Shown here: piece by piece, positions 1-64,000 of the stretch
Layout: every line of letters starts with the position of its first letter
How positions within the stretch are numbered: position 1 is the stretch's first letter
Virus record (IMG/VR): IMGVR_UViG_3300020477_001008
Coordinates: 178,647-242,646 of that record
Direction: 5' to 3' (one strand)
DNA length: 64,000 nucleotides
The notes under the pieces: generated by a model
The model's database searches: none
What the model saw: the letters and a program-made list of their open reading frames with translations, nothing else
Told to the model about the DNA's origin: nothing
Position numbers and translations under genes: made by a program

Positions 1-2
1 AA

Positions 3-1412
3 ACAGCACCGTCGACACTTATTACACAAAAGATAGAACAGATAGATGAAAGACTAGTTCGTGAAAATGCTAAAGTAGAAAGATTTACATTAGATTTAGA
101 AAGATTAAACACAGGTACTAACGTAAGAATAGATACATTAGTAGATACAGAACAAGGCAAATTAGATTCAATTTATTCACGTATTGATAAAGAGATTGCT
201 GATATTACAGCAATTGCTAATACAAGTATTAATACGCAAAAAGAAAGAATAACTCAAGCTAAAGAAAGAGCTGATAGAGATATTGCACAATTAAATGAAG
301 CTAGAGCAAAAACTTGGGGTAAGAAAAGAATTGATGATGAAATAGCAAAGATTAGAGATAATGAATTAGCTGTGGCGGCCGCGGCACAAAAAGAAATAAT
401 AAAAATACAAGAAAAATTAAATGTTGATATACAAGCTATTAAAGACAAATATCAAGCTAGTATTGATGCTATTACAACCAATGTAACAAAGTTAACAGGC
501 GAAGCTGAAGCTACAACAGGTGAAATAGAAGTCAAAGCAGATGAACTTGAAGGAAAACTTACAGTTGTATATGCTAATATTGATGATTTAAATGAAGAAA
601 AATTTGTACTACAATCACAAATTAAAGAGATAGAAGTTGAAGTAGGACCAATAAAATACATAGCAGAATTTGTATATGGTATGGAAGCAGATGCTGATCT
701 ATTAGAAAAATCAGTTAGATGGGTTATTATTATAATTATATTTGTATTTGATCCACTTGCAGTATTATTATTGATTGCGGCAAACTTCTCTTTAAAAAGA
801 AGATTTGGTAGTGATATGGAAGAAATGGTTGAAGCCAAATTTGGTGGCGGAAAATTAGATGACTATTGGAAAGATAGATATCAAGATATGAAAGAAGATC
901 TTTCAAGATTTAATAAACAAAAAGAACACCAAGATACTACACAAGAAGAACATTCAGTTAGTGCCTCATATAATTTAGGTGAAGTTAATGTTGATAATAC
1001 TGATCAATCAGTTGAAGATTATTTAGATGAAGTACAATATGATATAGATCCTAAAGAATTTGAAGGTGTAGAAGAAAACGATTTAGGTCATCCAAATTAT
1101 GATTTAATTAAAGATGAAGAAACAGGTAAAAAGAAATATTGGGAAGACCAAAATAAAGAAGAACAGCTAGAAAGATTTAAACAGCGAGAAGAAGAAGAAA
1201 AACAAGCACTAGAAGAATATTCACGTAAAGCTAGGGAAGAAGATGGCTTTGATCCAGATGAAGTTGAAGGATATGAAGAATTTAATAAAAATTACGAGAA
1301 TAAAGAAGATGACGAATCAGTTAGTATTGCTGAAGATGAAGTAACGCCAACTATAATTGAAGATGTTAAGATTACAGATCTATCCGATGAGGATGTTAAA
1401 AAAAAGACTTAA
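3..1412 (+). CDS. Coiled-coil membrane protein (DUF4407-like phage protein), 5'-truncated by window edge
   Basis: Frame is open from base 3 (the ORF track starts it at GTG 372). Long heptad-like region, then GPIKYIAEFVYG...WVIIIIIFVFDPLAVLLLIAAN transmembrane segment and an acidic tail. Confidence 0.6.
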   Translation, partial: TAPSTLITQKIEQIDERLVRENAKVERFTLDLERLNTGTNVRIDTLVDTEQGKLDSIYSRIDKEIADITAIANTSINTQKERITQAKERADRDIAQLNEARAKTWGKKRIDDEIAKIRDNELAVAAAAQKEIIKIQEKLNVDIQAIKDKYQASIDAITTNVTKLTGEAEATTGEIEVKADELEGKLTVVYANIDDLNEEKFVLQSQIKEIEVEVGPIKYIAEFVYGMEADADLLEKSVRWVIIIIIFVFDPLAVLLLIAANFSLKRRFGSDMEEMVEAKFGGGKLDDYWKDRYQDMKEDLSRFNKQKEHQDTTQEEHSVSASYNLGEVNVDNTDQSVEDYLDEVQYDIDPKEFEGVEENDLGHPNYDLIKDEETGKKKYWEDQNKEEQLERFKQREEEEKQALEEYSRKAREEDGFDPDEVEGYEEFNKNYENKEDDESVSIAEDEVTPTIIEDVKITDLSDEDVKKKT

Positions 1413-1618
1413 AAACCAGGAAAGAGAGAATAAAAAAAATTGACATCAACGATGAAATTAGTGTACAATTAAAAGAAGTAAAAAAAACTATTGATATGGA
1501 AGGCATTAATCAAAGAACTCAAAAAACACTGGCACTCAATCACGGAGCAAAAGGTGAGACAGTAATATCCAAGGCTGACAAAGAATGGTTAGATCAGAAA
1601 TCAGATAATAATAAATGA
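1400..1618 (+). other. A_AAA_AAG slippery heptamer (1400-1406) and 70-codon -1 frame extension ending at TGA overlapping the clpX ATG
   Basis: 0 frame GTT AAA AAA AAG ACT TAA. The -1 frame has a stop just before the A-run, then is open 1406-1615 (DLKTRKERIKKIDIND...DQKSDNNK) and ends in an ATGA overlap. Confidence 0.55.
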
Positions 1619-2907
1619 GCGATAAAGAGATTAAAATGAAATGCTCGTTCTGTGAAAAGACTAGAGCCGAATCACATAAATTAATAGCAGGACCTAAAGA
1701 AACATTTATTTGCGATGAATGTGTAAAACTTTGCCACGATATTTTAAAAGAAGGAACAATTGAAAACGAAACAAAAGAGTTTGCTATTCCTGATCCAAAA
1801 AAATTACACGGATATTTAAATGAACACGTAATTGGTCAAGATAGAGCAAAGAAAATTGTTAGTGTAGCAGTTTATAACCATTATAAAAGAATTGTTAATA
1901 ATTTAATTAAAGAAGATGGGCAAGACGAAATTGAAAAATCTAATGTTATGATGTTAGGACCATCAGGTGTTGGAAAAACACTTTTAGCTAAAAAGGTTGC
2001 TGAATACGTAAATGTACCATTTGCTATTGCTGATGCAACAACAATAACAGAATCAGGTTATGTAGGTGATGACGTAGAGAATATTGTAACAAGATTATTG
2101 CAACAAGCAGACTTTAATGTTGAAAAAGCTGAACGTGGAATTATATACATTGATGAAATAGATAAAAAAGCAAAAAAAGGTGAGAACGTATCAATTACTA
2201 GAGATGTATCTGGTGAAGGTGTACAACAAGCTTTATTAAAAATTATTGAAGGAACAACTGTTAGAGTTCCGCCACAAGGTGGAAGAAAACATCCTGGTGC
2301 AGAAATGATTGAAGTTGATACATCAAATATATTGTTTATAGTTGGTGGAGCATTTGTTGGTATAGATAAAGTTATTAATAAAAGGGCTAATAAGTCAGCA
2401 GGTATTGGATTTAATCAACGAGTAGAAACTGTTGATACAGGATTTGATGAATGCGAACCAGATGATTTAATTAAGTATGGATTAATACCTGAACTTGTTG
2501 GAAGGTTACCAGTTATAGTAGGTTGTCATAATTTAGATAAAAAAGATTTAAAAGCAATTATGCTTGATGTAAAAAATTCATTGATTAAACAATCTCAACG
2601 TTTATTTAAAATGGAAAATGTAAATTTAATTATAACTGAAGATGCAGTAGATTATGTAGTAGATGAAGCACACGAAAAGAAATTAGGTGCTAGAGGATTA
2701 AAATCTGTGTTAGAAAAAGGTTTATTAGAAATACAATATGACTTACCAGAATACAGAGATGGTGGAGTTAGTGAAATTACAGTTACAGAAAAAACGCTCA
2801 AAGGAGAAAAACCGATGCTCACTTATGAGTTTGATGCTAAAGATATAAAAGCTAAAGAAACAAAAAAAGGGAAAAAGGAAGATAACGGTACAACAGGAAA
2901 AGAATGA
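1615..2907 (+). CDS. clpX: ATP-dependent Clp protease ATP-binding subunit ClpX
   Basis: CSFC...CDEC zinc domain, Walker [34 protein letters not shown] loop, GARGL. Confidence 0.97.
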
Positions 2908-3458
2908 AACAAAGATATAGTAATTACGAGTATCAAAAAAAGAAAGCATTAATTAACGAGAATATTAGAAGTAAAGAAGTTCGTTTAATATTAGAATCAT
3001 CACAAGAAATAGTAACTACACAAGAAGCATTAAGATTATCTAGAGAGCAAGATTTAGATCTAGTTTGTGTTAGCACAAAATCAAATCCACCTATATGTAA
3101 AATTATGGATTATGGGAAACATCTATATGAACAAAAAAAGAAACAAAAAATTGCTGATAAAAAACAAAGAGAAGCTATTGTGGATACAAAAGAAATCCAG
3201 TTTAGACCAGCAACTGGAATTGGAGATCTTAAAGTAAAAGCTAAAAAGGTACAAGAGTTTATAGATGATGGAGATAAGGTAAAATTAGTAATGAAATTGC
3301 GTGGCAGGGAAAATGCTATGAAGGATTTTGCTATGGAACAATTCAAAAAATTTGTTGATTTAATTGAGAATTATGACTACGATTATAGGCCAAATATACA
3401 GGGAAATAAAATACTTGCAATTTTAAAGAAAGGTGTTATAATAAAGAACAATGAGTGA
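2904..3458 (+). CDS. infC: Translation initiation factor IF-3
   Basis: [60 protein letters not shown]. Confidence 0.95.
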
Positions 3459-3807
3459 TAAACCAAGGAAAAAATACGACATCAAAAATTTCTCTAATTT
3501 TGGGAAATTTGAGCAAAAGCGAGATCGAAGACCAAGACGTGAGCCAGATCCACCTGGTTTAGCAGTTACAGTTCACGGCGACGATGTAATGAAAGCTTAT
3601 AGAAGGCTTAAAAAGAAACTAATGAAAGATAACCTTATGGATACAATAAGGGATAAAAGATATTACAAAAAGCCAAGTGAAATTAGACAAGAAAAATTAA
3701 AAGTGCAAAGAAGGAATATGCAAAAAGCTCAAAGAGATAGAGCTATGCAATATGGTATAAGATATAAAAACTATGATCCTAGCACAGCCAAAACACGTGG
3801 CTATTAA
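3451..3807 (+). CDS. rpsU: Ribosomal protein bS21 with N-terminal extension
   Basis: VTVHGDDVMKAYRRLKKKL...RDKRYYKKPSEIRQEK matches the bS21 core. Confidence 0.85.
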   Translation: MSDKPRKKYDIKNFSNFGKFEQKRDRRPRREPDPPGLAVTVHGDDVMKAYRRLKKKLMKDNLMDTIRDKRYYKKPSEIRQEKLKVQRRNMQKAQRDRAMQYGIRYKNYDPSTAKTRGY

Positions 3808-4133
3808 TGTTCGACCAAATAAAGTTTCATCAGCACCCCACAGAGAATAAAGGCAAACAAGCTATAATAGATTTTGTAGATTACAAAATGAGTATAGTAT
3901 GCTCACCTACATCTTATGGTGGAGATAAAGGTTTGTTTGAAATTGCAGTATTTGATAAAGCTGGAGAGTTTGTTGATTTAAAAGGTATTAGTGATAAAGA
4001 TGATCAAGTACACGGTTGGTTAAGAGAAGATGAAGTTGTATTAGTAATAGAAAAATTGTGTGAAATAACAGATATGGATGTTAGATTAGTTTTATTGCGT
4101 TCAGCATTTAGGGAGAACAAAAATGATAGATGA
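3807..4133 (+). CDS. Hypothetical phage protein
   Basis: Coupled ORF; SYGGDKGLFEIAVFD resembles a motif I recall from phage hypothetical proteins. Confidence 0.65.
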   Translation: MFDQIKFHQHPTENKGKQAIIDFVDYKMSIVCSPTSYGGDKGLFEIAVFDKAGEFVDLKGISDKDDQVHGWLREDEVVLVIEKLCEITDMDVRLVLLRSAFRENKNDR

Positions 4134-4275
4134 ACTTGTAGAACAAATAGCTAGAATGAACAAAGACGAAAGAAATGAATTTGTTGAAACTCTAGTTAAA
4201 AAATGGCCTGATTTATCAGAGTCAATTTATTTTTTATTAAATGTAAATTTAATGGAGAAGGAGAACATTAAATAG
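4123..4275 (+). CDS. Small hypothetical protein (50 aa; below ORF-track cutoff)
   Basis: ATG 4123 with GGGAG upstream; MIDELVEQIARMNKDERNEFVETLVKKWPDL...; TAG 4273-4275; fills the gap before the tRNAs. Confidence 0.6.
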   Translation: MIDELVEQIARMNKDERNEFVETLVKKWPDLSESIYFLLNVNLMEKENIK

Positions 4276-4288
4276 ATGTTTAATTCAA

Positions 4289-4364
4289 GGGCGGTTAGCT
4301 CAGTTGGTAGAGCATCTCGTTTACACCGAGGGGGTCAAAGGTTCGAGTCCTTTACTGCCCACCA
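4289..4364 (+). tRNA. tRNA-Val (TAC)
   Basis: Cloverleaf GGGCGGT/ACTGCCC, anticodon loop TT TAC AC, TTCGAGT, encoded CCA. Confidence 0.97.
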
Positions 4365-4368
4365 TTAC

Positions 4369-4444
4369 GGAGTATTAGTGTAGCGGTTAACACGTCGCCC
4401 TGTCACGGCGAAGACCACGGGTTCGAATCCCGTATACTCCGCCA
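4369..4444 (+). tRNA. tRNA-Asp (GTC)
   Basis: GGAGTAT/ATACTCC acceptor stem, TCGCC CT GTC AC GGCGA, TTCGAAT, CCA. Confidence 0.97.
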
Positions 4445-4450
4445 TCAACA

Positions 4451-4457
4451 ATAAATA
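4451..4457 (+). promoter_or_regulatory. T4-like late promoter box ATAAATA, 5 nt before sufS ATG
   Basis: One of at least 9 TAAATA-N5/N8-ATG instances in the window. Confidence 0.55.
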
Positions 4458-4462
4458 TTATT

Positions 4463-5668
4463 ATGCACAATATTCGAAAACAATTTCCCATATTTGATAA
4501 AACATTACCTAACGGTAAAAAATTAGTATATTTAGATAGTGCTAATTCTTCACAAAAACCGAAAAGGGTATTAGATAGATTATATGATTTTTATGCACAA
4601 GAATATAGTAGTGTTGGGAGAAGTATACACCAGTTAAGTACAGGTGCAAGTAAATGTTTAAATGATAGTAGAGAAGCAGTTGCAAAATTTTTAAATGCTG
4701 GTTCTGTAGATGAAATTGTTTTTACTAAAAGTGCCACAGAAGCTATTAATACGATTGCAGAAAGTTTTGGCAGAACTCAACGTGATCATTATGAAATAAT
4801 TTGTTCTGAATTAGAACATAATTCAAATTATCTTCCTTGGCATTTGCAAAGAGCTCATAAAAATGCAACAATTAAATTTATTCCTTTAAAAGATGATTAT
4901 ACATTAGATGTAGATAAGCTAGAAAGTTTAATTACTAAAAAAACTAAAATGATAGCAATAACTCATTTATCAAATGTTACTGGAGAAGTAATTAATGTTA
5001 AAAAAATATGTGAGATAGCACACAGTAAAGGAATAGCAGTTTTTGTAGATGGTACACAAGGTGCACCACATATGAAAGTTGATGTACAAGATATTGATTG
5101 TGATTTTTATTGTATTAGTGGTCATAAAATGTACGGACCTTCAGGCGTTGGGGCTTTGTACGCCAAAGAAAAATGGTTAGATGAATTATCGCCTTTTCAA
5201 GGTGGTGGTGGAACGGTACTTGATGCAACGCAAAGTGTTATTCAATATGCAGATGGACCAAAAAAATGGGAAGCTGGAACACACCCAGTTGCTGAAATTG
5301 TAGCATTAAAAGAAGCAATTGATTTTTATTATGATGTTGGATTTGATAATATGTTAAATCACGAAAAACAATTAGTTGAGTATTTGTATGAAAAATTAGC
5401 ATCTGATAATGATATTGAGTTACTATGTGGTAATAAGCCTAATGCTGTTTTATCATTTAATATTAAAGGAATACATCACGAAGATATGTCAATGTTTTTA
5501 GATGAATATGGTATTGCTACAAGACCAGGTCAACATTGTGCTATGTTATTCCATAAAAGGTACAGTTTAACTGGTTCTGTTAGAGTATCATTAGGTGTAT
5601 ATAATACCAAAGAAGAAATGGACTTTTTCTTACAGTCTTTGGGTGAAATTAAGAAGAGATTATCCTAA
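4463..5668 (+). CDS. sufS: Cysteine desulfurase, SufS type
   Basis: YLDSANSSQKP, DGTQG, SGHKMYGP (PLP Lys), EAGT, RPGQHCA (catalytic Cys). Confidence 0.93.
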   Translation: MHNIRKQFPIFDKTLPNGKKLVYLDSANSSQKPKRVLDRLYDFYAQEYSSVGRSIHQLSTGASKCLNDSREAVAKFLNAGSVDEIVFTKSATEAINTIAESFGRTQRDHYEIICSELEHNSNYLPWHLQRAHKNATIKFIPLKDDYTLDVDKLESLITKKTKMIAITHLSNVTGEVINVKKICEIAHSKGIAVFVDGTQGAPHMKVDVQDIDCDFYCISGHKMYGPSGVGALYAKEKWLDELSPFQGGGGTVLDATQSVIQYADGPKKWEAGTHPVAEIVALKEAIDFYYDVGFDNMLNHEKQLVEYLYEKLASDNDIELLCGNKPNAVLSFNIKGIHHEDMSMFLDEYGIATRPGQHCAMLFHKRYSLTGSVRVSLGVYNTKEEMDFFLQSLGEIKKRLS

Positions 5669-5673
5669 TCCTA

Positions 5674-5702
5674 TTGACTTCCTGATAAGTATTTTATATA
5701 AT
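5674..5702 (+). promoter_or_regulatory. Sigma70-type promoter
   Basis: TTGACT-N17-TATAAT upstream of rplL. Confidence 0.75.
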
Positions 5703-5739
5703 ACTGATGTACAATTAAATATAATTAATAAGGAAAACT

Positions 5740-6210
5740 ATGTCAGAAGATGAAGTAAAAAAAGCTGAAGAAACAAAGGCAGAAGAAAAGCCAGTAGAAC
5801 CAAAAGCTGAAGAAACATCTAAAACTATTACAAGAAATTTAGATGCTATTGTTGAAGAACTTGGACAATTAACAGTTATGGAAGCGGCCGATCTTGCTAA
5901 AAAATTAGCTAAAGCTTGGGATATTGATTTAGATAATATGGCGGCCGGTGTTGCACCAGCAGGTGGTGGCGCCGCGGGAGCTCCAGCAGACGCAGATGCT
6001 CCTGTAACAGTTATATTAAAAGATTTTAAAGAAGGTACTAAAATTAATGTCTTAAAAGCAATTAAGGCAATTAAAGGTTTAGGACTAATGGAATCTAAAC
6101 AATTTGTAGAAGCATTACCTAAAGAAGTTGATTCAGAAATACCAAGAGATAAAGCAGAAGAAATTAAAAAACAATTGGAAGAAGTTGGCGGTAACGTTGA
6201 AATAAAATAA
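5740..6210 (+). CDS. rplL: Ribosomal protein bL12 (L7/L12), divergent, with acidic N-terminal extension
   Basis: [20 protein letters not shown], Ala/Gly hinge, [41 protein letters not shown]. Confidence 0.9.
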
Positions 6211-7634
6211 TGTTAGATGAGCATAAGGTAGGAAAAGATTATAAAGAAGGCTTTACTACGGACATTGAAGCCTATACACTACCCCCTGGTCTAAATGAAG
6301 ACGTTATTAAAAAGATATCAAGTTTTAAAAAAGAACCACAATGGCTTTTAGACTGGAGACTAAAAGCTTATAAGGTTTGGCTGAATATGAAACAGCCTGA
6401 GTGGGCAAAGTTAGATATTAAGCCAATTGACTATCAAGCAATATCATATTATTCAACACCTAATCCTAAATTAAAATCTTTAGATGAATTAGATCCTAAA
6501 ATTTTAGAAACATATAATAAGTTAGGTATTCCATTACACGAACAAAAAGCATTAGCAGGTGTGGCCGTTGATGCAGTATTTGATTCTGTATCTGTAGCTA
6601 CAACGTACAAAGCAGATTTAGAAAAACAAGGTATACTTTTTTGTAGCTTTAGTGAAGCAGTAGAAAAATATCCAGAAATAGTTAAAAAATATTTAGGTAG
6701 TGTAGTACCACAAGGTGATAATTTTTTTGCTTGTTTAAATTCAGCTGTATTTACAGATGGTTCATTTGCTTATATTCCTAAAGGAGTTAGATGTCCTATG
6801 GAACTATCAACTTATTTTAGAATAAATGCGGCCAACACAGGACAATTTGAAAGAACATTAATTATATGTGAAGATGATGCATACGTATCTTATCTAGAAG
6901 GATGTACAGCACCAATGCGTGATGAAAATCAATTACACGCCGCGGTAGTTGAATTAGTAGCAAAAGAAAATGCAGAGATAAAATATTCAACAATACAAAA
7001 TTGGTATCCAGGAGATGAAGATGGAAAAGGTGGTGTATATAATTTTGTAACTAAACGTGGTAAATGTCAAGGACGTAAAAGTAAAATATCTTGGACACAA
7101 TTAGAAACAGGTTCAGCATTAACTTGGAAGTATCCTTCTTGTGTATTAATGGGAGATTATTCAGTAGGAGAGTTTTATTCAGTAGCAGTATCAACAGGTA
7201 AACAACAAGCTGATACAGGAACTAAAATGATACATTTAGGAAAACATACAAAATCAACAGTTATATCAAAAGGTATTTCAGCAAAACAAGGAAAGCAAAC
7301 TTATAGAGGATTAGTATCAATGGGTGGTAATGCTAAAAAATCACAAAACTATACTCAATGTGATTCGTTGCTTCTTGGAGATAAGTGTTCAGCACTTACT
7401 ATACCTTATATTAAAAGTAAAACAAAATCTTCTAAATGCGAACACGAAGCGTCAACATCAAAAGTATCTGATGAACAATTATTTTATTTAAGACAACGTG
7501 GACTTAAAGAAGAAGATGCTGTGAACTTAATTGTAAATGGTTTTGTAAAAGAAGTAACTAAACAGTTACCAATGGAGTTTGCAGTTGAGGCCAATAAACT
7601 TTTATCAGTAACATTAGAAGGATCAGTAGGATAA
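6210..7634 (+). CDS. sufB: Fe-S cluster assembly scaffold SufB
   Basis: [62 protein letters not shown]. Confidence 0.97.
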
Positions 7635-7855
7635 TGATAGATAAATTAGATTTAAGAACGTTGCAAAAAGAATCAGCAAGAGCATTAATAGTAATGCAAA
7701 ATGCTGACAATTTATCTTTATCTGAAATAAATCAAAAAGTTAGTCACGACTCAACTATATTTTATAAAAAAGTTTTAGAAAAATATGTAGAACTGTTTGG
7801 TGACTTACCAAGTAAAACAACAGAAGGACAAAAAATAAATTTAATAATGGAGTAG
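7634..7855 (+). CDS. Hypothetical protein
   Basis: Translationally coupled 73 aa ORF. Confidence 0.65.
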   Translation: MIDKLDLRTLQKESARALIVMQNADNLSLSEINQKVSHDSTIFYKKVLEKYVELFGDLPSKTTEGQKINLIME

Positions 7856-7859
7856 TTTT

Positions 7860-9230
7860 ATGAAAGTAGACAAATATATTAAAGTAATTGATGAGTCAAT
7901 TGAAGCACAGAAAAAATGGAGAACTGTTCCTGCACCTGTACGTGGTGAGGCAATTAGAAAGTTTGGAAATAAATTAAGAGAAAATTTAGTATCAGTTGGA
8001 AAAGGTGTTACTAGAGAAAGTAAAAAAATATTAGTAGAAGGTATAGGTGAAGTACAAGAAGTAATTGATATGTGTGATTTTGCAGTTGGGCTATCAAGAC
8101 AACTATATGGAAAAACAATGCCTTCTGAAAGACAGGATCATAGACTACAAGAAATTTGGAATCCTATTGGAGTAGTTGGTGTAATTACAGCTTTTAATTT
8201 TCCTGTTGCACCTTGGGGTTGGAATTTTTGTTTAGCAATTGTATGTGGTAATAGTGTTATTTGGAAACCATCTCCAAAAACAATGGAAGTATCTCATTTA
8301 TGTAAAAAGATTTGGGACGAAACTGTAGAAACTGATGATGAACGTAAACTTTTAGAAATTATAGATGGTGATGTAACTGAATCACGTTGGATGGCACAAG
8401 ACAAAAGGATTAATTTATTAAGTGCTACAGGTTCTTGTGAAATGGGTAAAGCATTAGCACCATTAGTATCAGAAAGAATGGGTAAAGGATTATATGAATT
8501 AGGTGGAAATAATGCAATGGTTGTGTCTAAACACGCAAATTTAGATTTGGCAGTAAGAGCTATTGTTTTTAGTGCAGTAGGAACTTGTGGACAAAGATGT
8601 ACAACATTAAGAAGATTAATAGTACACGAGTCTAAATATGATGAATTATTGGAAAGATTAACAAAATCATATGCAAGTTTACCTATAGGAAATCCAATAA
8701 AAAGAGAAAATTTAGTAGGTCCATTAATAAATCAACAAGCATTAGATAAAATGCAAGGTGTATTAAAAGAATGTAAAGAAAAAGGATATACAATACACGG
8801 CGGAGAACCATTAGCAGATCTTGGAGAAGGCTTTGTTAAACCTGCTATTGTTGAAGTACCAGAACAATGCGATATTGTAAGAACAGAAACATTTGCTCCT
8901 ATTTTGTATACTATGAAATATAATGAGCTAGATGAAGCAATAGCAATACAAAATGATGTAGATCAAGGATTAAGTTCTTGTATATTTACAGACAATATTC
9001 AAGAAGCTGAAACATTTATTTCTGCACAAGGTTCAGATTGTGGAATAGTAAATATTAACATAGGACCATCAGGTGCAGAGATTGGTGGAGCATTTGGTGG
9101 AGAAAAAGATACAGGCGGCGGAAGAGAATCAGGCTCTGATGCTTGGAAACAGTATATGAAAAGAACTACTGTTACAACAAACTATGGTAAAGACCTACCA
9201 TTAGCACAAGGAATAACATTCGATGCCTAA
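7860..9230 (+). CDS. Aldehyde dehydrogenase, ALDH7 / piperideine-6-carboxylate dehydrogenase family
   Basis: VPAPVRGE, ITAFNFPVA, WKPS, ATGS, ELGGNNA, GQRCT (catalytic Cys), ETFAP, GAEIGGAFGGEKDTGGGRESGSDAWKQY. Confidence 0.92.
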   Translation: MKVDKYIKVIDESIEAQKKWRTVPAPVRGEAIRKFGNKLRENLVSVGKGVTRESKKILVEGIGEVQEVIDMCDFAVGLSRQLYGKTMPSERQDHRLQEIWNPIGVVGVITAFNFPVAPWGWNFCLAIVCGNSVIWKPSPKTMEVSHLCKKIWDETVETDDERKLLEIIDGDVTESRWMAQDKRINLLSATGSCEMGKALAPLVSERMGKGLYELGGNNAMVVSKHANLDLAVRAIVFSAVGTCGQRCTTLRRLIVHESKYDELLERLTKSYASLPIGNPIKRENLVGPLINQQALDKMQGVLKECKEKGYTIHGGEPLADLGEGFVKPAIVEVPEQCDIVRTETFAPILYTMKYNELDEAIAIQNDVDQGLSSCIFTDNIQEAETFISAQGSDCGIVNINIGPSGAEIGGAFGGEKDTGGGRESGSDAWKQYMKRTTVTTNYGKDLPLAQGITFDA

Positions 9231-9813
9231 AGGCTTTTATAAAGATCCAGACTTAAATTTTGATATTAAGAAAATGCAATCAGCATTAAAAGAAGTTGAT
9301 TCAAGAGTAGCAAGACAATCTCCGTTAGGTGAAAGAGATATTAATGCAATTTGTTTAACACAGGTGCCAGGAGATCCAAATTCAATTACTGGCGGTAATG
9401 TTAGAGGATTGTTTTGGACTAAACCAGATAGTACATACGAAGAAGTTCAAAGAGAAGAACCAATTGATGAAACAAAGTATTCAGAATTTGTAAAACTATT
9501 CGAAGACACTTATTTTAAAGATGTGTATGATAGTATATGTAACAAATATAAAATTGGTAGAATTAGATTGTTATGGAAATTACCTCGTACAACTTTAAGT
9601 TGGCATAGAGATCCTGAACCAAGATTACATATTCCTATAGTTACAAACTATGGTGCTCGTATGTGTATTGATGATGTAGTTCATCATATGCCTGCAGATG
9701 GATCAACTTGGATTACTGATAATACAAAATATCATAATGCATTTAATGGTGGAGAAGAAGATAGAGTACATTTAGTTGCCACTGTTTTAGACTTTGATTT
9801 AGCTAAATTCTAA
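9223..9813 (+). CDS. Aspartyl/asparaginyl beta-hydroxylase-like Fe(II)/2OG cupin
   Basis: LSWHRDPEPRLHIPIVTN...HNAFNGGEEDRVHLV (HxD...H facial triad, basic Arg). Confidence 0.7.
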   Translation: MPKGFYKDPDLNFDIKKMQSALKEVDSRVARQSPLGERDINAICLTQVPGDPNSITGGNVRGLFWTKPDSTYEEVQREEPIDETKYSEFVKLFEDTYFKDVYDSICNKYKIGRIRLLWKLPRTTLSWHRDPEPRLHIPIVTNYGARMCIDDVVHHMPADGSTWITDNTKYHNAFNGGEEDRVHLVATVLDFDLAKF

Positions 9814-9863
9814 CATTTTTTATTTCATCCTCAACAATAACTTACACAACCTACAATATATGC

Positions 9864-9892
9864 TTGACAAAATACAACTTATACACTATATT
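9864..9892 (+). promoter_or_regulatory. Sigma70-type promoter for porin
   Basis: TTGACA-N17-TATATT. Confidence 0.7.
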
Positions 9893-9899
9893 GTATCTT

Positions 9900-9949
9900 G
9901 AGTATGAAAAAAATACATACTCTATTTTTAATGTTCCAATGAAGGAACA
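9900..9949 (+). promoter_or_regulatory. Two-hairpin 5' UTR of the porin gene
   Basis: GAGTATG/CATACTC (9900-9922) and TGTTCC/GGAACA (9932-9949), followed by GGAGG at 9955. Confidence 0.5.
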
Positions 9950-9961
9950 ATTAAGGAGGAA

Positions 9962-10891
9962 ATGATGAGAAAAATAATAAGCACAGCCTTGGTTGTATTA
10001 TTTGCAGGTTTTCTTTTTTCATTAACAGCTTGTAGTGAAGCTGAAGCAGTAGAAACAAATATCTACGGTTCAATAAACTATAAAGTTAGTAATGATGAAG
10101 ACACAAACGGCAAACACAATTTAAAGGCCGAAAATAACTCATCTTATGTTGGTATAGATGCCAGCGAAGGTATAGGCGAAGGCATAACAGGTTTCGCTAA
10201 ATTAGAAGTTGGCGTTGATACTGACGACAGTAATAACAATCCTTTTGATTCAAAGTTAGCCTATGTAGGTTTAAACTTTGGTGAGATTGGATCTGTATCT
10301 GCTGGGCGACAGTCATCTCCGTTCACTGATAATGTTAGTGGAAACACAGATGTATTTGAAGTTTATGGTTCAGGTGCTGATCAAAGTTTGTTCGTAAGAG
10401 ATACAAACACGATTGCGTACTCGAACGTATTAGGCCCACTTACATTTGATGGCTTGGCCAAAATAGATGGATCTACTGGTAAAAGTGGTGTAGATGTTGG
10501 AGAAGCAACAGTTACATACAATGGCAGTACGTTCACAGTATCAGGCGGTATGTCTAATGATAATGTCAATGACATTGATTATTATGGTGTTGGACTTACA
10601 GCAGATGCTTCATCTATAGGGCTTCCAATAACTGTGGGTTATACTCACACGTTAAAAGATGCCGCAACTGATGTAACAGGCAATGAAATCATTGGATCTT
10701 ATTCTACAGGTAATACAACAATTACAGGTGGATACGGTAAAATCGAAGATTCAACAGCATTTTATACTGCCGGTGCATCATTTGGAATAACTGATTCTTT
10801 ATCTACGTATGTTGAGTATGAACATTCAGATAAAACTGGATCATCTAATGATACAGACAATTATTCCACAGGTCTTAAATTTACTTTCTAA
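9962..10891 (+). CDS. Gram-negative outer-membrane porin
   Basis: Signal peptide, IYGSINY first strand, SSYVGIDASEGIGEG, AYVGLNFG...GR, amphipathic strands, C-terminal GLKFTF with terminal Phe. Confidence 0.85.
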   Translation: MMRKIISTALVVLFAGFLFSLTACSEAEAVETNIYGSINYKVSNDEDTNGKHNLKAENNSSYVGIDASEGIGEGITGFAKLEVGVDTDDSNNNPFDSKLAYVGLNFGEIGSVSAGRQSSPFTDNVSGNTDVFEVYGSGADQSLFVRDTNTIAYSNVLGPLTFDGLAKIDGSTGKSGVDVGEATVTYNGSTFTVSGGMSNDNVNDIDYYGVGLTADASSIGLPITVGYTHTLKDAATDVTGNEIIGSYSTGNTTITGGYGKIEDSTAFYTAGASFGITDSLSTYVEYEHSDKTGSSNDTDNYSTGLKFTF

Positions 10892-10925
10892 TTTAAGGCA
10901 TTTTCAAGTTAACTTGAGATAAATT

Positions 10926-10959
10926 GGGGGAAAGTTGGACAAACTTTCCACTTTTCCCC
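10926..10959 (+). terminator. Hairpin after porin, possible intrinsic terminator
   Basis: GGAAAGTT/AACTTTCC stem, with an alternative GGGGAAAG/CTTTTCCCC pairing; T-rich tract follows. Confidence 0.4.
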
Positions 10960-10991
10960 TCTTGACTTTTTTAAATTAATGTTTATATTAG

Positions 10992-10999
10992 TATAAATA
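10992..10999 (+). promoter_or_regulatory. T4 late promoter consensus TATAAATA upstream of hsp20
   Basis: Exact TATAAATA match. Confidence 0.65.
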
Positions 11000-11003
11000 A
11001 CTT

Positions 11004-11059
11004 TGTAGATTGCTTTAGATAGGATCTACATTACATAAACTTGCTTAAAAGGAGGAGTT
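11004..11059 (+). promoter_or_regulatory. Tandem ROSE-like RNA thermometer hairpins in hsp20 5' UTR
   Basis: Two hairpins each place UUGCU opposite purine-rich AGGA/GGAG with a bulged G; the second sequesters the SD. Confidence 0.55.
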
Positions 11060-11062
11060 AAA

Positions 11063-11506
11063 ATGACAAAAAATCTATCTATTTTTAATCAATTAAGACC
11101 AATAACAATAGGGTTCGATAATATATTTGACCATTTTGAGAATATGTTTGACGGAAACGTTATGACTATTCCACAAGTAAATTATCCACCATACAATATT
11201 GTAAGAACAGGAGACAACACTTATGATATTGAGTTAGCATTAGCAGGATTCAGCAAAGAAGATATTAATGTTGAATATGAAAATAATGTACTAACAGTAA
11301 AATCAATTAAAAAGGCAGAAGAAACAGAAGAACAAGCTGATGGAGTTATCCATAGAGGTATTTCTAAAAGAATGTTTTCTAAATCTTTTACAGTTGCCGA
11401 TGAAGTTGAGGTTAAAGGTGCAGAACTTAAAGATGGTTTGCTTAAAGTTTCTTTGGAAAGAATTATTCCAGAAGCTAAAAAGCCAAGAACTATCAAAATA
11501 AAATAA
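11063..11506 (+). CDS. hsp20: Small heat-shock protein Hsp20 (IbpA-like)
   Basis: IGFDNIFDHF, NYPPYNIVR, IELALAGFSKEDI, HRGISKRMF, AELKDGLLKVSLERIIPE. Confidence 0.95.
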   Translation: MTKNLSIFNQLRPITIGFDNIFDHFENMFDGNVMTIPQVNYPPYNIVRTGDNTYDIELALAGFSKEDINVEYENNVLTVKSIKKAEETEEQADGVIHRGISKRMFSKSFTVADEVEVKGAELKDGLLKVSLERIIPEAKKPRTIKIK

Positions 11507-11521
11507 AGACTTGATTAAGGG

Positions 11522-11541
11522 TAGGGTGTTTAGGCACCCTA
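11522..11541 (+). terminator. GC-rich hairpin between hsp20 and dnaK
   Basis: TAGGGTG-TTTAGG-CACCCTA; no U-tract, so it may be a stabiliser or processing site. Confidence 0.35.
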
Positions 11542-11599
11542 TCTAAAAGGTCGTAAATTAAAAAAACGTGCTTATATATAAAGGCGTAAAGGAGAAAAG

Positions 11600-13492
11600 A
11601 TGAGTAAAATAATTGGAATAGACTTAGGTACTACAAACTCTTGCGTTTCAGTAATGGAGGGTAAAGGTGCTAAAGTAATCGAAAATGCTGAAGGAAATAG
11701 AACAACACCTTCAGTTGTATCATTTGGAGATGAAAGATTAGTAGGTACACCGGCTAAAAGACAAGCGGTAACAAATCCAACTAATACAATTTTTGCAACC
11801 AAAAGATTAATTGGAAGAAAGTTTGATGGAGATTCTGTACAAAAAGATATACAGACATCACCATTTAAAATAGTAAAAGCAGATAACGGAGATGCTTGGG
11901 TAGAAAGTAATGGTGAAAAATACTCACCAAGTCAAATCTCAGCTTTCGTTTTACAAAAAATGAAAGAGACTGCTGAAAAGTATTTGGGACAAGAAGTAAC
12001 TAAAGCAGTTATTACCGTTCCTGCATACTTTAATGATTCACAAAGACAAGCAACTAAAGACGCAGGTAAAATTGCAGGACTTGATGTTGAACGTATAGTA
12101 AATGAACCAACAGCGGCGGCACTTGCTTATGGGCTTGATAAAAAGAAATCAGGTACAGTAGCAGTATACGATTTAGGTGGTGGTACATTTGATATTTCTA
12201 TATTAGAAATTGGCGATGGAGTATTTGAAGTTAAATCAACAAATGGTGATACATCATTAGGTGGTGAAGACTTTGATAATGTTTTAGTCAACTATATTGT
12301 TAGTGAATTTAAAAAAGATTCAGGTGTAGATTTAAAAAATGATAATCTTGCACTTCAACGTGTAAGAGAAGCGGCGGAAAAAGCAAAATGTGAATTATCA
12401 TCTGCAACACAAACAGATATTAGTTTACCATTTATTACCGCTGATAAATCTGGACCAAAACATTTAAATCTTAAACTTACAAGAGCTAAATTTGAAGCAC
12501 TTGTTGATAGTTTAATTGATAAAACACTAGAACCTTGTAAGACTGCCTTAAAAGATGCAGAACTTTCAGCAGGAGATATTAATGAAGTAATACTTGTTGG
12601 TGGTATGACAAGAATGCCAAAAGTTGAACAAGCAGTTAAAAACTTCTTTGGAAAAGATCCACATAAAGGAGTTAATCCAGATGAGGTAGTGGCAATTGGT
12701 GCCGCGATACAAGCCGGTGTGCTTCAAGGAGATGTAAAAGATGTATTGTTGTTAGACGTTACACCTTTATCACTTGGTATTGAAACATTAGGTAGTGTAT
12801 GTACAAAACTGATTGAAAAGAATACAACTATTCCTACAAGAAAAAGCCAAGTATTCTCTACAGCAGAAGATAGCCAACCTGCTGTTTCAATAAGAGTACT
12901 ACAAGGTGAAAGAGAAATGGCCGCTGATAATAAGTTATTAGGTAACTTTGAATTAGTTGGTATTGCACCTGCTCCAAGAGGAGTTCCACAAATCGAAGTA
13001 ACATTTGATATTGATGCAAATGGTATTGTAAATGTATCTGCTAAAGATAAAGGTACAGGCAAAGAACAAAAAATACAAATACAAGCATCAGGTGGATTGT
13101 CAGATGATGAAATTGACAAAATGGTTAAAGACGCAGAAGCAAATAAAGATGCTGATAAAAAGAAAAGAGAAGAAGTAGATACTAAAAACCAAGGAGATAC
13201 TTTAGTTCACTCTGTTGAAAAACAGTTAAAAGAACACGGAGACAAGTTATCTGCTGAAGATAAAAGTAAACTTGAAGAAGATGTTAATGCATTAAAAGAA
13301 GCATTAAAGTCTGACAATAGTGATGCTATTAAAGATAAAGTAAAATCTTTAACAGAGTCAGCAATGAAACTTGGTGAAGCAGTATACAAATCACAACAAT
13401 CAGAACAACCACAGCAAGAACAAAAAACAAAAGACGATAATGTAGTTGATGCTGATTTCGAAGAAGTCAATAAAAAAGACAGCAAACAGTAA
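11600..13492 (+). CDS. dnaK: Molecular chaperone DnaK (Hsp70)
   Basis: [76 protein letters not shown]. Confidence 0.99.
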
Positions 13493-13496
13493 AGTT

Positions 13497-13520
13497 ATTT
13501 CCCCCTTAATTGGGGGAAAT
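13497..13520 (+). terminator. Hairpin after dnaK
   Basis: ATTTCCCCC-TTAATT-GGGGGAAAT perfect 9-bp stem. Confidence 0.6.
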
Positions 13521-13539
13521 TCTAGATAAGTACTACTAT

Positions 13540-13704
13540 ATGAAATTTATGGTATTACTATTTTTTGTGTTAGTAGTTGGTTGTGCAAACAACAAAGTAA
13601 GAATTAACGAATCATACCAAATGGAAAAGCCATATACCTACCCTGAAGAAAGGAATGTATTACAGGCAGTTCCAATTATTCCTGTACACATTGAAAGATT
13701 ATGA
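13540..13704 (+). CDS. Small putative lipoprotein
   Basis: MKFMVLLFFVLVVGC lipobox-like signal; start moved from 13510, which lies inside the hairpin. Confidence 0.5.
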   Translation: MKFMVLLFFVLVVGCANNKVRINESYQMEKPYTYPEERNVLQAVPIIPVHIERL

Positions 13705-14033
13705 TTAAGATTATTATTTTAGCATATATGATGAATACAAACCCAATGGCAACAGCAGAAGAATTCCAAATGGGTAAAACATTTGAAACAATGGAAGCTT
13801 GTAAAAGAGAATTAACTTTGCAATCAAGAGGTATACCTCAAGTTTATGATGTCACTTGGGACTTTGTAGTTCAAGGTGATTTTAAATGGGATTGGGTAAT
13901 TGCGGCCTGTGTAGATGAATCAACCGGAGAAAAATTTAAAGTATTTCCTGCGTATGATAACGGTGTACCAGAAGGCATTGACGAACTTCTTAAAGCAACT
14001 GAAGAAGGATATGTACCAGGATTAGATGCATAA
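13701..14033 (+). CDS. Hypothetical protein
   Basis: Coupled 110 aa ORF. Confidence 0.65.
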   Translation: MIKIIILAYMMNTNPMATAEEFQMGKTFETMEACKRELTLQSRGIPQVYDVTWDFVVQGDFKWDWVIAACVDESTGEKFKVFPAYDNGVPEGIDELLKATEEGYVPGLDA

Positions 14034-14097
14034 TTAAACCTGTAACATACTTTTTTCGTTGCATTAGTTAAAATAACACTTTATACTAAATATTATT

Positions 14098-14700
14098 ATG
14101 AATAGATCCATTTTTTCAAAATACAATATATTTCTAGAGTGGTGGTGGTTTTTCTGCTCACTTATCTTAATTTTCTTTGTACTAGGAACAGTTAACTTAT
14201 ACGAAATAGTATGGAATGCTGACCAAACTAAAATATCTTATATTATTTTAGCATTGTTTGGTGCAGTATCAGTATTTTGTGGACGCGAAGCTTGGAAACT
14301 CTCTAAACTTAAAAGAGATAACTTAGATGCTGAAGTGTCTCTTAAAACAAAATATGAGACTGGTTGGTTTGCAAGTGAGATATGTTTAACATTAGGTTTG
14401 ATTGGAACGGTAAGTGGATTTATCTTAATGTTATATGGAGCATTCTCTGATTTGAACATTTCAGATCCTCATAGTGTTCAAGAAAGTTTAGGTAAAATGA
14501 GTGTAGGGATGAGTACAGCTCTATACACGACATTAGTTGGTTTGATATGTAGTGTATTATTGAAATTACAATTTTTTAGATTAGAAATGCATTTAGACAC
14601 TTACATAAAACATAGAGCAGTTGTATACAAAGCTAGGCTTATGGAAGAAGCACAAAAACTTACGGACCAAACTAATGAATCGAGATCGTTACAAGACTAG
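14098..14700 (+). CDS. MotA/TolQ/ExbB proton-channel family protein
   Basis: Four TM segments; LGLIGTVSGFI and GMSTALYTTLVGL motifs; preceded by CTAAATA box. Confidence 0.8.
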   Translation: MNRSIFSKYNIFLEWWWFFCSLILIFFVLGTVNLYEIVWNADQTKISYIILALFGAVSVFCGREAWKLSKLKRDNLDAEVSLKTKYETGWFASEICLTLGLIGTVSGFILMLYGAFSDLNISDPHSVQESLGKMSVGMSTALYTTLVGLICSVLLKLQFFRLEMHLDTYIKHRAVVYKARLMEEAQKLTDQTNESRSLQD

Positions 14701-15313
14701 TATAGCATTTATTGATTTGCTTTTTAACATAACCATTGGACTGGCTATGTTGTTTATCATTGCATTTCTTTTAATAAATCCAATTGCTAAAAAAGGTGAT
14801 ATCATTGTTAATGCAGAATTTATTATTACTATGTCTTGGCCAAAAGAAAGTAAAGACGATATTGATTTATATGTAATGGATCCAGCTGGAAATATAGTTT
14901 ATTTTAGAGATAAAGATAATGGTTTGATGCACTTAGATAGAGATGATTTAGGTGATAAAAATGATCAGATATCTACTGATGCAGGAATTATTAGTTTTGA
15001 TTTAAATGAAGAACACTTAACAATAAGAGGAATAGTGCCTGGCGAATATATTGTAAATGCACATTGGTATTCAAAAGCAACGTATTCATTTAAAACACAA
15101 GAAGGTAATAAGTATGAACCAAGTGATACGATTCCAGTAACTATTAAGGTAGAAAAATTAAATCCTTATTCTGTAGTTTATGTTGATACTAGAGTATTTT
15201 CTAAAGCTGGTGAAGAACAAACATTTCTTAGATTTTATGTAGATGCAAAAGGTAATGTAACAAAGAAAAACAATTTAGCTAAAGCTTTAGTTATGGGAGG
15301 CGATAGTAATTAA
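14675..15313 (+). CDS. ExbD/MotB-like single-pass partner with periplasmic beta domain
   Basis: AFIDLLFN (Asp in TM) then ITMSWP..DDIDLYV..P.G..VYF...LDRDD; start at ATG 14675. Confidence 0.6.
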   Translation: MNRDRYKTSIAFIDLLFNITIGLAMLFIIAFLLINPIAKKGDIIVNAEFIITMSWPKESKDDIDLYVMDPAGNIVYFRDKDNGLMHLDRDDLGDKNDQISTDAGIISFDLNEEHLTIRGIVPGEYIVNAHWYSKATYSFKTQEGNKYEPSDTIPVTIKVEKLNPYSVVYVDTRVFSKAGEEQTFLRFYVDAKGNVTKKNNLAKALVMGGDSN

Positions 15314-15838
15314 ATGGATATAATCACAGGACATATAGCAGTTATAATCAGTATAGCAATTTTAATTAGTTTTGTTATATTAGCAATCGTTAAAAGACCT
15401 AAAGTAAAACTTTTTGTTAAGATTGCATCTACTACAATGGCAGTTGGAACTGTTATTGCTTTATATTTTGCTTTAGAAACTATGTATGGATGGCCTTGGA
15501 AAACCACTTTCCCAACTGGAAAATATACATATATCAGTCATACCGTTAGTGCAGATGAAGAGGAAATTTACATATGGCTAATTGATAGGAATAAAACTAG
15601 TGACTATGCTTTTTGGCAAAAATGGTTAATTAATGATAGACAACCAAGGAACATTAGTGTATTATATGATGATATGTTACACGAACAGCTACAAAAAATT
15701 CAAGAAATGGCGGCTGGACAACCATATCCGGTTGAACTAAAATCTATGAAATTAAAAGATGTAAAAGAAGGTGAAATAAATCGTTCGGATGAAACTTTAA
15801 ATTATATCTTACCAGATGTCAACATACAGGCAAAATAA
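15314..15838 (+). CDS. Two-TM membrane protein, third gene of the Mot/Exb-like triad
   Basis: Two N-terminal hydrophobic helices, then GWPW and a soluble domain; tightly coupled. Confidence 0.6.
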   Translation: MDIITGHIAVIISIAILISFVILAIVKRPKVKLFVKIASTTMAVGTVIALYFALETMYGWPWKTTFPTGKYTYISHTVSADEEEIYIWLIDRNKTSDYAFWQKWLINDRQPRNISVLYDDMLHEQLQKIQEMAAGQPYPVELKSMKLKDVKEGEINRSDETLNYILPDVNIQAK

Positions 15839-16140
15839 TGACTGAAGAAAAATCAAATCAGCAAGTACAAACAGATGTAGAAATAAAAGAACCAAGTAGA
15901 TATAATGTTCTGTTTATGAATGATGATTATACACCAATTGATTTTGTTCAACAATTATTAACAGATATATTTTATCATAAGCCTGATGATGCATCAGAAT
16001 TAGCAAAATTAATTCACGAAAAAGGTAAAGCAATTGTAGGAACATATACATATGAGGTTGCTGAACAAAAATCAATAGAATCAACAACGATGGCTAGATC
16101 CGCTGGACATCCTTTACAAGTAACAATAGAACAAGAATAA
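15838..16140 (+). CDS. clpS: N-end-rule adaptor ClpS
   Basis: YNVLFMNDDYTPIDFV, IHEKGKAIVGTYTYEVAEQK, HPLQVTIE. Confidence 0.92.
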   Translation: MTEEKSNQQVQTDVEIKEPSRYNVLFMNDDYTPIDFVQQLLTDIFYHKPDDASELAKLIHEKGKAIVGTYTYEVAEQKSIESTTMARSAGHPLQVTIEQE

Positions 16141-17108
16141 TGTTTAGATTTTTTACCGCTAGAAAATGGCTATTATGGGCCTGGTTAGGTTCTGCTATTA
16201 TTTTAGGATCACTTTGGGTACAAGTAGAAATTGATGTTAAAATAAATGAATGGTTTGGTGTGTTTTATGATATGATTCAAAAAGCACTTGCAACACCGAA
16301 TGCAATTACAATAGAAGAATACTTTGGAAGTTTATTATCGTTTATAACACTTGCAGGAATATATGTTGGTGTTTATGTTTTAATAAGTTATTTTACAGCA
16401 CACTTTCTTTTTAGATGGCGTACAGCAATGGTAGAATGGTACCATAGTGTTTACGATAAAGCTCGTAAAATTGAAGGTGCGGCACAACGGGTTCAAGAAG
16501 ATACAATTAAATTTAGTCGTATTATGGAAGGACTTGGTACAAGTCTAATTGAAGCTATAATGATTTTAATTCAATTTATTCCAATCTTATTTGGTTTAAG
16601 TATTGGTATACCAATTTTCTTTTTTGGTGATTGGGAATATGGATTAATAGTTGGTGCATTAGTTTGGACAATTGGTGGTACTGTATTCTTGATTGGATTA
16701 GGATGGTTATTACGACTAGTTGGTGTAGAATATGATATACAAAAGAAAGAGGCCGCATATAGAAAAATACTTGTAATAGCAGAAGACGATAATACTGTAA
16801 GACCAAAAACAATTAATGAGTTGTTTGATGATGTCCGACAAATTCACTTTTTAAGTTATCTACGTTATCTATATTTTAATATTGGGCGAATGGCATACTT
16901 ACAAGCCAATGTTTTATCAGCCTATGTATTTTTAGCACCAGCCATAGTTGCTGGAGTAATGACACTTGGAGTTATGCAACAAATTATAAGAGCATTTGGA
17001 AGAGTTGAAGGTTCTATGCAATATTTGTTAAAAGCTTGGCCAACAATCATTGAATTAATGAGTGTTTATAGAAGATTACGAGAATTCGAAGCTAAATTAC
17101 CAAAATAA
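16140..17108 (+). CDS. sbmA: SbmA/BacA peptide transporter
   Basis: INEWFGVFYDMIQKAL, FRWRTAM, IEGAAQRVQEDT, EYDIQKKEAAYRKILV, FGRVEGSMQYL, SVYRRLREFE. Confidence 0.85.
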   Translation: MFRFFTARKWLLWAWLGSAIILGSLWVQVEIDVKINEWFGVFYDMIQKALATPNAITIEEYFGSLLSFITLAGIYVGVYVLISYFTAHFLFRWRTAMVEWYHSVYDKARKIEGAAQRVQEDTIKFSRIMEGLGTSLIEAIMILIQFIPILFGLSIGIPIFFFGDWEYGLIVGALVWTIGGTVFLIGLGWLLRLVGVEYDIQKKEAAYRKILVIAEDDNTVRPKTINELFDDVRQIHFLSYLRYLYFNIGRMAYLQANVLSAYVFLAPAIVAGVMTLGVMQQIIRAFGRVEGSMQYLLKAWPTIIELMSVYRRLREFEAKLPK

Positions 17109-17114
17109 TCATAC

Positions 17115-17143
17115 TTTACAAATAGTAAATATTGTAGTACAAT
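17115..17143 (+). promoter_or_regulatory. Sigma70-type promoter
   Basis: TTTACA-N17-TACAAT upstream of the Nfu gene. Confidence 0.6.
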
Positions 17144-17165
17144 AATTAAAAAATAGGAATGAATA

Positions 17166-17726
17166 ATGTTTATACAAACTGAAGCAACACCAAACCCAAA
17201 TGCTTTAATTTTTCAACCAGGTTGTGAAATTATGGGATCAAAGCCTTATAAATCTTATAACAGAAATAATCCTGTTGATGATTCACCATTAGCAGAAATT
17301 TTGTTTAATATTGATGGTATTGAAGATATAATGTTTGGAAAAGACTTTATAACAATAAGCAAAAAAGCTTCAATAGAGTGGGCAGTTTTAAAAGCACCAA
17401 TATTGCATAGTTTAAATGATTACTTGAGCAATAATAATCCAGTTGTAATAAATGATAATCCATCTCCGGCTTGTGAAGATATTAATGAAGATGATAATGA
17501 TGAAGTTATAGAACGAATTAAACAATTATTAGAAACAAAAGTTAGACCAGCAGTTGCAAAAGACGGTGGAGATATTATATTTCACAAATATGAAAAAGGA
17601 GTTGTCTATCTTGAAATGTTTGGTGCTTGTTCTGGTTGCCCAAGTTCAGAGTATACTTTAAAAATGGGTATTGAAAGTATGTTGAAACATTATATACCAG
17701 AAGTAAAAAGGGTTGATGCAATATGA
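17166..17726 (+). CDS. Nfu/NifU-like Fe-S carrier (alphaproteobacterial type)
   Basis: MFIQTEATPNPNALIF, SPLAEILF, VRPAVAKDGGDI, GACSGCPSS, GIESMLKHYIPEV. Confidence 0.9.
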   Translation: MFIQTEATPNPNALIFQPGCEIMGSKPYKSYNRNNPVDDSPLAEILFNIDGIEDIMFGKDFITISKKASIEWAVLKAPILHSLNDYLSNNNPVVINDNPSPACEDINEDDNDEVIERIKQLLETKVRPAVAKDGGDIIFHKYEKGVVYLEMFGACSGCPSSEYTLKMGIESMLKHYIPEVKRVDAI

Positions 17727-18028
17727 GTGATAAAGTAAAAGAAGAAATTATTAAAAATTTAAGAACAGTATTTGATCCAGAAATTTCTATTAACATTTAT
17801 GACCTTGGATTAATTTATAATATTGATATGAGTGAGTTACCTAAAGTAACAATTACTCATACATTAACATCAGTATTTTGCCCAGCCGCGGATCAAATTA
17901 TTGAAGATATCCAAATGGCAACTGAATCAGTAGCAGAAGTGGACCAATGTATGATTATTACTACATTTGATCCACCTTTTGGTCCAGAAATGATGAGTGA
18001 AGAAGCAAGATTAATATTAAACATTTGA
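17723..18028 (+). CDS. SufT / DUF59 Fe-S maturation protein
   Basis: LRTVFDPEISINIYDLGLIY, TLTSVFCP, FDPPF..EMMSEEARL. Confidence 0.85.
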   Translation: MSDKVKEEIIKNLRTVFDPEISINIYDLGLIYNIDMSELPKVTITHTLTSVFCPAADQIIEDIQMATESVAEVDQCMIITTFDPPFGPEMMSEEARLILNI

Positions 18029-18053
18029 CAAATTTAGGAAAGGGTAGTATTAT
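18025..18053 (+). promoter_or_regulatory. Sigma70-type promoter, 6 nt before clpP ATG (leaderless)
   Basis: TTGACA-N17-TATTAT-N6-ATG. Confidence 0.7.
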
Positions 18054-18059
18054 ATACAT

Positions 18060-18647
18060 ATGAGTAATTTAATTCCAATAGTAGTAGATCAAACTTCAAG
18101 AGGTGAAAGAAGTTATGACATCTACTCAAGACTTTTAAAAGAACGAATTGTATTTGTAACAGGTCCAATTGACGATTCAGTTTCAAGTGTAGTTTGTGCC
18201 CAATTATTATTTTTAGAATCACAAGATCCTAAAAAAGATATCTTTATGTACATTAATTCTCCAGGAGGTATTGTAACTTCTGGTTTAGCTATGTACGACA
18301 CAATGCAGTATGTAAAACCAGATATTTCAACTGTATGTATTGGACAGGCCGCTAGTGCTGGATCATTATTATTAATGGCAGGTACAAAAGGCAAAAGAAT
18401 TGCATTACCTCATAGTAAAGTAATGATACACCAACCATCAGGTGGATTTAGAGGACAAGCAACAGATATAGAGATTCACGCAAAAGATATATTAGATACT
18501 AAAGCAAGATTGAATCAACTATACGTTAAGCATACAGGGAAGGATCTTAAAACAATTGAACAAGCTATGGAAAGAGATAATTTTATGACAGCTCAACAAG
18601 CCATAGATTTTGGATTAATTGATAAGATAGAAGAAACCCGTGCTTAA
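18060..18647 (+). CDS. clpP: ATP-dependent Clp protease proteolytic subunit
   Basis: [51 protein letters not shown]. Confidence 0.98.
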
Positions 18648-19345
18648 TGTCATACGATATATTCCATTTAAGTTATAAAGAGCTATACGCAGACGAAACA
18701 TTTAAAAACTTAAAAGAAAAGTTTCCTTGGGCTAGACGAGTACAAGGTGTGAAAGGTATTTTTAATGCTCACAAAAAATGTGCCGAACAAGCCTATACAC
18801 AGATGTTTTATGTTATAGATGCTGATGCTGATTTAGATGATAATTTTGATTTAACTTATAAGCCAAACAAATGGGATTTAGATAAAATTCACGTATGGCG
18901 TTGTCGTAATCCAATTAATGATTTAATATATGGTTATGGTGGCGTTAAGTTATTCCCAACTTATACTTTACGTGATGCTACAGATTGGAAAATTGACTTT
19001 ACTAGTTCTGTAGGTGGTGCAAAAAAGTTTAAACCTATGCCGCCTGTTAGTAATACTACTAGATTCAATACTGATCCTTTTAACACTTGGAAGTCAGCAT
19101 TTAGAGAGTGTACAAAATTATCAAGTAAAATTATTGAAGAACAAAAAGATGATGAAACCAATGCACGATTAGATGTTTGGTGTACAAAAGGTGCTAATGA
19201 ACAGTTTGGAAATTATGCTATTGCAGGAGCAAAAGCAGGACGCCAATGGGGATTAGATAACAAAGATGATTTAGAAAAATTAAATTTAATAAATGACTTT
19301 GATTGGTTAAAGGAAAAATTTGATGAAGATACACGAAATACTTGA
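18647..19345 (+). CDS. GT-A-fold glycosyltransferase-like protein
   Basis: Ala-His-rich stretch (AHKKCA) followed by VIDADA DxD motif, as in GT2-like enzymes. Confidence 0.5.
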   Translation: MSYDIFHLSYKELYADETFKNLKEKFPWARRVQGVKGIFNAHKKCAEQAYTQMFYVIDADADLDDNFDLTYKPNKWDLDKIHVWRCRNPINDLIYGYGGVKLFPTYTLRDATDWKIDFTSSVGGAKKFKPMPPVSNTTRFNTDPFNTWKSAFRECTKLSSKIIEEQKDDETNARLDVWCTKGANEQFGNYAIAGAKAGRQWGLDNKDDLEKLNLINDFDWLKEKFDEDTRNT

Positions 19346-20162
19346 TAGGTTTGAAAAGTTATATCCAAATAATTCAATTATTATGGATATGCGTAGAGCT
19401 TATATTGATAAAGATTTAAATAGTATCTTTAGAATAGTAGAAACAGATAATAAAGAAGATCTACGTAAAGTTGTTTGTGAAAGCAATTATCAAAGCTTAT
19501 GGAGATTGCTAGAAAAATATTGTAAAACAAGACTTGCTACATCATTAAAATATTTTTATAATGAAGAAATTACAATAGCAGAAGATTGCTTTAGTCAAGG
19601 TCAAGTACAAAGTAAATCTTGGTTAGTAAAAGAACTATCAAAACTTGATTTAAATTTAGGTACAGTATTTTTGTGTGCTGGATGGTATGGTACACTAGCA
19701 ACTTTAATTTTTGAAAACCATAGAATAAATGTTGATAAAATAAGAAGTTTTGATATTGATGATAGTTGTTGGAAAATTGCTGAAGTGTTTAATAAGCCTT
19801 GGGTAATGGAAGACTGGAAATTTAAAGCGTCAACAAAAGATATTATGGATTTAACTTATGATGTTGATACTTACTACACTACTAAAAAGAATGGCGATGA
19901 ACAAGAGTTAAGAGAATCACCAGATACTATTATTAATACAAGTTGTGAACATATTGCAGACTTTGATACTTGGTATAATAAAATACCAAGCGGAAAAATA
20001 GTTATATTACAATCTAATAACTATATTGGATTACCTGAACACGTAAATTGCTCTAAAACCTTAAAAGATTTTAACAATAAAACACCTATGCAAGAAGTAT
20101 TATTCCAAGGTGAACTTTACCTAGACAAGTATTCTCGCTATATGAGAATCGGCGTTAAATAA
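19320..20162 (+). CDS. Class I SAM-dependent methyltransferase-like protein
   Basis: VFLCAGWYG (motif I-like), RSFDID, IINTSCEH. Confidence 0.55.
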   Translation: MMKIHEILDRFEKLYPNNSIIMDMRRAYIDKDLNSIFRIVETDNKEDLRKVVCESNYQSLWRLLEKYCKTRLATSLKYFYNEEITIAEDCFSQGQVQSKSWLVKELSKLDLNLGTVFLCAGWYGTLATLIFENHRINVDKIRSFDIDDSCWKIAEVFNKPWVMEDWKFKASTKDIMDLTYDVDTYYTTKKNGDEQELRESPDTIINTSCEHIADFDTWYNKIPSGKIVILQSNNYIGLPEHVNCSKTLKDFNNKTPMQEVLFQGELYLDKYSRYMRIGVK

Positions 20163-20168
20163 TGTTAG

Positions 20169-21245
20169 ATGTATACAATAGAACAAATAAAAACAATACA
20201 CTTAGAAATTACCCAAAAGTGTCAAGCCGCTTGTCCAATGTGCGACAGAAATCAAAATGGCGGAGACCTTAATCCACATATAAAATTAGACGAATTAACA
20301 TTACAAGACTGTAAACAAATTTTTACACCTTCATTTATATCACAATTAAAGAAAATGTATATGTGTGGTAATTTAGGTGATCCTGTAATTGCTACTGATA
20401 CTTTAGAAGTATTTGAATACTTTAGACAACACAATCCAAACATATGGTTGAATATGCATACAAACGGTGGTGCTAAAAAACCTGAGTGGTGGAAAGATTT
20501 AGCAAAAGTTATTGGCAAAAATGGAGACGTTACTTTTAGTGTTGATGGGTTAGAAGATACAAATCATTTATACAGGCAAAATGTTAATTGGAAACTTGTA
20601 GACCAATCAATGAAAGCATATATTGAAGGTGGTGGAAAAGTTAGATGGGATTATTTAATATTTGATCACAATCAACATCAAGTAGAAGAAGCAGAACAAT
20701 ATGCCAAGTCAATTGGTGTACATAAATTTCAAGCAAAGAAAACAGGTAGATTTATTACTACTACAAGTCAAGCTAAACAATCACACCAAGCAGTAAATCG
20801 TAAAGGTAAAGAAACTCAAGAATTAAAAAAGCCAGATGATAAGTTTGTAAACAAAGCTCTTAAAAAACAAGACTCTTTACTTGACAAATATGGTTCTATG
20901 GATGCATACTACGATAAAGTACCAATTTGGTGCAAAGTAAAAGATGAAGGTAGTTTATATATTAGTGCAGAAGGACTAGCATTACCTTGTTGTTGGACAG
21001 CAGGTAGAATGTACAAATGGTGGCATAAAGATCCTAAAGTAGAACAAATATGGAATCATATAGATGAAGTAGGTGGAAAACAAATGCTTGATGCTAAAAA
21101 CGGATTAGATAAAGTTTTTAATACTGGAATATTTGATTCAATTGAAAAGAGTTGGAATATTGATGGCTGTAATAACGGCAAATTAAAAGTATGTTCTATG
21201 AAATGTGGTAAAGAATTTGATCCATTTGCAGAACAGTTTAACTAA
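20169..21245 (+). CDS. Radical SAM protein, class B (core + C-terminal Cys module)
   Basis: CQAACPMC, GNLGDP, HTNGG, FSVDGLEDTNHLYR; C-terminal C...PCC...CSMKC. Confidence 0.9.
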   Translation: MYTIEQIKTIHLEITQKCQAACPMCDRNQNGGDLNPHIKLDELTLQDCKQIFTPSFISQLKKMYMCGNLGDPVIATDTLEVFEYFRQHNPNIWLNMHTNGGAKKPEWWKDLAKVIGKNGDVTFSVDGLEDTNHLYRQNVNWKLVDQSMKAYIEGGGKVRWDYLIFDHNQHQVEEAEQYAKSIGVHKFQAKKTGRFITTTSQAKQSHQAVNRKGKETQELKKPDDKFVNKALKKQDSLLDKYGSMDAYYDKVPIWCKVKDEGSLYISAEGLALPCCWTAGRMYKWWHKDPKVEQIWNHIDEVGGKQMLDAKNGLDKVFNTGIFDSIEKSWNIDGCNNGKLKVCSMKCGKEFDPFAEQFN

Positions 21246-21272
21246 TTAAATTACCAATAAATATAGTAAAAG

Positions 21273-22745
21273 ATGACTGATAAACCTAAACTACCATCGA
21301 AAACGTTTTGTGCTTTACCTTGGATGCACTTGTCAACAAGGCCTGACGGAAATATGCGAGTATGTTGTACAGCAAACGCAAGTTCTGTTGGTGCTACAAA
21401 TGATAAGGAATTTGGAGGACAAGTGGGACTATTACGTAATGAAGATGGTGTACCGGCAAATTTAAACAATGCAGATTTAATGTCTAGTTGGAATAACAGT
21501 TATATGAAAAATGTGCGTAAGCAGATGTTAACTGGAAAAAGACCACCAAGTTGTATTAAATGTTATAAAGAAGAAGATGCAGGACATATGAGTAAGCGTC
21601 AATGGGAAACTGAATATTGGTTAAACAGATATTCAATGGATGAAATAATTGGCGAAACAACTGAAGATGGTGCTATTCCACCTAAGATTAGATATATTGA
21701 TTTACGTATGGGATCTAAATGTAATTTAAAATGTATTATGTGTAGTCCACACGATAGTTCATTGTGGGTAAAAGACTGGCAGGCTGTTTATCCTAAAATT
21801 AAAAATCCTATATTAAAAGAATCAATGAGCTGGCAGAATAAAGGAAAAGTTCACGGAGCAAATTACAATTGGCATAAAGACAATCCTACATTCTGGGATC
21901 AATTATATGAGCAAATACCTCATATGTATCAGTTATATTTTGCTGGAGGCGAATCTACTATTATTGAAGAGCATTATACTTTATTAGAAGAAGTAATTAG
22001 ACGTGGATATGCTCACAAGATAGAATTACGATACAACTCAAATGGTGTCGAAATGCCTGATAGATTATTTGAGATTTGGAGCAAATTTAAGAGAGTAAGA
22101 TTTCATTATAGTGTTGACTCTATAGAAGAGATGAATAGTTATATACGTTTTCCAGCAGACTGGGATAATACAGTTAAGCAGTTTCATCTATTAGATAATA
22201 CAGATGATAAAGTTGAAGTTACAATTGCCTGTGCAGTACAGGCCTTGAATATACATTATATTCCTGACTTTATAAAATGGAAGCTTGAACAGAATTTTAA
22301 AAAGATTAATGTATGGCCATTTGGTGCTGGAATGATTAATTATCATTTTGTATATTGGCCACCTCAATTAAATGTAAAAGTATTACCACAATGGTTTAAA
22401 GAAAGAGTTAAACAGAAGTACGAGGAGTTTTATCCTTGGCTAGAAGAAAATTGGAAATTAAGTGGTGCTCCAAGTAAAGAAGCATTTTTAAACGCAGACT
22501 ACGGTATCAAAAGATTAAAAGGAATGGTTAAATTTATGATGTCAGAAGATTGGTCTGTGAGAATGCCAGAGTTTAGAGAGTACATAACACAATTTGATAT
22601 ACAGAGAAACACAGACTTTAAAAAAGTATTTCCTGATATGGCAGGCCTTTTAGATGAAACACTTGACAATAGTATTGAGACCAAACTAGGTGATAAAGTG
22701 GATGAAAAAACTGAAAAGGAACTTGCAGATGGCGGAACGATCTAA
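21273..22745 (+). CDS. Radical SAM protein, class A (N-terminal twitch-like module)
   Basis: CALPW...CC...CIKC, then DLRMGSKCNLKCIMC, AGGES, SVDS; ATAAATA 9 nt upstream. Confidence 0.92.
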   Translation: MTDKPKLPSKTFCALPWMHLSTRPDGNMRVCCTANASSVGATNDKEFGGQVGLLRNEDGVPANLNNADLMSSWNNSYMKNVRKQMLTGKRPPSCIKCYKEEDAGHMSKRQWETEYWLNRYSMDEIIGETTEDGAIPPKIRYIDLRMGSKCNLKCIMCSPHDSSLWVKDWQAVYPKIKNPILKESMSWQNKGKVHGANYNWHKDNPTFWDQLYEQIPHMYQLYFAGGESTIIEEHYTLLEEVIRRGYAHKIELRYNSNGVEMPDRLFEIWSKFKRVRFHYSVDSIEEMNSYIRFPADWDNTVKQFHLLDNTDDKVEVTIACAVQALNIHYIPDFIKWKLEQNFKKINVWPFGAGMINYHFVYWPPQLNVKVLPQWFKERVKQKYEEFYPWLEENWKLSGAPSKEAFLNADYGIKRLKGMVKFMMSEDWSVRMPEFREYITQFDIQRNTDFKKVFPDMAGLLDETLDNSIETKLGDKVDEKTEKELADGGTI

Positions 22746-24003
22746 AACATACTGTCCTTTACCTTTTATTCATTCACACGCAGGGTTAAATGGAAAATAT
22801 AAACCTTGTTGTAATTCAGATACATCAGTTCACGGTTACAAATATCATATAGAAAAATTAGGTTATAAAGATTGGTTTTATCATCCAGAAATGGATAAAC
22901 TAAGAAATGATTTATTAAATGGTGTACAAAATCCAATGTGTGATGTTTGTTGGAAACAAGAAGCATTTAGTTCAGATAGTTATAGAACAGTTTATATAAA
23001 AAAATATCAAGATGATAATATAAATCATAAAGATCCAAAAATAACTTATATTGATATGAAGCTATCAAATGAATGTAATTTAGCTTGTACTCATTGTGAT
23101 TATTCTAACTCATCACAAATTTATAAAGATATGTTATCTATAGAAGAGCAAGGTTTGGAGTTACCACCTCAATGGGAAAGAAGTCCTAATTTTGAAAAAA
23201 GATTAGAAGATAAAGATAGAAAAGATATGTATCATAAGCAACCACAAAACGTTGTTGATGAATTAATTGATTTAATGCCAGACCTTAAACACTTAAAAGT
23301 TACAGGTGGAGAGCCTACTATTACAAAAGAATTTTTTAGATTAGTAGATTATGCAGTTGAAAATAACTATGCAAAAAATCTTAATTTGTATATTACTACT
23401 AATGGAACAAGGTTTACTCCTGACTTTATAAAAAAATTACAACACTTTAAAAATTTACATTTAACAGTTAGTTGTGATGGATATGGAGATACTTACGAAT
23501 ATATTAGATATCCATTTACTTGGAAAATGTTTGAGAAAAGATTAAAAGTTGTTGCAGAACATTTAAAGTCAACTAATCATAATATTAGATCATTAAATTT
23601 TAACTGTGTAGCTCAGATGCAAAACATTGAAAACATACCAAAACTTGAAAATTGGATTTATGATTTATTTCAGCAACAAGCATCTCTTTATGTACAGCCA
23701 CATATTAATCCTGTTGATAGTACAAATCATTCTAAACTATTACCAAAGCATATTTTAGAAAAAGCACTAGAAGATATAAGAATATCAAATGCAAAATCAG
23801 GATATGATTTAAAAATGTATACAGATATGTTAGAATGGTTAATTAAAAACTTTAATAGTGATGAATTAAAAATATATAGATCAGTCAAATATCTAAAAAA
23901 TATGAAAAATGCACTTGTTAATCTTGACAAGATAAGAAAACAAGACTATAGAACTAATCTTGAACCATTAACAAGAGAATGGGTGGAGGGTTTAAATGTC
24001 TAA
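22729..24003 (+). CDS. Radical SAM protein, class A
   Basis: CPLPF...PCC...CDVC; CNLACTHC; TGGEP; SCDG; start set at MAERSK. Confidence 0.9.
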   Translation: MAERSKTYCPLPFIHSHAGLNGKYKPCCNSDTSVHGYKYHIEKLGYKDWFYHPEMDKLRNDLLNGVQNPMCDVCWKQEAFSSDSYRTVYIKKYQDDNINHKDPKITYIDMKLSNECNLACTHCDYSNSSQIYKDMLSIEEQGLELPPQWERSPNFEKRLEDKDRKDMYHKQPQNVVDELIDLMPDLKHLKVTGGEPTITKEFFRLVDYAVENNYAKNLNLYITTNGTRFTPDFIKKLQHFKNLHLTVSCDGYGDTYEYIRYPFTWKMFEKRLKVVAEHLKSTNHNIRSLNFNCVAQMQNIENIPKLENWIYDLFQQQASLYVQPHINPVDSTNHSKLLPKHILEKALEDIRISNAKSGYDLKMYTDMLEWLIKNFNSDELKIYRSVKYLKNMKNALVNLDKIRKQDYRTNLEPLTREWVEGLNV

Positions 24004-25246
24004 AACATTTAAGTTTTGTAAGGCACCATTTGGTAGTATATATGTAAGACCAAATGTAAGACCAAATCCACAAGCTGGTAAACAAACTGAGATTAGCTTC
24101 TGCTGTGTGCAGACTGAAAAATATATGTTAAAAGAAAATGAAACAGTTAATGATTTTTGGAAAAGCGACTGGGCAAAAGAACATAGGCAACAGTTTCTTA
24201 ATAAAGAGTGGCCTTCTTCTTGTAGTTATTGTGAATGGAAAGAAAATAACAATATTGAAAGCGATATTGGAACACACCAACAGATTACTATTAAAGAGTA
24301 TAATATTTCTGATGGCAATGAAATGGCTAAACCAAAATATGTTGATTATAGACCAGATAATTTATGCAACCTAATGTGTACAATGTGTGGTCCTAGTAAT
24401 AGTAATTTAATTGAAGATATGTGGCGTGAAATACCTATTAGTCCTGGGTGGCACCACGAAGCAAATGCAGGAATAGATGGTGATGTAACTATTGAAGAAG
24501 AAGAATTAGTAACCAAAGAATTACTTGGTAATCATACAATGCAATTAAAAGTTTTAGGTGGAGAACCTACTATTAATAAAAAAGTTCATTCAGTATTTCA
24601 ATATGCGATTGATAAAGGATATGCACAAAATATAGATTTAAAAATAACAACCAATTTTACTAATGTAAACAAAACTTATGATATGTTTGATAAGTTTAAG
24701 TCTTGCAGGATACAAGCTAGTATTGATGCAACAGGACCAACATATGATTATATTAGAAGACCAGCTAAATGGTCAGCTGTAAAAGAAAAGCTTTTACAAT
24801 TTGCTGATAGATACGAAAATTCTTATCCAAAAATGCAATGGAATTTTAATATTGTTTGGCAATTAGCAAATTGCTTTACTGTTAAAGATTGGTTACCTGA
24901 ATTACTTGATATGTTCTACAATGATCCAAAGCTAAAAAAAATAGCAAAACAAGACGTAGGATTATCATTAATTAATTGTGATGGAACAGGTATAACACTA
25001 GACGCTATACCAGATAGTATGAAACATTATATAATTGATGATTTAGAAGATTTATTAAAAGATTGGAAACATAATCCTTTCGCATTTAAAGATATTGAAA
25101 CATTAATCAAGTATACTGAAAATGCAAAGTTTACCAATTTGCAACATAGAGCATTTAAAAGAAAATTTACATTAATGGATCAATATAAAAAAACAAATAT
25201 GTTTGAATTAAGTCCAAGGTTTAAGGAGTTGTATGACTTTAGATAA
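23996..25246 (+). CDS. Radical SAM protein, class A
   Basis: CKAPF...FCC...CSYC; DNLCNLMCTMC; LGGEP; SIDA. Confidence 0.9.
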   Translation: MSKTFKFCKAPFGSIYVRPNVRPNPQAGKQTEISFCCVQTEKYMLKENETVNDFWKSDWAKEHRQQFLNKEWPSSCSYCEWKENNNIESDIGTHQQITIKEYNISDGNEMAKPKYVDYRPDNLCNLMCTMCGPSNSNLIEDMWREIPISPGWHHEANAGIDGDVTIEEEELVTKELLGNHTMQLKVLGGEPTINKKVHSVFQYAIDKGYAQNIDLKITTNFTNVNKTYDMFDKFKSCRIQASIDATGPTYDYIRRPAKWSAVKEKLLQFADRYENSYPKMQWNFNIVWQLANCFTVKDWLPELLDMFYNDPKLKKIAKQDVGLSLINCDGTGITLDAIPDSMKHYIIDDLEDLLKDWKHNPFAFKDIETLIKYTENAKFTNLQHRAFKRKFTLMDQYKKTNMFELSPRFKELYDFR

Positions 25247-26153
25247 AAAATTGTTTTTAACAAAACACGCCGCTATCTATGATCCTGAATTTCAAGATAG
25301 ATTGTGGAATGCACCTTGGCAAGATTGGTTAAGTAAATCAGGTTATTTTAATGTTAAAGATGAATATATAGAAACTATTGATAAATGGATTTATAATTCT
25401 AATGAAATTAAATTTAATGGGTTAGACAGATTTAAGTATAAAGATTTAATTCACGGAACAACTCAAGCTTTTGATGAAGCATATTACAGATATAAAGAAC
25501 GTAGGTTACGAACTTATAGAGGAGAGTATGCTTATCATAAAAGAGTGCAAGGAGTAAAGAATTTTATTGATACTAAAGAAGGTGATTATATACCAATTGA
25601 AGAAAATGATTGGGTAGTAATAAGTTTACCATTTTGTGGTAATGGTGCTGAGCCACCATTTTTAGAAAAAGTTTTAAATGATTGTGCAAATTTAAATGTA
25701 CCAGTATTAATTGATTGTGCTTGGTTTGGAACACACTATTGGAAAAAAACATTTACTTTAGATAATCCTTGTATTAAAGAAGTATGTTTTAGTATTTCAA
25801 AAGGAATAGGAATGGGTAATATGAGAACTGGTATTCGATATTCTAATTACGATGATCATTTACCTATTAGACAACATAATAATTATAACCATTTGCCTTT
25901 AGGATTATCACAAATTGGTATATGGCAAATGCAAAAGTTTAGTTCTGATTTTATTGGTAACAAGTATAATGAAATGGTAAAAACAGTTTGCGAACAAAAT
26001 AATATTATAATGACTCCAGTTATGCATATTGGGTTACTTGAAAAAGGACATCCTGATTATGAATATTTTTTAACTGATGATGTTTATAGTAAAGTTGGAA
26101 TACGTGAAGCTGTAAAAAAGTATAGAAAGGAATTGCGAAATGAAGAAAGATAA
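25233..26153 (+). CDS. PLP-dependent (aminotransferase fold I-like) protein inside the radical SAM array
   Basis: VISLPF..G, VLIDCAWFG, FSISKG (PLP Lys), RTGIR. Confidence 0.6.
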   Translation: MTLDKKLFLTKHAAIYDPEFQDRLWNAPWQDWLSKSGYFNVKDEYIETIDKWIYNSNEIKFNGLDRFKYKDLIHGTTQAFDEAYYRYKERRLRTYRGEYAYHKRVQGVKNFIDTKEGDYIPIEENDWVVISLPFCGNGAEPPFLEKVLNDCANLNVPVLIDCAWFGTHYWKKTFTLDNPCIKEVCFSISKGIGMGNMRTGIRYSNYDDHLPIRQHNNYNHLPLGLSQIGIWQMQKFSSDFIGNKYNEMVKTVCEQNNIIMTPVMHIGLLEKGHPDYEYFLTDDVYSKVGIREAVKKYRKELRNEER

Positions 26154-27444
26154 TTTTTGCATATTACCTTTTATACATTTAAGTACTAGGACTAACGGTG
26201 CTATGCAATTATGCTGTCACGCAAATAGTAGTACTACAAAAAATTATCGACAGCCAGGACTTAATAGAAAATCAAATGGCGAGTTTGTATATGTGTATAA
26301 AGACAAACCTTCTGATTATTGGAATACTGATTATATGAAAGCTGTTCGTAAAAAACTAATAAATGGCCAAATGCCAAAAGAATGTATGGTATGCTATAAA
26401 GAAGAAGCATCAGGATATAGATCAAAAAGACAATGGGAAAATGATGAGTGGTCTGAAAAAGTAAATTTTGATGATGTATTAGCAAAAGTAAAAGATGATG
26501 GCGAAGCACCTTTTGATATACGTTATGTAGATATGAAATTAGGTAATAAATGTGACCTGGCTTGTTTAATGTGTAATCCAGCAGATAGTTCTTTATGGAT
26601 ACCTGATTATAATAAATTAATTGATTCTAATATATCTGAAAAAGCTAAAGAAGAATTGTTATGGAAAAAAGGCGAAGGAAAATTAAATTGGTATAAAGTA
26701 GATGCAGTTTTTTGGAAAGATATAGAAAGCAAATTAGACAGTATTGAAAATCTATATATAATTGGTGGAGAACCAACAATCAATCCAGAGTTTAAAACTT
26801 TCTTGGAAATGTGCGTAGAATCAGGGCATTCCAGCCGGATAAACCTGCGTTTTAATACGAACGGGTATACTACTACAAAAGAGCTTGATCGCCTTTATAC
26901 GTGCTTTAAAACGTGTTTAATCCACCTTTCTTTAGACGGGTTTGGTGATTATCATAATCTTATACGTTATCCAAGTAATTGGGAAACAATGTTGGAAAAA
27001 TTAGATTATTGGGATAATACAGCAGACAATATACAAGTTACAATTGACTTAACAGCTTCAATATTAAACATTATGCATATACCAGATTTTATTAAGTGGA
27101 AAGTATCACAGAACTTTAAAAAAATTAATACAGATATAAATCAAGGATTTATAGGAATTCATTATTTGCATTCTCCTAATTTTTTAAAAGTAACATCATT
27201 GCCAAAACATATTAAAGAACAAGTAGTAAAACAGTATGAAGATTTATACCAATGGATAAGTGAAAACATTGAAGGTGGAGATAAAAAATTAAAAAAATAT
27301 CAAAAGTTCAAAGCACTTATAGATTTAATGAATGGTAAAGATGAAAGTCATATGTGGCCAACAGTAATAGAGTATTTAGATAAGATGGATAGTATACGAG
27401 GAACAAATTGGAGAAAGGTGTTAAAAGAATATGAAGAAAACTAG
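26140..27444 (+). CDS. Radical SAM protein, class A
   Basis: CILPF...LCC...CMVC; GNKCDLACLMC; IGGEP; SLDG. Confidence 0.92.
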   Translation: MKKDNFCILPFIHLSTRTNGAMQLCCHANSSTTKNYRQPGLNRKSNGEFVYVYKDKPSDYWNTDYMKAVRKKLINGQMPKECMVCYKEEASGYRSKRQWENDEWSEKVNFDDVLAKVKDDGEAPFDIRYVDMKLGNKCDLACLMCNPADSSLWIPDYNKLIDSNISEKAKEELLWKKGEGKLNWYKVDAVFWKDIESKLDSIENLYIIGGEPTINPEFKTFLEMCVESGHSSRINLRFNTNGYTTTKELDRLYTCFKTCLIHLSLDGFGDYHNLIRYPSNWETMLEKLDYWDNTADNIQVTIDLTASILNIMHIPDFIKWKVSQNFKKINTDINQGFIGIHYLHSPNFLKVTSLPKHIKEQVVKQYEDLYQWISENIEGGDKKLKKYQKFKALIDLMNGKDESHMWPTVIEYLDKMDSIRGTNWRKVLKEYEEN

Positions 27445-28831
27445 ACCTAGTGATTTATATTATAAACATCTTACAAAGAATAATAATTCTTGGTGCCCAG
27501 TACCGTGGACTCAGATAGCAGTCCATAACTCAGGAGAATATAGAAGTTGTATACAAGCCAGAACTTGTAAAAAAACAAAAGGTATTTTAAAAGACGAAAA
27601 TAATAAAATTATGAGAGCAGATACACACTCTATTGAAGATGTAAGAAATGCACCTTTATTAAAAGAAGTAAGAAAAGATATGCTAGACAGTAAACGCCAT
27701 AGTATGTGTATTAGATGTAATGAAGAAGATGATGCAAAAATGAATTCAAGACGTAGATATGCAATTAGAGAATACTATAACAAGTATGAATATGATTTTT
27801 GGAATGCTGAATCAAGTACAAAACCTGATGGGACTTTAGTTATAGAAAAGTCACCTATAATAGAGTGGGATATTAGATTAGGCAATTTATGTAATTTAAA
27901 ATGTAGAATGTGTGATCCAAGTGAAAGTACACAGTGGTACGACGAATGGTTTGATACAATGTTTAAAGGATTTAAAACTGATTTTACTGAAGTAGAGTTA
28001 GTTAAAGATAAAAATAGAGCTAAAGTAAAAAATGACATTTATAGTTGGTATGATGAAGTAAACTTTTATGACCAATTTGATACTAATGCAAGTGGAACAA
28101 GAAAAATACATTTCTCAGGTGGAGAACCTACTTTAGTAGAGAATATGTATGATATGTTACAAAAGTTAATTGATAGTGGTATAGCAAAAGAAATGGACCT
28201 TGATTATAATATTAATTTAACTAATATTCCAAAAAGAGCAATTAATTTATGGCACGAGTTTAAAAGTGTACAAATAGGTGGAAGTGTTGATGGTGTTGGA
28301 AAAATTAATGAATATATAAGATACCCTTCAAAATGGAGTAAAGTTGAAGAAAATATTAAATGGTTAGATGCTAATACCCAGCCTAACATTTCTTTATTCA
28401 ATACATTTACTTGGCAAATATTAAATGCTGTAGAAGTATTTGATTTAGTAAAATATCAAATTGAAAATGATTTTGTTAAGTTTAATGCAGAAGTTAATAG
28501 TGTTTTCTTTAGTATGCATTTTTTACATTCACCAGATTATTTAAATGTAAAAGCTCTACCTAAGGAATTAAAAGAATATGTACAACAAGAATTTGATAAA
28601 TTTGATAATGAATTTTTTAAATTGTGGGAAACTGATGACATAAGTTTAAAAGAAAGATTTAGAGATAAAATGCAATCAATGTTAGATTTTATGTGGAGTG
28701 AAGACAAATCAGACCATTTTATTGAGTTTGTTAAAAGAACTAAAATACAAGACAAATATAGGAATCAAAATTTTGCTGAATTATATCCAGTAATAAGCAA
28801 TTATATAAAGAGAAACTACAATGAGTTTTAA
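27431..28831 (+). CDS. Radical SAM protein, class A (paralog copy 1)
   Basis: CPVPW...SCIQARTC...CIRC; GNLCNLKCRMC; SGGEP. Confidence 0.92.
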   Translation: MKKTRPSDLYYKHLTKNNNSWCPVPWTQIAVHNSGEYRSCIQARTCKKTKGILKDENNKIMRADTHSIEDVRNAPLLKEVRKDMLDSKRHSMCIRCNEEDDAKMNSRRRYAIREYYNKYEYDFWNAESSTKPDGTLVIEKSPIIEWDIRLGNLCNLKCRMCDPSESTQWYDEWFDTMFKGFKTDFTEVELVKDKNRAKVKNDIYSWYDEVNFYDQFDTNASGTRKIHFSGGEPTLVENMYDMLQKLIDSGIAKEMDLDYNINLTNIPKRAINLWHEFKSVQIGGSVDGVGKINEYIRYPSKWSKVEENIKWLDANTQPNISLFNTFTWQILNAVEVFDLVKYQIENDFVKFNAEVNSVFFSMHFLHSPDYLNVKALPKELKEYVQQEFDKFDNEFFKLWETDDISLKERFRDKMQSMLDFMWSEDKSDHFIEFVKRTKIQDKYRNQNFAELYPVISNYIKRNYNEF

Positions 28832-30392
28832 AGATAGACATAATTATCGTCCTGTTGATTTATATTATCAACATATTAACAAGAGTAATAACTCTTGGTG
28901 TCCGTTGCCTTGGGCTCAAGTGGCAGTTCATAATTCTGGTGAATATAGAAGTTGTATACAAGCAAGATCTTGTAAAAAAACAAAAGGTATTTTAAAAGAC
29001 GAAAATAATAAAATTATGAGAGCAGAAGTTAATACTATTGATGAAGTTAGAAATGCACCGTTACTAAAAGATGTACGTAAAGATATGTTAGATGGAAAAC
29101 GCCATAGTATGTGTATTAGATGTAATGAAGAAGATGATGCAAAAATGAATTCAAGACGTAGAAATGCAATCAGAGAATATTATTTAAAATACAGTTATGA
29201 TATGTTTGATGCAGAATCAAGTACTAATTCTGATGGAACATTAATTACAGATAAAGCACCAATATTAGAATGGGATATTAGATTAGGTAATTTGTGTAAT
29301 TTAAGATGTCGTATGTGTAACCCAAGTGAAAGTACACAGTGGTATGATGAATGGTTTGATACTATGTTTTCAGGTTTTAAAACAGATTTCACAAGAGTTG
29401 AATTAATAAAAGATAGAGGAAAGGCCCAACCTAAAGATGACATATATGGTTGGTATGCAAAAGCTAATTTCTTTGATCAGTTTGATAATAGTTCAATTGG
29501 TACAAAGAAAATATATTTCTCAGGTGGAGAGCCAACGTTAGTAGAAAATATGTATGATATGTTACAAAAATTAATTGATAGCGGTATAGCAAAAGATATG
29601 GAATTAGAATATAATATTAATTTAACTAATATTCCAAGGAGAGCAATTAACTTATGGCACGAATTTAAAAAAGTACAGTTAGGATGTAGTATAGACGGTG
29701 TTGGAAAAATTAATGATTATATAAGATATCCAAGTAAGTGGAATAAGATAGATGAAAATATTAAATGGCTAGATACTAATACTAAATCAAATATTGTTTT
29801 ATTCAATACATTTACTTGGCAGATTTTAAATGCAGTTGAAGTATTAGATCTAGTTAAGTATCAAATAGAAAATAACTTTACTAAATTTAATTTTGCTGTC
29901 AATAGTGTATTTTTTAGTATGCATTTTTTACACTCTCCTGACTATTTAAATGTAAAAGCTTTACCTAGAGAGCTAAAAGAATATGTACAGCACGAGTTTG
30001 ATAAATTTGATAATGAATTTTTTAAACCTTGGGTAGATAATTTGCCAGATGATGCAAAAATATTAGGTCATAGATTTAAACAAAAAGATGATGATATAGA
30101 ACCTGAAATACCAATATTTCAAGAGATGCTTCCTTTACCTAAAAAATATCTTACTAAAGATAAGTTTAATGAACAAAATGAAAGTTATGATTGGTATGGA
30201 ACTAAAAGAAAGTTTTATTATAAATGGAAAGATAAAATGCAATCAATGTTAGACTTTATGTGGAGTGAAGACAAATCAGAACATTTTGACGAATTTGTTG
30301 AAAGAATGAAAATACAAGACAAATACAGAAATGAAAAATTAGAGGACTTATATCCACAAATAAGTAACTATATAAGGAAAAAATATCAATGA
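28821..30392 (+). CDS. Radical SAM protein, class A (paralog copy 2, with C-terminal insertion)
   Basis: CPLPW...SCIQARSC...CIRC; GNLCNLRCRMC; near-identical blocks to 27431. Confidence 0.92.
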   Translation: MSFKDRHNYRPVDLYYQHINKSNNSWCPLPWAQVAVHNSGEYRSCIQARSCKKTKGILKDENNKIMRAEVNTIDEVRNAPLLKDVRKDMLDGKRHSMCIRCNEEDDAKMNSRRRNAIREYYLKYSYDMFDAESSTNSDGTLITDKAPILEWDIRLGNLCNLRCRMCNPSESTQWYDEWFDTMFSGFKTDFTRVELIKDRGKAQPKDDIYGWYAKANFFDQFDNSSIGTKKIYFSGGEPTLVENMYDMLQKLIDSGIAKDMELEYNINLTNIPRRAINLWHEFKKVQLGCSIDGVGKINDYIRYPSKWNKIDENIKWLDTNTKSNIVLFNTFTWQILNAVEVLDLVKYQIENNFTKFNFAVNSVFFSMHFLHSPDYLNVKALPRELKEYVQHEFDKFDNEFFKPWVDNLPDDAKILGHRFKQKDDDIEPEIPIFQEMLPLPKKYLTKDKFNEQNESYDWYGTKRKFYYKWKDKMQSMLDFMWSEDKSEHFDEFVERMKIQDKYRNEKLEDLYPQISNYIRKKYQ

Positions 30393-32116
30393 GTGTAGAG
30401 AACTTTGAACAGAGACATAAGCATTATGATGTAGTTCCTGAGATAGGATCTAGGACAGATAAAGTACAACCTTTATGGCGTGATGATGACGGCAGAACAA
30501 TGTTTCAATATGAACGTGTTGATAGATTAGAGCTAGAATTTAATAATACCTGTTTCTTATATTGTGGTGGTTGTGGTAGAACATTTAATAGTAAAATTGA
30601 ACAAGCAGGTAAAAAAATTATTACATTAGAAAATATTAAAAGGTTTTTTCCACCTGAGTTTTGTAAACAACTTCGTTGGTTTTTAAGTTGCGGTAATTAT
30701 GGGGAACCAGCGGCACACCCTGAAATGTTAGATATTCTAAGATGGTTTAGAAATAATGGAACTAGAAATGTTTCAATTGGAACAAACGGTAGTTCTAGAG
30801 ATCCTGAGTTTTGGAAAGAAGTTGCAGGAATTATAAATGGCCCTGGTGGCTCAAGAGGCGATATTAAAAATTTCGGTGGTGGTAGAGTTACTTTTAGTAT
30901 TGACGGTTTAGAAGATACTAATCACTTGTATCGTATTGGTGCACGATGGGATAAGTTAATGGCTAACACAGAAGCATTTATAAATGCTGGCGGTAGAGCT
31001 AGATGGCAGTTTATTACATTTAATCATAATTCACATCAGTTACAAAAAGCTAGAGATATGGCTAAAGAACTTGGGTTTAGTGAATTTGTTGAAAAAATGA
31101 GTTTTAGATTTATTCCAGTACGTTTATCAAAACGTCACGCAGAACAGTTAGCGGATGAAGCCGAGTGGAAAATGGTTCAAGAAAAAGAAGCAACTGAAAG
31201 AGCTAGAAGAAAAAATACAAAAGATGATGGTAATAATGCTTTGACTCCTGAATCAGGTCGTCTACAGCCATCAAAAGATTTATTAGAAGGAAAATCAAAA
31301 AGAGCTGATAAAGTAGGAGGTATAATTGAACACCCTATTAACATTTCAGAAAAGCAAGAGTTTAGACATCCAGATAGAGAGATGTTAGCAAAACAAAGAC
31401 AAAAAGGTACTAAAGCTGTTAAAGGAAAAGATCACTATTCACAAAAACATAAAATTATTTGTCAAAATAGAACTGAACCAAGAATTTATGTTGATGCTAC
31501 TGGTAAAATATGGCCTTGTAATTGGTTAGGTGGAATTGAGTTTTATGAAACTGATAGTAATCCGTATAAACAACATTGGCCAATACCAAGTCAATTACAT
31601 CACGGTGTACCTATTGAATTCAACAATTTACACAATGAAGAATATAAAGATGATCCTAATCCAGTAAGAACTATTTTAGAAAGTCCGTGGTATTCACATT
31701 TATTAGAAGAAGATTGGACTAGAGAAGATGACCCAGAAGGAGTTTTACAACCAGCAAAATGTAAACAAATGTGTCATACAGAATTAGGTACAGGTATATT
31801 TGAAAAAATGCGTAGGAATGAACAAAACCTTGTTACAGGTGAATATAAAGATGTAAATGAAATTCACGGATTAACACCACCACAAGGTGGATCAGGTTGG
31901 GGTAAAGGATCTGCTATACAAATTGATGAGAAAAATACTACCAAAGTAGAAGATGTAGCAGGTATACATAAAGATTCTGCAACTGACGTAAAAATTATTG
32001 ATGAAGATGATATAAGACTTTACAAATCTTATAAGCAAATGGATGATGGTACTATTAAAACAAGAGTCACTGATGATGAAAGAAAGATATCTAAAAAAGA
32101 TGACAAAGGTGAATAA
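30389..32116 (+). CDS. Radical SAM protein, class B, with long charged insertion
   Basis: CFLYCGGC, GNYGEP, GTNGS, FSIDGLEDTNHLYR; C...WPCN...CKQMC. Confidence 0.88.
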   Translation: MSVENFEQRHKHYDVVPEIGSRTDKVQPLWRDDDGRTMFQYERVDRLELEFNNTCFLYCGGCGRTFNSKIEQAGKKIITLENIKRFFPPEFCKQLRWFLSCGNYGEPAAHPEMLDILRWFRNNGTRNVSIGTNGSSRDPEFWKEVAGIINGPGGSRGDIKNFGGGRVTFSIDGLEDTNHLYRIGARWDKLMANTEAFINAGGRARWQFITFNHNSHQLQKARDMAKELGFSEFVEKMSFRFIPVRLSKRHAEQLADEAEWKMVQEKEATERARRKNTKDDGNNALTPESGRLQPSKDLLEGKSKRADKVGGIIEHPINISEKQEFRHPDREMLAKQRQKGTKAVKGKDHYSQKHKIICQNRTEPRIYVDATGKIWPCNWLGGIEFYETDSNPYKQHWPIPSQLHHGVPIEFNNLHNEEYKDDPNPVRTILESPWYSHLLEEDWTREDDPEGVLQPAKCKQMCHTELGTGIFEKMRRNEQNLVTGEYKDVNEIHGLTPPQGGSGWGKGSAIQIDEKNTTKVEDVAGIHKDSATDVKIIDEDDIRLYKSYKQMDDGTIKTRVTDDERKISKKDDKGE

Positions 32117-33152
32117 GAAAATATATCCAAAATGTTTGTTTACTACAAAAGCAAAAGCAACTTATATTAGTCACGATGGCTATGTAAGACCTTGTTGCTT
32201 TGTTCATAGGCATAATAAAACTGAAAGAGATGAACCGTGGATGGTTGATTTTAAACATAATATTGGTTCTGGTAAAAGTTTAGAAGAAATGTTTAGTACT
32301 CCTGAGTATACAGATTTTTTTAATAGGTTAAAGACTGGAAAAGATATACCTGAAAGATGTTATGAAGTCTGTGGAAAAGTTCAAACAAATGTTGGAACAG
32401 ATCATAGAAAAGAAAAAACAACAAATGAAGTACCAAGATGGACTAAAGCAGTTGAGCAGTCATATGAAGAAACATATAAAGTACAAAAGAAATTACAAGT
32501 AGATGTAACTCACAGATGCAGTTTAGGTTGTCCTAAATGTATGAGGTTTGAAGCAAATTGGACAGATCCAGTAACTAAAAAGAAATATGCCCTAGCTCAT
32601 CAAGTTTTAAAAAAAGTAGAATTACAAGTAGATGATTTTAAAAAGTTATTTAAAGAAAATCCGCAGATGTGTAAAGGTGATGTTGATTTTTGTGGTACTT
32701 GGAGTGATGCAATTTATCATCCTGAATTTTTAGAAATTTGTAGAGTAATTAAAAACAATGGTGCTAATATTAATATTGCAACAAATGGATCTCGTAAAAA
32801 ACCAGAATGGTGGGATGAATTATATAGTATGATGGATCCTGCTTGGGATTCAATTGTATTTGGAATGGACGGTTTAAAAGATACAGCAGACAAATATAGA
32901 AAATATATTATATACGATGATGTTATTACAGCAATGAAAAAAGGTGCTGATGCTGGATTTGTTAAAAATAAATGGTCCTTTATTGTTTTTAATTTTAATC
33001 AACATCAAGTTTATGAAGCAGAACAATTAGCAAAAGATATTGGAATAAAATTTGAAATAGTAAAATCACATAGATGGGATGGACCAAATGATCCATACAT
33101 ACCTACTAAAGAATGGTTACCACAATCAACAATCAAGGAGTACAATTTATAA
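32100..33152 (+). CDS. Radical SAM protein, class B core with the Cys module moved to the N-terminus
   Basis: PKC...RPCC...CYEVC precedes CSLGCPKC, ATNGS, FGMDGLKDTADKYR; start may be GTG 32109. Confidence 0.88.
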   Translation: MTKVNKKIYPKCLFTTKAKATYISHDGYVRPCCFVHRHNKTERDEPWMVDFKHNIGSGKSLEEMFSTPEYTDFFNRLKTGKDIPERCYEVCGKVQTNVGTDHRKEKTTNEVPRWTKAVEQSYEETYKVQKKLQVDVTHRCSLGCPKCMRFEANWTDPVTKKKYALAHQVLKKVELQVDDFKKLFKENPQMCKGDVDFCGTWSDAIYHPEFLEICRVIKNNGANINIATNGSRKKPEWWDELYSMMDPAWDSIVFGMDGLKDTADKYRKYIIYDDVITAMKKGADAGFVKNKWSFIVFNFNQHQVYEAEQLAKDIGIKFEIVKSHRWDGPNDPYIPTKEWLPQSTIKEYNL

Positions 33153-34363
33153 TGCATAGGGCAAATGAATTAAAAGAAGTACAACTTGAAATATCAAGTA
33201 ATTGTCAAGCAGGCTGTATGGAATGCAGTAGATGGAAAATGTTAGATGGAAAACAAATACCTAATCCAAATGTAAAATTTGGTGCCGCAGGTAATATGAG
33301 TATTGATTTAATTAAAGAAACGTTTGATAGAAAAATATTACCTGTGTTTGAATTTATAGCACTTGATGGTAATTATGGAGATAGTTTAATACATCCACAA
33401 AGTCTTGAAATTATAGAACACTTGCTTTTAACATTTGGAGATAGAAAAAATCCTGCACTTAAAACTAATGTTCCAGTACATATTGAAATAAATTCAAATG
33501 GTGGTTATCATAATAAAGATTATTGGTATGAATTAGGAAAGCTGTTTGCTAAACATAGAGAATTAAATGGAGATAGAGAAAGTTCAGTTTGTTTTGGAAT
33601 AGATGGAACTGATAATGAAACACACGACAAATATAGAAGAAATGTTGTATATGATAAAGTTATTGAACACGCAGAACAATTTATAAAAGGTGGTGGCAGA
33701 GCTGAATGGAAATATTTGGAGTTTGATCATAATGTACATCAAACAGATGAAGCTAGGAAGATAGCTAAAGAAATGGGATTTAAAAAATTTTTTGTAAAAA
33801 GATCTAGATGGGTTGATGCCGCATTACGTGAAATTGTAGAACAAAAGCAAACAGGCGACTCGTCAGGAACAACTATACAAGGTGCAAAATTAGGTAAAAA
33901 AGCTGGAGCGACATATAGCAGGATACCAAAAGCAAAAAAAGATTTTGTTAAAAAAGTAGAACAGCAAGTTAGCAAGTATAAAGATTATTTTAATGAAGTA
34001 CCAATAAGTTGTTATTGGAGGAATCAAAAAAGAATACAAATAGAGTATGATGGTGCTGTATGGCAATGTTGTCATTTTCCACCAGTTTATAGTGTTGATA
34101 TGAGACCAGATAATCAAAGAGGAAAATGGGAATTAGAAAAAGCTAAAGAATATGATTATTATCGTGCAACATATGGCAATGATTGGAATAATTTAAACAA
34201 GCATAATTTAGTTAATATATTAGAACACCCTTATTTTGATTCTATTGAGAGAAGTTGGAGCCATACAACTAAAGATAAAATAGAACCAAGATTGTCGCGA
34301 TGTGTTGAAAAATGTGCTATAACTACTAAAGCATTAACAAAAGATAAAAGGGAAAGATTATAA
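33152..34363 (+). CDS. Radical SAM protein, class B
   Basis: CQAGCMEC, GNYGD, NSNGG, FGIDGTDNETHDKYR; C...QCC...CVEKC; AAGGAG SD upstream of ATG 33152. Confidence 0.88.
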   Translation: MHRANELKEVQLEISSNCQAGCMECSRWKMLDGKQIPNPNVKFGAAGNMSIDLIKETFDRKILPVFEFIALDGNYGDSLIHPQSLEIIEHLLLTFGDRKNPALKTNVPVHIEINSNGGYHNKDYWYELGKLFAKHRELNGDRESSVCFGIDGTDNETHDKYRRNVVYDKVIEHAEQFIKGGGRAEWKYLEFDHNVHQTDEARKIAKEMGFKKFFVKRSRWVDAALREIVEQKQTGDSSGTTIQGAKLGKKAGATYSRIPKAKKDFVKKVEQQVSKYKDYFNEVPISCYWRNQKRIQIEYDGAVWQCCHFPPVYSVDMRPDNQRGKWELEKAKEYDYYRATYGNDWNNLNKHNLVNILEHPYFDSIERSWSHTTKDKIEPRLSRCVEKCAITTKALTKDKRERL

Positions 34364-35742
34364 TGTCAGCAAAAGATGTATATTGTCCAATACCGTGGAT
34401 GTTCCAAGCAGTCAGGAACAATGGTGATGTGAGAATATGCTGTCAAGCCAATGTTACTAAAAATCAAGGAGTAGTAAGAAAAGAAGATGGATCATCATAT
34501 AATGCTGGAAAAGATGATATGGATGAAGCCAGAAATGCTGAGCTAATGAAAATTGTTAGAAAAAATATGCTTGAAGGACGTTGGAGTCACGAATGTGGTA
34601 GATGTAAAAAAGAAGAAGAAGCTGGTTTACGAAGTAGAAGACAATATGAACAGGAATGGGGATTTAAATTAGAAGACGCAATACGAATTACTAATGAAGA
34701 TGGTACTATTAAAACTGATGATACACCTTTAGTATATTATGATTTACGTTTTGGTAACTTATGTAATTTAAAATGTAGAATGTGCGGACCAACAGATAGT
34801 CACAGTTGGTATGAAGACTGGCTTGCCTTACACGGAGGTGATGGGTTTCAAGATACTCACGGATATGTAAAATTAAACAAAAATAATAAAGGCAGATTGG
34901 AAACAAACGATTATGATTGGCACAGTAGTGAAAGTTTCTGGAATAATATAGAAAAAAATATTCCTAATATGCAACACGTTTATATGGCAGGTGGAGAACC
35001 TTTAATGATAGAAAGACATTATGACTTTTTACAAAAATGTGTTGATATGGGTCAAGCAGAAAAAATGATAATTGAATATAATACTAATATGACTAATTTG
35101 CAACCTCGTGTTTTAAAATTATGGGAAAAATTTAAAACAGTAAGAGTTGGAGCGTCGATCGATGGAATAGGTAAAGTATTAGAGTATCAAAGGTATCCAG
35201 CTAAATGGAAATCAGTTTTAAAAAATTTACAAGCAGTTGATAACCTAGGACCAAATGTTCAAGGTTGGTTAGCTTGTACAGTTACAACGGTAAATGTATT
35301 TCATATACCAGAATTTATAAAATGGAAAATTATGGAGAGTGGATTTAAAAAGTTTAATACTGGAAAAAAATTACCAGTGTTAACTATACACGTAGCACAC
35401 TCACCAGGCCACGCCTGTATTAAAACTCTACCTCCTGAGTTAAAACAAATAGTTAGAGAAAAGTATGATAATTTTAAAGATTGGCTAATCAATGCAGATT
35501 TAGATGAAAAATATGTACACGCATCTATGAAAATTATTAATAGTATAGTTGACTATATGATGAGTGGCGACAATGGTGGTAAAGGTTGGGGCTGGTTTAA
35601 AATGTATACAAGAACATTAGATTTACGTAGAAAACAAAATATATTAGATATAGCACCTGAGTATGAACCATATTTTAGAGATTTAGATCATATTGATCAG
35701 AACATAAGAGAGAGTGAAAATGCAAGAGTCGGACAAACCTAA
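34363..35742 (+). CDS. Radical SAM protein, class A
   Basis: CPIPW...ICC...CGRC; GNLCNLKCRMC; AGGEP; SIDG. Confidence 0.92.
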   Translation: MSAKDVYCPIPWMFQAVRNNGDVRICCQANVTKNQGVVRKEDGSSYNAGKDDMDEARNAELMKIVRKNMLEGRWSHECGRCKKEEEAGLRSRRQYEQEWGFKLEDAIRITNEDGTIKTDDTPLVYYDLRFGNLCNLKCRMCGPTDSHSWYEDWLALHGGDGFQDTHGYVKLNKNNKGRLETNDYDWHSSESFWNNIEKNIPNMQHVYMAGGEPLMIERHYDFLQKCVDMGQAEKMIIEYNTNMTNLQPRVLKLWEKFKTVRVGASIDGIGKVLEYQRYPAKWKSVLKNLQAVDNLGPNVQGWLACTVTTVNVFHIPEFIKWKIMESGFKKFNTGKKLPVLTIHVAHSPGHACIKTLPPELKQIVREKYDNFKDWLINADLDEKYVHASMKIINSIVDYMMSGDNGGKGWGWFKMYTRTLDLRRKQNILDIAPEYEPYFRDLDHIDQNIRESENARVGQT

Positions 35743-36973
35743 AACTTTTTGCGTTGCCCCATTTTCTCATATGTGGTATCGTAATTCTGGAAACTATTAT
35801 GTCTTTAAACCTTGTTGTGAGGTAAGAGATAATGATGTTTATTATATTGATAAAAATAAAAATCATAAAGATAATGTAATTGCTGAATATTGGAATAGTG
35901 AATGGATTAAAGATATTCGAAAAACTATGTTGGAAAATAAACCGCATAAGATTTGTACAGATTGTTATAAAGTTGAAAAAACAACTGGACGTAAGCACAG
36001 AGATGATTATGCTGGATATTTAAAAGATAATACTATAGAGTTTAATGTTGATACTGGAAATAAATGGAATACACCATTAACACTTGATTATAGACCAAGT
36101 AACTTATGTAATTTAAAATGTAGAATGTGTGGCCCTGGTAGTAGTACTGAGTGGGCTAAAGAAATTGAAAGATATAAAAATTCACATTATCAAAATTTAG
36201 ATAAAATGGAAGATGGCACAGAAGTTATAATGATGTCAACGGACAATGCATTTATGTTTGATAGGGAAACAAATGCAGATGACCAATATAAAAATTTACC
36301 TTTAGACAACATAAGAAGAGCCGCTTTCTTAGGTGGAGAACCTTTATTAAATGAAGAAGTTTTTAATATAATGTCTAATTGGATAAAATTAGGAAAAGAT
36401 AATATTAAGATACAAATAACTACAAATGGTACAAGTTTTACAGATAGATGGTTAAAGTTATTTTCTAAATTCAAAAGAATAAAACTTGTAATTAGTTTAG
36501 ATGGTGTAGGTAATACTTTTGATTATATTAGAACAAATGCAAACTGGGATAAAGTTTTAGAAAATTGTAAAAATTTATCTAAATTAGATCATATTACAAT
36601 ATGTTTTAGTTATTGTATACAGATGTATAATGTTTTTGGTTTAGTTGAGATACTTGAATTTTTAAAGACTTGGAAACAACCAAAAGATGATACTCATATT
36701 TTTGAAGTAGTATTCCAAAATTTTCTTTCAACATCAATGTTAGATACAGAAGATTATAATAAAGTTATTTCAGAGTTACAAGATTATAGAAATAAAAATT
36801 TAGATAGAACTATTGAAGTGGATGAAATATTAGGTATTCTAAAGTATGATAGGAATAGAGTTGTATCAGATGCAGAGAAAAAGTATTTTATAAGTTATAC
36901 AAATAAACTAGACGAAGCTAGGAAAACTAGCCTTATTGATTTAAATCAGGATTTTAAAAAATACTTGATTTAA
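35720..36973 (+). CDS. Radical SAM protein, class A
   Basis: CVAPF...PCC...CTDC; SNLCNLKCRMC; LGGEP; SLDG. Confidence 0.92.
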   Translation: MQESDKPKTFCVAPFSHMWYRNSGNYYVFKPCCEVRDNDVYYIDKNKNHKDNVIAEYWNSEWIKDIRKTMLENKPHKICTDCYKVEKTTGRKHRDDYAGYLKDNTIEFNVDTGNKWNTPLTLDYRPSNLCNLKCRMCGPGSSTEWAKEIERYKNSHYQNLDKMEDGTEVIMMSTDNAFMFDRETNADDQYKNLPLDNIRRAAFLGGEPLLNEEVFNIMSNWIKLGKDNIKIQITTNGTSFTDRWLKLFSKFKRIKLVISLDGVGNTFDYIRTNANWDKVLENCKNLSKLDHITICFSYCIQMYNVFGLVEILEFLKTWKQPKDDTHIFEVVFQNFLSTSMLDTEDYNKVISELQDYRNKNLDRTIEVDEILGILKYDRNRVVSDAEKKYFISYTNKLDEARKTSLIDLNQDFKKYLI

Positions 36974-36993
36974 TGGGAAAGTTATTATATAAT
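36965..36993 (+). promoter_or_regulatory. Sigma70-type promoter for tRNA-Glu/fpr
   Basis: TTGATT-N17-TATAAT. Confidence 0.65.
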
Positions 36994-37003
36994 ATAGGTG
37001 CGT

Positions 37004-37078
37004 GGTCCCTTCGTCTATCGGTTAGGACAGCGGTTTTTCATACCGCAAAGAGGAGTTCGATTCTCCTAGGGACTACCA
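37004..37078 (+). tRNA. tRNA-Glu (TTC)
   Basis: GGTCCCT/AGGGACT, GCGGT TT TTC AT ACCGC, TTCGATT, CCA. Confidence 0.96.
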
Positions 37079-37096
37079 GAATAAAAAGGAATTAAA

Positions 37097-37864
37097 ATGG
37101 CGTTAGTAAAAGAAAAAGTAACAGAAGTTAAACATTGGTCTGATAAGACCTTCACATTTAAAACAACACGTAGTCCGGGCTTTAGATTTAACAATGGTGA
37201 ATTTGTAATGATGGGCTTAGAGCACGAAGGTAAAAAAATTGTTAGGGCTTATAGTGTAGCTTCAGCAAATTATGAAGATTATTTAGAATGGGTATCAATA
37301 AAAATTCAAGATGGACCGTTAACATCTAAATTACAACATATAAAAGTTGGTGATGAAGTTATTATGATGGATAAAGCAACAGGTACACTTGTAATTGATT
37401 ATTTGAAGCCAGGCCGTAATTTATATCTAGTTTCAACAGGTACAGGACTAGCACCATTTTTAGGTATTATAAAAGATTTAGAAACTTATAATAGATTTGA
37501 AAATGTTATTTTAACTCATACAGTACAATATGAAGAAGAATTAGTTTATAGGGAATATTTAGAATCTTTTAATAAGGAAAAAGAATTTATTACACAAGGA
37601 AATTTTCAATACTTTAATACTTTAACAAAAGGTCCTTGGTTAAGACAAGGTAGAATTACAACTTGGATTAAAGGAAACATATTAACATTATGGAAAGCTG
37701 TTGATAAACCAGAGTTTGATCCAACAAAAGATAGAATGATGATATGTGGATCAATGGGCCTGAATGAAGATTTAATGGAATGGTTAAACGGTACAGGCGC
37801 AAAAGAAGGTAACACGTCAACACCAGGGGACTATGTTGTAGAAAAAGCTTTCGTACAAAAATAA
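37097..37864 (+). CDS. fpr: Ferredoxin/flavodoxin-NADP+ reductase
   Basis: FTFKTTR, RAYSVAS, KIQDGPLTSKL, GTLVID, STGTGLAPF, MICGS, PGDYVVEKAF. Confidence 0.93.
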   Translation: MALVKEKVTEVKHWSDKTFTFKTTRSPGFRFNNGEFVMMGLEHEGKKIVRAYSVASANYEDYLEWVSIKIQDGPLTSKLQHIKVGDEVIMMDKATGTLVIDYLKPGRNLYLVSTGTGLAPFLGIIKDLETYNRFENVILTHTVQYEEELVYREYLESFNKEKEFITQGNFQYFNTLTKGPWLRQGRITTWIKGNILTLWKAVDKPEFDPTKDRMMICGSMGLNEDLMEWLNGTGAKEGNTSTPGDYVVEKAFVQK

Positions 37865-37867
37865 TAA

Positions 37868-38653
37868 ATGAAATATTGGCAAAAAAACGTAGATCAAAAA
37901 CCAAATTGGCATATTTGGGGTACTGGACAATCTTTCTGGCCTAAAAATTATTCTAATCAAGTACTGAATTGGTGTGACTCAGACAATAAATCTCGTTTTA
38001 ATTTTAATATGAAAACACATAAAAGTAAATTAGAGAAACTAGGATGGACTAATTCAAACATCACGTATTCTTTTAATAAAGAGAGTTTTCGTAGTGATAG
38101 TTTTAGAAAAAAATGTAGTATACTTTTTAATGGATGTTCACAAACAATGGGGACAGGATTACCTTTAGAAAAAACTTGGACAAATCAAGTTGCTAATTAT
38201 TATAAAGTAAATTATCACAATCTTGCAATAGCTGGTTCTGATTGGAATGCTATAGCACAGAGATCAGTATTTTGGTTGCCTAGACTTAAACCAAAAGTAC
38301 ATATTATCAAAGCACCACCTTCACAAAGATTTACTTGGTGGAAGGACCGAGTACTTATAGGGTCTTCTGATATGTCACGGCAAGAATTATTAAAAAATAA
38401 AGCAGTAGTTGATATAATTGATGATGGTGCAAACTATGAATGGATGAGATATTCAGCTATGAAAGTAATAGAAACTATCTGTAAAGATTTAGATATTAAA
38501 TTACTATATGTTCCTATGGGTAGGATCAGTAAATCTAACTCCGGTGATTTAGCTAGAGATTTAGTGCATTGGGGTTGTATTGAAAATGATAAACTAGCAG
38601 ACTGGGTTATTAAAAAAATGAAAGAGAAAAAATATGAAAATTTTATTAACTGA
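37868..38653 (+). CDS. SGNH/GDSL hydrolase-like protein
   Basis: FNGCSQTMG (block I), NLAIAGSD, DLVHWG (DxxH). Confidence 0.45.
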   Translation: MKYWQKNVDQKPNWHIWGTGQSFWPKNYSNQVLNWCDSDNKSRFNFNMKTHKSKLEKLGWTNSNITYSFNKESFRSDSFRKKCSILFNGCSQTMGTGLPLEKTWTNQVANYYKVNYHNLAIAGSDWNAIAQRSVFWLPRLKPKVHIIKAPPSQRFTWWKDRVLIGSSDMSRQELLKNKAVVDIIDDGANYEWMRYSAMKVIETICKDLDIKLLYVPMGRISKSNSGDLARDLVHWGCIENDKLADWVIKKMKEKKYENFIN

Positions 38654-39236
38654 TATAGACGGTGTAGTATTAGATTGGGTAAAACATTTTGAAGCTTATC
38701 TAGACAAGTACTATCCAGATAATAAATTAGCAAATCCAAAAGAATTTGATTTGACTTTAAGATATACGGATTTAAAACCAATGTCAGAATCAATGGGTAA
38801 AGATAAAGACTTTATGAGAAATGTAGTTAAAAATTTTAACACTACAGCCTGGATTGGATTTTTAGAACCTTTTAGAGATGCAAAAGAAGTATTACCAAAG
38901 TTTAAAGATGCAGGCTACAAAATAATTGCTTGTACGTCAATGGGCACTGATCCTTACTCAAATGCTTTAAGAAAAATGAATTTAGAACAACATTTTCCTG
39001 GAGTATTTGATCAAGTAGATATTATTCCATTTGCTGAACCTAAAGGAAATTGGTTAAAGCAATATAGAGATTCTGGAGCATATTGGATAGAAGACAAATG
39101 GACTAATGCAGTTGCAGGAGCAGATGTGGGGTTAAATACACTTATAATGAAGCACGAATATAATGCTTTTATGAAGGATAGTAGAATAAGACACGTTGAT
39201 AACTGGCAACAAATATATTCTATAATAAAAAAATAA
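38634..39236 (+). CDS. HAD-family 5'(3')-nucleotidase-like phosphatase
   Basis: TDIDGVVLDW, CTS, K, WIEDK motifs. Confidence 0.75.
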   Translation: MKILLTDIDGVVLDWVKHFEAYLDKYYPDNKLANPKEFDLTLRYTDLKPMSESMGKDKDFMRNVVKNFNTTAWIGFLEPFRDAKEVLPKFKDAGYKIIACTSMGTDPYSNALRKMNLEQHFPGVFDQVDIIPFAEPKGNWLKQYRDSGAYWIEDKWTNAVAGADVGLNTLIMKHEYNAFMKDSRIRHVDNWQQIYSIIKK

Positions 39237-40220
39237 ATGTACGGACAACAAAAACTATTAAGAATTAAAAATATTATTGATATCTATAAGAATGATGCTT
39301 GTAGTAAATGTGGTACTGCGATAGCATCAGATCAAAAAGAGCAGATTCTTCTTTATTCAAGAAATGATGTATCTCCTATTAGAGATTACTATAAAAAGAT
39401 TAATTTCTTATCAGTTAAAATGTTTGTTGGAAATACAAAAGTTTCTCAAGTGAACTTTTTAGATAATAAAGTAAAAATATTACATTCTGAATACTTTAGA
39501 GATAAAGAGTTTCATTTTGATGATACTATATATTTGTTACCATTTTTAAAAGCACTTCATATATATTCAAGAAATAACTTACCTACTACATTAAGAAAAT
39601 TATTAATTGATGATTATAATCAATTTTTAATTAAAGCTGTTCAATCAAATAGTGATTCAGATAATGCAACGTATGGAAAACATATTTCTAATTATAGTCC
39701 ATCAGAGAAGTTAGTAAAAATGTTTCAGAGTGCTAAACCAATTATAGTAGACCAAGAAATAAAAGGATTTGTTTCTCAAAAGTTTTATGAAAAATATGAA
39801 GGACAAGAACTATTCCTTATTATTAATGAAAATTCTCAAGAAAATTTTTTAAATCAATATACAACATCAGATAAAGATAATCATCTTGTTTGGTTAATGA
39901 TAGATGATTTTACTAAATGGTATATTAAAAATAGTGACAATTATAAATTTTTATGTAGTATATGTTTAGGAAAAGCTGAATTCAAAAGATCTAGAAGACT
40001 TTTACCAATATTAGATGAGACGTTTGAAAATAAAGAAATAGTAGATTTAAGACAAGAGTTTAGAGATAAAGTAATTGCTCGAGTTAAACGCGATCAAGAA
40101 GAAACAAAGCGAATGTATAAAGAGTTTAGACCTAAGGCGTATGAAGCCCAATACGGAACTACAGAAACAATTATTAAAGACGGTAAAAAAACTACTATCA
40201 CAAATATCAAAAAAAAATAA
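39237..40220 (+). CDS. Hypothetical protein
   Basis: 327 aa coupled ORF; no motif recognised. Confidence 0.6.
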   Translation: MYGQQKLLRIKNIIDIYKNDACSKCGTAIASDQKEQILLYSRNDVSPIRDYYKKINFLSVKMFVGNTKVSQVNFLDNKVKILHSEYFRDKEFHFDDTIYLLPFLKALHIYSRNNLPTTLRKLLIDDYNQFLIKAVQSNSDSDNATYGKHISNYSPSEKLVKMFQSAKPIIVDQEIKGFVSQKFYEKYEGQELFLIINENSQENFLNQYTTSDKDNHLVWLMIDDFTKWYIKNSDNYKFLCSICLGKAEFKRSRRLLPILDETFENKEIVDLRQEFRDKVIARVKRDQEETKRMYKEFRPKAYEAQYGTTETIIKDGKKTTITNIKKK

Positions 40221-40238
40221 CAAGTAAATATACTTGTT

Positions 40239-41408
40239 ATGGAAATTAATCTTAAAGACAATAAAACCTTTTGTGCTTTTGGCTTTAAAGGAGCAATGAT
40301 TGAAGTTGATGGCAGAGTAAGGCCGTGCTGTCGTTTTAAGATTAAAAAATCACAAAGATTAAAAGTAAATGAAGATAGATCTATTACTGATATTTTTAAT
40401 TCAGAACTTTATAAAGATATAAGAAAAAAAATGTTAGCTGGCGAAAAAGTAGATGGTTGCCAGAGATGTTATAGAGAAGAAGAAGCAGGATATCTTAGTA
40501 TGCGTTTATCTGATATTATCCAATCAACTAATACTGATGTAGAGTTACAATATCTTGAGTTTGAATCAGGAAGACATTGTAATTTAAAATGTAGAAGTTG
40601 CTCAGCTGATGTGTCAACTAAATGGAATGAAGATATAAAAAGACTTCCATCATTACAAGATCCAGATTTTGATTATGAAGCACATTATTATAATGAAGCA
40701 TTAGAAAAATTATCTAAAGATGAGTGTTCTAAATTAAGGTCTATAAAAGTTACAGGTGGTGAGCCATTTTTAAGTAAAACATTTTTAACTTTTATGAATA
40801 ATATGGTTGAATGGGATTATGCAAAAAATGTAACTTTGAAAGTTTATACAAATACTTCTTTTTTACCAAAAAAAAAGTTTCTTGATCAATTATTAAAATT
40901 TCGAAATTTATATTTGTATATGAGTATTGATGATATTAAAGAAAGAAATGATTATTTAAGATCAGGTAGTGAGTGGAAACTAGTAGAACTTGTAGCTCGT
41001 TATTGGATGGAGTTAGCATCAAAAGAGAAAAAAGTACATTTAGTTGTTAGTAATACAGTGAGTATTTTTAATCTGTTAACTTTAAATGAATTTGATGAAT
41101 GGCTAAAACAAAAAGAAAAAGAATATAATATTTTTATAGAATGCAATTATCAGCCTTTGCATTATCCAACAGAATTAGCATACTACAATTGGCCAAGACA
41201 TATTAAAAATCAAATGAAAGAATCTTTAGCTAGATACAAAAACCCATCTAATAAAATTAAAAGGCTTTATGATTTATTAGATTCACATAAGGTGACTACA
41301 ATTAGTGTTAAAAAGCAATTCTTATCCACTACAAATAGTATCGATTATGTTAGAAATGAGAGTTGGAAACAAGTATTTCCTGAACTTTTCAAGCTATTAA
41401 ATGGTTGA
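40239..41408 (+). CDS. Radical SAM protein, class A (13th copy, outside main array)
   Basis: CAFGF...PCC...CQRC; GRHCNLKCRSC; TGGEP; SIDD; GTAAATA-N8-ATG. Confidence 0.9.
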   Translation: MEINLKDNKTFCAFGFKGAMIEVDGRVRPCCRFKIKKSQRLKVNEDRSITDIFNSELYKDIRKKMLAGEKVDGCQRCYREEEAGYLSMRLSDIIQSTNTDVELQYLEFESGRHCNLKCRSCSADVSTKWNEDIKRLPSLQDPDFDYEAHYYNEALEKLSKDECSKLRSIKVTGGEPFLSKTFLTFMNNMVEWDYAKNVTLKVYTNTSFLPKKKFLDQLLKFRNLYLYMSIDDIKERNDYLRSGSEWKLVELVARYWMELASKEKKVHLVVSNTVSIFNLLTLNEFDEWLKQKEKEYNIFIECNYQPLHYPTELAYYNWPRHIKNQMKESLARYKNPSNKIKRLYDLLDSHKVTTISVKKQFLSTTNSIDYVRNESWKQVFPELFKLLNG

Positions 41409-41432
41409 CAGATCTGGATTCTATGTTATATT
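41405..41432 (+). promoter_or_regulatory. Sigma70-type promoter, leaderless spacing
   Basis: TTGACA-N16-TATATT (extended TGn), then N6-ATG 41439. Confidence 0.6.
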
Positions 41433-41438
41433 AATAAT

Positions 41439-42086
41439 ATGGAACAGAAACAATACAATTTAAAAACAGCACTTTCTATAGCTTGTGACATTTTTGATAA
41501 GCAAGGCTATGTAAAAGAAATACAACCAGGTAAAGACGTTGATACTAATAAATCCGTTTTATCTAAAAGGTTGGACAAAGAACCTAATTTTGTCCATTCT
41601 AATATAAAAGACATATTAAACTTTAAGCAAGAATTGGTTTTTAAAAAATTGAGTGGTAAATTATCTGACTATGAACATTTAGTTATTAAAATTTTAGAAA
41701 AAGAAAAAATGGATTTAAGAGAAATGGGCATAGTAGCAAGTGTACCATTAATGTATAGTAATGCTATGAAGAAAAGAGCAAAACAAGAAAAATACGAGAG
41801 TTTTCAACAAACAAGTCAGTTTCGTGGAGTACTTGGACAAAAATATTATGCACCAGTTGTATTATTAGACAAGATGTATCATAATAGAGGATTTTGGATT
41901 TACACATTTGTTGAAGATGGTAAGCATATTTTAAAATGGTTAACTGGAAAAGATTATGAAGAGTTTACTAAAGGATCTAAGATTAAATTAAGTGGTGTAG
42001 TTAAATTACATAATACTACAGGATACTATGGTGATGAAACTACATTAAGAAGTTGTAAACTAATAAGGGATATTGAAAATGCATAA
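41439..42086 (+). CDS. Hypothetical protein, possible C-terminal OB-fold
   Basis: Beta-rich C-terminus (G..VKLH...YG..TTL) resembling phage OB domains. Confidence 0.55.
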   Translation: MEQKQYNLKTALSIACDIFDKQGYVKEIQPGKDVDTNKSVLSKRLDKEPNFVHSNIKDILNFKQELVFKKLSGKLSDYEHLVIKILEKEKMDLREMGIVASVPLMYSNAMKKRAKQEKYESFQQTSQFRGVLGQKYYAPVVLLDKMYHNRGFWIYTFVEDGKHILKWLTGKDYEEFTKGSKIKLSGVVKLHNTTGYYGDETTLRSCKLIRDIENA

Positions 42087-43368
42087 ACCTTGGAAAATTA
42101 TACAAGAGCTAGAAGCTGATAATAGTAGATTAAAAAAAGAATCAATTATTAAACGAGAAAGTGATGCAGACAACATTAGATTTTTTGATGGTGTGTGTAT
42201 GGCGTTAGATGGATTTAGAACGTTTGGTGTACAAAAGGTTCCAGTAGCTACAAAAGATGGTCCAGGCATACCAGAAGCAGAATTTTTAGATACTATTCAA
42301 AAATTAGAAGATAGAACTCTTACAGGTAATGATATGAGAGATAAGATTGAAGATTTATGTAATAGATCTAATATGGAAGAATGGAACGATTGGTATAGAA
42401 GAATTTTAATTAAAGATTTAAGATGTGGTGTAACACATAAGACAGTTAATAAGTTTTCTACTTACAAAGTGCCTGTGTTTGAATGTATGTTGGCAACAGA
42501 TTCAGCAAAACACGAAAAGAAAATGGTAGGAGATGTTATTGTAGAACCAAAATTAGATGGAGTTAGAGTTGTAGTTATTTGTGATGTAGATAAAGATGAA
42601 GTAAAACTTTTTAGTAGAAACGGTAAAGAGCTTACAAACTTTCCACACATAAACGAGCAATTTGATGATATGTTAGACCAGATGGGCGAGTCAATGGTGT
42701 TTGATGGAGAAGTAATGAGTGATGACTTCCAAACATTAATGAGAGAGATACACAGAAAACAAGGTGCTAAAACAAAAGATGCAATACTTAATTTATTTGA
42801 TTGTATACCATTAGAAGATTTTAAGCAAGGCGAATGTGGATTATCAATAACAAAAAGAAAACAATTATTAGAAGATTTTAAATATGGACCAAATATTAAT
42901 TTAGTAGAGTATGTTAAAATTAATTTAAGTGACGATGATGGCCAAAAACAATTTGCTGATTACAATAAAATTTGCATTGATAAAGGATATGAAGGAATAA
43001 TGGTTAAACCAATTGGCGGTTTATATGAATGTAAGAGATCTACATTGTGGTTAAAAGTAAAACCATTTATAGAAGTATCATTAACAGTTAAAGCAACAGA
43101 AGAAGGTACAGGACGTAATATAGGTAAACTAGGTGCTCTTATTGTTGAAGGCGAAGATGATAGTAAATTTATTAAAACAAATGTTGGCTCAGGTTTAACT
43201 GATAATAATAGAGAAGAATTTTGGAAAGCAAAAGAAAAGTTAATTGGGCAAGTTGTTGAAATTAGAGCTGATGCTATTACACAAAATCAAGATGCTAAAG
43301 ATGAATACAGTTTAAGATTTCCAAGATTTTTAAGATTTAGAGGTTTTGAAGTTGGGGAGAAAATGTAA
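42073..43368 (+). CDS. ATP-dependent DNA ligase
   Basis: EPKLDGVR (motif I), FSRNGK, VFDGE, GYEGIMVK, WLKVK, VGSG, SLRFPRF. Confidence 0.95.
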   Translation: MKMHKPWKIIQELEADNSRLKKESIIKRESDADNIRFFDGVCMALDGFRTFGVQKVPVATKDGPGIPEAEFLDTIQKLEDRTLTGNDMRDKIEDLCNRSNMEEWNDWYRRILIKDLRCGVTHKTVNKFSTYKVPVFECMLATDSAKHEKKMVGDVIVEPKLDGVRVVVICDVDKDEVKLFSRNGKELTNFPHINEQFDDMLDQMGESMVFDGEVMSDDFQTLMREIHRKQGAKTKDAILNLFDCIPLEDFKQGECGLSITKRKQLLEDFKYGPNINLVEYVKINLSDDDGQKQFADYNKICIDKGYEGIMVKPIGGLYECKRSTLWLKVKPFIEVSLTVKATEEGTGRNIGKLGALIVEGEDDSKFIKTNVGSGLTDNNREEFWKAKEKLIGQVVEIRADAITQNQDAKDEYSLRFPRFLRFRGFEVGEKM

Positions 43369-43559
43369 TGAAAGTAAATTATCAAATTTGGTATATACCA
43401 AGAATACAAGACGAATTAGCAGTAGCAAATTTTAATACTTTAGACGATGCAGTAGAACAAATGAATCAACTAAAAGAAAAAAGACCAAAAGCATTTCCAC
43501 ATCATTATATATGGGACGTTACTAAAAAGCAAAAGGTCAACTATGACAAAGAAATTTAA
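43368..43559 (+). CDS. Hypothetical protein
   Basis: Coupled small ORF. Confidence 0.55.
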   Translation: MKVNYQIWYIPRIQDELAVANFNTLDDAVEQMNQLKEKRPKAFPHHYIWDVTKKQKVNYDKEI

Positions 43560-43767
43560 AATACTTGATAAAAAGAAAGTAATAAAGGAAATACAAATTG
43601 AGGAACCAAAATTTACATATCAGCAGGCAGTTAACCATTTGAGTTCAATTGGTTCGGTATATTTAGATAAACACGGAAAATCAATGCATAAAACAGATAG
43701 ACAAATGCTAGAAGAATCAATTAAAATAGTAGATGGATATTATGATTATATAAAATGGCCGAAATAA
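43543..43767 (+). CDS. Hypothetical protein
   Basis: Coupled small ORF. Confidence 0.55.
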   Translation: MTKKFKILDKKKVIKEIQIEEPKFTYQQAVNHLSSIGSVYLDKHGKSMHKTDRQMLEESIKIVDGYYDYIKWPK

Positions 43768-44054
43768 TAAATTTAAAAAAATATAGAAACGTAAAAATTA
43801 AAAAAACTGAAAAGCAGTTAAATGAAATTTGGAGACAAATTATGGAAAATGCTTTAGGTAAATTAATGGCAAGTGGAGTTAAGTTTGATGAAAGAACGGA
43901 ATTAGCAGTAGTACCAGCTTTTAAAATTTTACAAAGTATATTATTTAAAGCACACGGTCTTAAACATAATTTAGATAAACCTTTAGATCAATTTATAAAA
44001 CAATATTATGGCAAAGACATACATTCACGTAAACCAACACAAGATAAGGAGTAA
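43755..44054 (+). CDS. Hypothetical protein
   Basis: Coupled ORF with MAEIINL N-terminus. Confidence 0.6.
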   Translation: MAEIINLKKYRNVKIKKTEKQLNEIWRQIMENALGKLMASGVKFDERTELAVVPAFKILQSILFKAHGLKHNLDKPLDQFIKQYYGKDIHSRKPTQDKE

Positions 44055-44238
44055 TAAAAAGAATGGTACTAACGAACCTGTTATTACGATCAAAAGAGGT
44101 ACTAAAAATACTTACTGTCACGAAGTTAAAATTCTTGGCCCGTCATCCGTTGTTTATGGCGGTAATGATAAACCTTTGCTTTCTTGTGGCGCTAGGGTGG
44201 TCGTATTAACTGAAGCAGAAGTTGAGGTTGTAAAATAA
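44008..44238 (+). CDS. Conserved phage hypothetical protein
   Basis: IHVNQHKIRSN...EPVITIK...YCHEV...LSCGARV motif recalled from phage hypotheticals. Confidence 0.7.
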   Translation: MAKTYIHVNQHKIRSNKKNGTNEPVITIKRGTKNTYCHEVKILGPSSVVYGGNDKPLLSCGARVVVLTEAEVEVVK

Positions 44239-44798
44239 TGTTCGAAGTTCCATTTGTCCATAAGAACATTGAAGAAACTTTAGATATCAACAAAGTCGTT
44301 AATGAAATTAGAGAACATTGTAAAACATTAAAACTTCCAAATCCCTGGGCAAAGCAATCTCACGTGATAACATCAATTGCCGCTGGTGGCGAAGATTCTT
44401 GGCAAAGTGAAGATGTTTTAAAAGCCTGTATGCCTATAATAAAAGAGTATGTTGATAAAGCAATAGGACTTAATATAAAGTTAAATTGCCATATGTGGTA
44501 CAATATCTATAATGAAGGATTTAACCAAGAACAACATAATCATATTACAGTTGGTAATGTAGCAAGTGGAGTAGTATACCTATCAGTTCCAGAAAAATCC
44601 ACAGGTACAACCTTTATAAATCCAAATACACTATTTCTTAATTCTACTGAATATAAAGAAGAATTTAAGTATTATACACCTAAAGTAAAGAAGGGTGATG
44701 TTATAATTTTTCCACCTTGGGTAGAACATAGAGTTGATAAGCAGTTTGATATAGAAAATACCAGAATAACAGTAGCATTTAATATTTCCAACAGTTAA
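44238..44798 (+). CDS. Putative 2OG-Fe(II) oxygenase
   Basis: WYNIY...QEQHNH...SGVVYL...GDVIIFPPWVEHRV...RITVAFN. Confidence 0.7.
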   Translation: MFEVPFVHKNIEETLDINKVVNEIREHCKTLKLPNPWAKQSHVITSIAAGGEDSWQSEDVLKACMPIIKEYVDKAIGLNIKLNCHMWYNIYNEGFNQEQHNHITVGNVASGVVYLSVPEKSTGTTFINPNTLFLNSTEYKEEFKYYTPKVKKGDVIIFPPWVEHRVDKQFDIENTRITVAFNISNS

Positions 44799-44834
44799 AA
44801 CAGATTAACCATAGTTTTTATAAATATATATGTT

Positions 44835-45077
44835 ATGAAAACTATTTGTCCTGTAATTGATATTACATATCTTATCGAGCAACGTAAGATTAAAAGAGCT
44901 ATACGTGAGCAGTTAAAGAAGCTAGAAATAGCTGATATGTTTGTTGAAGAATGTATAGTTAACTTTAAGAACGGAAAAGCAGAATATACTGGATATGTTT
45001 GGTGCAGAGAATCAGGCGAAAAAGTTCAGCTAGGTAAAACTTACGATGTAACAGAAGCATTGGCTTGGCTAGGATAA
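44835..45077 (+). CDS. Hypothetical protein
   Basis: TATAAATA (44819-44826) then N8-ATG. Confidence 0.6.
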   Translation: MKTICPVIDITYLIEQRKIKRAIREQLKKLEIADMFVEECIVNFKNGKAEYTGYVWCRESGEKVQLGKTYDVTEALAWLG

Positions 45078-45127
45078 TATACCCATATTACCTTTTTGTT
45101 CATAAATAGATAAAGTAATACATAATT

Positions 45128-45169
45128 ACAAGACTAGAATAATTTTCTAGACTGTGGAAACAGACTTGT
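45128..45169 (+). promoter_or_regulatory. Three-way-junction RNA structure directly before the SD of a structural gene
   Basis: ACAAG/CTTGT closes CTAGAA/TTCTAG and CTGT-GGAA-ACAG (GNRA loop); GAGGA follows; CATAAATA at 45101. Confidence 0.5.
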
Positions 45170-45177
45170 GAGGAAAA

Positions 45178-45891
45178 ATGGCAGTAACATATAATATAAA
45201 AGGAACTACAAATAGTTCATTTAAAGTTGGGAAAAGTGGAACCGGAACGGTTTACCTTAATACTTTATCTGCCGACGATCTTTCAGCAACAGGTAATTTA
45301 ACAATATCAGGAAATCTTGTAGTATCAGGAACAACGACAACAGTAAATTCAACTACTATAGAAGTTAAAGATAGATTTATTTTTGAAGGTGCAACAACAG
45401 ATGCACACGAAACAACATTGATTGTTGAAGACCCAACAGCAGATAGAACAGTTACTATACCAAATGCTACAACAACATTAGTAGGTAGAGATACAACAGA
45501 TACGTTAACAAATAAAACATTAACAAGTCCTGTGATTACAGGTTTAAATATTTCTGATAATATTGTTTTTGAAGGTGCAACAGCAGATGCTCACGAACTG
45601 ACACTAGCAGTTGCAGATCCAACAACAGATAGAACAGTTACTATACCAGATGAAACAGGAATATTAATAGTAAAAAATACTGTAACAGGAATGATACAGT
45701 TACCTGTAGGTACAACGGCGGAAAGACCGACACCATCAGCAGGTATGCTAAGATTTAATTCAACAACAAAACGTTTTGAAGGCTATAATGGAATTAACTG
45801 GACACCATTATCATCTTCACCAAATGACTTGTCATCACGTGATGGTACAGAAGTTGATGTACACGCAAGTGACTTTGGTAACATAACGTAA
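45178..45891 (+). CDS. Virion structural / tail-fibre-like protein with duplicated module
   Basis: Two copies of FEGAT.DAHE.TL.V.DPT.DRTVTIP; LPVGTTAERP...GMLRFNSTTKRFEGYNG motif typical of myovirus fibre/baseplate proteins. Confidence 0.65.
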   Translation: MAVTYNIKGTTNSSFKVGKSGTGTVYLNTLSADDLSATGNLTISGNLVVSGTTTTVNSTTIEVKDRFIFEGATTDAHETTLIVEDPTADRTVTIPNATTTLVGRDTTDTLTNKTLTSPVITGLNISDNIVFEGATADAHELTLAVADPTTDRTVTIPDETGILIVKNTVTGMIQLPVGTTAERPTPSAGMLRFNSTTKRFEGYNGINWTPLSSSPNDLSSRDGTEVDVHASDFGNIT

Positions 45892-45912
45892 ATACACTAG
45901 GAGAATAATAAT

Positions 45913-46176
45913 ATGTGGAATATGATAAAATATGAAATACCTGAAATGTTAGACAATTGGAGAGTAATTCCAAGATTGTTAATATTTTTATATGCGGTGG
46001 TATTTTATCAAACAATGAATTGGTTTATGTTATTAGAAAATCCAAACAATGCACAGGCAGGTTTTGTATCAGTGATAGTTGGTGCAGGTGCGGCCTGGTT
46101 TGGTTTATATGTAAATTCAGGTTCAGGTAAAAAAGTAAGATTTGAAACTACAAGAACAGGAAGTAAAAGTAGCTAA
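45913..46176 (+). CDS. Two-TM membrane protein
   Basis: DNWRVIPRLL, two hydrophobic helices. Confidence 0.6.
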   Translation: MWNMIKYEIPEMLDNWRVIPRLLIFLYAVVFYQTMNWFMLLENPNNAQAGFVSVIVGAGAAWFGLYVNSGSGKKVRFETTRTGSKSS

Positions 46177-46610
46177 TGACACCGGATCTTAACTCATTGT
46201 CAATGGATTTAACAGGTATGCTATTACCTTGGATTGCAGTATTAATATCTTTAGTAGTAGCAATTTGGTTTAAAGACTTTGCAACAGGATTAGCAAAAGG
46301 ACTAAAGTTCAAATATGATCCTGCGTTCAAAGAAGGTGACGAAGTTATCTTAGATGGACAAACAGCAATGATAGTTAAGATTGGTGTAAGCCAAACAGTA
46401 TTTGGAATATATTCAGAAAAAGGTTATACTTGGAGATATGTTCCAAATGAAAGAATACCATATTTAAAACTTGAAAAAGTTGTTAAGAAAGATTTACACC
46501 TTGACTCTGAAGAAGAAAAAGCAGAGAAATTAAAATCAATGATTGATAAAATACAAGACCAACAAATTGCTAAAAATCAAGAAGCAATAGAGAAAATGAA
46601 AAATGAATAA
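46176..46610 (+). CDS. MscS-like mechanosensitive channel beta-domain protein
   Basis: TM helix then PAFKEGDEVILDG...IVKIGV...T...RYVPN. Confidence 0.55.
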   Translation: MTPDLNSLSMDLTGMLLPWIAVLISLVVAIWFKDFATGLAKGLKFKYDPAFKEGDEVILDGQTAMIVKIGVSQTVFGIYSEKGYTWRYVPNERIPYLKLEKVVKKDLHLDSEEEKAEKLKSMIDKIQDQQIAKNQEAIEKMKNE

Positions 46611-46962
46611 AATAATGTTAAAATTTGAATCTGAGTTGAATACTGAATCTTTGGAATCATTATTTGATACAGTTGCAACTGTTTTATCAGAAGAACTATA
46701 TGCAGAACAAAATGTTATAGGTGGAGATGGAATTGAATCCAACTATAATTTAATACATCACGAAACACACGGCTATCATTGTTATGATATGCCAATAGCC
46801 AGACCTCTTTCTATTTCAGAAAGTAAAGCACTTTACCAAGTTTTGGATAAAGCTATAACTGGAGATTATATGTTGGAAATATCAGCAGATTCTACAGAGC
46901 TACAAAACAGGTATAAATTTAATAGTTTTGAAGGTGCTATCCAAGAAGGCGATTTAGACTAG
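46603..46962 (+). CDS. Hypothetical protein
   Basis: Coupled acidic ORF. Confidence 0.6.
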   Translation: MNKIMLKFESELNTESLESLFDTVATVLSEELYAEQNVIGGDGIESNYNLIHHETHGYHCYDMPIARPLSISESKALYQVLDKAITGDYMLEISADSTELQNRYKFNSFEGAIQEGDLD

Positions 46963-46987
46963 ACATAATTTTTATTTGTGTTATACT
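46960..46987 (+). promoter_or_regulatory. Sigma70-type promoter, leaderless spacing
   Basis: TAGACA-N16-TATACT (extended TGn), then N6-ATG 46994. Confidence 0.6.
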
Positions 46988-46993
46988 AGTAGT

Positions 46994-47542
46994 ATGACAC
47001 AGCACATTATGATCGATCTGGAGACGTTAGCCACAACTATAGATGCCAATATTCTAACAATAGGTGCTATAAAGTTTGACCCCAATGAAGATTATAGTAA
47101 CTGGAAGTGGGGAGAGTATCCTAAGACGCAGGTTTTCTATAGAAGAATTGATCCTGAATCTGGATCCAAAATTGGATTGAAAAATGATGATGAAACTATT
47201 GCTTGGTGGAGTCAGCAATCAGATGAAGTTAAAGCTGAAGCATTCGCTGAAGAAGAAAGATATCCAATTGACCAAGTAATGAAAGAGTTTTATAAATTTT
47301 GTTTGCCTGGAAAATATTTTTGGGCTCAAGGTGTAGCTTTTGATACTGTAATATGTGAACAAGTATTTAAAAAATTAAAACGTGGTGCTCCTTGGATGTT
47401 TTATAATTTACGTGATACTAGAACATTATTTGATTTAAAAGATCCAAATATGCCAAGTGCTAGACACCATCACGCATTATTTGATTGTTGGAGACAAATT
47501 GTAGGGGTACAAAATGTTTATAGACAAATCTACAAAAATTAA
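46994..47542 (+). CDS. DEDDh 3'-5' exonuclease
   Basis: IMIDLETL, QGVAFD, RDTRTL, HHALFD. Confidence 0.8.
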   Translation: MTQHIMIDLETLATTIDANILTIGAIKFDPNEDYSNWKWGEYPKTQVFYRRIDPESGSKIGLKNDDETIAWWSQQSDEVKAEAFAEEERYPIDQVMKEFYKFCLPGKYFWAQGVAFDTVICEQVFKKLKRGAPWMFYNLRDTRTLFDLKDPNMPSARHHHALFDCWRQIVGVQNVYRQIYKN

Positions 47543-48602
47543 AAGAATAGGTTTTTGTTGTAAATGGTTAAACGATCCTAGTGAAACTAGGGGTATGAAA
47601 ATCAATGCTAAAGATAGAGATCTAAATGGTAGAGCAACTACTATGCGTTGGTTACGAGAACATCCAGAAGAAGCAGAACAAAGACAATGGGACATTATGA
47701 ATCATAATGCCACAGCCGCTCGTAAAATGATTGAACGTGTAGCAACATTACCTTTAGAACGTAGAATGGTTAGATTAGGTAGTGAAATGTTACAAGGTTA
47801 CACAGAACCTAATTGGATTGATTGGTGGCAACAAAAAAATGTCCAAGATCATTTAGAAAAAATATTTGCACCTGTTGGTGATGCTTCAAGAAAACATAAT
47901 GTTAAGATAAGTTTTCATCCTGGGCAATTTTGTGTACTTGCAAGTGCCACACCTGATATTGTAGAACGTAGTATATTAGAATTTGAATATCACGCAGATA
48001 TGGCTCGTTGGATGGGTTTTGGCAAAAGCTTTCAAGATGGTTGCAAACTAAATGTACATATTTCAGGTAAGCAAGGTCCAGAAGGCATTATTAAAGTATT
48101 ACCCAAATTATCATCAGAAGCAAGAAATCTTATTACTATTGAAAATGATGAAATGGGTTGGGGCCTAGATGCTAGTTTACAATTAGAAAATCATTTAGCA
48201 TTAGTATTAGATATACATCATCATTGGATACGTGATGAAGAATATATACGACCTACAGATGATAGGGTTAAAAGAGTTATTGATAGTTGGCGTGGTCAAC
48301 GTCCTACTTTACATTATTCATATAGTAGAGATGAAGCACTTGCTCCTGCAAATTTAGGAAACAAAATGCATACAGAAATGCACAATATAAAAGATTTAAT
48401 AGCCAAAGGCTGTAAAAAACAAAAATTAAGAGCTCATAGCGACTTTTATCCTAATAAAAAAGCAAATGATTGGGCTTTAAGTTTTAATGAAGAATTTGAC
48501 ATACAGGCAGAGTCCAAGGGTAAAAATTTAGCTTCGCAGATGCTTTATGAACAGTCTATTGGTGTAAAACAGTTAAATGAAGAGTGGCAAGCCGTTTGTT
48601 AA
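47514..48602 (+). CDS. uvsE: UV-damage endonuclease (UvsE/UVDE)
   Basis: RIGFCC, RMVRLGSE, ISFHPGQF, NVHISG, TIENDE, LVLDIHHH, LHYS, RAHSD, QAESKGKN. Confidence 0.9.
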   Translation: MFIDKSTKIKRIGFCCKWLNDPSETRGMKINAKDRDLNGRATTMRWLREHPEEAEQRQWDIMNHNATAARKMIERVATLPLERRMVRLGSEMLQGYTEPNWIDWWQQKNVQDHLEKIFAPVGDASRKHNVKISFHPGQFCVLASATPDIVERSILEFEYHADMARWMGFGKSFQDGCKLNVHISGKQGPEGIIKVLPKLSSEARNLITIENDEMGWGLDASLQLENHLALVLDIHHHWIRDEEYIRPTDDRVKRVIDSWRGQRPTLHYSYSRDEALAPANLGNKMHTEMHNIKDLIAKGCKKQKLRAHSDFYPNKKANDWALSFNEEFDIQAESKGKNLASQMLYEQSIGVKQLNEEWQAVC

Positions 48603-48634
48603 CACAGAGCTAGGTACAGATAAATATTTGTGTT

Positions 48635-50209
48635 ATGAGAGCAACGCATTTAAATACGGCAGTTTTTGCATTTGGAAGGTTTAATCCACCTACAATTGGT
48701 CACGGTAGATTGGTAGAAGTTGTTAAAAAACAGCCAGGAACACCTTTCTTATTTTTAACTCATACGCAAAAACCAAAAACAGATCCATTAACATTTGAGC
48801 AAAAAGTAAAGTATGCTAAAGCTAGTTTTACTAATATTAAAATTGGTGATAGTTCTGTAAGAACATTAATACAAGCTTTACAAAAACTAGAGTCTTTAGG
48901 ATTCTTAAATGTAATAATGGTTGCTGGAGATGATAGACTACAACAGTTTACAGACTTTTTACCAAAGTACAATGGTAAAGATTATAGTTTTGAAAGTGTT
49001 AAAGTTGTTAGTGCTGGAGAAAGAGATCCAGATTCAGATGGTGCTATAGGTATGTCAGCAAGTAAAATGAAAGCTATGGCAGTTGCCGGTGACTTTAAAG
49101 GATTTCAAAAAGGAACTATTAATCCTGATATAGCAAAAAGTATGTATGATGATGTAAGAGCAGGTATGGGAATTACCGAAATTAAAGAAGCACAATATCC
49201 AATGCCAAAAGTTTATGTTGATATGGATGGTGTGTTAGCAGACTTCTTTACAGCTTTAGCAAAATTTAGAGGAGTTGACCATTGGAAAGATGGCGGCCAC
49301 GATAGTGTACAAGATTCAATTGAAGCAATTCAAGGAACAGATTTCTTTTCAACATTACCAGTATTCAATACCGCACCAAATATTATTAATAGTGTAAAAG
49401 CATTTACTGGTGGCGAATGGTATATTAATTCATCTCCATTAAGAGGAGATCACGAAAATTCTACAAAGCATAAATTAGATTGGCTTAAGAAGAATAATTT
49501 TGATCCAACAGATGTTGTTATAACAGGAAGAAAAGAATCGTATGCAATTAATAAACAAACAAATCAACCAAACATATTAATTGATGATAAGCCATCTAAT
49601 TTAGAAAGATGGACATCTAAAGGTGGTATTGGAATTAGATATCAAGCAACACAAGATAATCCAATGAGAGTACAAAAAGGTTTAGAAGTAATTAAAAATT
49701 ATTTAGAAAAAAATAATGGATTAATAGATCCTAAAGATGTTGCTGAATTAAATAAAGCAATTGATACAGGACAACTAATGGAGAATGGTGGAAAAATTAT
49801 TCCAGGTGTTAATACTACTCACGATGTTGGTCCTAATGAAATAAAAATACAAGCAAAGAAAATGGGATTTACAGTTAGTAAAGATGGAGTACCACCAATT
49901 ATGAAACCAAAAAATTTAAGAGAATATATTAAACTTATTGAAGAAAGAGATACAAGAGAATTGAAATTTCAAAATAGAGATGGAAAATATTCTATGTTGA
50001 GTTTACCAGGAACACAAAAATGGCAAAAAGATAAAAAGACTGCAGAACCAGGAACAGACAAATGGTTTAAAACTTGGAAAACATTACCATATTTAACTAA
50101 AGGTAGAAAGAATCATTATATGCTACCTATAAAAGAAAAGTTAAATGAGTTAGAAAATTTATTAAAAGAATACGGAGTTATTAAAAATGAAAATAAAAGA
50201 GATAGCTAA
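48635..50209 (+). CDS. Nucleotidyltransferase (cytidylyl/NMN adenylyltransferase-like) fused to HAD 5'-nucleotidase and extra modules
   Basis: FGRFNPPTIGH...SAGERDPD...MSASKMK, then VYVDMDGVLADF...ILIDD...GGIGI; ATAAATA-N8-ATG. Confidence 0.8.
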   Translation: MRATHLNTAVFAFGRFNPPTIGHGRLVEVVKKQPGTPFLFLTHTQKPKTDPLTFEQKVKYAKASFTNIKIGDSSVRTLIQALQKLESLGFLNVIMVAGDDRLQQFTDFLPKYNGKDYSFESVKVVSAGERDPDSDGAIGMSASKMKAMAVAGDFKGFQKGTINPDIAKSMYDDVRAGMGITEIKEAQYPMPKVYVDMDGVLADFFTALAKFRGVDHWKDGGHDSVQDSIEAIQGTDFFSTLPVFNTAPNIINSVKAFTGGEWYINSSPLRGDHENSTKHKLDWLKKNNFDPTDVVITGRKESYAINKQTNQPNILIDDKPSNLERWTSKGGIGIRYQATQDNPMRVQKGLEVIKNYLEKNNGLIDPKDVAELNKAIDTGQLMENGGKIIPGVNTTHDVGPNEIKIQAKKMGFTVSKDGVPPIMKPKNLREYIKLIEERDTRELKFQNRDGKYSMLSLPGTQKWQKDKKTAEPGTDKWFKTWKTLPYLTKGRKNHYMLPIKEKLNELENLLKEYGVIKNENKRDS

Positions 50210-50651
50210 AGATCCTTGTTGGAGCGGTTATAAACAAATTGGAATGAAAAAGAAAAATGGTAAACAAGTACCAAACTGTGTACCAAACGAATCAATTGAA
50301 GTTACATTAGATGATAATCAAGACTTTCACGAAGAATATGGATATCTAGGTTATAGTATTGATGAAAATGATTTATTTGAAGCTGAGTATCAAGGTAGAA
50401 CAGTTAAATTAAACAAACCAACACGTGGTGATGTTAAAAAGTTTAAAGTGTATGTCAAAGATCCAAAAACAGGAAACGTTAAAAAAGTTAATTTTGGACA
50501 CGGCGGTACAAGTGCTAAAAAAGCCGGACAGAAAACTATGAAAATTAAAAAGTCAAATCCTGAAAGAAGAAGATCTTTTAGAGCAAGACATAATTGTAAA
50601 AATCCAGGACCTAAAACAAAAGCAAGGTATTGGAGTTGTAAGGCTTGGTAA
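50187..50651 (+). CDS. Basic phage protein (DUF6321-like C-terminus), putative head protein
   Basis: MKIKEI N-terminus; KKVNFG...RRRSFRARHNC...KARYWSCKAW. Confidence 0.6.
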   Translation: MKIKEIAKDPCWSGYKQIGMKKKNGKQVPNCVPNESIEVTLDDNQDFHEEYGYLGYSIDENDLFEAEYQGRTVKLNKPTRGDVKKFKVYVKDPKTGNVKKVNFGHGGTSAKKAGQKTMKIKKSNPERRRSFRARHNCKNPGPKTKARYWSCKAW

Positions 50652-50652
50652 T

Positions 50653-50856
50653 ATGAGATTATACGAGATAGTTGAAGCTAGTTGGTATCAAGATGTAAGG
50701 TTACAGCCAAAGAGACTTACGACTAAAAAGCCTCGTAAACTTTTACCAAAACCTATAAGAAAAATAATTGTTAAAAGACCAAAAAGAATTAAAAGTCATA
50801 TGAAAACTGACTTTACTAGAAGAGCTGATAAATCATCTTGGTTAGCAGGAAAGTAA
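50653..50856 (+). CDS. Small basic protein with capsid-targeting-like N-terminus
   Basis: MRLYEIVE followed by a Lys/Arg-rich body. Confidence 0.6.
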   Translation: MRLYEIVEASWYQDVRLQPKRLTTKKPRKLLPKPIRKIIVKRPKRIKSHMKTDFTRRADKSSWLAGK

Positions 50857-50857
50857 A

Positions 50858-51556
50858 ATGAAACTTGCAGAATTTTTTTTAAAAGAAAACTTTGATTTAA
50901 CCGATTTGGTTTATTATGATGAAGTCCAACTTAAAAAGTCAGAGAAAAAAGTAGAAGAATATGAAGCACATCATTTAAAAGATGGTTGGCAAGATATTAA
51001 ATTAGAATCACCACCTGATAATAATAGTGATGAAACTAAAAATGAATTAGTTACTATTACTAACATACAAGAAAAAAGAACTGAAGAAGATGAAAATTCT
51101 ATTCACGTTTCTGATATGATGGACGCATTTCATTTTAGAGAATTTTTAAATGCAAAGAAAATAGATTATAGATCTAGCGAAATATCAGCTATTATTGATG
51201 ATGTATGGAAAGTAGTTAGAACATATAAAAATATGTATAATAGACCTAGGCCATATCAAATTGCTGAAGCATATAATATGGAGTTTGATACAATGTACGG
51301 TCAGAGTAACAAAACACCTGCTTATCCTAGTGGTCACAGTTGTGGTGCTAGAGTAGTTGCTGAATACCTATCAAAAAAATATCCTGAGCATAAAGAAAAA
51401 TTTTTAGAGATAGCTGAAAAAATTGGCATAGGAAGAATACAAGCTGGTTTTCATTATCCATCAGATCACGTAGCAGGAATAGATCTTGCATTAAAAGTTT
51501 TTCCTTATTTAGAAATATCAGAACAACATTTGGACGATTATAAAAATGAAAATTAA
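50858..51556 (+). CDS. PAP2-superfamily acid phosphatase
   Basis: KNMYNRPRP, PAYPSGH, GRIQAGFHYPSD; MKLAEFFLKE leader. Confidence 0.85.
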   Translation: MKLAEFFLKENFDLTDLVYYDEVQLKKSEKKVEEYEAHHLKDGWQDIKLESPPDNNSDETKNELVTITNIQEKRTEEDENSIHVSDMMDAFHFREFLNAKKIDYRSSEISAIIDDVWKVVRTYKNMYNRPRPYQIAEAYNMEFDTMYGQSNKTPAYPSGHSCGARVVAEYLSKKYPEHKEKFLEIAEKIGIGRIQAGFHYPSDHVAGIDLALKVFPYLEISEQHLDDYKNEN

Positions 51557-52016
51557 AGATATTACAAATGAATGGATTCCAATATATAGCACAATGAAAG
51601 CTTATGGTATGAAACGTGCTAAACATCCAGACGGTTCAAGATATTTTAAATTAGCTGAACAAGAAATTACAGATCAAGATTTACAGCAATTAGAAACGTA
51701 TGCTGATAGATTATTTGCATCATTAGGAATTGATGTTGCATTTTCAAAACATTTTAAAGACAGATTAAATGATCCAAGAAATAAAAAACCAATAACAATG
51801 GGAGAACTTACTAGGTTATTTAGACAGGTCTATAAACAACACGGTAAGCCAATTGCACAATTAGGTCCAGACGCAGAAGCAGTAATGAAAGATATGAAAA
51901 CTGATGTAAATGTTCCATTTGCTTTACAATGGGATGGCAACGAATTAGATTTAGTTGCAAAAACAGTTATGCGTAAACAAAACTTTGCAACGCCTAATCC
52001 TGAATTTAGAATTTAA
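51546..52016 (+). CDS. Hypothetical phage protein with capsid-targeting-like leader
   Basis: MKIKDITNE leader; FSKHFKDRLNDPRN...KTVMRK core. Confidence 0.65.
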   Translation: MKIKDITNEWIPIYSTMKAYGMKRAKHPDGSRYFKLAEQEITDQDLQQLETYADRLFASLGIDVAFSKHFKDRLNDPRNKKPITMGELTRLFRQVYKQHGKPIAQLGPDAEAVMKDMKTDVNVPFALQWDGNELDLVAKTVMRKQNFATPNPEFRI

Positions 52017-52026
52017 GAGAGTTTTT

Positions 52027-52230
52027 ATGAAATGGGCGTTGGTGATTTTATATTTTGTAGTGGGACCTGAAGGTGGTTGGTATGAAAGTGAACGTAAATT
52101 TTTTAAAACAGAAACAGAATGTAAAGAGCATATGGAGTTCTTTAATTCTATGCCAAAGCCAGGAACAATGACATCAAGATGTATTACTAGTACAGATGAA
52201 GGTTGGTGGAATAAAAAGGATAGTATATAA
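52027..52230 (+). CDS. Small secreted/membrane protein
   Basis: MKWALVILYFV, F.TETEC...C; start at ATG 52027. Confidence 0.55.
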   Translation: MKWALVILYFVVGPEGGWYESERKFFKTETECKEHMEFFNSMPKPGTMTSRCITSTDEGWWNKKDSI

Positions 52231-52556
52231 TGGAATTATTACTTAAAGCAATTATTGGTGGTATAGTAATTGCAACAGTTAGTACAGTTGGACAACGTTA
52301 TCCCACTATAGGAGCCTTTGTGTTAGGTGTACCATTAGCAACATTTGTGTCATTTATTTTTATGCATTATGCTGGAGTAGATGTACAAACATTTAAAACT
52401 ATTAGTATACAAACTGTATACTTTGTGTTAATTAGTTTATTATTCTTTCCTGTATTTGTTTTTATGTTACCGCAATATGGATTTTTAATGTCAATGCTTT
52501 CTGGAGTTGTAATTTCAGGTTCATTGATGCTATTATTATTAAAGTATGTCAGCTAA
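52230..52556 (+). CDS. Four-TM membrane protein (DUF3147-like)
   Basis: KAIIGGIVIATVS...YPTIGAFVLGVPL. Confidence 0.55.
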   Translation: MELLLKAIIGGIVIATVSTVGQRYPTIGAFVLGVPLATFVSFIFMHYAGVDVQTFKTISIQTVYFVLISLLFFPVFVFMLPQYGFLMSMLSGVVISGSLMLLLLKYVS

Positions 52557-52761
52557 TTTTGATAAAACACATAATCAGTTTTGTAAAGTTTACGTGGCTA
52601 ATGAGAAAAAGACTGATACATTTCATTGGGGATACTTTACTAAACGTATGGTTGATAAAGAGTTTAAAGAATTAGTTAAGTCAGACGAATGGGATGTTAT
52701 AGTAGTTGATGATATTACTAAAGAAGAATTTGATAAAATAATGGAACCATATACAGGATGA
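52546..52761 (+). CDS. Hypothetical protein
   Basis: Coupled ORF. Confidence 0.55.
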   Translation: MSANFDKTHNQFCKVYVANEKKTDTFHWGYFTKRMVDKEFKELVKSDEWDVIVVDDITKEEFDKIMEPYTG

Positions 52762-52988
52762 TTGATTGGGATAGACATAAAAGACCACAGTATGAACCAC
52801 CAAGTTGGATTGAGTGGCAACCAACTAATCCTATGAAATATTTGTTTATGCTTTGTCTTGTTCTTTGGATACTTCCAGTTTTATTTGGATTAATTTTAAC
52901 ACCCTTAGGTGCAATAGTTAATATTTTATTTGTTGATTGGGTTATGTATAAAAGAGATACTTCTTTTTTAAACCGTGATCGTGATTAA
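52758..52988 (+). CDS. Small membrane protein
   Basis: Two hydrophobic segments. Confidence 0.55.
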   Translation: MIDWDRHKRPQYEPPSWIEWQPTNPMKYLFMLCLVLWILPVLFGLILTPLGAIVNILFVDWVMYKRDTSFLNRDRD

Positions 52989-52996
52989 ATATTATT

Positions 52997-53542
52997 ATGC
53001 ACAAAGAATATTTTTTTCATATACCTAAACTAGATTTAAATGATGAACAAAGGTCTATATTACATAAAAAATATCTAGTTTCTAAAATTACACATAAAGG
53101 TTATAATAAAAATACGCATCAATATCTTAAAACATTTCATACTGAAATTGATGTTTTAAAAGACATTTATTCAAGTAAAATAATTAAGCAAATAGAAGAT
53201 TTATGTGAAGGATTACCTATAGATAAATTTAATAGACACACGTCATACGAATTTTTAAAAACAGAAGGTAAAGTTGAAATACATAGAGATCCTGTACGTT
53301 TAGCAGTTTTAGTTATTCCTTTGTTTAGTAAAGAAAACAATAAATTAGAATTTTGGAATGAAGAAGAAACAAAAATTGTTAATGAATTAGATTATGGTAC
53401 TAAAACCTATATAATGAGAACTCGTGTGCCTCATAGTGTATCAACTAGTAAAAAACCAAGGGTTTTTTGGCAGGGAAGTATTTTTACAAGAGATTTTGAT
53501 GAAGTGTTAAAAGATTATCGTCAAGGACGACTTTTTAAATAA
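52997..53542 (+). CDS. Cupin / 2OG-Fe(II) oxygenase-like protein
   Basis: IHRDPVR...PHSV...PRV; TTAAATA-N5-ATG. Confidence 0.5.
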   Translation: MHKEYFFHIPKLDLNDEQRSILHKKYLVSKITHKGYNKNTHQYLKTFHTEIDVLKDIYSSKIIKQIEDLCEGLPIDKFNRHTSYEFLKTEGKVEIHRDPVRLAVLVIPLFSKENNKLEFWNEEETKIVNELDYGTKTYIMRTRVPHSVSTSKKPRVFWQGSIFTRDFDEVLKDYRQGRLFK

Positions 53543-53550
53543 ATATTGTT

Positions 53551-53754
53551 ATGATAGAATGGATAAAAAAATTGTTCGCATCGCAGACTTACGAACTAAT
53601 TATAGAGCATTTAGGAACAGTAAAAAATTATACAGTTACTAAGGTTTATACATTAAATGATCGTACTGCTCATTTTAAAGCAATAGATGGCGAAAAATAT
53701 ACATTAAGAAGTGCTGATAAAATGAGTTGGTCTTTAAGAAAGATTACAAAATGA
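53551..53754 (+). CDS. Hypothetical protein
   Basis: ATAAATA-N5-ATG. Confidence 0.6.
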   Translation: MIEWIKKLFASQTYELIIEHLGTVKNYTVTKVYTLNDRTAHFKAIDGEKYTLRSADKMSWSLRKITK

Positions 53755-53951
53755 GTAAATTTAGAGTAATTGAAAAATCAAATAAAACGTTTATTCTTAA
53801 ACAAGAGAACGTAATTGAAGCTATTGCTAACTTTCTTGCTGATGCTGGTATGCTAGAAGAAGACGAAACTGAAGGTAAAATGACTTATAAAATGAACAAA
53901 GATGCTTCAATAACAGTTGAATTGCACTTTGCAAAAACCACTGTAAACTAA
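53751..53951 (+). CDS. Hypothetical protein
   Basis: ATGA-coupled to upstream ORF. Confidence 0.55.
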   Translation: MSKFRVIEKSNKTFILKQENVIEAIANFLADAGMLEEDETEGKMTYKMNKDASITVELHFAKTTVN

Positions 53952-53974
53952 AATAAACACTAAATACAGCTATT

Positions 53975-54475
53975 ATGCGTTATTCGGAAATAATTAATGA
54001 GTCAATGAGCTTTTCAGCAGGACATTCTGAGAAAAGAGAAGACGGAAACTACTGGATAAGCGACACAGATTCAGGTGATAGATATGCTCCAGAATTTTAT
54101 AAGAATATGGACAAGTATTCTAAAGATCTTGATTTAGAGCCACCTGAAAACCCAGATTATAAAGAAGAATTAGATTTATCATTATCAAACGCAAGTATGC
54201 GTGAAGTATTTCACGAATTAGGATATCCTACAGATTTAGAGGACAGAGCACCTTTTCCAATAGATGAATTTATTGGTAGAACTACACAATGGTTACAAAA
54301 AGCAATTGGCAAGCCATCTCCAGAGCAAAAACCAGAAATAGTTAAACAACCATATGGGGCTACAATGATTAGTGGTGGCAAACCAGAAGGATATTTTAAT
54401 AGAGTTATCAAAAGAATGAATGAGATTGCTAGAGCTGGGAAACAAAATGGTGCAACTCACGTGTGGGCAAGTTAG
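53975..54475 (+). CDS. Hypothetical protein with capsid-targeting-like leader
   Basis: MRYSEIINE; CTAAATA-N8-ATG. Confidence 0.65.
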   Translation: MRYSEIINESMSFSAGHSEKREDGNYWISDTDSGDRYAPEFYKNMDKYSKDLDLEPPENPDYKEELDLSLSNASMREVFHELGYPTDLEDRAPFPIDEFIGRTTQWLQKAIGKPSPEQKPEIVKQPYGATMISGGKPEGYFNRVIKRMNEIARAGKQNGATHVWAS

Positions 54476-54487
54476 GTAAATATTACT

Positions 54488-56500
54488 ATGAGACTTACAA
54501 AACTTTTTGAAGCATTAGATAAACAAGCTAAAAAGCCAAATCCAATGGCTAAAGCATTATCAGATCCTAAATTTAAGCCAAAAACAGAAACAGATAAAAA
54601 GAAAGAAGCTAAAAAAGGTTATCAAAAGCATAAAGGTAAGATAGATGAAGCAGGCTACGAAGGACAAGTAGAGCCAACACACCACGATTTTAAAAATGTA
54701 AATTTAGATTCAATTAAAAAAATTATAGCTGATAGAGATTTATCAGCAGATGCTGAAGAAGTAGATGGTGCTATTAGAGTACACACATATGATACTGATA
54801 GAAAATCAGTAGCAAAATCATTAGGAATCAATGAAGAACTTTATATTAATGGTATGAAAGATGTTGAAGATGTTATTAATATGATTAAAGACACACTTGA
54901 TGATGGTCAAATTGATAGTGCTAAAGATTATTTAGAACAGTTTAAAGAATATCTACACTCAAAAGGAATTACAGATTCAGTTGATCCTATTAGACACGAT
55001 CAAGATGCTAAAGAAGAACTTGCAAAAGAAATTTATGCTAACAATGAATATTACCAAAGTGAGTATGAAGATTGGGAAGCATTTATGAATTCAGATGATT
55101 TTGAAGAAGAAAATATGAGACTATGGAGTAAGTTTGGTGAATCAAAAATTAAACCATATGTGTCTATGTATAATGATAAAGACACAGGTAAGATGACGTA
55201 TGACGTATTAGATAGCGATGGAAAATCAGCATTTAAAACTAAAGACAAGAAAGCGGCTATGGGTTTCTTTAATAAAAACTTTGATGCTTTAAGAAAAGGT
55301 TTTGATTCATTAAAAGATGAAAATGTTTCAGCTATAGCTAAAGCAATAAATTCAGCTTATGATCCAACTTTTGGAGATACTGATAATAGATTTATGAAAA
55401 CTGTAAAAAAATTAAATCCTTTTAAAAGTGATGAATATAAAAAATTGCAAATGGCAAAACAAGCTGAAAGAGATAATCCAAATTGGAAAGGTGAGCCTGG
55501 CGACCAAGCTGGTGAAACTTTACCAAATGGAAGAAGAGCATATTACAGAAATGTAAATGGACAGAAGCAAAGAGTAGATATTTACAAAGACATATATCCA
55601 AGTGAAGCAGTTGCAGAATTTGATGGTCCAGATGAAACTAAAGATAATGCAGACTTTACAGATAAAGAAATTAAAATGGCGTTTGGTGTTTTAAATGATC
55701 CAAGATTTAAAGGTGGTAATTACAGTGGTGCTGTTAATGTTATTAATAAAATTGCACCAGGTTTAGCAGATCACCCATCAGTAGCAAATGCTTTAAAAAG
55801 AACAAATGAAAATTTAACTGAAGATCAAATGACAGATGAAGTTAAAGCAATATTAGACAAACACGGTATTAAAAGTACAGACGATATTGAATATGGTGGA
55901 GAAGCTTTTAGTGATTTATTTGATTATTTCTCAAGTGATCCTGATGAAATGCCATATGGTGTTCAAAAAGCAAGAACAGGAATGCCAGATGAATGGATTG
56001 CAAATAGAATTTTAGATTTAGGTTTACTTAAAGAAGTAGAGCCACAAATGAATCCAGAACCTAATAGACCACAACCTACTACTCCACAAAGAGGACCAGA
56101 TGATACAAGATTAAAAACAAATGTTTCTTTACAACAAATTGCTAACTTATTTCCTGGAATAGAAGATAAGCAAACATTTTTACAATCATTGTTAAGATTA
56201 AAGCAAGGGCAAAAAATTTCAATGCAACACGCATATACTTTAGCTAATGCATTTAAAGAATTAATTTCAAAAGATCCACAAGACACACAAAGAGCAATGA
56301 TACAATTAAAAAAAATCGGAGCTCAAGAGTCAATAAACGAAACTAAAGAAGATGATGCACCTGGTTATCCACACCAATATAAAACTATGAATCAAGGTAA
56401 GACGCCAGAAGAAGCATTACAAGATGAAAGAATTGAAGATAGTAAAGAATTAGAACGAATTCAAATGTTAGCAGGGTTATTTCATAGCGAGAAGGAATAA
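54488..56500 (+). CDS. Large modular putative head-internal polyprotein
   Basis: MRLTKLFE leader; unrelated short modules separated by (I/L/V)xE sites; ends ELERIQMLAGL. Confidence 0.65.
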   Translation: MRLTKLFEALDKQAKKPNPMAKALSDPKFKPKTETDKKKEAKKGYQKHKGKIDEAGYEGQVEPTHHDFKNVNLDSIKKIIADRDLSADAEEVDGAIRVHTYDTDRKSVAKSLGINEELYINGMKDVEDVINMIKDTLDDGQIDSAKDYLEQFKEYLHSKGITDSVDPIRHDQDAKEELAKEIYANNEYYQSEYEDWEAFMNSDDFEEENMRLWSKFGESKIKPYVSMYNDKDTGKMTYDVLDSDGKSAFKTKDKKAAMGFFNKNFDALRKGFDSLKDENVSAIAKAINSAYDPTFGDTDNRFMKTVKKLNPFKSDEYKKLQMAKQAERDNPNWKGEPGDQAGETLPNGRRAYYRNVNGQKQRVDIYKDIYPSEAVAEFDGPDETKDNADFTDKEIKMAFGVLNDPRFKGGNYSGAVNVINKIAPGLADHPSVANALKRTNENLTEDQMTDEVKAILDKHGIKSTDDIEYGGEAFSDLFDYFSSDPDEMPYGVQKARTGMPDEWIANRILDLGLLKEVEPQMNPEPNRPQPTTPQRGPDDTRLKTNVSLQQIANLFPGIEDKQTFLQSLLRLKQGQKISMQHAYTLANAFKELISKDPQDTQRAMIQLKKIGAQESINETKEDDAPGYPHQYKTMNQGKTPEEALQDERIEDSKELERIQMLAGLFHSEKE

Positions 56501-56503
56501 GCT

Positions 56504-57142
56504 ATGGACCTTGAATATCTAAAAAAATTAGCAGGGATAGGTGAGCAGAATCAAATGAAAAGTTTGGCTCAAGAAATGGCCGAACGTAGAAGAGACATTA
56601 TGAAAAATGTAATGAAAGAACAAAAAGAAGAACAATTGGAATTACAAGCACTTCCTTACAAAATTACAGATTTAGCACCAGTACTATCAAAAGAAAATGT
56701 TGATTATCATTATGATATATTAAGTAGAGGATACGTAAACAGATATAATAATAATGAAGGCGATTCAGACTTTAATTATGGTGGTGCAAAACTACACAAT
56801 TTATGGTGGCAACAATTTAAACCAGCAAAAGAAACATCAAATTACAGCGGTCCTATAAAGCAAACTATAGATGCTAATTATGGTGATTTAAAAGGTTTAG
56901 AAGAAAAATTAGTTGAAGCCGCAATGACTATACAAGGATCAGGATGGGTTTATCTAACTAAAACTGGAACAATTAAAACAACACCAAATCAAAGTTACAA
57001 ACCAGATGTGTTTATGCCTATAGATATGTGGGAACACAGCTTCACGGACTATGTACCAGCCAAAGACGCAAAGGTTAAATACATTAAAGCAGTTCTTAAA
57101 TTAATAGATTGGAATGCGATTAATAGAAGGTTAGAAGGATGA
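56504..57142 (+). CDS. sod: Fe/Mn superoxide dismutase with N-terminal extension
   Basis: LPY...YHY, LHNLWW, QGSGW, PNQ, DMWEH: all four metal ligands present; Gly-Gly and NQ suggest Mn-type. Confidence 0.9.
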   Translation: MDLEYLKKLAGIGEQNQMKSLAQEMAERRRDIMKNVMKEQKEEQLELQALPYKITDLAPVLSKENVDYHYDILSRGYVNRYNNNEGDSDFNYGGAKLHNLWWQQFKPAKETSNYSGPIKQTIDANYGDLKGLEEKLVEAAMTIQGSGWVYLTKTGTIKTTPNQSYKPDVFMPIDMWEHSFTDYVPAKDAKVKYIKAVLKLIDWNAINRRLEG

Positions 57143-57957
57143 ATTTAAAAGATTTTACTAAAGAAGATATTACACCTGCAGATTTAAAAAGGCTAGGTGC
57201 TTCTGAGCCTCAAATTTATATGCACAAAGATGGCAAAACAATAATGGTGCCTAAATCTAAAGAACAAGAATATGCAAAACAAGGTTATCAAAAGTCTTCA
57301 TTAAGAGCTGAAACAAAAGTAAATGAAAGAATGCCTGCGTCAGTTATCAAGCATAAAGAAAGATTAGCACATATGACGGATCAAGAACTTGCTGATAGAC
57401 ACGGTGATACTGATGAAGAAAGATTAAGACAAATGGCTTGGAGACACGGCTATGGTAAAATGAGTTCACATTATGTTGACAGAATTCGTAGAGCTAAAGA
57501 AAAAGTTGAAGGCTTACAAGAAGACTATGCAAAAATGACAAAAGATTTAATTATTAAATTAGTTAAAAAAGGTAAAACAGATGATGAAATTCAACAAGCA
57601 ACAGGGGAAACTGGTTTGCGAATTAGACTTATTAGAAAAAGTGTCGACTACGATAAAAAAGAAGAAGCAATTAAAATAGCAGAAGAAAACGCAAGAAGAG
57701 ATTTTATGAAAAAAGCGGCCGCTGGAATGGGTGCAGTAGCATTGGGAACAATGGCACCATCAGTAGCTTGGCCAGATGAACCACCTGAAAATTTTGATTT
57801 TATGGATCAGTTCTTTAGTGATAAAATTTTAAATGATCCAAAATATAAAGAGTTTAAATTAAAAGGAAATGATTTTTTAAATATGATGAAAGATTTAGAA
57901 AAGAAATGGGAAAAAGATAAACAAAAAAATAAAGATGATGGTTCAGTAGAGGTATAA
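57139..57957 (+). CDS. Modular putative head protein with internal twin-arginine signal
   Basis: MNLKDFTKE leader; ARRDFMKKAAAGMGAVALGTMAPSVA at 57691-57768. Confidence 0.65.
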   Translation: MNLKDFTKEDITPADLKRLGASEPQIYMHKDGKTIMVPKSKEQEYAKQGYQKSSLRAETKVNERMPASVIKHKERLAHMTDQELADRHGDTDEERLRQMAWRHGYGKMSSHYVDRIRRAKEKVEGLQEDYAKMTKDLIIKLVKKGKTDDEIQQATGETGLRIRLIRKSVDYDKKEEAIKIAEENARRDFMKKAAAGMGAVALGTMAPSVAWPDEPPENFDFMDQFFSDKILNDPKYKEFKLKGNDFLNMMKDLEKKWEKDKQKNKDDGSVEV

Positions 57958-57958
57958 T

Positions 57959-58210
57959 ATGTTAATATCAGAAATTTGCAATAAAAAATTAAAAGAAGAT
58001 GCCACAGCAGGAGCAACTACTTCAGGTGTAGTAGCTTCAGTTAATATGCCGATGTTTACAGGTAAAAGAGGTGGCGATCATTATGCAACAGCCAGAAAGG
58101 CTATTGATCCAATGGGTAAAATCTTTAAGAAAAAGAATTTAAGAAAAGCACCACACAAATTAAAAGATAGTGTTGACAAATTAGTATATACAAAGGAAAT
58201 CACTAAATAA
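57959..58210 (+). CDS. Small putative head protein
   Basis: MLISEICNKKLKE leader, then DATAGATTSGVVASV. Confidence 0.6.
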   Translation: MLISEICNKKLKEDATAGATTSGVVASVNMPMFTGKRGGDHYATARKAIDPMGKIFKKKNLRKAPHKLKDSVDKLVYTKEITK

Positions 58211-58239
58211 CAAAGCAGAGATAGGTGAGCGGAATTATT

Positions 58240-58725
58240 ATGAAAAACAATATAAGAAAATGGAAACAATTAATTGAAAGCTGTGGTGAAATAAACCACA
58301 CTGATTCTGGCGAACACGACCACGAAGCTTCAATGGCACGTGGACAATTATATCATATAGCCAAAGATGCAATTAACTTAATCAAATTTATTGAAAAAGG
58401 TGAAAACCTAGAAGGTTGGGTTGCATCTAAAATTACTAAAGCAAAAGAAAATATATCAGTAGTTGCAGACTATATTGAGTCAGAAAAAACTGTTAACAAT
58501 AACGATTCACCTGAAGAATATACAAAAGTACCTGAAGAAATGCCTACAGAAGAAGATAGCAAATATACAAGTATGAACAAATACGGTATCTATACTACAA
58601 AAAGTAAAGATGGTGATTTTCAAGTTTGGCAACACGACAAACATTTAGGCTCTTTTAAAACTATTCAAGATGTAGATAAGTTCTTAACTACACATCTAAA
58701 CAAAGAATCCGTTGACAATCAATAA
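58240..58725 (+). CDS. Putative head protein
   Basis: KQLIE leader; DHEASMARGQL...LEGWVASKITKA module; CTAAATA at 58203. Confidence 0.6.
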   Translation: MKNNIRKWKQLIESCGEINHTDSGEHDHEASMARGQLYHIAKDAINLIKFIEKGENLEGWVASKITKAKENISVVADYIESEKTVNNNDSPEEYTKVPEEMPTEEDSKYTSMNKYGIYTTKSKDGDFQVWQHDKHLGSFKTIQDVDKFLTTHLNKESVDNQ

Positions 58726-58740
58726 TTAATATTGTATTCT
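58712..58740 (+). promoter_or_regulatory. Sigma70-type promoter for tRNA-Thr/Asn and fdx
   Basis: TTGACA-N17-TATTCT. Confidence 0.65.
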
Positions 58741-58750
58741 ATTAACTTAT

Positions 58751-58826
58751 GCCGCTTTAGCTCAGTTGGTAGAGCAACTGATTTGTAATCAGTAGGTCCG
58801 CGGTTCGAGTCCGTGAAGCGGCACCA
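58751..58826 (+). tRNA. tRNA-Thr (TGT)
   Basis: GCCGCTT/AAGCGGC, ACTGA TT TGT AA TCAGT, CCA. Confidence 0.97.
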
Positions 58827-58837
58827 GGCTACCACAT

Positions 58838-58913
58838 TCCTCGGTAGCTCAGTTGGTAGAGCAGTTGACTGTTAATCAATTGGTCGCAGGTTCGAGTCCT
58901 GCCCGAGGAGCCA
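58838..58913 (+). tRNA. tRNA-Asn (GTT)
   Basis: TCCTCGG/CCGAGGA, GTTGA CT GTT AA TCAAT, CCA. Confidence 0.97.
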
Positions 58914-58926
58914 AAAAGGATTAACA

Positions 58927-59232
58927 ATGACACTGACTATTAATGTTATAGATAGAGACGGAAATAATCATAAAATTGAAACATTTGAAGGCCAATCTAT
59001 AGCTCAAGCAATTGTTCAACATATAAAACCAAGTGAATTTATGATATGTGGAGGTTGTTGTGCTTGTGGTACGTGTGCTGTTGATATTGATAAAAAAGGC
59101 GAACTACCTGAAATGGATGTTGATGAAGATGCATTATTAGATACAGTAGATGATAGAAATCCTAATAGTAGATTAAGTTGCCAAGTACCAATGACTAAAG
59201 AGCTTGATGGAGTTACAGTAAAGATAATATGA
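58927..59232 (+). CDS. fdx: [2Fe-2S] ferredoxin, adrenodoxin/Fdx type
   Basis: CGGCCACGTC...EDALLD...SRLSCQ. Confidence 0.9.
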   Translation: MTLTINVIDRDGNNHKIETFEGQSIAQAIVQHIKPSEFMICGGCCACGTCAVDIDKKGELPEMDVDEDALLDTVDDRNPNSRLSCQVPMTKELDGVTVKII

Positions 59233-59969
59233 TAAAATCATTTACGGTATTTGCACCACAACGTTCCGGAACCAATTACACAGAACATCTTATAACTCAA
59301 AATTTTAAAAATATACATTGTCATTTACCTATGAATGAGTATGCGTGGAAGCACGAACCTAGTGCAAAAAGAATTTATGGAAATTATAAAGAGCATAGAA
59401 AAGAATTAAGACAACATTTACATTTACTTGTAACAAAATATGTTTATAAATGGATTGAAAGTATACAACGGAATGCAGTTGATATTGTTATAAGAAGACC
59501 TGAACTATTAGATATTTCATATTGTAGTTCACACGAAAAATTAAAAACAGAAAACAATATGCAAGTACCAATATCTTGGGTAGTTGGTGAAATAAATTTA
59601 ATTGAACTTGTAAAATTATGGAATGAATTTTATAATAATTGGTTAGAAATGGGACCAAAGTTTAAGCATTGGGGAATAGTAAAGTATGAAAGTCTATTAG
59701 TAAGAGAGTTAAGGCAAAATTTTTTACAAGCTATGCAAAAAACTTATGGATTAGAAAAAGTTAACTTAACTGGCTGGAATTTACCAGTAGCAGTACCAAT
59801 GTCTCCAAGATGGAATAAATCTTTAGCAATAGTTAAGAGCAGAGATTATTCAGATTTAAGTAGATGTTATAAATTAACACAAAATCAAATAGATATTATA
59901 GATACGTTAGTAGACAAAGATTTGCTAGACAAATTAGGATACCCTACAGAAAAACCTATATCCAATTGA
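59229..59969 (+). CDS. Sulfotransferase-fold protein
   Basis: APQRSGTN (5'-PSB loop), KH, VTKYVYKWIES (3'-PB-like), VKYESL. Confidence 0.6.
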   Translation: MIKSFTVFAPQRSGTNYTEHLITQNFKNIHCHLPMNEYAWKHEPSAKRIYGNYKEHRKELRQHLHLLVTKYVYKWIESIQRNAVDIVIRRPELLDISYCSSHEKLKTENNMQVPISWVVGEINLIELVKLWNEFYNNWLEMGPKFKHWGIVKYESLLVRELRQNFLQAMQKTYGLEKVNLTGWNLPVAVPMSPRWNKSLAIVKSRDYSDLSRCYKLTQNQIDIIDTLVDKDLLDKLGYPTEKPISN

Positions 59970-59994
59970 CACATTATACTTTATAGTATATAAT
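59966..59994 (+). promoter_or_regulatory. Perfect sigma70 promoter, leaderless spacing
   Basis: TTGACA-N17-TATAAT-N6-ATG 60001. Confidence 0.8.
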
Positions 59995-60000
59995 CTTAAT

Positions 60001-60231
60001 ATGACAGAATTTACTAATGGAATATTTAAAGTAGTTGCCGGTACTAGTATAGGCCGTGCGTTAATTTATACACTTGGTCATATTATAATTGCAATGACAG
60101 TTGTAAGTTTAGTTACGGGTGCTAGTTTATGGGAAGCGGGGTTAGTTGCTTTAATAGAGCCTACTATAAATGGTTGTTGGTATTATTGTCTTGATAAATT
60201 ATGTACAAAGTACATAAGACAAAGTACATAA
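60001..60231 (+). CDS. DUF2061-like small membrane protein
   Basis: RALIYTLGHIIIAMTV...ALIEP.ING.WYY.LDK. Confidence 0.6.
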   Translation: MTEFTNGIFKVVAGTSIGRALIYTLGHIIIAMTVVSLVTGASLWEAGLVALIEPTINGCWYYCLDKLCTKYIRQST

Positions 60232-60233
60232 GA
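60206..60233 (+). repeat. Perfect 14-bp tandem duplication
   Basis: CAAAGTACATAAGA x2. Confidence 0.9.
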
Positions 60234-60240
60234 TCTTAAT

Positions 60241-60316
60241 GGGGGATTAGCTCATCTGGGAGAGCGCCTGATTTGCATTCAGGAGGTGGCTGGTTCGAGT
60301 CCAGTATCCTCCACCA
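60241..60316 (+). tRNA. tRNA-Ala (TGC)
   Basis: GGGGGAT/ATCCTCC with G3:U70, CCTGA TT TGC AT TCAGG, CCA. Confidence 0.97.
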
Positions 60317-60409
60317 AATTCATTAATAATTATAATAGCATATTTTAAATCATTAACTCATCATTTAAATACAGTTATACGGTATAGGAATAACTAAAAA
60401 GAGAGAGCG

Positions 60410-61390
60410 ATGAGTTTAAAACAAATTATTGAAACAGTTGGTATAGTTGGAATGGCGGCATTATTTTGCTGGTTCCTATTAATGAGTGCTACAAGTATGA
60501 ATAGAGCATACGCAGATGTAACAAACTCAGGTGCAACTACAAATACGCAAACAAATACTTCAGGTTCAAACACTACTATCTCAGGTGGTTATGCGGCTGA
60601 AACAACAAACACATATCAGGATGGCTCATCAAACAATACTACTACTAATAACGATACTACTAATACAACAAATAACAAATCAACTATTCCAGTACCAAGT
60701 GCAGGTGCTCCAAGTATGAGTGCTTACTCTCAAGATGTTTGTGCTGTTGGTAGATCAGGTGGTTTACAATTACCAGGTGTTGGTTTATCAGGTGGTAGTA
60801 CAGCAAGAGATATGAATTGTGAACGTATGAAGCTTTCTAAATTATTAAATGATTATGGTATGAAGGTTGCCGCGGTGGCAATACTCTGCCAAGACGAAAG
60901 AGTGTTTGAAGCAATGGAACAAGCAGGTACTCCTTGTCCGTTTGAAGGTCGAATTGGTAAAGATGCAAAAGCACAATGGGAAAAATACGATATTGAAAGA
61001 CCAGATTACGACAAGTATGTTGAGAAAATGGATGAACGTTTAGAAATAGATGAACGTATTATGAAAGAAGAAGGTGTACTTGAAGAAAACGAAACTTTAA
61101 AAGTAAACATAAAACAAATTGCAAAAGATAATAAAAAATTACAAAAAGAAATACAAAAGTTACAAAAAATGCAGGCAGAATTACTAGCGGCGGCTGAGGA
61201 AGAAGCATCTAAAACAGAAAAGATGATATTACCAAAGAAAAAGCCAGTAGTAGAAACAGTGAATCCAGAAGTGCATACTGATAATAATGATGAGCAGGCT
61301 TGGAATGAGCTTGATGATGAAGCTGTAGAAGATCCATCTGAAGTAATTGAGCCAGTAGCAGAGACAGAATACAATTCAGCAGGGAAGTAA
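60410..61390 (+). CDS. Secreted/membrane protein with Cys-containing conserved domain
   Basis: N-terminal hydrophobic segment, Thr/Asn-rich repeats, SQDVC...NCERMKLSK...LCQDERVFEAM..AGTPCP, coiled coil. Confidence 0.7.
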   Translation: MSLKQIIETVGIVGMAALFCWFLLMSATSMNRAYADVTNSGATTNTQTNTSGSNTTISGGYAAETTNTYQDGSSNNTTTNNDTTNTTNNKSTIPVPSAGAPSMSAYSQDVCAVGRSGGLQLPGVGLSGGSTARDMNCERMKLSKLLNDYGMKVAAVAILCQDERVFEAMEQAGTPCPFEGRIGKDAKAQWEKYDIERPDYDKYVEKMDERLEIDERIMKEEGVLEENETLKVNIKQIAKDNKKLQKEIQKLQKMQAELLAAAEEEASKTEKMILPKKKPVVETVNPEVHTDNNDEQAWNELDDEAVEDPSEVIEPVAETEYNSAGK

Positions 61391-61393
61391 TAG

Positions 61394-63247
61394 ATGAGAG
61401 TGTTTCTTTCAACACTCGTTATAACACTAGGACTGGTGTTATTTTCTACAAACGTGGGCGGTGAAACAGCAACGTCATCAAACTTGTTACCTCAAGGTTC
61501 AGGTTGTAGTCAAACTTATGATGATAATAGTGTAAGTGTACCAGGAGTAGGTTGTTCGGGTAGTGGAAAAAATTTATCAACAGGGGATACAACTAATCAA
61601 GGTTTTGATGTAAGATCAGGTACAGGATACGAATTTGGTACAAGTGGAACTCAAGATTTAGAATCAAATGGTAACATAACAATAGGCTCATCAGGTTCAC
61701 TAGAAAATCTTAATATCATAACAGAGAACGCCACAAGTCATACAACTACAACAGATAGTTTAGATGGTGGTGTTACACTAAAGTCAACCACAGAAACGCA
61801 GAACTGTGAATGGACAGGATCAAGTTATCAATGTGGACAAGCACGTTCAGGCAGAGACACATTCACAGTCAGAGTACAGATCAAAGATGCTAGTGGTAAC
61901 GTGTTGGCCACAGTAGAACAACAAAGGAACACAGATGCTGGTTATTATGGTAACTCAGCTGTACACGATGATACAGTAACTTATACAGGAGAAGGCTCAA
62001 GAAGCTGGGACTGGCAATGGACAGGTACAGATGGTAACAATCCAAATGCTACCAGCAGTAGGCAAGGACCAAACTTGTTAGGTGCGGCACTATATTTGAC
62101 ACTAGCAGACGTTAACTATACGCCAACGCCACCTATATCAGAAGAAACACAAGAAGAAATTAATGAAGCAAATGAAGCCATAGAAGAAGTAGAGGAAATT
62201 ATTGAAAATATTCCAATAGAAGAAATAGTAGAAGGTGTTGAAGAAGTTGCTATAGAAGAACCAACTGTTGAAGTAGCGGAACCTACAATAGAAGAACCAA
62301 CAGTAGAGATTGAACAACAAGCATTCCAAGAATCATTTGAAGAAAACTTTACAGCAATAATTGAAGAAGAAGGTTTAACAGAAACATTTGAACAAGCATT
62401 AGAAGAAGAAGGTATTACAGAAGAACAATTTTTTGAATCAGTAACAGAAATGGTTACAGAAGAATTTGCAACGCCTACAGAATCAGAACCTACTGTAGAA
62501 GAACCTACTGTAGAAGAAGAACCAGTAGTGGAAGAAAGTCCAGTAGTAGAAGAAACACCTACAGAAGAAGAAACAGTAAATACTAACGAAGAGTCAGTAG
62601 AAACAGAAACTGAGCCAACTACAGAAACAGAAGCGGAAACAACTGAAAGTGAGCCTAGTACTGAAACATCATCAGAACCTGAAACGTCAGAAACTGAAAC
62701 GGAAAGCACAGAGAGTGAGACCGAGTCTACAGAATCAGAAGAAGCTGAGACAACTGAACAAGAAGAGTCCACTGGTAATGAGGAAGAGTCAGTGGAAGAA
62801 GGTAACGAGGAAGCATCCACTGATGAACAAGATGGTGCAGATGGAAGTGTTGATACCGATAGTGTAGAATCAGCAGTTAGTGAAATTCAAGCTAAAGTAG
62901 AAAAAGTACTTAAAAAATTAGAATCAAAATTAAAAACAATTGATCAAAAATTAAAAGTTATATCAATTGTAACTTTACAAGGTATGGTTGAAGATCAACC
63001 TGATATGACAGAATATACTCAAACGCAATTTTATGATACAAGAAAAATGTCTGATAATCCAGATTGGTATGCAGAAGATCAATTATTAAATGCTTACAGT
63101 AGATCAATATATCAAAATATTACGTTAGCAGAGTATCAAACTAGCGATCCTGTGTTCCAACATACAGAATCGGTAAATAGAGTAAACGAAACAATAGGCC
63201 GATTAGAGGCTGAACTAGAGGTATTAAGAAATGAACTTAATGAATAA
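61394..63247 (+). CDS. Secreted protein with long Glu/Thr-rich low-complexity stalk
   Basis: Signal peptide, beta-rich domain, EEPTVEE/ETE repeats, C-terminal coiled coil. Confidence 0.7.
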   Translation: MRVFLSTLVITLGLVLFSTNVGGETATSSNLLPQGSGCSQTYDDNSVSVPGVGCSGSGKNLSTGDTTNQGFDVRSGTGYEFGTSGTQDLESNGNITIGSSGSLENLNIITENATSHTTTTDSLDGGVTLKSTTETQNCEWTGSSYQCGQARSGRDTFTVRVQIKDASGNVLATVEQQRNTDAGYYGNSAVHDDTVTYTGEGSRSWDWQWTGTDGNNPNATSSRQGPNLLGAALYLTLADVNYTPTPPISEETQEEINEANEAIEEVEEIIENIPIEEIVEGVEEVAIEEPTVEVAEPTIEEPTVEIEQQAFQESFEENFTAIIEEEGLTETFEQALEEEGITEEQFFESVTEMVTEEFATPTESEPTVEEPTVEEEPVVEESPVVEETPTEEETVNTNEESVETETEPTTETEAETTESEPSTETSSEPETSETETESTESETESTESEEAETTEQEESTGNEEESVEEGNEEASTDEQDGADGSVDTDSVESAVSEIQAKVEKVLKKLESKLKTIDQKLKVISIVTLQGMVEDQPDMTEYTQTQFYDTRKMSDNPDWYAEDQLLNAYSRSIYQNITLAEYQTSDPVFQHTESVNRVNETIGRLEAELEVLRNELNE

Positions 63248-63584
63248 ATTAACTCAATGGGGATCTTTGATCGGAGTCATTTGTGCTATCGGTGGTGGAT
63301 TTTATGCTTGGGGTGAATTTAATACAAGATTATCATCAATTGAAAATAGCGGTAACGTTAACGAATTAAGAGTAGATATGGTTGACAGAATTACAGCTAT
63401 TGAAGATAAACTTGAAGCACAATCAGAATCAGATTTAGGATCTATCCAATCTGACATTAGTGCTATTAAAGAAGATTTATCTAAAGCATTAAAAGAAATC
63501 GAAATTGGCAAAAAAGTGGACGAACTTCAAGATACTAAAATTGAAGCAGTAAGATTAAAAGCAACAAATCCACTCGCAAACTAA
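63231..63584 (+). CDS. Single-TM coiled-coil protein
   Basis: LIGVICAIGGGFYAWGEF..RL..IE, then heptads. Confidence 0.65.
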   Translation: MNLMNKLTQWGSLIGVICAIGGGFYAWGEFNTRLSSIENSGNVNELRVDMVDRITAIEDKLEAQSESDLGSIQSDISAIKEDLSKALKEIEIGKKVDELQDTKIEAVRLKATNPLAN

Positions 63585-63588
63585 ACTA

Positions 63589-63617
63589 TTGACAAAAACC
63601 AATTTGTACAATAGTAT
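63589..63617 (+). promoter_or_regulatory. Sigma70-type promoter for tRNA-Gly
   Basis: TTGACA-N17-TAGTAT. Confidence 0.65.
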
Positions 63618-63627
63618 AGAAGTATAG

Positions 63628-63702
63628 GCGGGTGTAGCTCAGTGGTAGAGCGTCTCGTTGCCAACGAGAAGGTCAAGGGTTCGAACCCCTTTACCCGCTC
63701 CA
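63628..63702 (+). tRNA. tRNA-Gly (GCC)
   Basis: GCGGGTG/TACCCGC, TCTCG TT GCC AA CGAGA, CCA. Confidence 0.97.
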
Positions 63703-63716
63703 GACAAAGGATTGAA

Positions 63717-64000
63717 ATGCAAGAAGAAAAATTTAAAAAATTCACTGGAATGGTCCAGCAAGAAATATACAGTGAGCCAGACTCAGAATTACATCAAAAA
63801 TTAATTGATGAAATATTTCCTGCTTTAGCACAAAGGCCAGATGGTCCAAAAAAGGATGAAAAAATTCTTGATATTGGTTGTGGACCAGGTTTAGTTATGG
63901 ACAAGTTAGTTGAACTAGGTTATAAAAAAGAAAATTTAGTTGGGCTTACAAAAGGTAAATCAGATATTCAAAGAGTAACAGAAAAAGGTTATCGTGTTGT
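63717..64000 (+). CDS. Class I SAM-dependent methyltransferase, 3'-truncated
   Basis: MQEEKF...KILDIGCGPG; runs off the window end. Confidence 0.75.
   Translation, partial: MQEEKFKKFTGMVQQEIYSEPDSELHQKLIDEIFPALAQRPDGPKKDEKILDIGCGPGLVMDKLVELGYKKENLVGLTKGKSDIQRVTEKGYRV

What the first reader, a model, noticed from the sequence alone, without database searches (positions are those of the whole stretch)
48635..57142. Enzymes in the cargo block: nucleotidyltransferase-HAD fusion, PAP2 phosphatase, SOD
Seen: 48635 joins an HxGH-type nucleotidyltransferase and a HAD domain at an IKE junction; PAP2 has a CTS-like leader; SOD has an N-terminal LKKLAGI..E extension echoing MLAGL at the end of the upstream gene. 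Known: some phages rebuild NAD+ to counter NAD-depleting defences, and nucleotide second messengers drive several immune systems. Inference: injected enzymes that act before gene expression on nucleotide/NAD pools, signalling molecules and ROS.
Basis: inference. Interest (0 to 1): 0.6.

Follow-up and report, generated by a model that had tools for sequence, protein, structure and literature searches.

The report
Address-tagged enzymes for phage capsid loading
A giant marine T4-type phage encodes a superoxide dismutase, an acid phosphatase and a nucleotidyltransferase-nucleotidase fusion whose ends carry short address peptides like those T4 uses to load proteins into its head, so these enzymes are probably packed in the capsid and delivered with the DNA, although no virion data exist for this phage itself.

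Summary
Window 48635-57142 encodes three enzymes with intact catalytic motifs: a TxGH nucleotidyltransferase fused to an NT5C-type HAD nucleotidase, a soluble class-A (PAP2) acid phosphatase, and a Fe/Mn superoxide dismutase. The window is the end of a 242-kb fragment of a giant myovirus of the PA5oct/Rak2 clade, with T4-type portal, S77 prohead protease and gp23 capsid genes.

The block shows two portable address peptides.
- **N-terminal leader.** M-[RK]-Φ-x-E-Φ..E has the Φ-x-E-Φ core and [LI]xE processing pattern of the T4 capsid targeting sequence. It is strongly enriched in this block and in related loci.
- **Scaffold-tail motif.** D[IL]xx[IL]K[KR]LAG[LI] is the invariant C-terminal tail of the scaffold protein. 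It recurs at the N-terminus of SOD and the C-terminus of two large proteins.

Homologues of each enzyme carry these addresses in interchangeable dialects. The fusion's junction is a conserved Φ-x-E site in the only disordered stretch of the model.

Published virion proteomics detected the PA5oct SOD homologue and a cyanophage cytidylyltransferase that has a T4-type leader. Packaging is therefore well supported but indirect. The proposed NAD or anti-defence roles remain untested.

The parts
48621..48626 (+). TAAATA promoter-like hexamer 14 nt upstream of the fusion gene
   Evidence: The same hexamer sits at -11 to -14 from the start codon of about 40 genes of the contig, including the portal and virion structural genes. 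It is not exclusive to structural genes.
48635..50209 (+). 524-aa fusion: TxGH nucleotidyltransferase (aa 1-178), disordered junction, NT5C-type HAD nucleotidase (aa 190-360), C-terminal extension (aa about 380-524)
   Evidence: Pfam PF01467 and PF06941, PHROG cytidyltransferase and deoxyribonucleotidase families. Invariant T20, G22, H23, S141, D196, D198, K300, D317, D318. AF2 model pLDDT 87.6. Folds resemble PPAT/NadM and 5'(3')-deoxyribonucleotidases. The N-terminus MRATHL.. is a shortened version of the MHLRELFLKE-type leader seen in 390-aa homologues.
49181..49189 (+). I183-K184-E185 junction, a candidate prohead-protease ([LIV]xE) site between the two enzymes
   Evidence: Homologues keep a hydrophobic residue at -13 and an invariant E at -11 from the catalytic Asp, although linker length varies from about 15 to 130 aa. 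This is the only stretch with pLDDT below 50 (aa 182-187). Stand-alone HADs of the same genome lack the element.
50187..50651 (+). 154-aa basic protein (pI 9.8) with leader MKIKEIAKD
   Evidence: PHROG 7595, function unknown.
50653..50856 (+). 67-aa very basic protein (pI 11.3, 31% K+R) with leader MRLYEIVEA; resembles T4 internal proteins in size and charge
50858..51556 (+). 232-aa soluble class-A acid phosphatase (PAP2) with a 10-aa leader (nt 50858-50887) in place of a signal peptide
   Evidence: PF01569 at 46.9 bits. KX6RP, PSGH and RX5HX3D motifs at aa 124, 157 and 193, conserved in about 100 homologues, which carry CTS-like leaders in several dialects; in the complete sequences printed, only a few, such as a TM-like P0222 N-terminus, do not. 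AF2 pLDDT 93.3, with aa 1-10 a detached low-confidence helix. Fold matches Pseudomonas acid phosphatase, PhoN and PhoC at TM 0.6-0.7.
51546..52016 (+). 156-aa protein with leader MKIKDITNE
   Evidence: PHROG 23027, function unknown.
53975..54475 (+). 166-aa acidic protein with leader MRYSEIINE, preceded by TAAATA at -14
   Evidence: Conserved with the same leader in related loci.
54488..56500 (+). 670-aa protein with leader MRLTKLFEA, DUF7230 (aa 17-51) and a C-terminal scaffold-tail-like motif (aa 658-664, nt 56459-56479)
56504..57142 (+). 212-aa Fe/Mn superoxide dismutase. Address D2-E14 (nt 56507-56545) equals the scaffold C-terminal motif and ends in I-G-E. A helical spacer of about 30 aa follows, then the SOD fold at aa 46-210.
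   Evidence: PF00081 and PF02777. Four metal ligands kept against 1ues. All 120 best relatives have an N-terminal extension, 69 with the LAG address and the others with CTS-like leaders. The PA5oct homologue was MS-positive in virions.
57139..57957 (+). 272-aa protein with leader MNLKDFTKE and an internal twin-arginine (TAT) signal-like segment (aa 186-211)
   Evidence: TIGR01409 at 25.9 bits against a cutoff of 16.7. Pfam UCR_Fe-S_N TAT signal. Relatives have the leader directly followed by the TAT-like segment.
57959..58210 (+). 83-aa basic protein (pI 10.0) with leader MLISEICNK
   Evidence: Conserved as MLIAEIFN.. in related loci.

Best explanation
The three enzymes, and at least seven neighbouring proteins, are most likely internal head proteins, that is capsid cargo, of a giant T4-type myovirus.

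Proposed mechanism:
- Shown: each protein carries a short terminal address.
  - One address is an N-terminal amphipathic leader, M-[RK]-Φ-x-E-Φ..E. It has the same Φ-x-E-Φ core and [LI]xE end as the T4 capsid targeting sequence.
  - The other is an 11-residue copy of the scaffold protein's invariant C-terminal tail, D[IL]xx[IL]K[KR]LAG[LI].
- Inferred: during prohead assembly the address docks the protein to the scaffolding core or the inner capsid surface.
- Inferred: the S77 (gp21-type) prohead protease then cuts after [LIV]xE. This frees the mature enzyme inside the head and splits the nucleotidyltransferase from the HAD nucleotidase at the conserved, disordered I-K-E junction.
- Inferred by analogy with T4 IPI*, Alt and CTS fusions: the cargo leaves the head with the DNA. 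The infected cell would then receive a superoxide dismutase, a broad-range class-A acid phosphatase, a 5'-nucleotidase and a PPAT/NMNAT-like nucleotidyltransferase before any phage gene is expressed.

The substrates, and the benefit to the phage, are not established.
For: Phage identity and machinery:
- The phage has T4-type head machinery: portal, Peptidase_S77 protease (91 bits), Gp23 capsid protein (323 bits) and a scaffold in the gp22 position.
- The T4 record shows MKTYQEFIAE|A (IPII, IPIII) and MKTFKEF.. (IPI). According to PMC9026906, targeting rests on residues 4 and 7 and processing on residues 8 and 10.

Leader enrichment:
- 7 of 18 against 7 of 297 ORFs; the PSSM gives p = 3.8e-5; the leader is also present in 5-10 of about 20-27 plus-strand ORFs in most of the related loci examined.
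- Leader-bearing ORFs elsewhere on the contig sit beside head genes, for example the 66-aa ORF between portal and protease.

Addresses in homologues:
- PAP2 homologues show CTS-like leaders in at least three dialects, including the T4-IP type.
- SOD relatives always have an extension, carrying either the LAG address or a leader.
- Nucleotidyltransferase homologues start MHLRELFLKE (marine fusions), MKKFSAFLSE|A (Syn9 gp184) or MKNFSSFLTE|A (S-CREM2 ORF154).

Scaffold tail:
- The tail is invariant in 17 homologues down to 42% identity, while the residues before it vary.
- The same motif is terminal in all 4 proteome occurrences.

Virion proteomics in relatives:
- PA5oct: the SOD homologue is MS-positive. 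A 498-aa protein with an N-terminal ..ILRLAGV is MS-positive. Six of 10 leader-like N-termini are MS-positive, against 93 of 445 overall. The scaffold homologue is MS-negative, as expected for a degraded scaffold.
- S-CREM2: the cytidylyltransferase was detected in CsCl-purified virions, and the authors note frequent detection of cytidyltransferases in cyanophage virions.

Structure models:
- The junction is the only disordered stretch of the fusion model.
- The PAP2 leader is a detached helix in front of a complete phosphatase fold.
Against: - There are no virion or N-terminal processing data for this uncultured phage.
- The fusion in this window has only a vestigial leader (MRATHL.. merging into strand 1), with no [LI]xE after it.
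- The PA5oct nucleotidyltransferase homologue was MS-negative.
- The PA5oct MS set also contains obvious non-structural enzymes such as thymidylate synthase and a ligase, so co-purification is possible. The S-CREM2 authors state the same caveat.
- The leader patterns were defined after seeing the data, and the related loci are partly orthologous, so the replication is not fully independent.
- [LI]xE is common, at 1.2 per 100 aa.
- The block is interrupted by small membrane and other proteins that lack addresses (52027-53951).
- The promoter-like TAAATA motif is shared with non-structural genes.
- Docking of the LAG peptide to the capsid protein could not be modelled.
Confidence: 0.58

Rival explanations
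1. The enzymes are ordinary auxiliary metabolic genes that act in the cytoplasm of the infected cell after expression. SOD would protect the phage's many Fe-S and radical-SAM enzymes. The fusion would act in nucleotide or NAD metabolism. PAP2 would act in phosphate scavenging. The N-terminal peptides would serve some other purpose, such as oligomerisation, stability or regulation.
For: - The window also encodes cysteine desulfurase, Nfu, ferredoxin and many radical SAM/SPASM paralogues, plus ClpXP/ClpS and Hsp70, so cytoplasmic superoxide protection is plausible.
- NadE is encoded on the contig.
- The PA5oct nucleotidyltransferase homologue is absent from the virion MS set.
- MS detection of enzymes can reflect co-purification.
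Against: This does not explain several observations:
- unrelated enzymes share the same terminal peptides;
- one enzyme family swaps between three address types;
- the SOD address copies the scaffold tail;
- a periplasmic-type acid phosphatase has lost its signal peptide in favour of the leader;
- leader-bearing proteins are MS-positive in PA5oct above background.
Confidence: 0.25
2. The proteins are packaged but act inside or on the virion rather than as injected effectors. For example, SOD might protect packaged DNA from photo-oxidative damage in surface water, and the basic proteins might condense DNA. Alternatively they could be assembly factors that are degraded and lost.
For: - The addresses and the protease imply prohead entry but say nothing about ejection.
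- Several block proteins are small and very basic (pI 9.8-11.3), like the DNA-associated T4 internal proteins.
- The scaffold homologue itself is not retained in PA5oct virions.
Against: - In T4, CTS-tagged proteins are ejected with the DNA (PMC3012670 and PMC9026906).
- A chlorovirus virion-packaged SOD is proposed to lower superoxide in the infected cell (PMC7019647).
- A nucleotidyltransferase or phosphatase has no obvious substrate inside a capsid.
Confidence: 0.12
3. The shared N-terminal pattern is a nucleic-acid or translation feature rather than a protein signal, for example codon preferences after the start codon of leaderless or tightly coupled genes.
For: - Many genes have a promoter-like TAAATA only 5-8 nt before the ATG, which suggests leaderless mRNAs.
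- The genome is 30% G+C, which favours K, I, N and E codons.
Against: - Most leader genes lack the TAAATA motif and are translationally coupled.
- Conservation is physico-chemical (L/I/F/Y at position 3; E/D at 5; L/I/F at 6), with varied codons (TTA/CTT/CTA, AGA/CGT, GAA/GAG).
- The pattern recurs in T4, Syn9, S-CREM2 and PA5oct, whose base compositions differ.
- The internal-Met control rate is 0.7%.
Confidence: 0.05

Closest known systems
T4 internal proteins IPI/IPII/IPIII and Alt with the capsid targeting sequence (CTS), processed by the gp21 prohead protease
   Same: - A short N-terminal propeptide with two hydrophobic residues three apart around a Glu, ending in [LI]xE followed by a small residue.
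- A phage with an S77 protease, a gp22-position scaffold and a gp23 capsid protein.
- Highly diverse mature parts behind a conserved address.
- Some cargo is small and very basic.
   Different: - The leader is one residue shorter and usually starts M-[RK]-Φ.
- The cargo includes housekeeping-type enzymes (Fe/Mn SOD, class-A acid phosphatase, nucleotidyltransferase-nucleotidase fusion) rather than small anti-restriction proteins or an ADP-ribosyltransferase.
- A second address, copied from the scaffold C-terminus, is used at either protein end.
- Nothing has been shown experimentally for this phage.
Virion-associated cytidylyltransferase of T4-like cyanophages (S-CREM2 ORF154, Syn9 gp184 family)
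   Same: The nucleotidyltransferase domain is homologous, at 36-42% identity. The cyanophage proteins carry T4-type leaders, and ORF154 was detected in purified virions.
   Different: - Here the domain is fused to an NT5C-type HAD nucleotidase and a 145-aa extension.
- The leader is reduced.
- The published work does not link virion presence to a targeting sequence.
Virion-packaged Cu/Zn SOD of chlorovirus PBCV-1
   Same: A late-expressed viral SOD is packaged in the particle and is proposed to lower superoxide early in infection (PMC7019647).
   Different: The SOD family is different (Cu/Zn against Fe/Mn), the virus is eukaryotic, and no address peptide is known.
Scaffold-mediated or cargo-loading-peptide systems (P22 scaffold C-terminus binding coat; encapsulin cargo-loading peptides)
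   Same: A short terminal peptide, shared by a scaffold and by cargo proteins, could dock to the inner face of an HK97-fold shell. This comparison rests on general knowledge and was not tested here.
   Different: No binding data or model exist for the LAG motif. The partner could be the capsid protein, the scaffold core or the portal.
Bacterial class-A non-specific acid phosphatases (PhoN, PhoC, Pseudomonas acid phosphatase)
   Same: The fold matches over about 200 residues at TM 0.6-0.7, and all three PAP2 motifs are present.
   Different: There is no Sec signal peptide; a CTS-like leader takes its place. Sequence identity is about 20%, and the NCBIfam PhoC score is far below its cutoff.

Membership tests
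T4-type CTS-addressed internal head proteins | N-terminal propeptide of about 10-20 aa with hydrophobic residues at i and i+3 and a terminal [LI]xE processing site | tested here: met
   Met for PAP2 (MKLAEFFLKE) and for ORFs 50653, 53975 and 54488, whose leaders end in [LI]xE; ORFs 50187, 51546, 57139 and 57959 have the Φ-x-[ED]-Φ core but no [LI]xE at the leader end (50187 and 57959 have [LI]xE only at residues 3-5 or 11-13), compared with the T4 record. SOD uses the LAG address, which ends in I-G-E. The fusion in this window has only a vestigial leader.
T4-type CTS-addressed internal head proteins | The phage encodes a gp21-family prohead protease and a scaffolding core | tested here: met
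   Peptidase_S77 at 91 bits, PHROG 207, a scaffold in the gp22 position, and Gp23 at 323 bits.
T4-type CTS-addressed internal head proteins | The protein is physically present in mature heads in processed form | not testable with these tools
   Only indirect evidence exists: the PA5oct SOD homologue and the S-CREM2 cytidylyltransferase are MS-positive, and the PA5oct nucleotidyltransferase homologue is MS-negative.
T4-type CTS-addressed internal head proteins | Ejection into the host with the DNA | not testable with these tools
   Rests on analogy with T4 only.
Fe/Mn superoxide dismutase | Both SOD domains and the four metal ligands (His, His, Asp, His) | tested here: met
   PF00081 and PF02777. 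The ligands align with H27, H74, D157 and H161 of 1ues. The loop between the N-domain helices is about 20 aa shorter.
Class-A acid phosphatase (PAP2 superfamily) | KX6RP, PSGH and SRX5HX3D motifs on a soluble all-alpha fold | tested here: met
   Motifs at aa 124, 157 and 193, invariant in 41 sequences. Fold matches 7f17, 2a96 and 9qcj.
Class-A acid phosphatase (PAP2 superfamily) | Sec signal peptide and periplasmic location | tested here: not met
   The N-terminus is the acidic amphipathic leader, with no hydrophobic signal peptide.
(H/T)xGH nucleotidyltransferases (PF01467) | (H/T)xGH box and a C-terminal ISSTxxR-like motif on a Rossmann fold | tested here: met
   T20-I-G-H23 and S141-A-S-K are invariant or nearly so. 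The fold resembles PPAT and NadM.
NMN/NaMN adenylyltransferase; phage NAD+ reconstitution pathways | NMNAT-specific identity and partner enzymes (Nampt, or ADPR-PP synthetase and Namat) | tested here: inconclusive
   Structure matches PPAT at least as well as NMNAT. No curated family reaches its cutoff. NadE is present. No NAPRTase/Nampt is found on a contig that is only 55% complete.
HAD 5'(3')-deoxyribonucleotidase (NT5C) | DxDGV nucleophile motif, Ser/Thr, Lys and DD motifs on the HAD fold | tested here: met
   D196, D198, S267, K300 and D317-D318 are invariant. The fold matches 3bwv and human cdN/mdN. The Pfam score of 24.5 is just under the 24.8 cutoff.

The most novel reading that the evidence does not exclude
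Giant marine T4-type phages may run a modular cargo-loading system with two interchangeable addresses. One is a CTS-like N-terminal leader. The other is a mimic of the scaffold's C-terminal tail, usable at either end of a protein. Together they would load a whole toolkit of enzymes into the head: Fe/Mn SOD, class-A acid phosphatase, a nucleotidyltransferase and a 5'-nucleotidase released from one precursor by the prohead protease, and even a protein carrying a TAT export signal. The toolkit would be delivered into the host ahead of gene expression. This would be a phage counterpart of encapsulin cargo-loading peptides, and it would broaden the T4 internal-protein concept from small anti-restriction proteins to metabolic enzymes.
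Probability: 0.4. Interest if true: 0.8.

Novelty: new variant of a known kind. Interest (0 to 1): 0.66.

Why it matters
If true, three things follow.
- The protein content of a phage head can be read from genome sequence by its address peptides. That opens uncultured giant phages to prediction of their injected proteome.
- It would explain why cytidylyltransferases keep turning up in cyanophage virion proteomes.
- It would show that phages deliver ROS-detoxifying and nucleotide-modifying enzymes at the moment of DNA entry.

The addresses themselves, a 10-residue leader and an 11-residue scaffold-tail peptide, would be usable tags for loading foreign proteins into large capsids. The conserved protease site inside the fusion would be a case of a phage polyprotein that matures inside the prohead.

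Tried and rejected
- **DNA similarity.** Megablast of the region against isolated phages found nothing.
- **PDB sequence searches.** Searches with the nucleotidyltransferase and HAD domains gave only marginal hits, so folds were used instead.
- **Scaffold in related contigs.** The related contigs found through SOD are fragments without the head module, so the scaffold could not be compared there. A separate scan supplied scaffold homologues.
- **Late-promoter test.** TATAAATA/TAAATA is strikingly positioned before start codons. It also precedes RNR-like, cysteine-desulfurase-like and radical-SAM genes, so I dropped it as proof of late co-expression.
- **Literature searches.** 'cytitidyltransferase' and 'Syn9 gp184' found nothing. 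'Capsid targeting sequence' plus 'cyanophage' found only a T4 review. The MIJ3 paper analysed only four gel bands. No PA5oct supplementary MS table is held.
- **NAD-pathway check.** NadE is present and Nampt/NAPRTase was not found, but the contig is incomplete, so the result is inconclusive.
- **Wasted and failed calls.** One Pfam call was wasted on a 20-residue placeholder.
- **N-degron idea.** I considered the leader as an N-degron for the phage ClpS/ClpXP and rejected it: the N-termini start with Met-Arg/Lys, and the predicted new N-termini (A, S, N, D) are not N-end-rule residues.


Full report
**What the window is.** The 64-kb window is the last quarter of a 242,646-bp IMG/VR viral contig. 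CheckV rates the contig 55% complete. It has about 30% G+C, and in this region almost all genes lie on the plus strand.

The contig carries a T4-type head module:
- a portal (PHROG 213);
- a prohead protease of the gp21 family (PHROG 207; Pfam Peptidase_S77, 91 bits);
- a 363-aa protein in the gp22 scaffold position;
- a Gp23-family major capsid protein (323 bits).

The scaffold's closest cultured relatives are the giant myoviruses PA5oct, Atu_ph07, CBB, GAP32, 121Q/PBECO4, K64-1 and SCTP-2. The related metagenomic contigs are fragments of phages estimated at roughly 350-530 kb.

**The observation.** The three enzymes are real and look catalytically competent.

ORF 48635-50209 (524 aa) joins a cytidylyltransferase-like nucleotidyltransferase to an NT5C-type HAD domain.
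- In an alignment of 41 homologues the TxGH box, the SxxK motif and the four HAD motifs are invariant.
- The AlphaFold model (pLDDT 87.6) shows two folded domains.
- The HAD domain matches 5'(3')-deoxyribonucleotidases.
- The nucleotidyltransferase matches PPAT and NadM-type NMNAT about equally, so its substrate is open.

ORF 50858-51556 (232 aa) has all three PAP2 motifs. Its model (pLDDT 93.3) matches the soluble periplasmic class-A acid phosphatases (Pseudomonas enzyme, PhoN, PhoC) over about 200 residues.

ORF 56504-57142 (212 aa) is a Fe/Mn SOD that keeps its four metal ligands.

**A first address: a CTS-like leader.** Many proteins of the block begin M-[RK]-Φ-x-[ED]-Φ, followed within a few residues by Glu and a small residue. 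The T4 record gives MKTYQEFIAE|A for IPII and IPIII and MKTFKEF.. for IPI. A review reports that the first ten residues suffice for head targeting, that residues 4 and 7 matter for targeting, and that residues 8 and 10 matter for processing (PMC9026906; PMC3012670). The pattern here has the same Φ-x-E-Φ core and the same [LI]xE end.

The enrichment is strong:
- 7 of 18 ORFs in 48635-58725 match, against 7 of 297 elsewhere. Internal Met positions match at 0.7%.
- That regex was written after seeing the data. I therefore trained a PSSM on all plus-strand N-termini within 8 kb of SOD in six related loci, with no motif selection. Block ORFs score higher than the rest (Mann-Whitney p = 3.8e-5). Eight of 18 against 11 of 297 exceed the 99th percentile of the internal-Met control.
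- The best-scoring ORFs outside the block lie next to head genes. One is a 66-aa ORF between portal and protease, where T4 has its core proteins gp67 and gp68.
- In related loci, 5-10 of about 20-27 plus-strand ORFs carry the leader.

The codons behind the conserved residues vary, and the substitutions are conservative. This argues for selection on the peptide rather than on the DNA.

**A second address: the scaffold tail.** The scaffold ends ..DIVNIKRLAGLRS. In 17 homologues down to 42% identity the last dozen residues are essentially invariant, while the preceding 25 vary.

The same 11-residue pattern appears in three other places:
- it opens the SOD (MDLEYLKKLAGIGE);
- it closes the 670-aa protein just upstream of SOD;
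- it closes a 677-aa protein of a PHROG annotated as a virion structural protein.

[IL]xxLAG[ILV] occurs four times in the 315-ORF proteome, always within 20 residues of a terminus. None of 300 shuffles reaches that. In SOD the motif is followed by I-G-E, again a gp21-type site.

**Comparative evidence that the addresses are modules.**
- The roughly 100 PAP2 homologues found show leaders in three dialects, including the T4-IP dialect; a few printed ones do not. The bacterial signal peptide of this enzyme family is gone.
- All 120 best SOD relatives have an extension before the start of the fold. Sixty-nine have the LAG address and the others have leader variants. In some loci the LAG peptide is a separate small ORF just upstream.
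- The nucleotidyltransferase-HAD fusion is abundant in marine metagenomes. The 390-aa forms begin MHLRELFLKE. Syn9 gp184 begins MKKFSAFLSE|A and S-CREM2 ORF154 begins MKNFSSFLTE|A. The clade that includes this window has a shortened form running straight into the first strand.

The junction keeps a hydrophobic residue and an invariant Glu at -13 and -11 from the catalytic Asp, whatever the linker length. Stand-alone HADs of the same genome lack it. It is the only disordered stretch of the model. That fits processing of one precursor into two enzymes.

**Experimental evidence from relatives.** The PA5oct record marks 93 of 445 proteins as detected by MS in virion preparations (PMC7318152).
- The SOD homologue is among them. 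It starts MNDSIKKYISIAE|A.
- So is a 498-aa protein that starts with ..ILRLAGV.
- Six of ten leader-like N-termini are detected, including the small protein between portal and protease.
- The scaffold homologue, which ends ..LRRLAGIK, is not detected, as expected for a degraded scaffold.
- The PA5oct nucleotidyltransferase homologue is not detected.

In cyanophage S-CREM2 the cytidylyltransferase was detected in CsCl-purified virions. The authors remark that such enzymes are frequently seen in cyanophage virions, and they caution about co-purification (PMC10665884). They do not connect this with a targeting sequence. I found no paper that does.

**Most likely mechanism.** Shown: intact enzymes; two recurrent terminal peptides; a T4-type protease and scaffold; a conserved, exposed Φ-x-E site between the two halves of the fusion. 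Inferred:
- the peptides dock the proteins to the scaffolding core or the inner capsid wall;
- the protease removes the addresses and splits the fusion;
- the enzymes leave with the DNA, as T4 internal proteins do.

A virion-packaged SOD has a precedent in chlorovirus PBCV-1 (PMC7019647).

What the enzymes do in the cell is open. A nucleotidase and a broad acid phosphatase would attack phosphomonoesters of nucleotides. The nucleotidyltransferase could be an NMN/NaMN adenylyltransferase working with the phage NadE, but that is conjecture.

**Rivals.**
- The main rival is that these are ordinary cytoplasmic auxiliary genes. The window is rich in Fe-S assembly and radical-SAM genes that a SOD would protect. 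This view does not explain the shared, swappable addresses.
- A second rival is packaging without ejection, or action inside the virion.
- A nucleic-acid-level explanation of the leader is unlikely.

**Limits.** The phage is uncultured, and all packaging evidence is by homology and pattern. The motifs are short. The related loci are partly orthologous. The PA5oct MS list includes clear non-structural enzymes. The fusion in this window has the weakest address of the three enzymes. The planned docking prediction could not be run.

**Verdict.** The finding is best filed as a new variant of the T4 internal-protein/CTS system, with enzymes as cargo and a second, scaffold-derived address. It is a concrete hypothesis that can be tested in PA5oct or in cyanophages.

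Noticed in passing
Whole contig, e.g. window 48621-48626, 53961-53966, 54477-54482; genome 109330 (portal), 138933, 171007: The hexamer TAAATA (often TATAAATA, like a T4 late promoter) starts exactly 11 nt before the start codon in 21 genes and 12-14 nt before it in 18 more. Full TATAAATA occurs only 15 times in 242 kb, 13 of them within 60 nt upstream of an ORF. If it is a -10 element, the spacing implies leaderless or nearly leaderless mRNAs.
   Followed up: partly
window 57139-57957 (aa 186-211); L005 10642-10959: A leader-bearing protein contains a twin-arginine (TAT) signal-like segment (TIGR01409 at 25.9 bits against a cutoff of 16.7). In relatives the leader is directly followed by this segment. 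A capsid-addressed protein with an export signal would be odd and might be aimed at the host periplasm.
   Followed up: partly
window 1615-2907, 11600-13492, 15838-16140, 18060-18647: The phage encodes ClpX, Hsp70/DnaK (919 bits), ClpS and ClpP. PA5oct likewise has ClpX and ClpS right next to its SOD homologue.
   Followed up: partly
window 4463-5668, 17166-17726, 20169-36973, 58927-59232: The window encodes cysteine desulfurase, Nfu/NifU and a 2Fe-2S ferredoxin. It also holds a long series of paralogous radical SAM/SPASM-like genes, with more copies elsewhere on the contig. This is an unusually heavy investment in Fe-S enzymes.
   Followed up: partly
genome 26403-27110 (outside the window; locus L069): NAD synthetase NadE (PF02540, 170 bits) is encoded by the phage. 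No NAPRTase/Nampt family gene was found on this 55%-complete contig.
   Followed up: partly
window 46976-48602: Directly upstream of the fusion gene lie an Rv2179c-like 3'-5' exonuclease and a UvdE UV-damage endonuclease, which suggests DNA repair in a sunlit habitat.
   Followed up: no
window 50187-50651 (aa 9-33); window 49790-49900 (fusion aa about 386-420); related loci L014 10525, L015 8511: Short mobile modules recur in different proteins of the block and its relatives. One is a Cys-containing DPCW..GY..G.K..GK.VPNCVP segment. Another is a GVNTT.DVGP.EI..QA.K.GF.V.KDG.PP segment. A third is lysine-rich C-terminal tails. Their function is unknown.
   Followed up: no
PA5oct MK797984: 82921-83142, 105688-105900, 127321-128817, 152875-153120, 156341-157528, 242891-243316, 261410-262099: In PA5oct, proteins with leader-like or LAG-type termini are annotated as MS-detected structural proteins of unknown role. 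They are candidates for internal head proteins of that cultured phage.
   Followed up: partly
window 52027-53951: The run of address-bearing genes is interrupted by about eight small ORFs without addresses. Several are hydrophobic, for example 52230-52556, which looks like a multi-pass membrane protein. Their relation to the block is unexplained.
   Followed up: no

What the first reader, a model, noticed from the sequence alone, without database searches (positions are those of the whole stretch)
54488..56500. 670-aa mosaic that looks like a Glu-delimited polyprotein
Seen: compositionally unrelated segments separated by KIDE|AG, GINE|EL, FGE|SK, VAE|FD, LTE|DQ, LKE|VE and INE|TK. 57139 shows the same pattern (VNE|RM, LQE|DY, IAEE|NA). 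Inference: prohead-protease processing releases several small effectors from one ORF, and modules are shuffled between genes.
Basis: inference. Interest (0 to 1): 0.6.

Follow-up and report, generated by a model that had tools for sequence, protein, structure and literature searches.

The report
Glu-delimited modular phage cargo polyprotein
A 670-residue protein of an uncultured marine T4-like jumbo phage is a string of small independent domains, each ending in the cut-site motif of the phage's own head-maturation protease; the same domains occur in other orders, in other genes or alone in related phages, which suggests (but does not prove) a capsid-packaged polyprotein cut into a cocktail of small proteins.

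Summary
The number of such sites is no more than chance; their placement is far from chance. Six of the seven (E54, E116, E218, E377, E445, E516) fall on homology breakpoints, where relatives switch to a different module; E618 does not. Across 68 non-redundant relatives, 42% of [LI]xE sites lie on breakpoints, against 5% of all positions and 1% of hydrophobic-x-Asp sites. Modules are permuted, split over neighbouring genes in a complete 328-kb relative, or stand alone as 71-90-aa ORFs. AlphaFold gives beads on a string (pTM 0.24).

The genome encodes a T4-type prohead protease (Peptidase_S77). Its capsid protein has five hydrophobic-x-Glu sites in the 43-aa propeptide and none in the mature 349 aa. 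The protein starts with a leader like the T4 capsid-targeting sequence and ends with a motif otherwise found at the scaffold protein's C-terminus. It lies downstream of a late-type promoter.

Best reading (about 0.6): a prohead-loaded cargo polyprotein cut at L/I-x-Glu junctions. Module shuffling is shown. Cleavage, packaging and any effector role are inferred. This is a new variant of known kinds: T4 internal proteins, processed jumbo-phage ejection proteins and polyvalent proteins.

The parts
54488..56500 (+). Gene for the 670-aa modular protein P0001 (stop codon 56498-56500)
   Evidence: five collinear homologs at 76-99% identity and about 185 partial ones
54488..54511 (+). aa 1-8: N-terminal leader MRLTKLFE|, resembling the T4 capsid-targeting sequence (CTS) and ending in L-F-E
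   Evidence: 52 of 68 family representatives start with MKLxxLFE or M[KR]-hydrophobic-x-E-hydrophobic. The T4 IPII/IPIII leader is MKTYQEFIAE|A.
54512..54649 (+). aa 9-54: basic module (pI 9.9) containing DUF7230, ending KIDE|
   Evidence: Pfam PF23876, 27.7 bits against a cut-off of 27. It is followed by at least 8 different modules in relatives. It sits mid-protein between two enzyme domains in the G002 relative.
54650..54835 (+). aa 55-116: small alpha/beta domain ending GINE|
   Evidence: pLDDT 79-91. The end motif G-[IV]-x-E is kept in many contexts.
54836..55141 (+). aa 117-218: acidic helical module ending FGE|
   Evidence: part of it (aa 159-220) lies in a different gene of G002
55142..55321 (+). 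aa 219-278: the 'IKPYVSMY' module
   Evidence: It is found after at least 8 different upstream modules, always right after a Glu. Relatives P0011 and P0014-P0017 jump from aa 277 straight to later modules.
55322..55618 (+). aa 279-377: low-confidence segment ending VAE|
   Evidence: pLDDT below 50 for most of it; absent from P0011 and P0014-P0017
55619..55822 (+). aa 378-445: module starting FDGPDET and ending RTNE / NLTE|
   Evidence: It forms the C-terminus of a separate 169-aa gene in G002. In the cultured Methylophilales phage Melnitz gene 21 it is flanked by ELDE| and SLAE|.
55823..56035 (+). aa 446-516: four-helix domain 'M6' with an invariant PYG..KAR.G.P motif, ending GLLKE|
   Evidence: Folds alone at pLDDT 87.9, pTM 0.73. 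There are 229 short homologs, many of them 71-90-aa stand-alone ORFs. An ESM Atlas viral cluster of 76-aa proteins aligns to exactly aa 446-516.
56036..56341 (+). aa 517-618: Pro-rich linker plus helical module
   Evidence: E618 is not a homology breakpoint
56342..56497 (+). aa 619-670: C-terminal module
56450..56479 (+). aa 655-664: LERIQMLAGL, the motif also found at the extreme C-terminus of the scaffold protein
   Evidence: The extended motif hits only 4 of 283 G000 ORFs, against 0.07 in shuffles. The four are the scaffold C-terminus, the C-terminus of a virion structural protein, the P0001 C-terminus and the N-terminus of the SOD-like protein.
53539..53545 (+). ATAAATA, a T4/cyanophage late-promoter-like motif 12 nt upstream of ORF 53551; no +-strand terminator-like site was found between it and the tRNA genes at 58751
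   Evidence: There are 28 copies on the + strand of G000, and 18 lie within 40 nt upstream of an ORF start, including one 12 nt before the portal gene.
53518..53535 (+). Hairpin plus T-run (terminator-like) just upstream of the late-type promoter
56504..57142 (+). Fe/Mn superoxide-dismutase-like protein with a 45-aa N-terminal extension starting MDLEYLKKLAGIGE|
   Evidence: Pfam Sod_Fe_C 5.7e-17 and Sod_Fe_N 5.8e-10; motif
57139..57957 (+). 272-aa protein P0002, built from at least 4 modules of the same pool
   Evidence: Modules at aa 1-60, 57-120 and 128-181 recur in dozens of family proteins. The C-terminal module (aa 183-272) is a stand-alone 98-aa gene in G002, preceded there by the leader MRILEIISE|.
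50187..50651 (+). 154-aa ORF starting MKIKEI...; aa 35-154 form the C-terminal module of P0107 and P0093
50858..51556 (+). PAP2-family phosphatase with the CTS-like start MKLAEFFLKE|
53975..54475 (+). 166-aa ORF starting MRYSEIINE|S, the closest match to the T4 CTS; aa 70-153 form a module of P0079/P0080
58225..58725 (+). 166-aa ORF sharing two modules with family proteins

Best explanation
P0001 is a cargo polyprotein of the phage head.

Proposed mechanism:
1. It is made late in infection.
2. It is recruited into the assembling prohead by an N-terminal leader like the T4 capsid-targeting sequence (MRLTKLFE|), by a C-terminal peptide that mimics the scaffold protein's C-terminus (..IQMLAGL..), or by both.
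3. The phage's T4-type prohead protease (Peptidase_S77, which cuts after Glu in L/I-x-E) then cuts it at the junctions between modules.
4. This releases about 8-9 small proteins of 5-12 kDa, alternately basic and acidic. They stay with the DNA and presumably enter the host cell with it.

Because each module carries its own C-terminal cut site, modules can be added, dropped, permuted or moved between genes without loss of function. This would explain the extreme mosaicism.

Shown: the module boundaries, the shuffling, the junction motif and its statistics, the autonomous folding of one module, the protease gene, the motif shared with the scaffold protein, and the late-type promoter motif.

Inferred: late expression, packaging, cleavage, ejection, and any activity of the modules.
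For: 1. Breakpoints fall on Glu.
- In 68 non-redundant relatives, 42% of [LI]xE sites lie within 2 aa of a homology breakpoint. The figure is 5% for all positions, 1% for hydrophobic-x-Asp and 3% for hydrophobic-x-Lys.
- Of 259 breakpoints found without reference to any motif, 51% have hydrophobic-x-Glu within 2 aa (random 7%) and 79% have a Glu (random 34%).
- At junctions P3 is L 45% / I 31%, and P1' is D, A, S or G in 77%.

2. At least 10 unrelated module types all end this way, and each is followed by varying modules.

3. [LI]xE is depleted in the family (321 observed, 384 in shuffles, z = -3.5). [LI]xD, [LI]xK and [LI]xN are enriched about 1.5-fold. In all ORFs of the genome [LI]xE is enriched 1.2-fold.

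4. The genome encodes Peptidase_S77 (90.9 bits; PHROG 'head maturation protease', 6.6e-58) and a gp23-like capsid protein.
- The 43-aa capsid propeptide holds 5 hydrophobic-x-Glu sites and ends LAE|A.
- The mature 349 aa hold none (shuffle mean 5.0, P = 0.002).
- T4 gp21 cuts after L/I-X-E (PMC9026906).

5. Leader.
- 52 of 68 family proteins start with a leader like the T4 capsid-targeting sequence (CTS).
- Five such ORFs cluster at window 50187-56500.
- Another CTS-like ORF of the genome matches a 'virion structural protein' PHROG.
- The G002 stand-alone gene reads MRILEIISE|NDRRDF, in register with the internal junction KIAEE|NARRDF of P0002.

6. The scaffold-like motif occurs in only four ORFs of the genome. 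Two of them are independently head or virion proteins. It is conserved at the scaffold C-terminus in three related phages.

7. The M6 domain ends in hydrophobic-x-Glu in 32 of 35 distinct internal copies, but in only 5 of 69 terminal or stand-alone copies.

8. All 7 records that encode S77 carry fused or flanked modules. The two near-complete records without S77 carry a 72-aa stand-alone M6.

9. AlphaFold gives pTM 0.24, with low-confidence linkers directly after E54, E116, E218, E377, E516 and E618.

10. A late-type promoter motif lies about 950 nt upstream, with no terminator-like site in between.
Against: - There is no direct evidence of cleavage, packaging or ejection.
- The M6 internal-versus-stand-alone contrast rests on few independent events: 8 context changes on the tree, only 2 on supported branches. 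The independent-pairs test has no power.
- Stand-alone M6 genes sit among tiny early-type ORFs near a DNA ligase, in phages that lack S77. The domain therefore also works without packaging.
- In G002 the DUF7230 module is fused to nucleotidyltransferase and 5'-nucleotidase domains, which one would expect to act in the cytoplasm. The orthologous enzyme fusion in this window (48635-50209) lacks the leader.
- Some boundaries have imperfect motifs: SKFE, RANE, LKDE.
- The leader regular expression was written after seeing the data.
- The late promoter is inferred from a motif only.
- The complex prediction of the C-terminal module with the capsid protein gave no verdict.
Confidence: 0.6

Rival explanations
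1. An ordinary uncleaved multidomain protein. The modules are small domains joined by linkers. The hydrophobic-x-Glu at domain ends is a helix-capping or linker preference, or a trace of how recombination joins cassettes. The protein acts intact in the cytoplasm.
For: - Cleavage is not shown.
- M6 homologs act as free-standing small proteins in phages without the protease.
- Enzyme domains (nucleotidyltransferase, 5'-nucleotidase) are fused into the same architecture in G002.
- The number of sites in P0001 is not above chance.
Against: - The motif is specific to Glu. Hydrophobic-x-Asp sites coincide with breakpoints less often than random positions do (1% against 5%).
- The motif is depleted inside modules.
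- It is largely absent from stand-alone copies of the same domain.
- It matches the propeptide pattern of the phage's own capsid protein.
- No conserved DNA motif exists at junctions beyond the GAA codon.
- This reading does not explain the scaffold-like C-terminal motif or the CTS-like leader.
Confidence: 0.2
2. A sacrificial prohead core or scaffold accessory protein. It is loaded into the prohead and cut at the same sites, but the fragments are simply expelled or degraded, as with T4 gp22, gp67 and gp68. There are then no delivered effectors.
For: - It shares its C-terminal motif with the scaffold protein.
- There are many cut sites.
- T4 core proteins are cut into small fragments that leave the head (PMC5694885, PMC9026906).
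Against: - Modules are well-conserved folded domains, up to 85-90% identical across different contexts.
- They have stand-alone homologs in other phages.
- They avoid internal cut sites. This is the pattern of products meant to survive, like the mature capsid protein, and not of scaffold, which is full of sites.
- Extreme turnover of module content is odd for an assembly factor.
Confidence: 0.12
3. A polyprotein processed outside the head by a different Glu-specific protease, from the phage or the host.
For: The junction evidence itself does not name the protease. The window encodes an AAA+/Lon-like protein at 1615-2907.
Against: - No Glu-specific endopeptidase other than S77 was seen.
- The P3 preference for L/I equals the published T4 gp21 motif (PMC9026906).
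- The capsid protein of the same genome shows the same motif logic.
- Fused forms co-occur with S77.
Confidence: 0.06

Closest known systems
T4 internal proteins IPI/IPII/IPIII and Alt, loaded through a capsid-targeting sequence (CTS)
   Same: - A short N-terminal leader ending in L/I-x-E. T4 has MKTYQEFIAE|A; here MRLTKLFE|A, and the neighbouring ORF has MRYSEIINE|S.
- The phage encodes a gp21-type S77 protease.
- The genes lie away from the head cluster, next to tRNA genes.
- Content is hypervariable between relatives while the leader is conserved (PMC3012670, PMC9026906).
   Different: - T4 internal proteins are single small proteins with one cut site. Here 8-9 modules are strung in one ORF, with a cut-site motif after each.
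- There is a second, scaffold-like motif at the C-terminus.
- There is no sequence similarity to IPI-III.
- Packaging is not shown here.
Processed inner-body and ejection proteins of phiKZ, 201phi2-1 and SPN3US
   Same: Many head-internal proteins of jumbo phages are cut after Glu at several sites by a gp21-related protease, and the products are delivered with the DNA (PMC5694885, PMC9026906).
   Different: - Those phages use an S80-type protease with an S/A/G-x-E or A-x-E motif.
- They remove long propeptides from one mature product.
- Here the protease is S77, P3 is L/I (76%), and every piece looks like a product.
Polyvalent proteins of phages and conjugative elements (Iyer et al. 2017, PMC5512222)
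   Same: Many unrelated domains sit in one polypeptide, with extreme architectural mosaicism. They are proposed to be delivered with the DNA and released by proteolysis, and that paper makes an explicit analogy to viral polyproteins.
   Different: - Polyvalent proteins are defined by known conflict domains and often an embedded peptidase.
- Here no module matches those domains.
- The proposed protease acts in trans (the prohead protease).
- The junctions carry a recognisable motif.
Polyproteins of RNA viruses; nematode polyprotein allergens (PMC3079579)
   Same: One ORF with defined short cut sites between units that become separate proteins.
   Different: Analogy only. The biology, the protease and the compartment (inside a capsid) all differ.
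Encapsulin cargo-loading peptides (from my own knowledge, not tested here)
   Same: A short terminal peptide shared by different cargo proteins that docks them inside an HK97-fold shell. Here the ..K-L-A-G-L.. motif is shared by the scaffold protein, a virion protein, P0001 and the SOD-like protein.
   Different: Binding of the motif to the shell is not shown, and the complex prediction gave no verdict.

Membership tests
T4-type CTS-loaded internal head proteins | N-terminal leader of about 8-20 aa ending in L/I-x-E | tested here: met
   MRLTKLFE|A in P0001. 52 of 68 family representatives have such a start, and 47 have hydrophobic-x-Glu ending at residue 5 or 8. T4 leaders were read from NC_000866.
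T4-type CTS-loaded internal head proteins | Phage encodes a gp21-type (Peptidase_S77) prohead protease | tested here: met
   G000 113028-113663: Pfam PF03420, 90.9 bits against a cut-off of 27; phrog_207, 6.6e-58
T4-type CTS-loaded internal head proteins | Protein is present in the head, cleaved by the protease and ejected | not testable with these tools
   This needs virion proteomics or N-terminomics. The indirect support is listed in the For line.
T4-type CTS-loaded internal head proteins | Sequence homology to IPI, IPII or IPIII | tested here: not met
   No PHROG or Pfam internal-protein family was hit. A tblastn search of 50,697 phage genomes found only Melnitz.
Polyvalent proteins (Iyer et al. 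2017) | Two to 15 unrelated domains in one phage polypeptide, with mosaic architectures | tested here: met
   At least 8 modules, permuted in relatives
Polyvalent proteins (Iyer et al. 2017) | Hallmark conflict domains and/or an embedded peptidase domain | tested here: not met
   Pfam finds only DUF7230 in P0001, and nothing else (apart from one OCRE match below its cut-off) in 10 large relatives
phiKZ-like processed inner-body proteins | S80-type protease and an S/A/G-x-E cleavage motif | tested here: not met
   The protease is S77. [AGS]xE sites coincide with breakpoints at 8%, against 42% for [LI]xE.
Pfam DUF7230 (PF23876) | Match at or above the gathering score | tested here: met
   aa 17-51, 27.7 bits against a cut-off of 27, so just over it. 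The family has no known function and no paper mentions it.
gp22-type scaffold protein | Homology along the length of the scaffold family | tested here: not met
   P0001 does not hit phrog_10922, the family of the G000 scaffold. Only the 10-aa C-terminal motif is shared.

The most novel reading that the evidence does not exclude
Marine T4-like jumbo phages have a general capsid cargo system. A short scaffold-derived peptide (..hydrophobic-x-x-hydrophobic-K-x-L-A-G-L..) and a CTS-like leader dock arbitrary proteins into the prohead. These include polyproteins assembled from small accessory proteins that other phages encode as separate early genes, and enzymes such as a superoxide dismutase and a PAP2 phosphatase. 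The prohead protease then cuts at L/I-x-E junctions, so a ready-made and rapidly reshufflable cocktail of proteins enters the host with the DNA, before any phage gene is expressed.
Probability: 0.35. Interest if true: 0.8.

Novelty: new variant of a known kind. Interest (0 to 1): 0.66.

Why it matters
If the cleavage model holds, three things follow.
- Hundreds of 'hypothetical' mosaic proteins of abundant marine phages could be read from sequence as defined sets of small mature proteins.
- It would explain how T4-like phages shuffle delivered proteins quickly, because each module carries its own cut site.
- It would identify two portable targeting signals for loading proteins into large capsids.

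It would also predict that small early proteins of some phages are pre-made virion cargo in others, which bears on how phages time host takeover and counter-defence.

A cultured relative exists: Methylophilales phage Melnitz, whose gene 21 carries a module flanked by ELDE| and SLAE|. The idea is therefore directly testable.

Tried and rejected
- Fold searches gave nothing. The whole model against PDB by Foldseek had a best E-value of 0.33. The M6 model had a best Z of 4.6 against 48,161 chains, and in BFVD matched only uncharacterised multi-module phage proteins. The modules' functions stay unknown.
- Pfam on 10 large relatives found only DUF7230 and one OCRE match below its cut-off.
- No paralog of P0001 exists in the 242.6 kb of the genome that is held.
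- A phylogenetically corrected test of 'internal copies carry the cut site' had no power: 8 context changes, 2 of them supported. The Fisher P of 4e-18 is therefore inflated by relatedness.
- The exact T4 late promoter TATAAATA is not near the gene. The relaxed ATAAATA form is the one this genome places upstream of genes.
- Junction DNA shows no shared motif apart from GAA, so a recombination-signal explanation was dropped.
- The complex prediction of the C-terminal module (aa 619-670) with the capsid protein gave no verdict and counts neither way.
- Literature searches found no description of this family or of DUF7230.
- The large representative-protein search was not run, because the claim does not rest on absence of relatives. 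Read laying was not used. No alternative genetic code was used.
Full report
**What the window is**

The window is the last 64 kb of a 242.6-kb IMG/VR virus record (G000). CheckV estimates it as 55% complete. It has about 31% G+C, nearly all genes lie on the + strand, and it carries seven tRNA genes.

Elsewhere the record encodes a T4-type head module:
- portal;
- a Peptidase_S77 prohead protease at G000 113028-113663 (Pfam 90.9 bits; PHROG 'head maturation protease', 6.6e-58);
- a scaffold protein;
- a gp23-like capsid protein.

A complete 328-kb relative with terminal repeats (G002) and the cultured Methylophilales phage Melnitz also encode S77. The sequence recurs in marine metagenomes from at least 14 studies, and metatranscriptome contigs hold up to 45% of its sampled words.

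**Checking the observation**

ORF 54488-56500 (+) gives a 670-aa protein, P0001. The segments between them alternate between basic and acidic.

The protein holds 11 hydrophobic-x-Glu sites against 12 expected from shuffles, and 6 [LI]xE against 6. The mere presence of such sites is therefore chance-level. The question is where they lie.

**Mosaicism is real**

The word search returned 190 relatives. Five are collinear (76-99% identity). The rest share only pieces, often at 80-90% identity over 8-12% of the query.

BLASTP segment ends cluster at aa 54/55, 116/118, 216-221, 268-277, 373-377, 441-445 and 514-519. E618 is not a breakpoint.

Module order is permuted in other proteins. In P0034, for example, query aa 215-269 sits before query aa 46-441.

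In the complete relative G002, the modules of P0001 are spread over three adjacent genes:
- a 1020-aa protein, in which DUF7230 lies between a cytidylyltransferase-like domain and a 5'-nucleotidase domain;
- a 169-aa protein that ends with the aa 378-445 module;
- an 824-aa protein that carries the aa 159-220 and aa 440-517 modules.

Neighbouring ORFs of the window (50187, 53975, 57139, 58225) share modules with the same protein pool.

**The junction motif**

Wherever a module ends and a different one follows, the last residues are hydrophobic-x-Glu. Examples are G-I-N-E, K-V-E-E, G-L-L-K-E, G-L-W-E and M-N-E.

In 68 non-redundant relatives, the share of sites lying within 2 aa of a well-supported breakpoint is:

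| Site class | Share on a breakpoint |
|---|---|
| [LI]xE | 42% |
| all positions | 5% |
| hydrophobic-x-Asp | 1% |
| hydrophobic-x-Lys | 3% |
| [AGS]xE | 8% |

I also started from 259 breakpoints defined without any motif. Of these, 51% have hydrophobic-x-Glu within 2 aa (random 7%) and 79% have a Glu (random 34%). P3 is L or I in 76%, and P1' is D, A, S or G in 77%.

[LI]xE is depleted in the family (ratio 0.84, z = -3.5). [LI]xD, [LI]xK and [LI]xN are enriched about 1.5-fold, and in the genome at large [LI]xE is enriched 1.2-fold. The junction DNA shares nothing except the GAA codon.

**Calibration within the same genome**

The capsid protein has five hydrophobic-x-Glu sites in its first 43 residues, the last reading LAE|A. 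It has none in the remaining 349 residues (shuffle mean 5.0, P = 0.002). The scaffold protein is full of such sites.

This is the pattern expected if the resident protease has the published T4 gp21 specificity, L/I-X-E (PMC9026906).

**Modules are autonomous domains**

AlphaFold2 of the whole protein gives pTM 0.24. Confident blocks lie at aa 61-115, 172-212, 390-512 and 546-608. Low-confidence linkers start right after E54, E116, E218, E377, E516 and E618.

The aa 446-516 module (M6) folds alone as a four-helix domain (pLDDT 87.9, pTM 0.73). It has 229 short homologs, many of them 71-90-aa stand-alone ORFs. An ESM Atlas cluster of 76-aa viral proteins aligns to exactly aa 446-516.

Internal copies of M6 end in hydrophobic-x-Glu in 32 of 35 distinct variants. 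Terminal or stand-alone copies do so in 5 of 69, ending instead in G-F-D-K-E or G-I-D-K-E. This contrast rests on few independent events, because the tree shows only 8 context changes. I treat it as suggestive only.

All seven records that encode S77 (G000, G002, G010, G016, G019, G023 and Melnitz) carry fused or site-flanked modules. The two near-complete records without S77 (63.6 kb and 48 kb) carry a 72-aa stand-alone M6.

**Signals that point to the prohead**

*N-terminal leader.* 52 of 68 relatives start with MKLxxLFE or M-[KR]-hydrophobic-x-E-hydrophobic.
- In G000 this kind of start marks a handful of ORFs, five of them clustered at window 50187-56500.
- One reads MRYSEIINE|S, which aligns with the T4 IPII/IPIII capsid-targeting sequence (CTS) MKTYQEFIAE|A.
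- Another CTS-like ORF of the genome (MKTFTQYLSE|A) matches a 'virion structural protein' PHROG.
- A 98-aa stand-alone gene of G002 starts MRILEIISE|NDRRDF. This is in register with the internal junction KIAEE|NARRDF of ORF 57139, so an internal junction and a leader are interchangeable.

*C-terminal motif.* P0001 ends ..LERIQMLAGLFHSEKE.
- The scaffold proteins of G000, G002 and G016 end ..IKRLAGLRS..LKKLAGLGVK and ..LKKLAGLQN.
- The extended motif hits only four of 283 ORFs of G000, against 0.07 in shuffles.
- The four are the scaffold C-terminus, the C-terminus of a 677-aa 'virion structural protein' next to the large terminase, the P0001 C-terminus, and the N-terminus of the SOD-like protein encoded directly downstream.
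- In about 30 relatives the motif is internal and is followed 6-9 residues later by Glu and the next module.

*Late-type promoter.* The motif ATAAATA occurs 28 times on the + strand, and 18 copies lie within 40 nt upstream of an ORF start, including one 12 nt before the portal gene. One lies at window 53539, 12 nt before ORF 53551. It follows a hairpin with a T-run, and no +-strand terminator-like site lies between it and the tRNA genes.

**Interpretation**

The most economical reading is a prohead-loaded cargo polyprotein cut by the S77 protease at its junctions (confidence about 0.6).

Three rivals remain:
- an uncleaved multidomain protein (0.2);
- a sacrificial core protein whose fragments are discarded (0.12);
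- processing by another protease (0.06).

Points against the favoured reading:
- There is no direct evidence of cleavage or packaging.
- M6 also exists in phages without the protease, among early-type small ORFs.
- Nucleotide-metabolism enzyme domains are fused into the same architecture in G002.
- Several boundaries have imperfect motifs.

**Comparison with what is known**

- T4 internal proteins share the leader logic and the hypervariability (PMC3012670, PMC9026906), but they are single proteins.
- phiKZ and SPN3US ejection proteins are cut at several Glu sites, but by an S80 protease with small P3 residues, and mainly to remove propeptides (PMC5694885).
- 'Polyvalent proteins' (PMC5512222) share the concept of many domains delivered together, but they are defined by other domains and by embedded peptidases.

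I found no description of this family, or of DUF7230, in the searchable literature. I therefore class it as a new variant of a known kind.

**Limits**

- Functions of the modules are unknown.
- The complex prediction gave no verdict.
- The large representative search and read mapping were not used.

Noticed in passing
window 21273-36973: A tandem run of about 12 ORFs of 306-575 aa. Seven of the ten scanned match Pfam Radical_SAM, five of them above the gathering score, and an eighth (30389-32116) matches a radical-SAM PHROG. An array of radical-SAM paralogs this size is unusual for a phage.
   Followed up: partly
window 56504-57142: An Fe/Mn superoxide-dismutase-like protein (Sod_Fe_N plus Sod_Fe_C). 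It has a 45-aa N-terminal extension that begins with the scaffold-like motif (..LKKLAGIGE|). Its start codon lies 3 nt after the stop of P0001, so it may be capsid cargo.
   Followed up: partly
G000 113674-114765; G000 138933-140966 (outside the window; L003, L108): The scaffold protein and a 677-aa 'virion structural protein' both end in the same ..hydrophobic-K-x-L-A-G-hydrophobic.. peptide. T4 gp22 ends in a similar ..DIVSVYAKVASRF. This may be a shell- or core-docking peptide.
   Followed up: partly
window 48635-50209 and L007 6050-9112: A cytidylyltransferase-like plus 5'-nucleotidase (NT5C) fusion protein sits behind a late-type ATAAATA motif at 48620. In the complete relative G002 the same fusion also carries a CTS-like start and an inserted DUF7230 module.
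   Followed up: partly
window 50858-51556: A PAP2-family phosphatase with the CTS-like N-terminus MKLAEFFLKE|.
   Followed up: no
window 57139-57957 (aa 183-210) and relatives: An Ala/Gly-rich hydrophobic stretch that Pfam scores weakly as a TAT-signal-like segment, placed in the middle of the protein right after a junction. Similar A-x-P-A-V-x-G-x-V-A modules recur after junctions in relatives. They may be membrane-active pieces.
   Followed up: no
window 50187-50651 (aa 5-39): A Cys-containing segment (..DPCWSGY...VPNCVP..) matches internal parts of five different PHROG families. It is another widely shuffled mini-module.
   Followed up: no
whole G000 record: TATAAATA is strongly depleted: 2 in the window against 16 expected. 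ATAAATA occurs 28 times on the + strand, mostly 12-16 nt before start codons. This is consistent with T4/cyanophage-type late promoters.
   Followed up: partly
window 1615-2907 and 11600-13492: An AAA+/Lon-like protein (PHROG hits to ATP-dependent protease and clamp-loader families). Also a 630-aa protein of a PHROG of unknown function that contains an Hsp70-like ..[14 protein letters not shown].. stretch.
   Followed up: no
L020 6352-6612 and L078 1489-1707: Stand-alone M6 genes lie in arrays of tiny ORFs next to a DNA ligase, and in a complete 63.6-kb phage without an S77 protease. The domain is therefore a widespread small marine-phage protein of unknown function, with an invariant PYG..KAR.G.P core.
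   Followed up: partly

What the first reader, a model, noticed from the sequence alone, without database searches (positions are those of the whole stretch)
57682..57957. Twin-arginine export signal buried mid-protein just after a Glu site
Seen: IAEE-NARRDFMKKAAAGMGAVALGTMAPSVA-WPDE, a close match to S/T-R-R-x-F-L-K followed by an h-region and a signal-peptidase-like site, at about residue 185 of 272. Known: Tat signals work at the N-terminus. Inference: cleavage in the capsid would unmask the signal, so an injected fragment could be routed to the host periplasm or could jam TatC - a protease-activated export address.
Basis: partly seen in the sequence, partly recalled or inferred. Interest (0 to 1): 0.72.

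Follow-up and report, generated by a model that had tools for sequence, protein, structure and literature searches.

The report
Buried Tat export signal, phage fusion
A marine jumbo phage protein carries a genuine-looking twin-arginine export signal two-thirds of the way along its chain, because a small stand-alone exported-protein gene of related phages was fused behind another gene; how the buried signal is used is still open.

Summary
ORF 57139-57957 (+, 272 aa) has ARRDFMKK at aa 185-192, then 20 uncharged residues and a P-S-V-A|W site. The curated Tat-signal model TIGR01409 scores it 25.9-29.5 bits (cut-off 16.7). It is the only hit in six frames of the 242-kb genome.

It is a mobile cassette of signal plus a ~60-aa helical hairpin. 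In related marine jumbo phages, at the same position after a superoxide dismutase gene, it is a separate 98-99-aa gene with RR at residues 12-13. In this lineage it is fused in frame behind an unannotated modular protein. The fusion recurs in many metagenomes and is under purifying selection (dN/dS 0.17).

The premise that Tat signals work only at the N-terminus is outdated: E. coli FecR uses an internal one (Arg79/80). I rank three routes:
- FecR-like hairpin insertion from the internal position (favoured).
- Internal initiation at a conserved TTG/ATG codon 160 with a strong Shine-Dalgarno-like site.

No export, cleavage or TatC binding was shown. Verdict: a real new variant of a known kind, of moderate interest.

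The parts
57139..57957 (+). Whole ORF, 272 aa. Its ATG overlaps the stop of the upstream superoxide dismutase gene (ATGA).
   Evidence: There are 161 metagenomic homologues. dN/dS is 0.23 against the 73%-identical copy in L013.
57139..57165 (+). N-terminal nine residues MNLKDFTKE. They fit the cluster-wide motif M-[KRN]-[LIYF]-x-[DEQK]-[LIFV], which resembles the T4 capsid targeting sequence shifted by one residue. The processing half is imperfect (T-K-E, not L/I-x-E).
   Evidence: T4 CTS sequence from PMC8442874. Roles of its residues 4, 7, 8 and 10 from PMC9026906.
57175..57312 (+). Module A (about aa 13-58), a beta-hairpin plus helix. In other family members it lies after module B instead of before it.
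   Evidence: pLDDT 70-81 over aa 20-50. No Pfam match.
57328..57492 (+). Module B (about aa 64-118, RMPASVIKHK...MAWRHGYGKMSSHY), the most widely shared module of the family. It is always preceded by x-x-E-[R/GG], mostly with V/I/L at P3.
57523..57666 (+). Module X (about aa 129-176), a long helix plus two short helices. It looks helix-turn-helix-like by eye only.
   Evidence: pLDDT 74-80. No Pfam hit even at E 10.
57603..57618 (+). Candidate internal translation start: AGGGGA (57603-57608), a 7-nt spacer, then TTG (57616-57618, codon 160). The product would be 113 aa with RR at residues 27-28.
   Evidence: The duplex with the anti-SD is -6.5 kcal/mol. That is stronger than 98.4% of 2019 internal in-frame start-like codons and 82% of ORF starts in the genome. 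The codon is TTG or ATG, and the rare GGG is kept, in all 7 homologue DNAs.
57676..57687 (+). I180-A181-E182-E183, an L/I-x-E-type site (T4 gp21 specificity) directly before the signal. It is also the point where DNA homology to the stand-alone genes begins.
   Evidence: Protease specificity from PMC9026906.
57688..57768 (+). Tat-type signal, aa 184-210: n-region N-A-R-R-D-F-M-K-K (RR = 57694-57699), an uncharged Ala/Gly-rich h-region from A193, helix-breaking P207, and S208-V209-A210 before W211.
   Evidence: TIGR01409 at 25.9 to 29.5 bits, cut-off 16.7. PF10399 at 20 bits. Invariant columns. Weak hydrophobicity. dN/dS 0.29.
57769..57954 (+). Passenger domain, aa 211-272, a predicted helical hairpin. 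Its conserved core is NF-x-FMD-x-F-x-SDK-x-LNDPKYK-x-FK.
   Evidence: pLDDT 71; helices at 9-21 and 24-56 of the piece. dN/dS 0.08. No significant solved-structure relative.
56504..57142 (+). Upstream neighbour and synteny anchor: an Fe/Mn superoxide dismutase with an N-terminal extension of about 45 aa.
   Evidence: Pfam Sod_Fe_N and Sod_Fe_C. The same neighbour is present in every related locus.
57959..58210 (+). Downstream neighbour, 83 aa. It follows the cassette directly in this lineage and in the 328-kb relative G001. In the L005 lineage its homologue lies about 5 kb further downstream.

Best explanation
The segment is a genuine twin-arginine (Tat)-type signal peptide followed by a small helical passenger of about 60 aa. 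Together they form a gene cassette. In related marine jumbo myoviruses the cassette is a stand-alone 98-99-aa gene with the RR at residues 12-13. In the lineage of this window it has been fused in frame to the 3' end of a modular, soluble, unannotated protein, which buries the signal at residue 186.

Shown: the signal match, the stand-alone relatives, the shared gene order, the position of the fusion joint, and purifying selection on the fused copy.

Inferred: the buried signal is still used during infection. The route I favour is the one known for E. coli FecR (class V Tat substrates). The internal signal inserts as a hairpin at the host TatBC receptor. The N-terminal 185 residues stay in the cytoplasm. 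The C-terminal hairpin is moved to the periplasm, where signal peptidase may release it at S-V-A|W.

The role of the passenger is unknown. A small periplasmic phage factor in the manner of T4 Spackle or RI is a guess.

Confidence that the cassette is a real Tat-type export module is about 0.7. Confidence in the specific FecR-like route is about 0.35-0.4.
For: - Signal match: TIGR01409 is above its curated cut-off in the ORF, is the only six-frame hit in the 242-kb genome (E 3.3e-7), and is the only hit in the complete 328-kb relative G001, where it lies on the stand-alone gene (24.5 bits).
- Stand-alone copies: P0121 (99 aa, 14 contigs up to 102 kb) and L010:3992-4288.
- Gene order: DUF7230 gene, SOD, one gene, then the cassette in the stand-alone lineage. 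In the fused lineages the order is DUF7230 gene, SOD, fused gene, then the 83-aa gene.
- Fusion joint: DNA homology between fused and stand-alone copies starts at E183/N184.
- Selection: dN/dS against a 73%-identical fused copy is 0.17 for aa 176-272, 0.29 for the signal and 0.08 for the passenger.
- Signal-like rather than anchor-like: the h-region is too weakly hydrophobic for an ordinary membrane anchor, and P at -4 with S-x-A at -3 to -1 is conserved.
- Precedent: internal Tat signals behind a cytoplasmic domain are an accepted class (PMC13673990; FecR Arg79/80, PMC12036975).
- Family habit: other members join module B to a different internal hydrophobic segment (P0098, P0100, P0118), so N-in/C-out bitopic layouts recur.
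- Protein-language-model neighbours of aa 183-272 are small Tat-signal proteins, at scores near 0.8. This is a lead only.
Against: - No experiment exists. The host is unknown, so its Tat system is assumed. The held 55%-complete genome fragment has no TatC gene.
- FecR is the only characterised class V case, and this protein has no homology to it.
- The conserved S-x-A site suggests a cleaved signal, whereas class V signals are described as uncleaved.
- Variants P0013 and P0015 keep ARRNFM but have lost the hydrophobic stretch. The RR motif can therefore persist for a time without a signal function.
- AlphaFold2 gives the h-region no structure (pLDDT 36-46) and the whole protein only pLDDT 60.
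- The complex prediction with E. coli TatB and TatC gave no answer.
- The evidence for an internal start and for a capsid-targeting-like N-terminus points to other routes.
Confidence: 0.4

Rival explanations
1. Internal initiation. Ribosomes also start at codon 160 (TTG here, ATG in some homologues) and make a 113-aa precursor with RR at residues 27-28. That product would be an ordinary N-terminal Tat signal. The gene would then give two in-frame products.
For: - AGGGGA lies 7 nt before the TTG, with a duplex energy of -6.5 kcal/mol. This is stronger than 98.4% of 2019 internal in-frame start-like codons and 82% of ORF starts in the genome.
- All 7 homologue DNAs keep a start-capable codon (TTG or ATG) and the GGG codon, although GGG is 3.3% of Gly codons and TTG 9.3% of Leu codons here.
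- P0020 keeps an ATG 11 codons before RR, at the position of the stand-alone start.
Against: - About 30 internal sites in the genome score as well by chance.
- The homologues are close relatives (synonymous difference 0.44 at most), so shared codons may simply be inherited.
- The same site is kept in P0013 and P0015, which lack the h-region.
- The ATG in P0020 has no ribosome site (+0.6).
- TTG starts are rare.
Confidence: 0.2
2. The protein is targeted into the prohead by its N-terminus. The gp21-type protease cuts it after E182 or E183. The 89-90-aa fragment, now with an N-terminal Tat signal, is injected with the DNA and engages host Tat in the newly infected cell.
For: - The genome encodes a Peptidase_S77 prohead protease and a Gp23-type capsid protein.
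- The scaffold candidate has 16 L/I-x-E sites, and the capsid protein has Y-L-A-E|AASAG at residue 43.
- gp21 cuts after L/I-x-E (PMC9026906), and I-A-E lies directly before the signal. The stand-alone copies have L-N-E or I-S-E there.
- The N-terminal motif is enriched at ORF starts: 13 against 1.2 expected in this genome, replicated as 13 against 1.6 in the independent genome G001. Seven of the 13 lie in the window at 50187-57139.
- The motif matches the T4 CTS MKTYQEFIAE (PMC8442874) at the four positions mapped for targeting and processing, shifted by one residue.
- In the cultured relative PA5oct (capsid protein 70% identical), the 73-aa mass-spectrometry-detected structural protein between portal and protease starts MKINDIITE.
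- In PA5oct, 5 of 10 motif-bearing annotated starts are MS-detected, against 93 of 445 overall (P 0.04).
- Module joints in the family fall at x-x-E sites.
Against: - There is no virion proteome for this lineage, and no homologue in any cultured phage.
- This protein's own N-terminus has T-K-E, not L/I-x-E.
- The motif pattern was defined after seeing the data, and the PA5oct association is weak.
- A stand-alone copy with a free N-terminal Tat signal would probably be exported in the producing cell rather than packaged.
- P0020 has T-N-E before the RR.
- No benefit is evident from sending a protein to the cytoplasm only to export it again.
- Jamming of TatC has no support (one search gave no answer).
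Confidence: 0.15
3. Not a Tat signal in function. The RR and the Ala/Gly-rich stretch serve as a weak membrane anchor inserted by Sec or YidC, as an oligomerisation helix, or as an interaction helix. The match to the Tat model reflects composition and ancestry only.
For: - Short Tat models are composition-sensitive, and Pfam PF10399 is below threshold.
- PF10518 did not hit.
- P0013 and P0015 keep ARRNFM without an h-region.
- AlphaFold2 extends the preceding helix through the RR, aa 173-195.
Against: - The full three-part layout (RR-x-F-M-K, 14-20 uncharged residues, Pro, S-x-A) is conserved between fused and stand-alone copies at about 60% identity.
- It is the single six-frame hit in each of two genomes.
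- The stretch is too polar for a normal anchor.
Confidence: 0.15
4. The fusion is an accident with no function, either a decaying gene or an assembly error.
For: Some variants look like one-off events on single short contigs: P0020 on 1801 bp and P0012 on 1031 bp.
Against: - The 272- to 311-aa fused form occurs in many independent assemblies from ENA, JGI, NCBI and Logan at 73-93% identity.
- Its gene order is intact and dN/dS is well below 1.
Confidence: 0.05

Closest known systems
FecR of E. coli (class V Tat substrates: an internal Tat signal behind a cytoplasmic domain)
   Same: A soluble N-terminal part, then an internal twin-arginine motif and a hydrophobic stretch, then a C-terminal part meant for the periplasm. 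In FecR the RR is at 79/80 and insertion needs TatABC (PMC13673990; PMC12036975).
   Different: There is no sequence homology. The N-terminal part is twice as long and is a string of small modules. The passenger is only about 60 aa. A conserved S-x-A peptidase-type site is present, whereas class V signals are described as uncleaved. The gene is phage-encoded and arose by fusion of a stand-alone signal-bearing gene.
T4 internal proteins (IPI-III, Alt) with a capsid targeting sequence cut by gp21
   Same: A phage with a gp21-type protease. The N-terminus has hydrophobic residues spaced as in MKTYQEFIAE, and there is an L/I-x-E site before the part that would be released.
   Different: T4 internal proteins are cut once, next to the N-terminal 10 residues. 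Here the relevant cut would be internal, at residue 182/183. No T4 internal protein is known to carry an export signal. Packaging is untested here.
Bipartite transit peptides of thylakoid-lumen proteins such as OE23 and OE17 (my own knowledge of the field)
   Same: A Tat signal lies behind an N-terminal targeting part and becomes N-terminal after a processing protease acts. This is the nearest known case of a protease-exposed Tat address.
   Different: That system is a eukaryotic organelle with a stromal processing peptidase and no virus particle. The resemblance is one of logic only.
Rieske iron-sulfur protein N-terminal Tat signal-anchor (Pfam PF10399)
   Same: This is the best Pfam match, at aa 182-206, with RRDF, an Ala/Gly-rich stretch and A-W-P. 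Rieske chains and the NapA signal peptide are among the weak solved-structure hits (E 0.3-0.9).
   Different: The score is 20 bits, below the gathering score of 24. There is no Rieske domain and no cluster-binding residues.
Small periplasmic T4 proteins with cleavable signals (Spackle; RI antiholin, PMC8385771 listed)
   Same: The stand-alone form is a phage protein of about 100 aa with a signal peptide and a small helical mature part.
   Different: Those proteins use Sec-type signals. There is no sequence similarity. The comparison concerns size and layout only, and no function was tested.

Membership tests
Twin-arginine signal peptide (TIGR01409 / PF10518) | Consensus S/T-R-R-x-F-L-K | tested here: met
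   A-R-R-D-F-M-K at aa 185-191. TIGR01409 scores 25.9 bits (ORF) and 29.5 bits (six-frame), against a cut-off of 16.7. PF10518 gave no hit at E 0.01.
Twin-arginine signal peptide (TIGR01409 / PF10518) | Moderately hydrophobic uncharged h-region of 13 or more residues after the motif | tested here: met
   A193 to P212 are uncharged. Mean Kyte-Doolittle is 1.2 over 19 residues, against 2.2 for a real membrane helix in the window.
Twin-arginine signal peptide (TIGR01409 / PF10518) | c-region with small residues at -3 and -1 (signal peptidase I site) | tested here: met
   P207-S208-V209-A210|W211. It is conserved as P-S-[VTK]-A-W-P in fused and stand-alone copies.
Twin-arginine signal peptide (TIGR01409 / PF10518) | Located at the N-terminus of the translated product | tested here: not met
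   RR is at 186-187 of 272. The feature is met in the stand-alone homologues, where RR is at 12-13. It would be met for a product started at codon 160.
Twin-arginine signal peptide (TIGR01409 / PF10518) | Export depends on TatABC and on the RR pair | not testable with these tools
   The complex prediction with E. coli TatB and TatC returned 'no answer' and is not evidence either way.
Class V Tat substrates (FecR type) | Internal Tat signal preceded by a soluble N-terminal domain on the cytoplasmic side | tested here: met
   There are 185 charged, soluble residues with no other hydrophobic segment before the signal. Class definition from PMC13673990.
Class V Tat substrates (FecR type) | The signal is not cleaved and serves as the membrane anchor | tested here: inconclusive
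   A conserved S-x-A site argues for cleavage, and the weak hydrophobicity argues against a stable anchor. No cleavage data exist.
Class V Tat substrates (FecR type) | Homology to FecR or anti-sigma domains | tested here: not met
   No Pfam or NCBIfam family matches the N- or C-terminal parts.
T4-type packaged internal head proteins | The phage encodes a gp21-type (S77) prohead protease | tested here: met
   PF03420 at 90.9 bits, genome position 113085-113525.
T4-type packaged internal head proteins | N-terminal targeting sequence of about 10 aa ending in L/I-x-E | tested here: inconclusive
   MNLKDFTKE has the two hydrophobic positions (L3, F6) but ends T-K-E. The cluster-wide motif is enriched and is shared with an MS-detected PA5oct head-module protein.
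T4-type packaged internal head proteins | Presence in the virion and cleavage by the prohead protease | not testable with these tools
   There is no cultured relative that carries the gene.
Rieske Fe-S subunit Tat signal (PF10399) | Score over the gathering threshold, followed by a Rieske domain | tested here: not met
   20 bits against 24, and no Rieske domain.

The most novel reading that the evidence does not exclude
The cassette is a phage-injected Tat substrate. Proteins of this gene cluster would be loaded into the prohead through a T4-like N-terminal targeting sequence. The gp21-type protease would cut at the Glu sites that separate their modules. The released 89-90-aa fragment would enter the next host cell with a newly exposed twin-arginine signal, so a virion protein is re-addressed to the host periplasm or occupies TatBC. 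The same logic might apply to the other internal hydrophobic module of the family, which is preceded by L-E-E or I-E-E.
Probability: 0.12. Interest if true: 0.85.

Novelty: new variant of a known kind. Interest (0 to 1): 0.5.

Why it matters
Internal Tat signals behind a soluble domain are known in detail from one protein, FecR. A second, unrelated and naturally evolved case would help Tat researchers. This one comes with its own stand-alone control, the same cassette with an N-terminal signal in sister phages. That pairing gives a clean system for asking how position affects recognition by TatBC.

For phage biology it adds a small Tat-addressed periplasmic factor to the repertoire of uncultured marine jumbo phages. 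It also draws attention to a gene cluster with a shared N-terminal motif that may mark capsid-loaded proteins. If the capsid-protease route were true, it would be the first virion protein re-addressed to a host export pathway after injection.

Tried and rejected
- tblastn of the whole protein, of the stand-alone 99-aa form and of the 83-aa neighbour against 50,697 cultured-phage records found nothing.
- A megablast of window 50000-64000 found only tRNA matches.
- PHROGs gave nothing for the target.
- Pfam gave nothing for the three N-terminal modules, even at E 10. The helix-turn-helix impression for aa 133-172 is therefore unsupported.
- A profile search of 1.84 billion representatives with the cassette found only 7 clusters. 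One of them (P0126) is a chance match to an Ig-like repeat protein.
- The IMG/VR scan found one further locus only.
- Complex prediction with E. coli TatC and TatB(1-60) returned 'no answer' and is not used.
- The full-length AlphaFold2 model has pLDDT 60, too low for a fold search. The 62-aa passenger is a plain helical hairpin, so I did not fold-search it.
- The solved-structure profile search gave only weak hits: glycoside hydrolases at E 0.004, and Rieske and NapA signals at E 0.3-0.9.
- A resemblance I saw by eye between the 83-aa neighbour and the mature N-terminus of the capsid protein is not supported by BLASTP.
M133 is weaker still (-1.6).
- The cytochrome c fusion P0012 shows no G+C jump at the joint, but it rests on one 1031-bp contig, so I could not decide whether it is real or chimeric.
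- I did not try to identify the host.
Full report
**1. What the window is**

- The window is positions 178647-242646 of a 242,646-bp IMG/VR virus record that CheckV estimates to be 55% complete.
- It has about 31% G+C, all long ORFs lie on the + strand, and there are seven tRNA genes.
- The genome encodes a T4 gp21-type prohead protease (Peptidase_S77, 90.9 bits) and a Gp23-type major capsid protein.
- That capsid protein is about 70% identical to the one of Pseudomonas jumbo phage PA5oct (Arenbergviridae) and of other phages of 280-470 kb.
- The window also carries ClpX, a class V aminotransferase, a SufB/D-type protein, an aldehyde dehydrogenase, DnaK and several radical SAM/SPASM genes.
- It is therefore an uncultured marine jumbo myovirus with a T4-like head module.

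**2. The observation**

- ORF 57139..57957 (+) is 272 aa. Its ATG overlaps the stop of an Fe/Mn superoxide dismutase gene.
- Residues 176-215 read EAIKIAEENARRDFMKKAAAGMGAVALGTMAPSVAWPDEP, with R186-R187.
- NCBIfam TIGR01409 matches aa 186-211 at 25.9 bits, against a cut-off of 16.7.
- In a six-frame search of the whole genome this is the only hit (29.5 bits, E 3.3e-7).
- Pfam's Rieske Tat-signal model matches at 20 bits, under its threshold of 24.
- A193 to P212 are uncharged and only weakly hydrophobic, as expected of Tat h-regions and unlike a real membrane helix in the same window (scale values from memory).
- P207 and S208-V209-A210 form a signal-peptidase-type site.

**3. It is a cassette**

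- A profile of aa 176-272 searched against 1.84 billion representatives found very few relatives. One is a 99-aa protein (P0121) whose match starts at its residue 6.
- P0121 starts MKINDILNENDRREFMKK. A hydrophobic stretch follows, then PSKA|WPSE and the same passenger. It is seen on 14 contigs up to 102 kb.
- A second stand-alone copy of 98 aa, starting MRILEIISENDRRDFMKR, lies in a complete 328-kb phage genome with terminal repeats (L010/G001). There it is again the only TIGR01409 hit (24.5 bits).
- Gene order is shared.
  - In the stand-alone lineage the order is DUF7230 gene, SOD, an FMN-reductase-like gene, then the cassette.
  - In the window and its closer relatives it is DUF7230 gene, SOD, the fused gene, then an 83-aa gene.
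- DNA similarity between fused and stand-alone copies begins at about E183/N184.
- The buried signal is thus the result of fusing a small signal-bearing gene behind another gene.

**4. The fusion is real and maintained**

- The fused form (272-311 aa) occurs in many independent assemblies at 73-93% identity.
- Against the 73%-identical copy, dN/dS is 0.23 overall, 0.17 for aa 176-272, 0.29 for the signal and 0.08 for the passenger.
- RR, F, M, K, the Ala/Gly stretch, P-S-x-A-W-P and the core of the passenger are invariant.

**5. The front part**

- Residues 1-182 have no Pfam, PHROG or NCBIfam family.
- AlphaFold2 gives a low-confidence string of small units (pLDDT 60).
- The family is strikingly modular.
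  - Module B (aa 64-118) is shared by proteins of 180-460 aa.
  - Module A lies before or after module B.
  - Other members add a zinc-ribbon, a cytidylyltransferase-like domain, or a second, unrelated internal hydrophobic segment.
- Some variants replace the cassette.
  - P0013 and P0015 keep ARRNFM but have a different tail.
  - P0012 joins a cytochrome c domain directly after IKLAE, but it rests on one 1031-bp contig.

**6. How the buried signal could work**

*(a) FecR-like route.*
- A 2026 review lists five classes of Tat substrates. Class V has an internal, uncleaved signal behind a folded cytoplasmic domain, with FecR as the example (PMC13673990).
- FecR is inserted through Arg79/Arg80 in a TatABC-dependent way (PMC12036975).
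- The layout here fits without any extra step.
- The family repeatedly joins module B to an internal hydrophobic segment.
- I favour this route because it needs the fewest assumptions.

*(b) Internal initiation.*
- Codon 160 is TTG, preceded by AGGGGA at a spacing of 7 nt.
- The pairing energy with the anti-Shine-Dalgarno sequence is -6.5 kcal/mol. That is stronger than 98.4% of 2019 internal start-like codons and 82% of ORF starts in this genome.
- All seven homologue DNAs have TTG or ATG there and keep the rare GGG codon.
- The product would be 113 aa with RR at 27-28.
- The site is also kept in variants without the h-region, and the sequences are close relatives, so this is suggestive only.

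- gp21 cuts after L/I-x-E (PMC9026906), and I180-A181-E182 lies directly before the signal. The stand-alone copies have L-N-E or I-S-E at the matching place.
- The head module shows the expected marks. The scaffold candidate has 16 L/I-x-E sites, and the capsid protein has Y-L-A-E|AASAG at residue 43.
- The gene lies in a run of genes whose products start M-[KR]-[LIY]-x-[DE]-[LIF]-x-x-E, for example MRYSEIINE, MRLYEIVEA and MKLAEFFLKE.
- A pattern of this kind starts 13 of 315 ORFs against 1.2 expected. In the independent complete genome G001 it starts 13 of 439 against 1.6 expected.
- The pattern matches the T4 capsid targeting sequence MKTYQEFIAE (PMC8442874), shifted by one residue. The match holds at the four positions that mutagenesis tied to targeting (4, 7) and processing (8, 10) (PMC9026906).
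- In PA5oct, the 73-aa structural protein detected by mass spectrometry between portal and protease starts MKINDIITE, almost the N-terminus of P0121. Its homologue here starts MRYKELKE.
- In PA5oct, 5 of 10 motif-bearing annotated starts are mass-spectrometry-detected, against 93 of 445 overall (P 0.04).
- These are real leads, but packaging of this protein is not shown.
  - Its own N-terminus ends T-K-E.
  - I defined the pattern after seeing the data.
  - A free N-terminal Tat signal on the stand-alone form would compete with packaging.

**7. Not shown**

- There is no evidence for export, for cleavage at any of the three candidate points, for TatC binding or jamming, or for a function of the passenger.
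- The passenger is predicted to be a helical hairpin (pLDDT 71) and has no significant solved relative.
- The TatBC complex prediction returned no answer.
- The held genome fragment has no tatC, so host Tat is assumed. The host is unknown.

**8. Comparison and verdict**

- The segment meets the sequence-defined features of a Tat signal but not the N-terminal position.
- It fits the layout of class V substrates but has no homology to FecR, and it carries a peptidase-type site.
- It shares some features with T4 internal proteins, but the decisive ones cannot be tested here.
- I file it as a new variant of a known kind: a phage-borne Tat cassette captured by gene fusion.
- My estimates are:
  - about 0.7 that the cassette is a true Tat module;
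  - about 0.35-0.4 for the FecR-like route;
  - 0.2 for internal initiation;
  - 0.15 for capsid-protease unmasking (0.12 for the full injected-substrate model);
  - 0.15 that it does not use Tat.
- Interest is 0.5.

Noticed in passing
window 50187-60410 (ORF starts at 50187, 50653, 50858, 51546, 53975, 54488, 57139, 60410); also genome G000 at 111711, 134132, 162766, 163557; G001 at 315644-322932: A run of neighbouring genes whose products begin M-[KR]-[LIY]-x-[DE]-[LIF]-x-x-E. The pattern starts 13 ORFs against about 1.2 expected in this genome and 13 against 1.6 in an independent 328-kb relative. It resembles the T4 capsid targeting sequence and the N-terminus of an MS-detected PA5oct head-module protein. 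Its meaning (capsid loading, degradation tag, or something else) is open.
   Followed up: partly
window 56504-57142: An Fe/Mn superoxide dismutase (Sod_Fe_N and Sod_Fe_C) with an N-terminal extension of about 45 aa that starts MDLEYLKKLAGIGE. By eye the metal-ligand positions look kept. It is a constant neighbour of the cassette in all related loci.
   Followed up: partly
L012:95-982 (protein P0012): A variant in which the front modules are joined, exactly after IKLAE, to a class I cytochrome c domain that has no signal of its own. There is no G+C jump at the joint, but it rests on a single 1031-bp contig, so an assembly chimera cannot be excluded.
   Followed up: partly
L028:2501-3238 and L030:2501-3274 (P0015, P0013): Variants that keep ARRNFM(K/N)K but have lost the hydrophobic stretch and passenger. 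P0015 still ends in D-D-x-S-x-E-V like the cassette, which suggests recombination inside the cassette.
   Followed up: partly
proteins P0098, P0100, P0118, P0119, P0120: A second, unrelated internal hydrophobic module (LAAAG-IIVG-AVAGAGS) lies behind module B. It has no RR and is preceded by L-E-E or I-E-E. Internal hydrophobic segments therefore recur in this family.
   Followed up: no
window 57959-58210: A conserved 83-aa gene directly after the cassette here and in the 328-kb relative. In the L005 lineage it lies about 5 kb further downstream. There is a weak PHROG hit only, and no match in cultured phages.
   Followed up: partly
window 58225-58725: A 166-aa ORF with weak matches to a PHROG annotated 'virion structural protein' (E 0.006) and to DUF3242. 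Its N-terminal region recurs as a module in P0098 and P0120.
   Followed up: no
window 1615-13492 and 20169-43368: A large set of host-like genes: ClpX, a class V aminotransferase, a SufB/D-type protein, aldehyde dehydrogenase and DnaK. There is also a long array of ORFs, four of which I scanned and found to match radical SAM/SPASM families. A 2Fe-2S ferredoxin lies at 58927-59232. This is an iron-sulfur theme that I did not examine.
   Followed up: no
window 60410-61390: A 326-aa ORF that starts with the cluster motif and runs directly into a strongly hydrophobic N-terminal helix (signal or anchor). It matches phrog_20531 (E 6.5e-15), of unknown function.
   Followed up: no
window 54488-56500; L010:921-3983 and 5086-7560: Very long multi-module proteins (670-1020 aa) that combine DUF7230, cytidylyltransferase-like and NT5C-like domains and module B. 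They recall the 'polyvalent proteins' described for phages and conjugative elements (my recollection, not tested).
   Followed up: no
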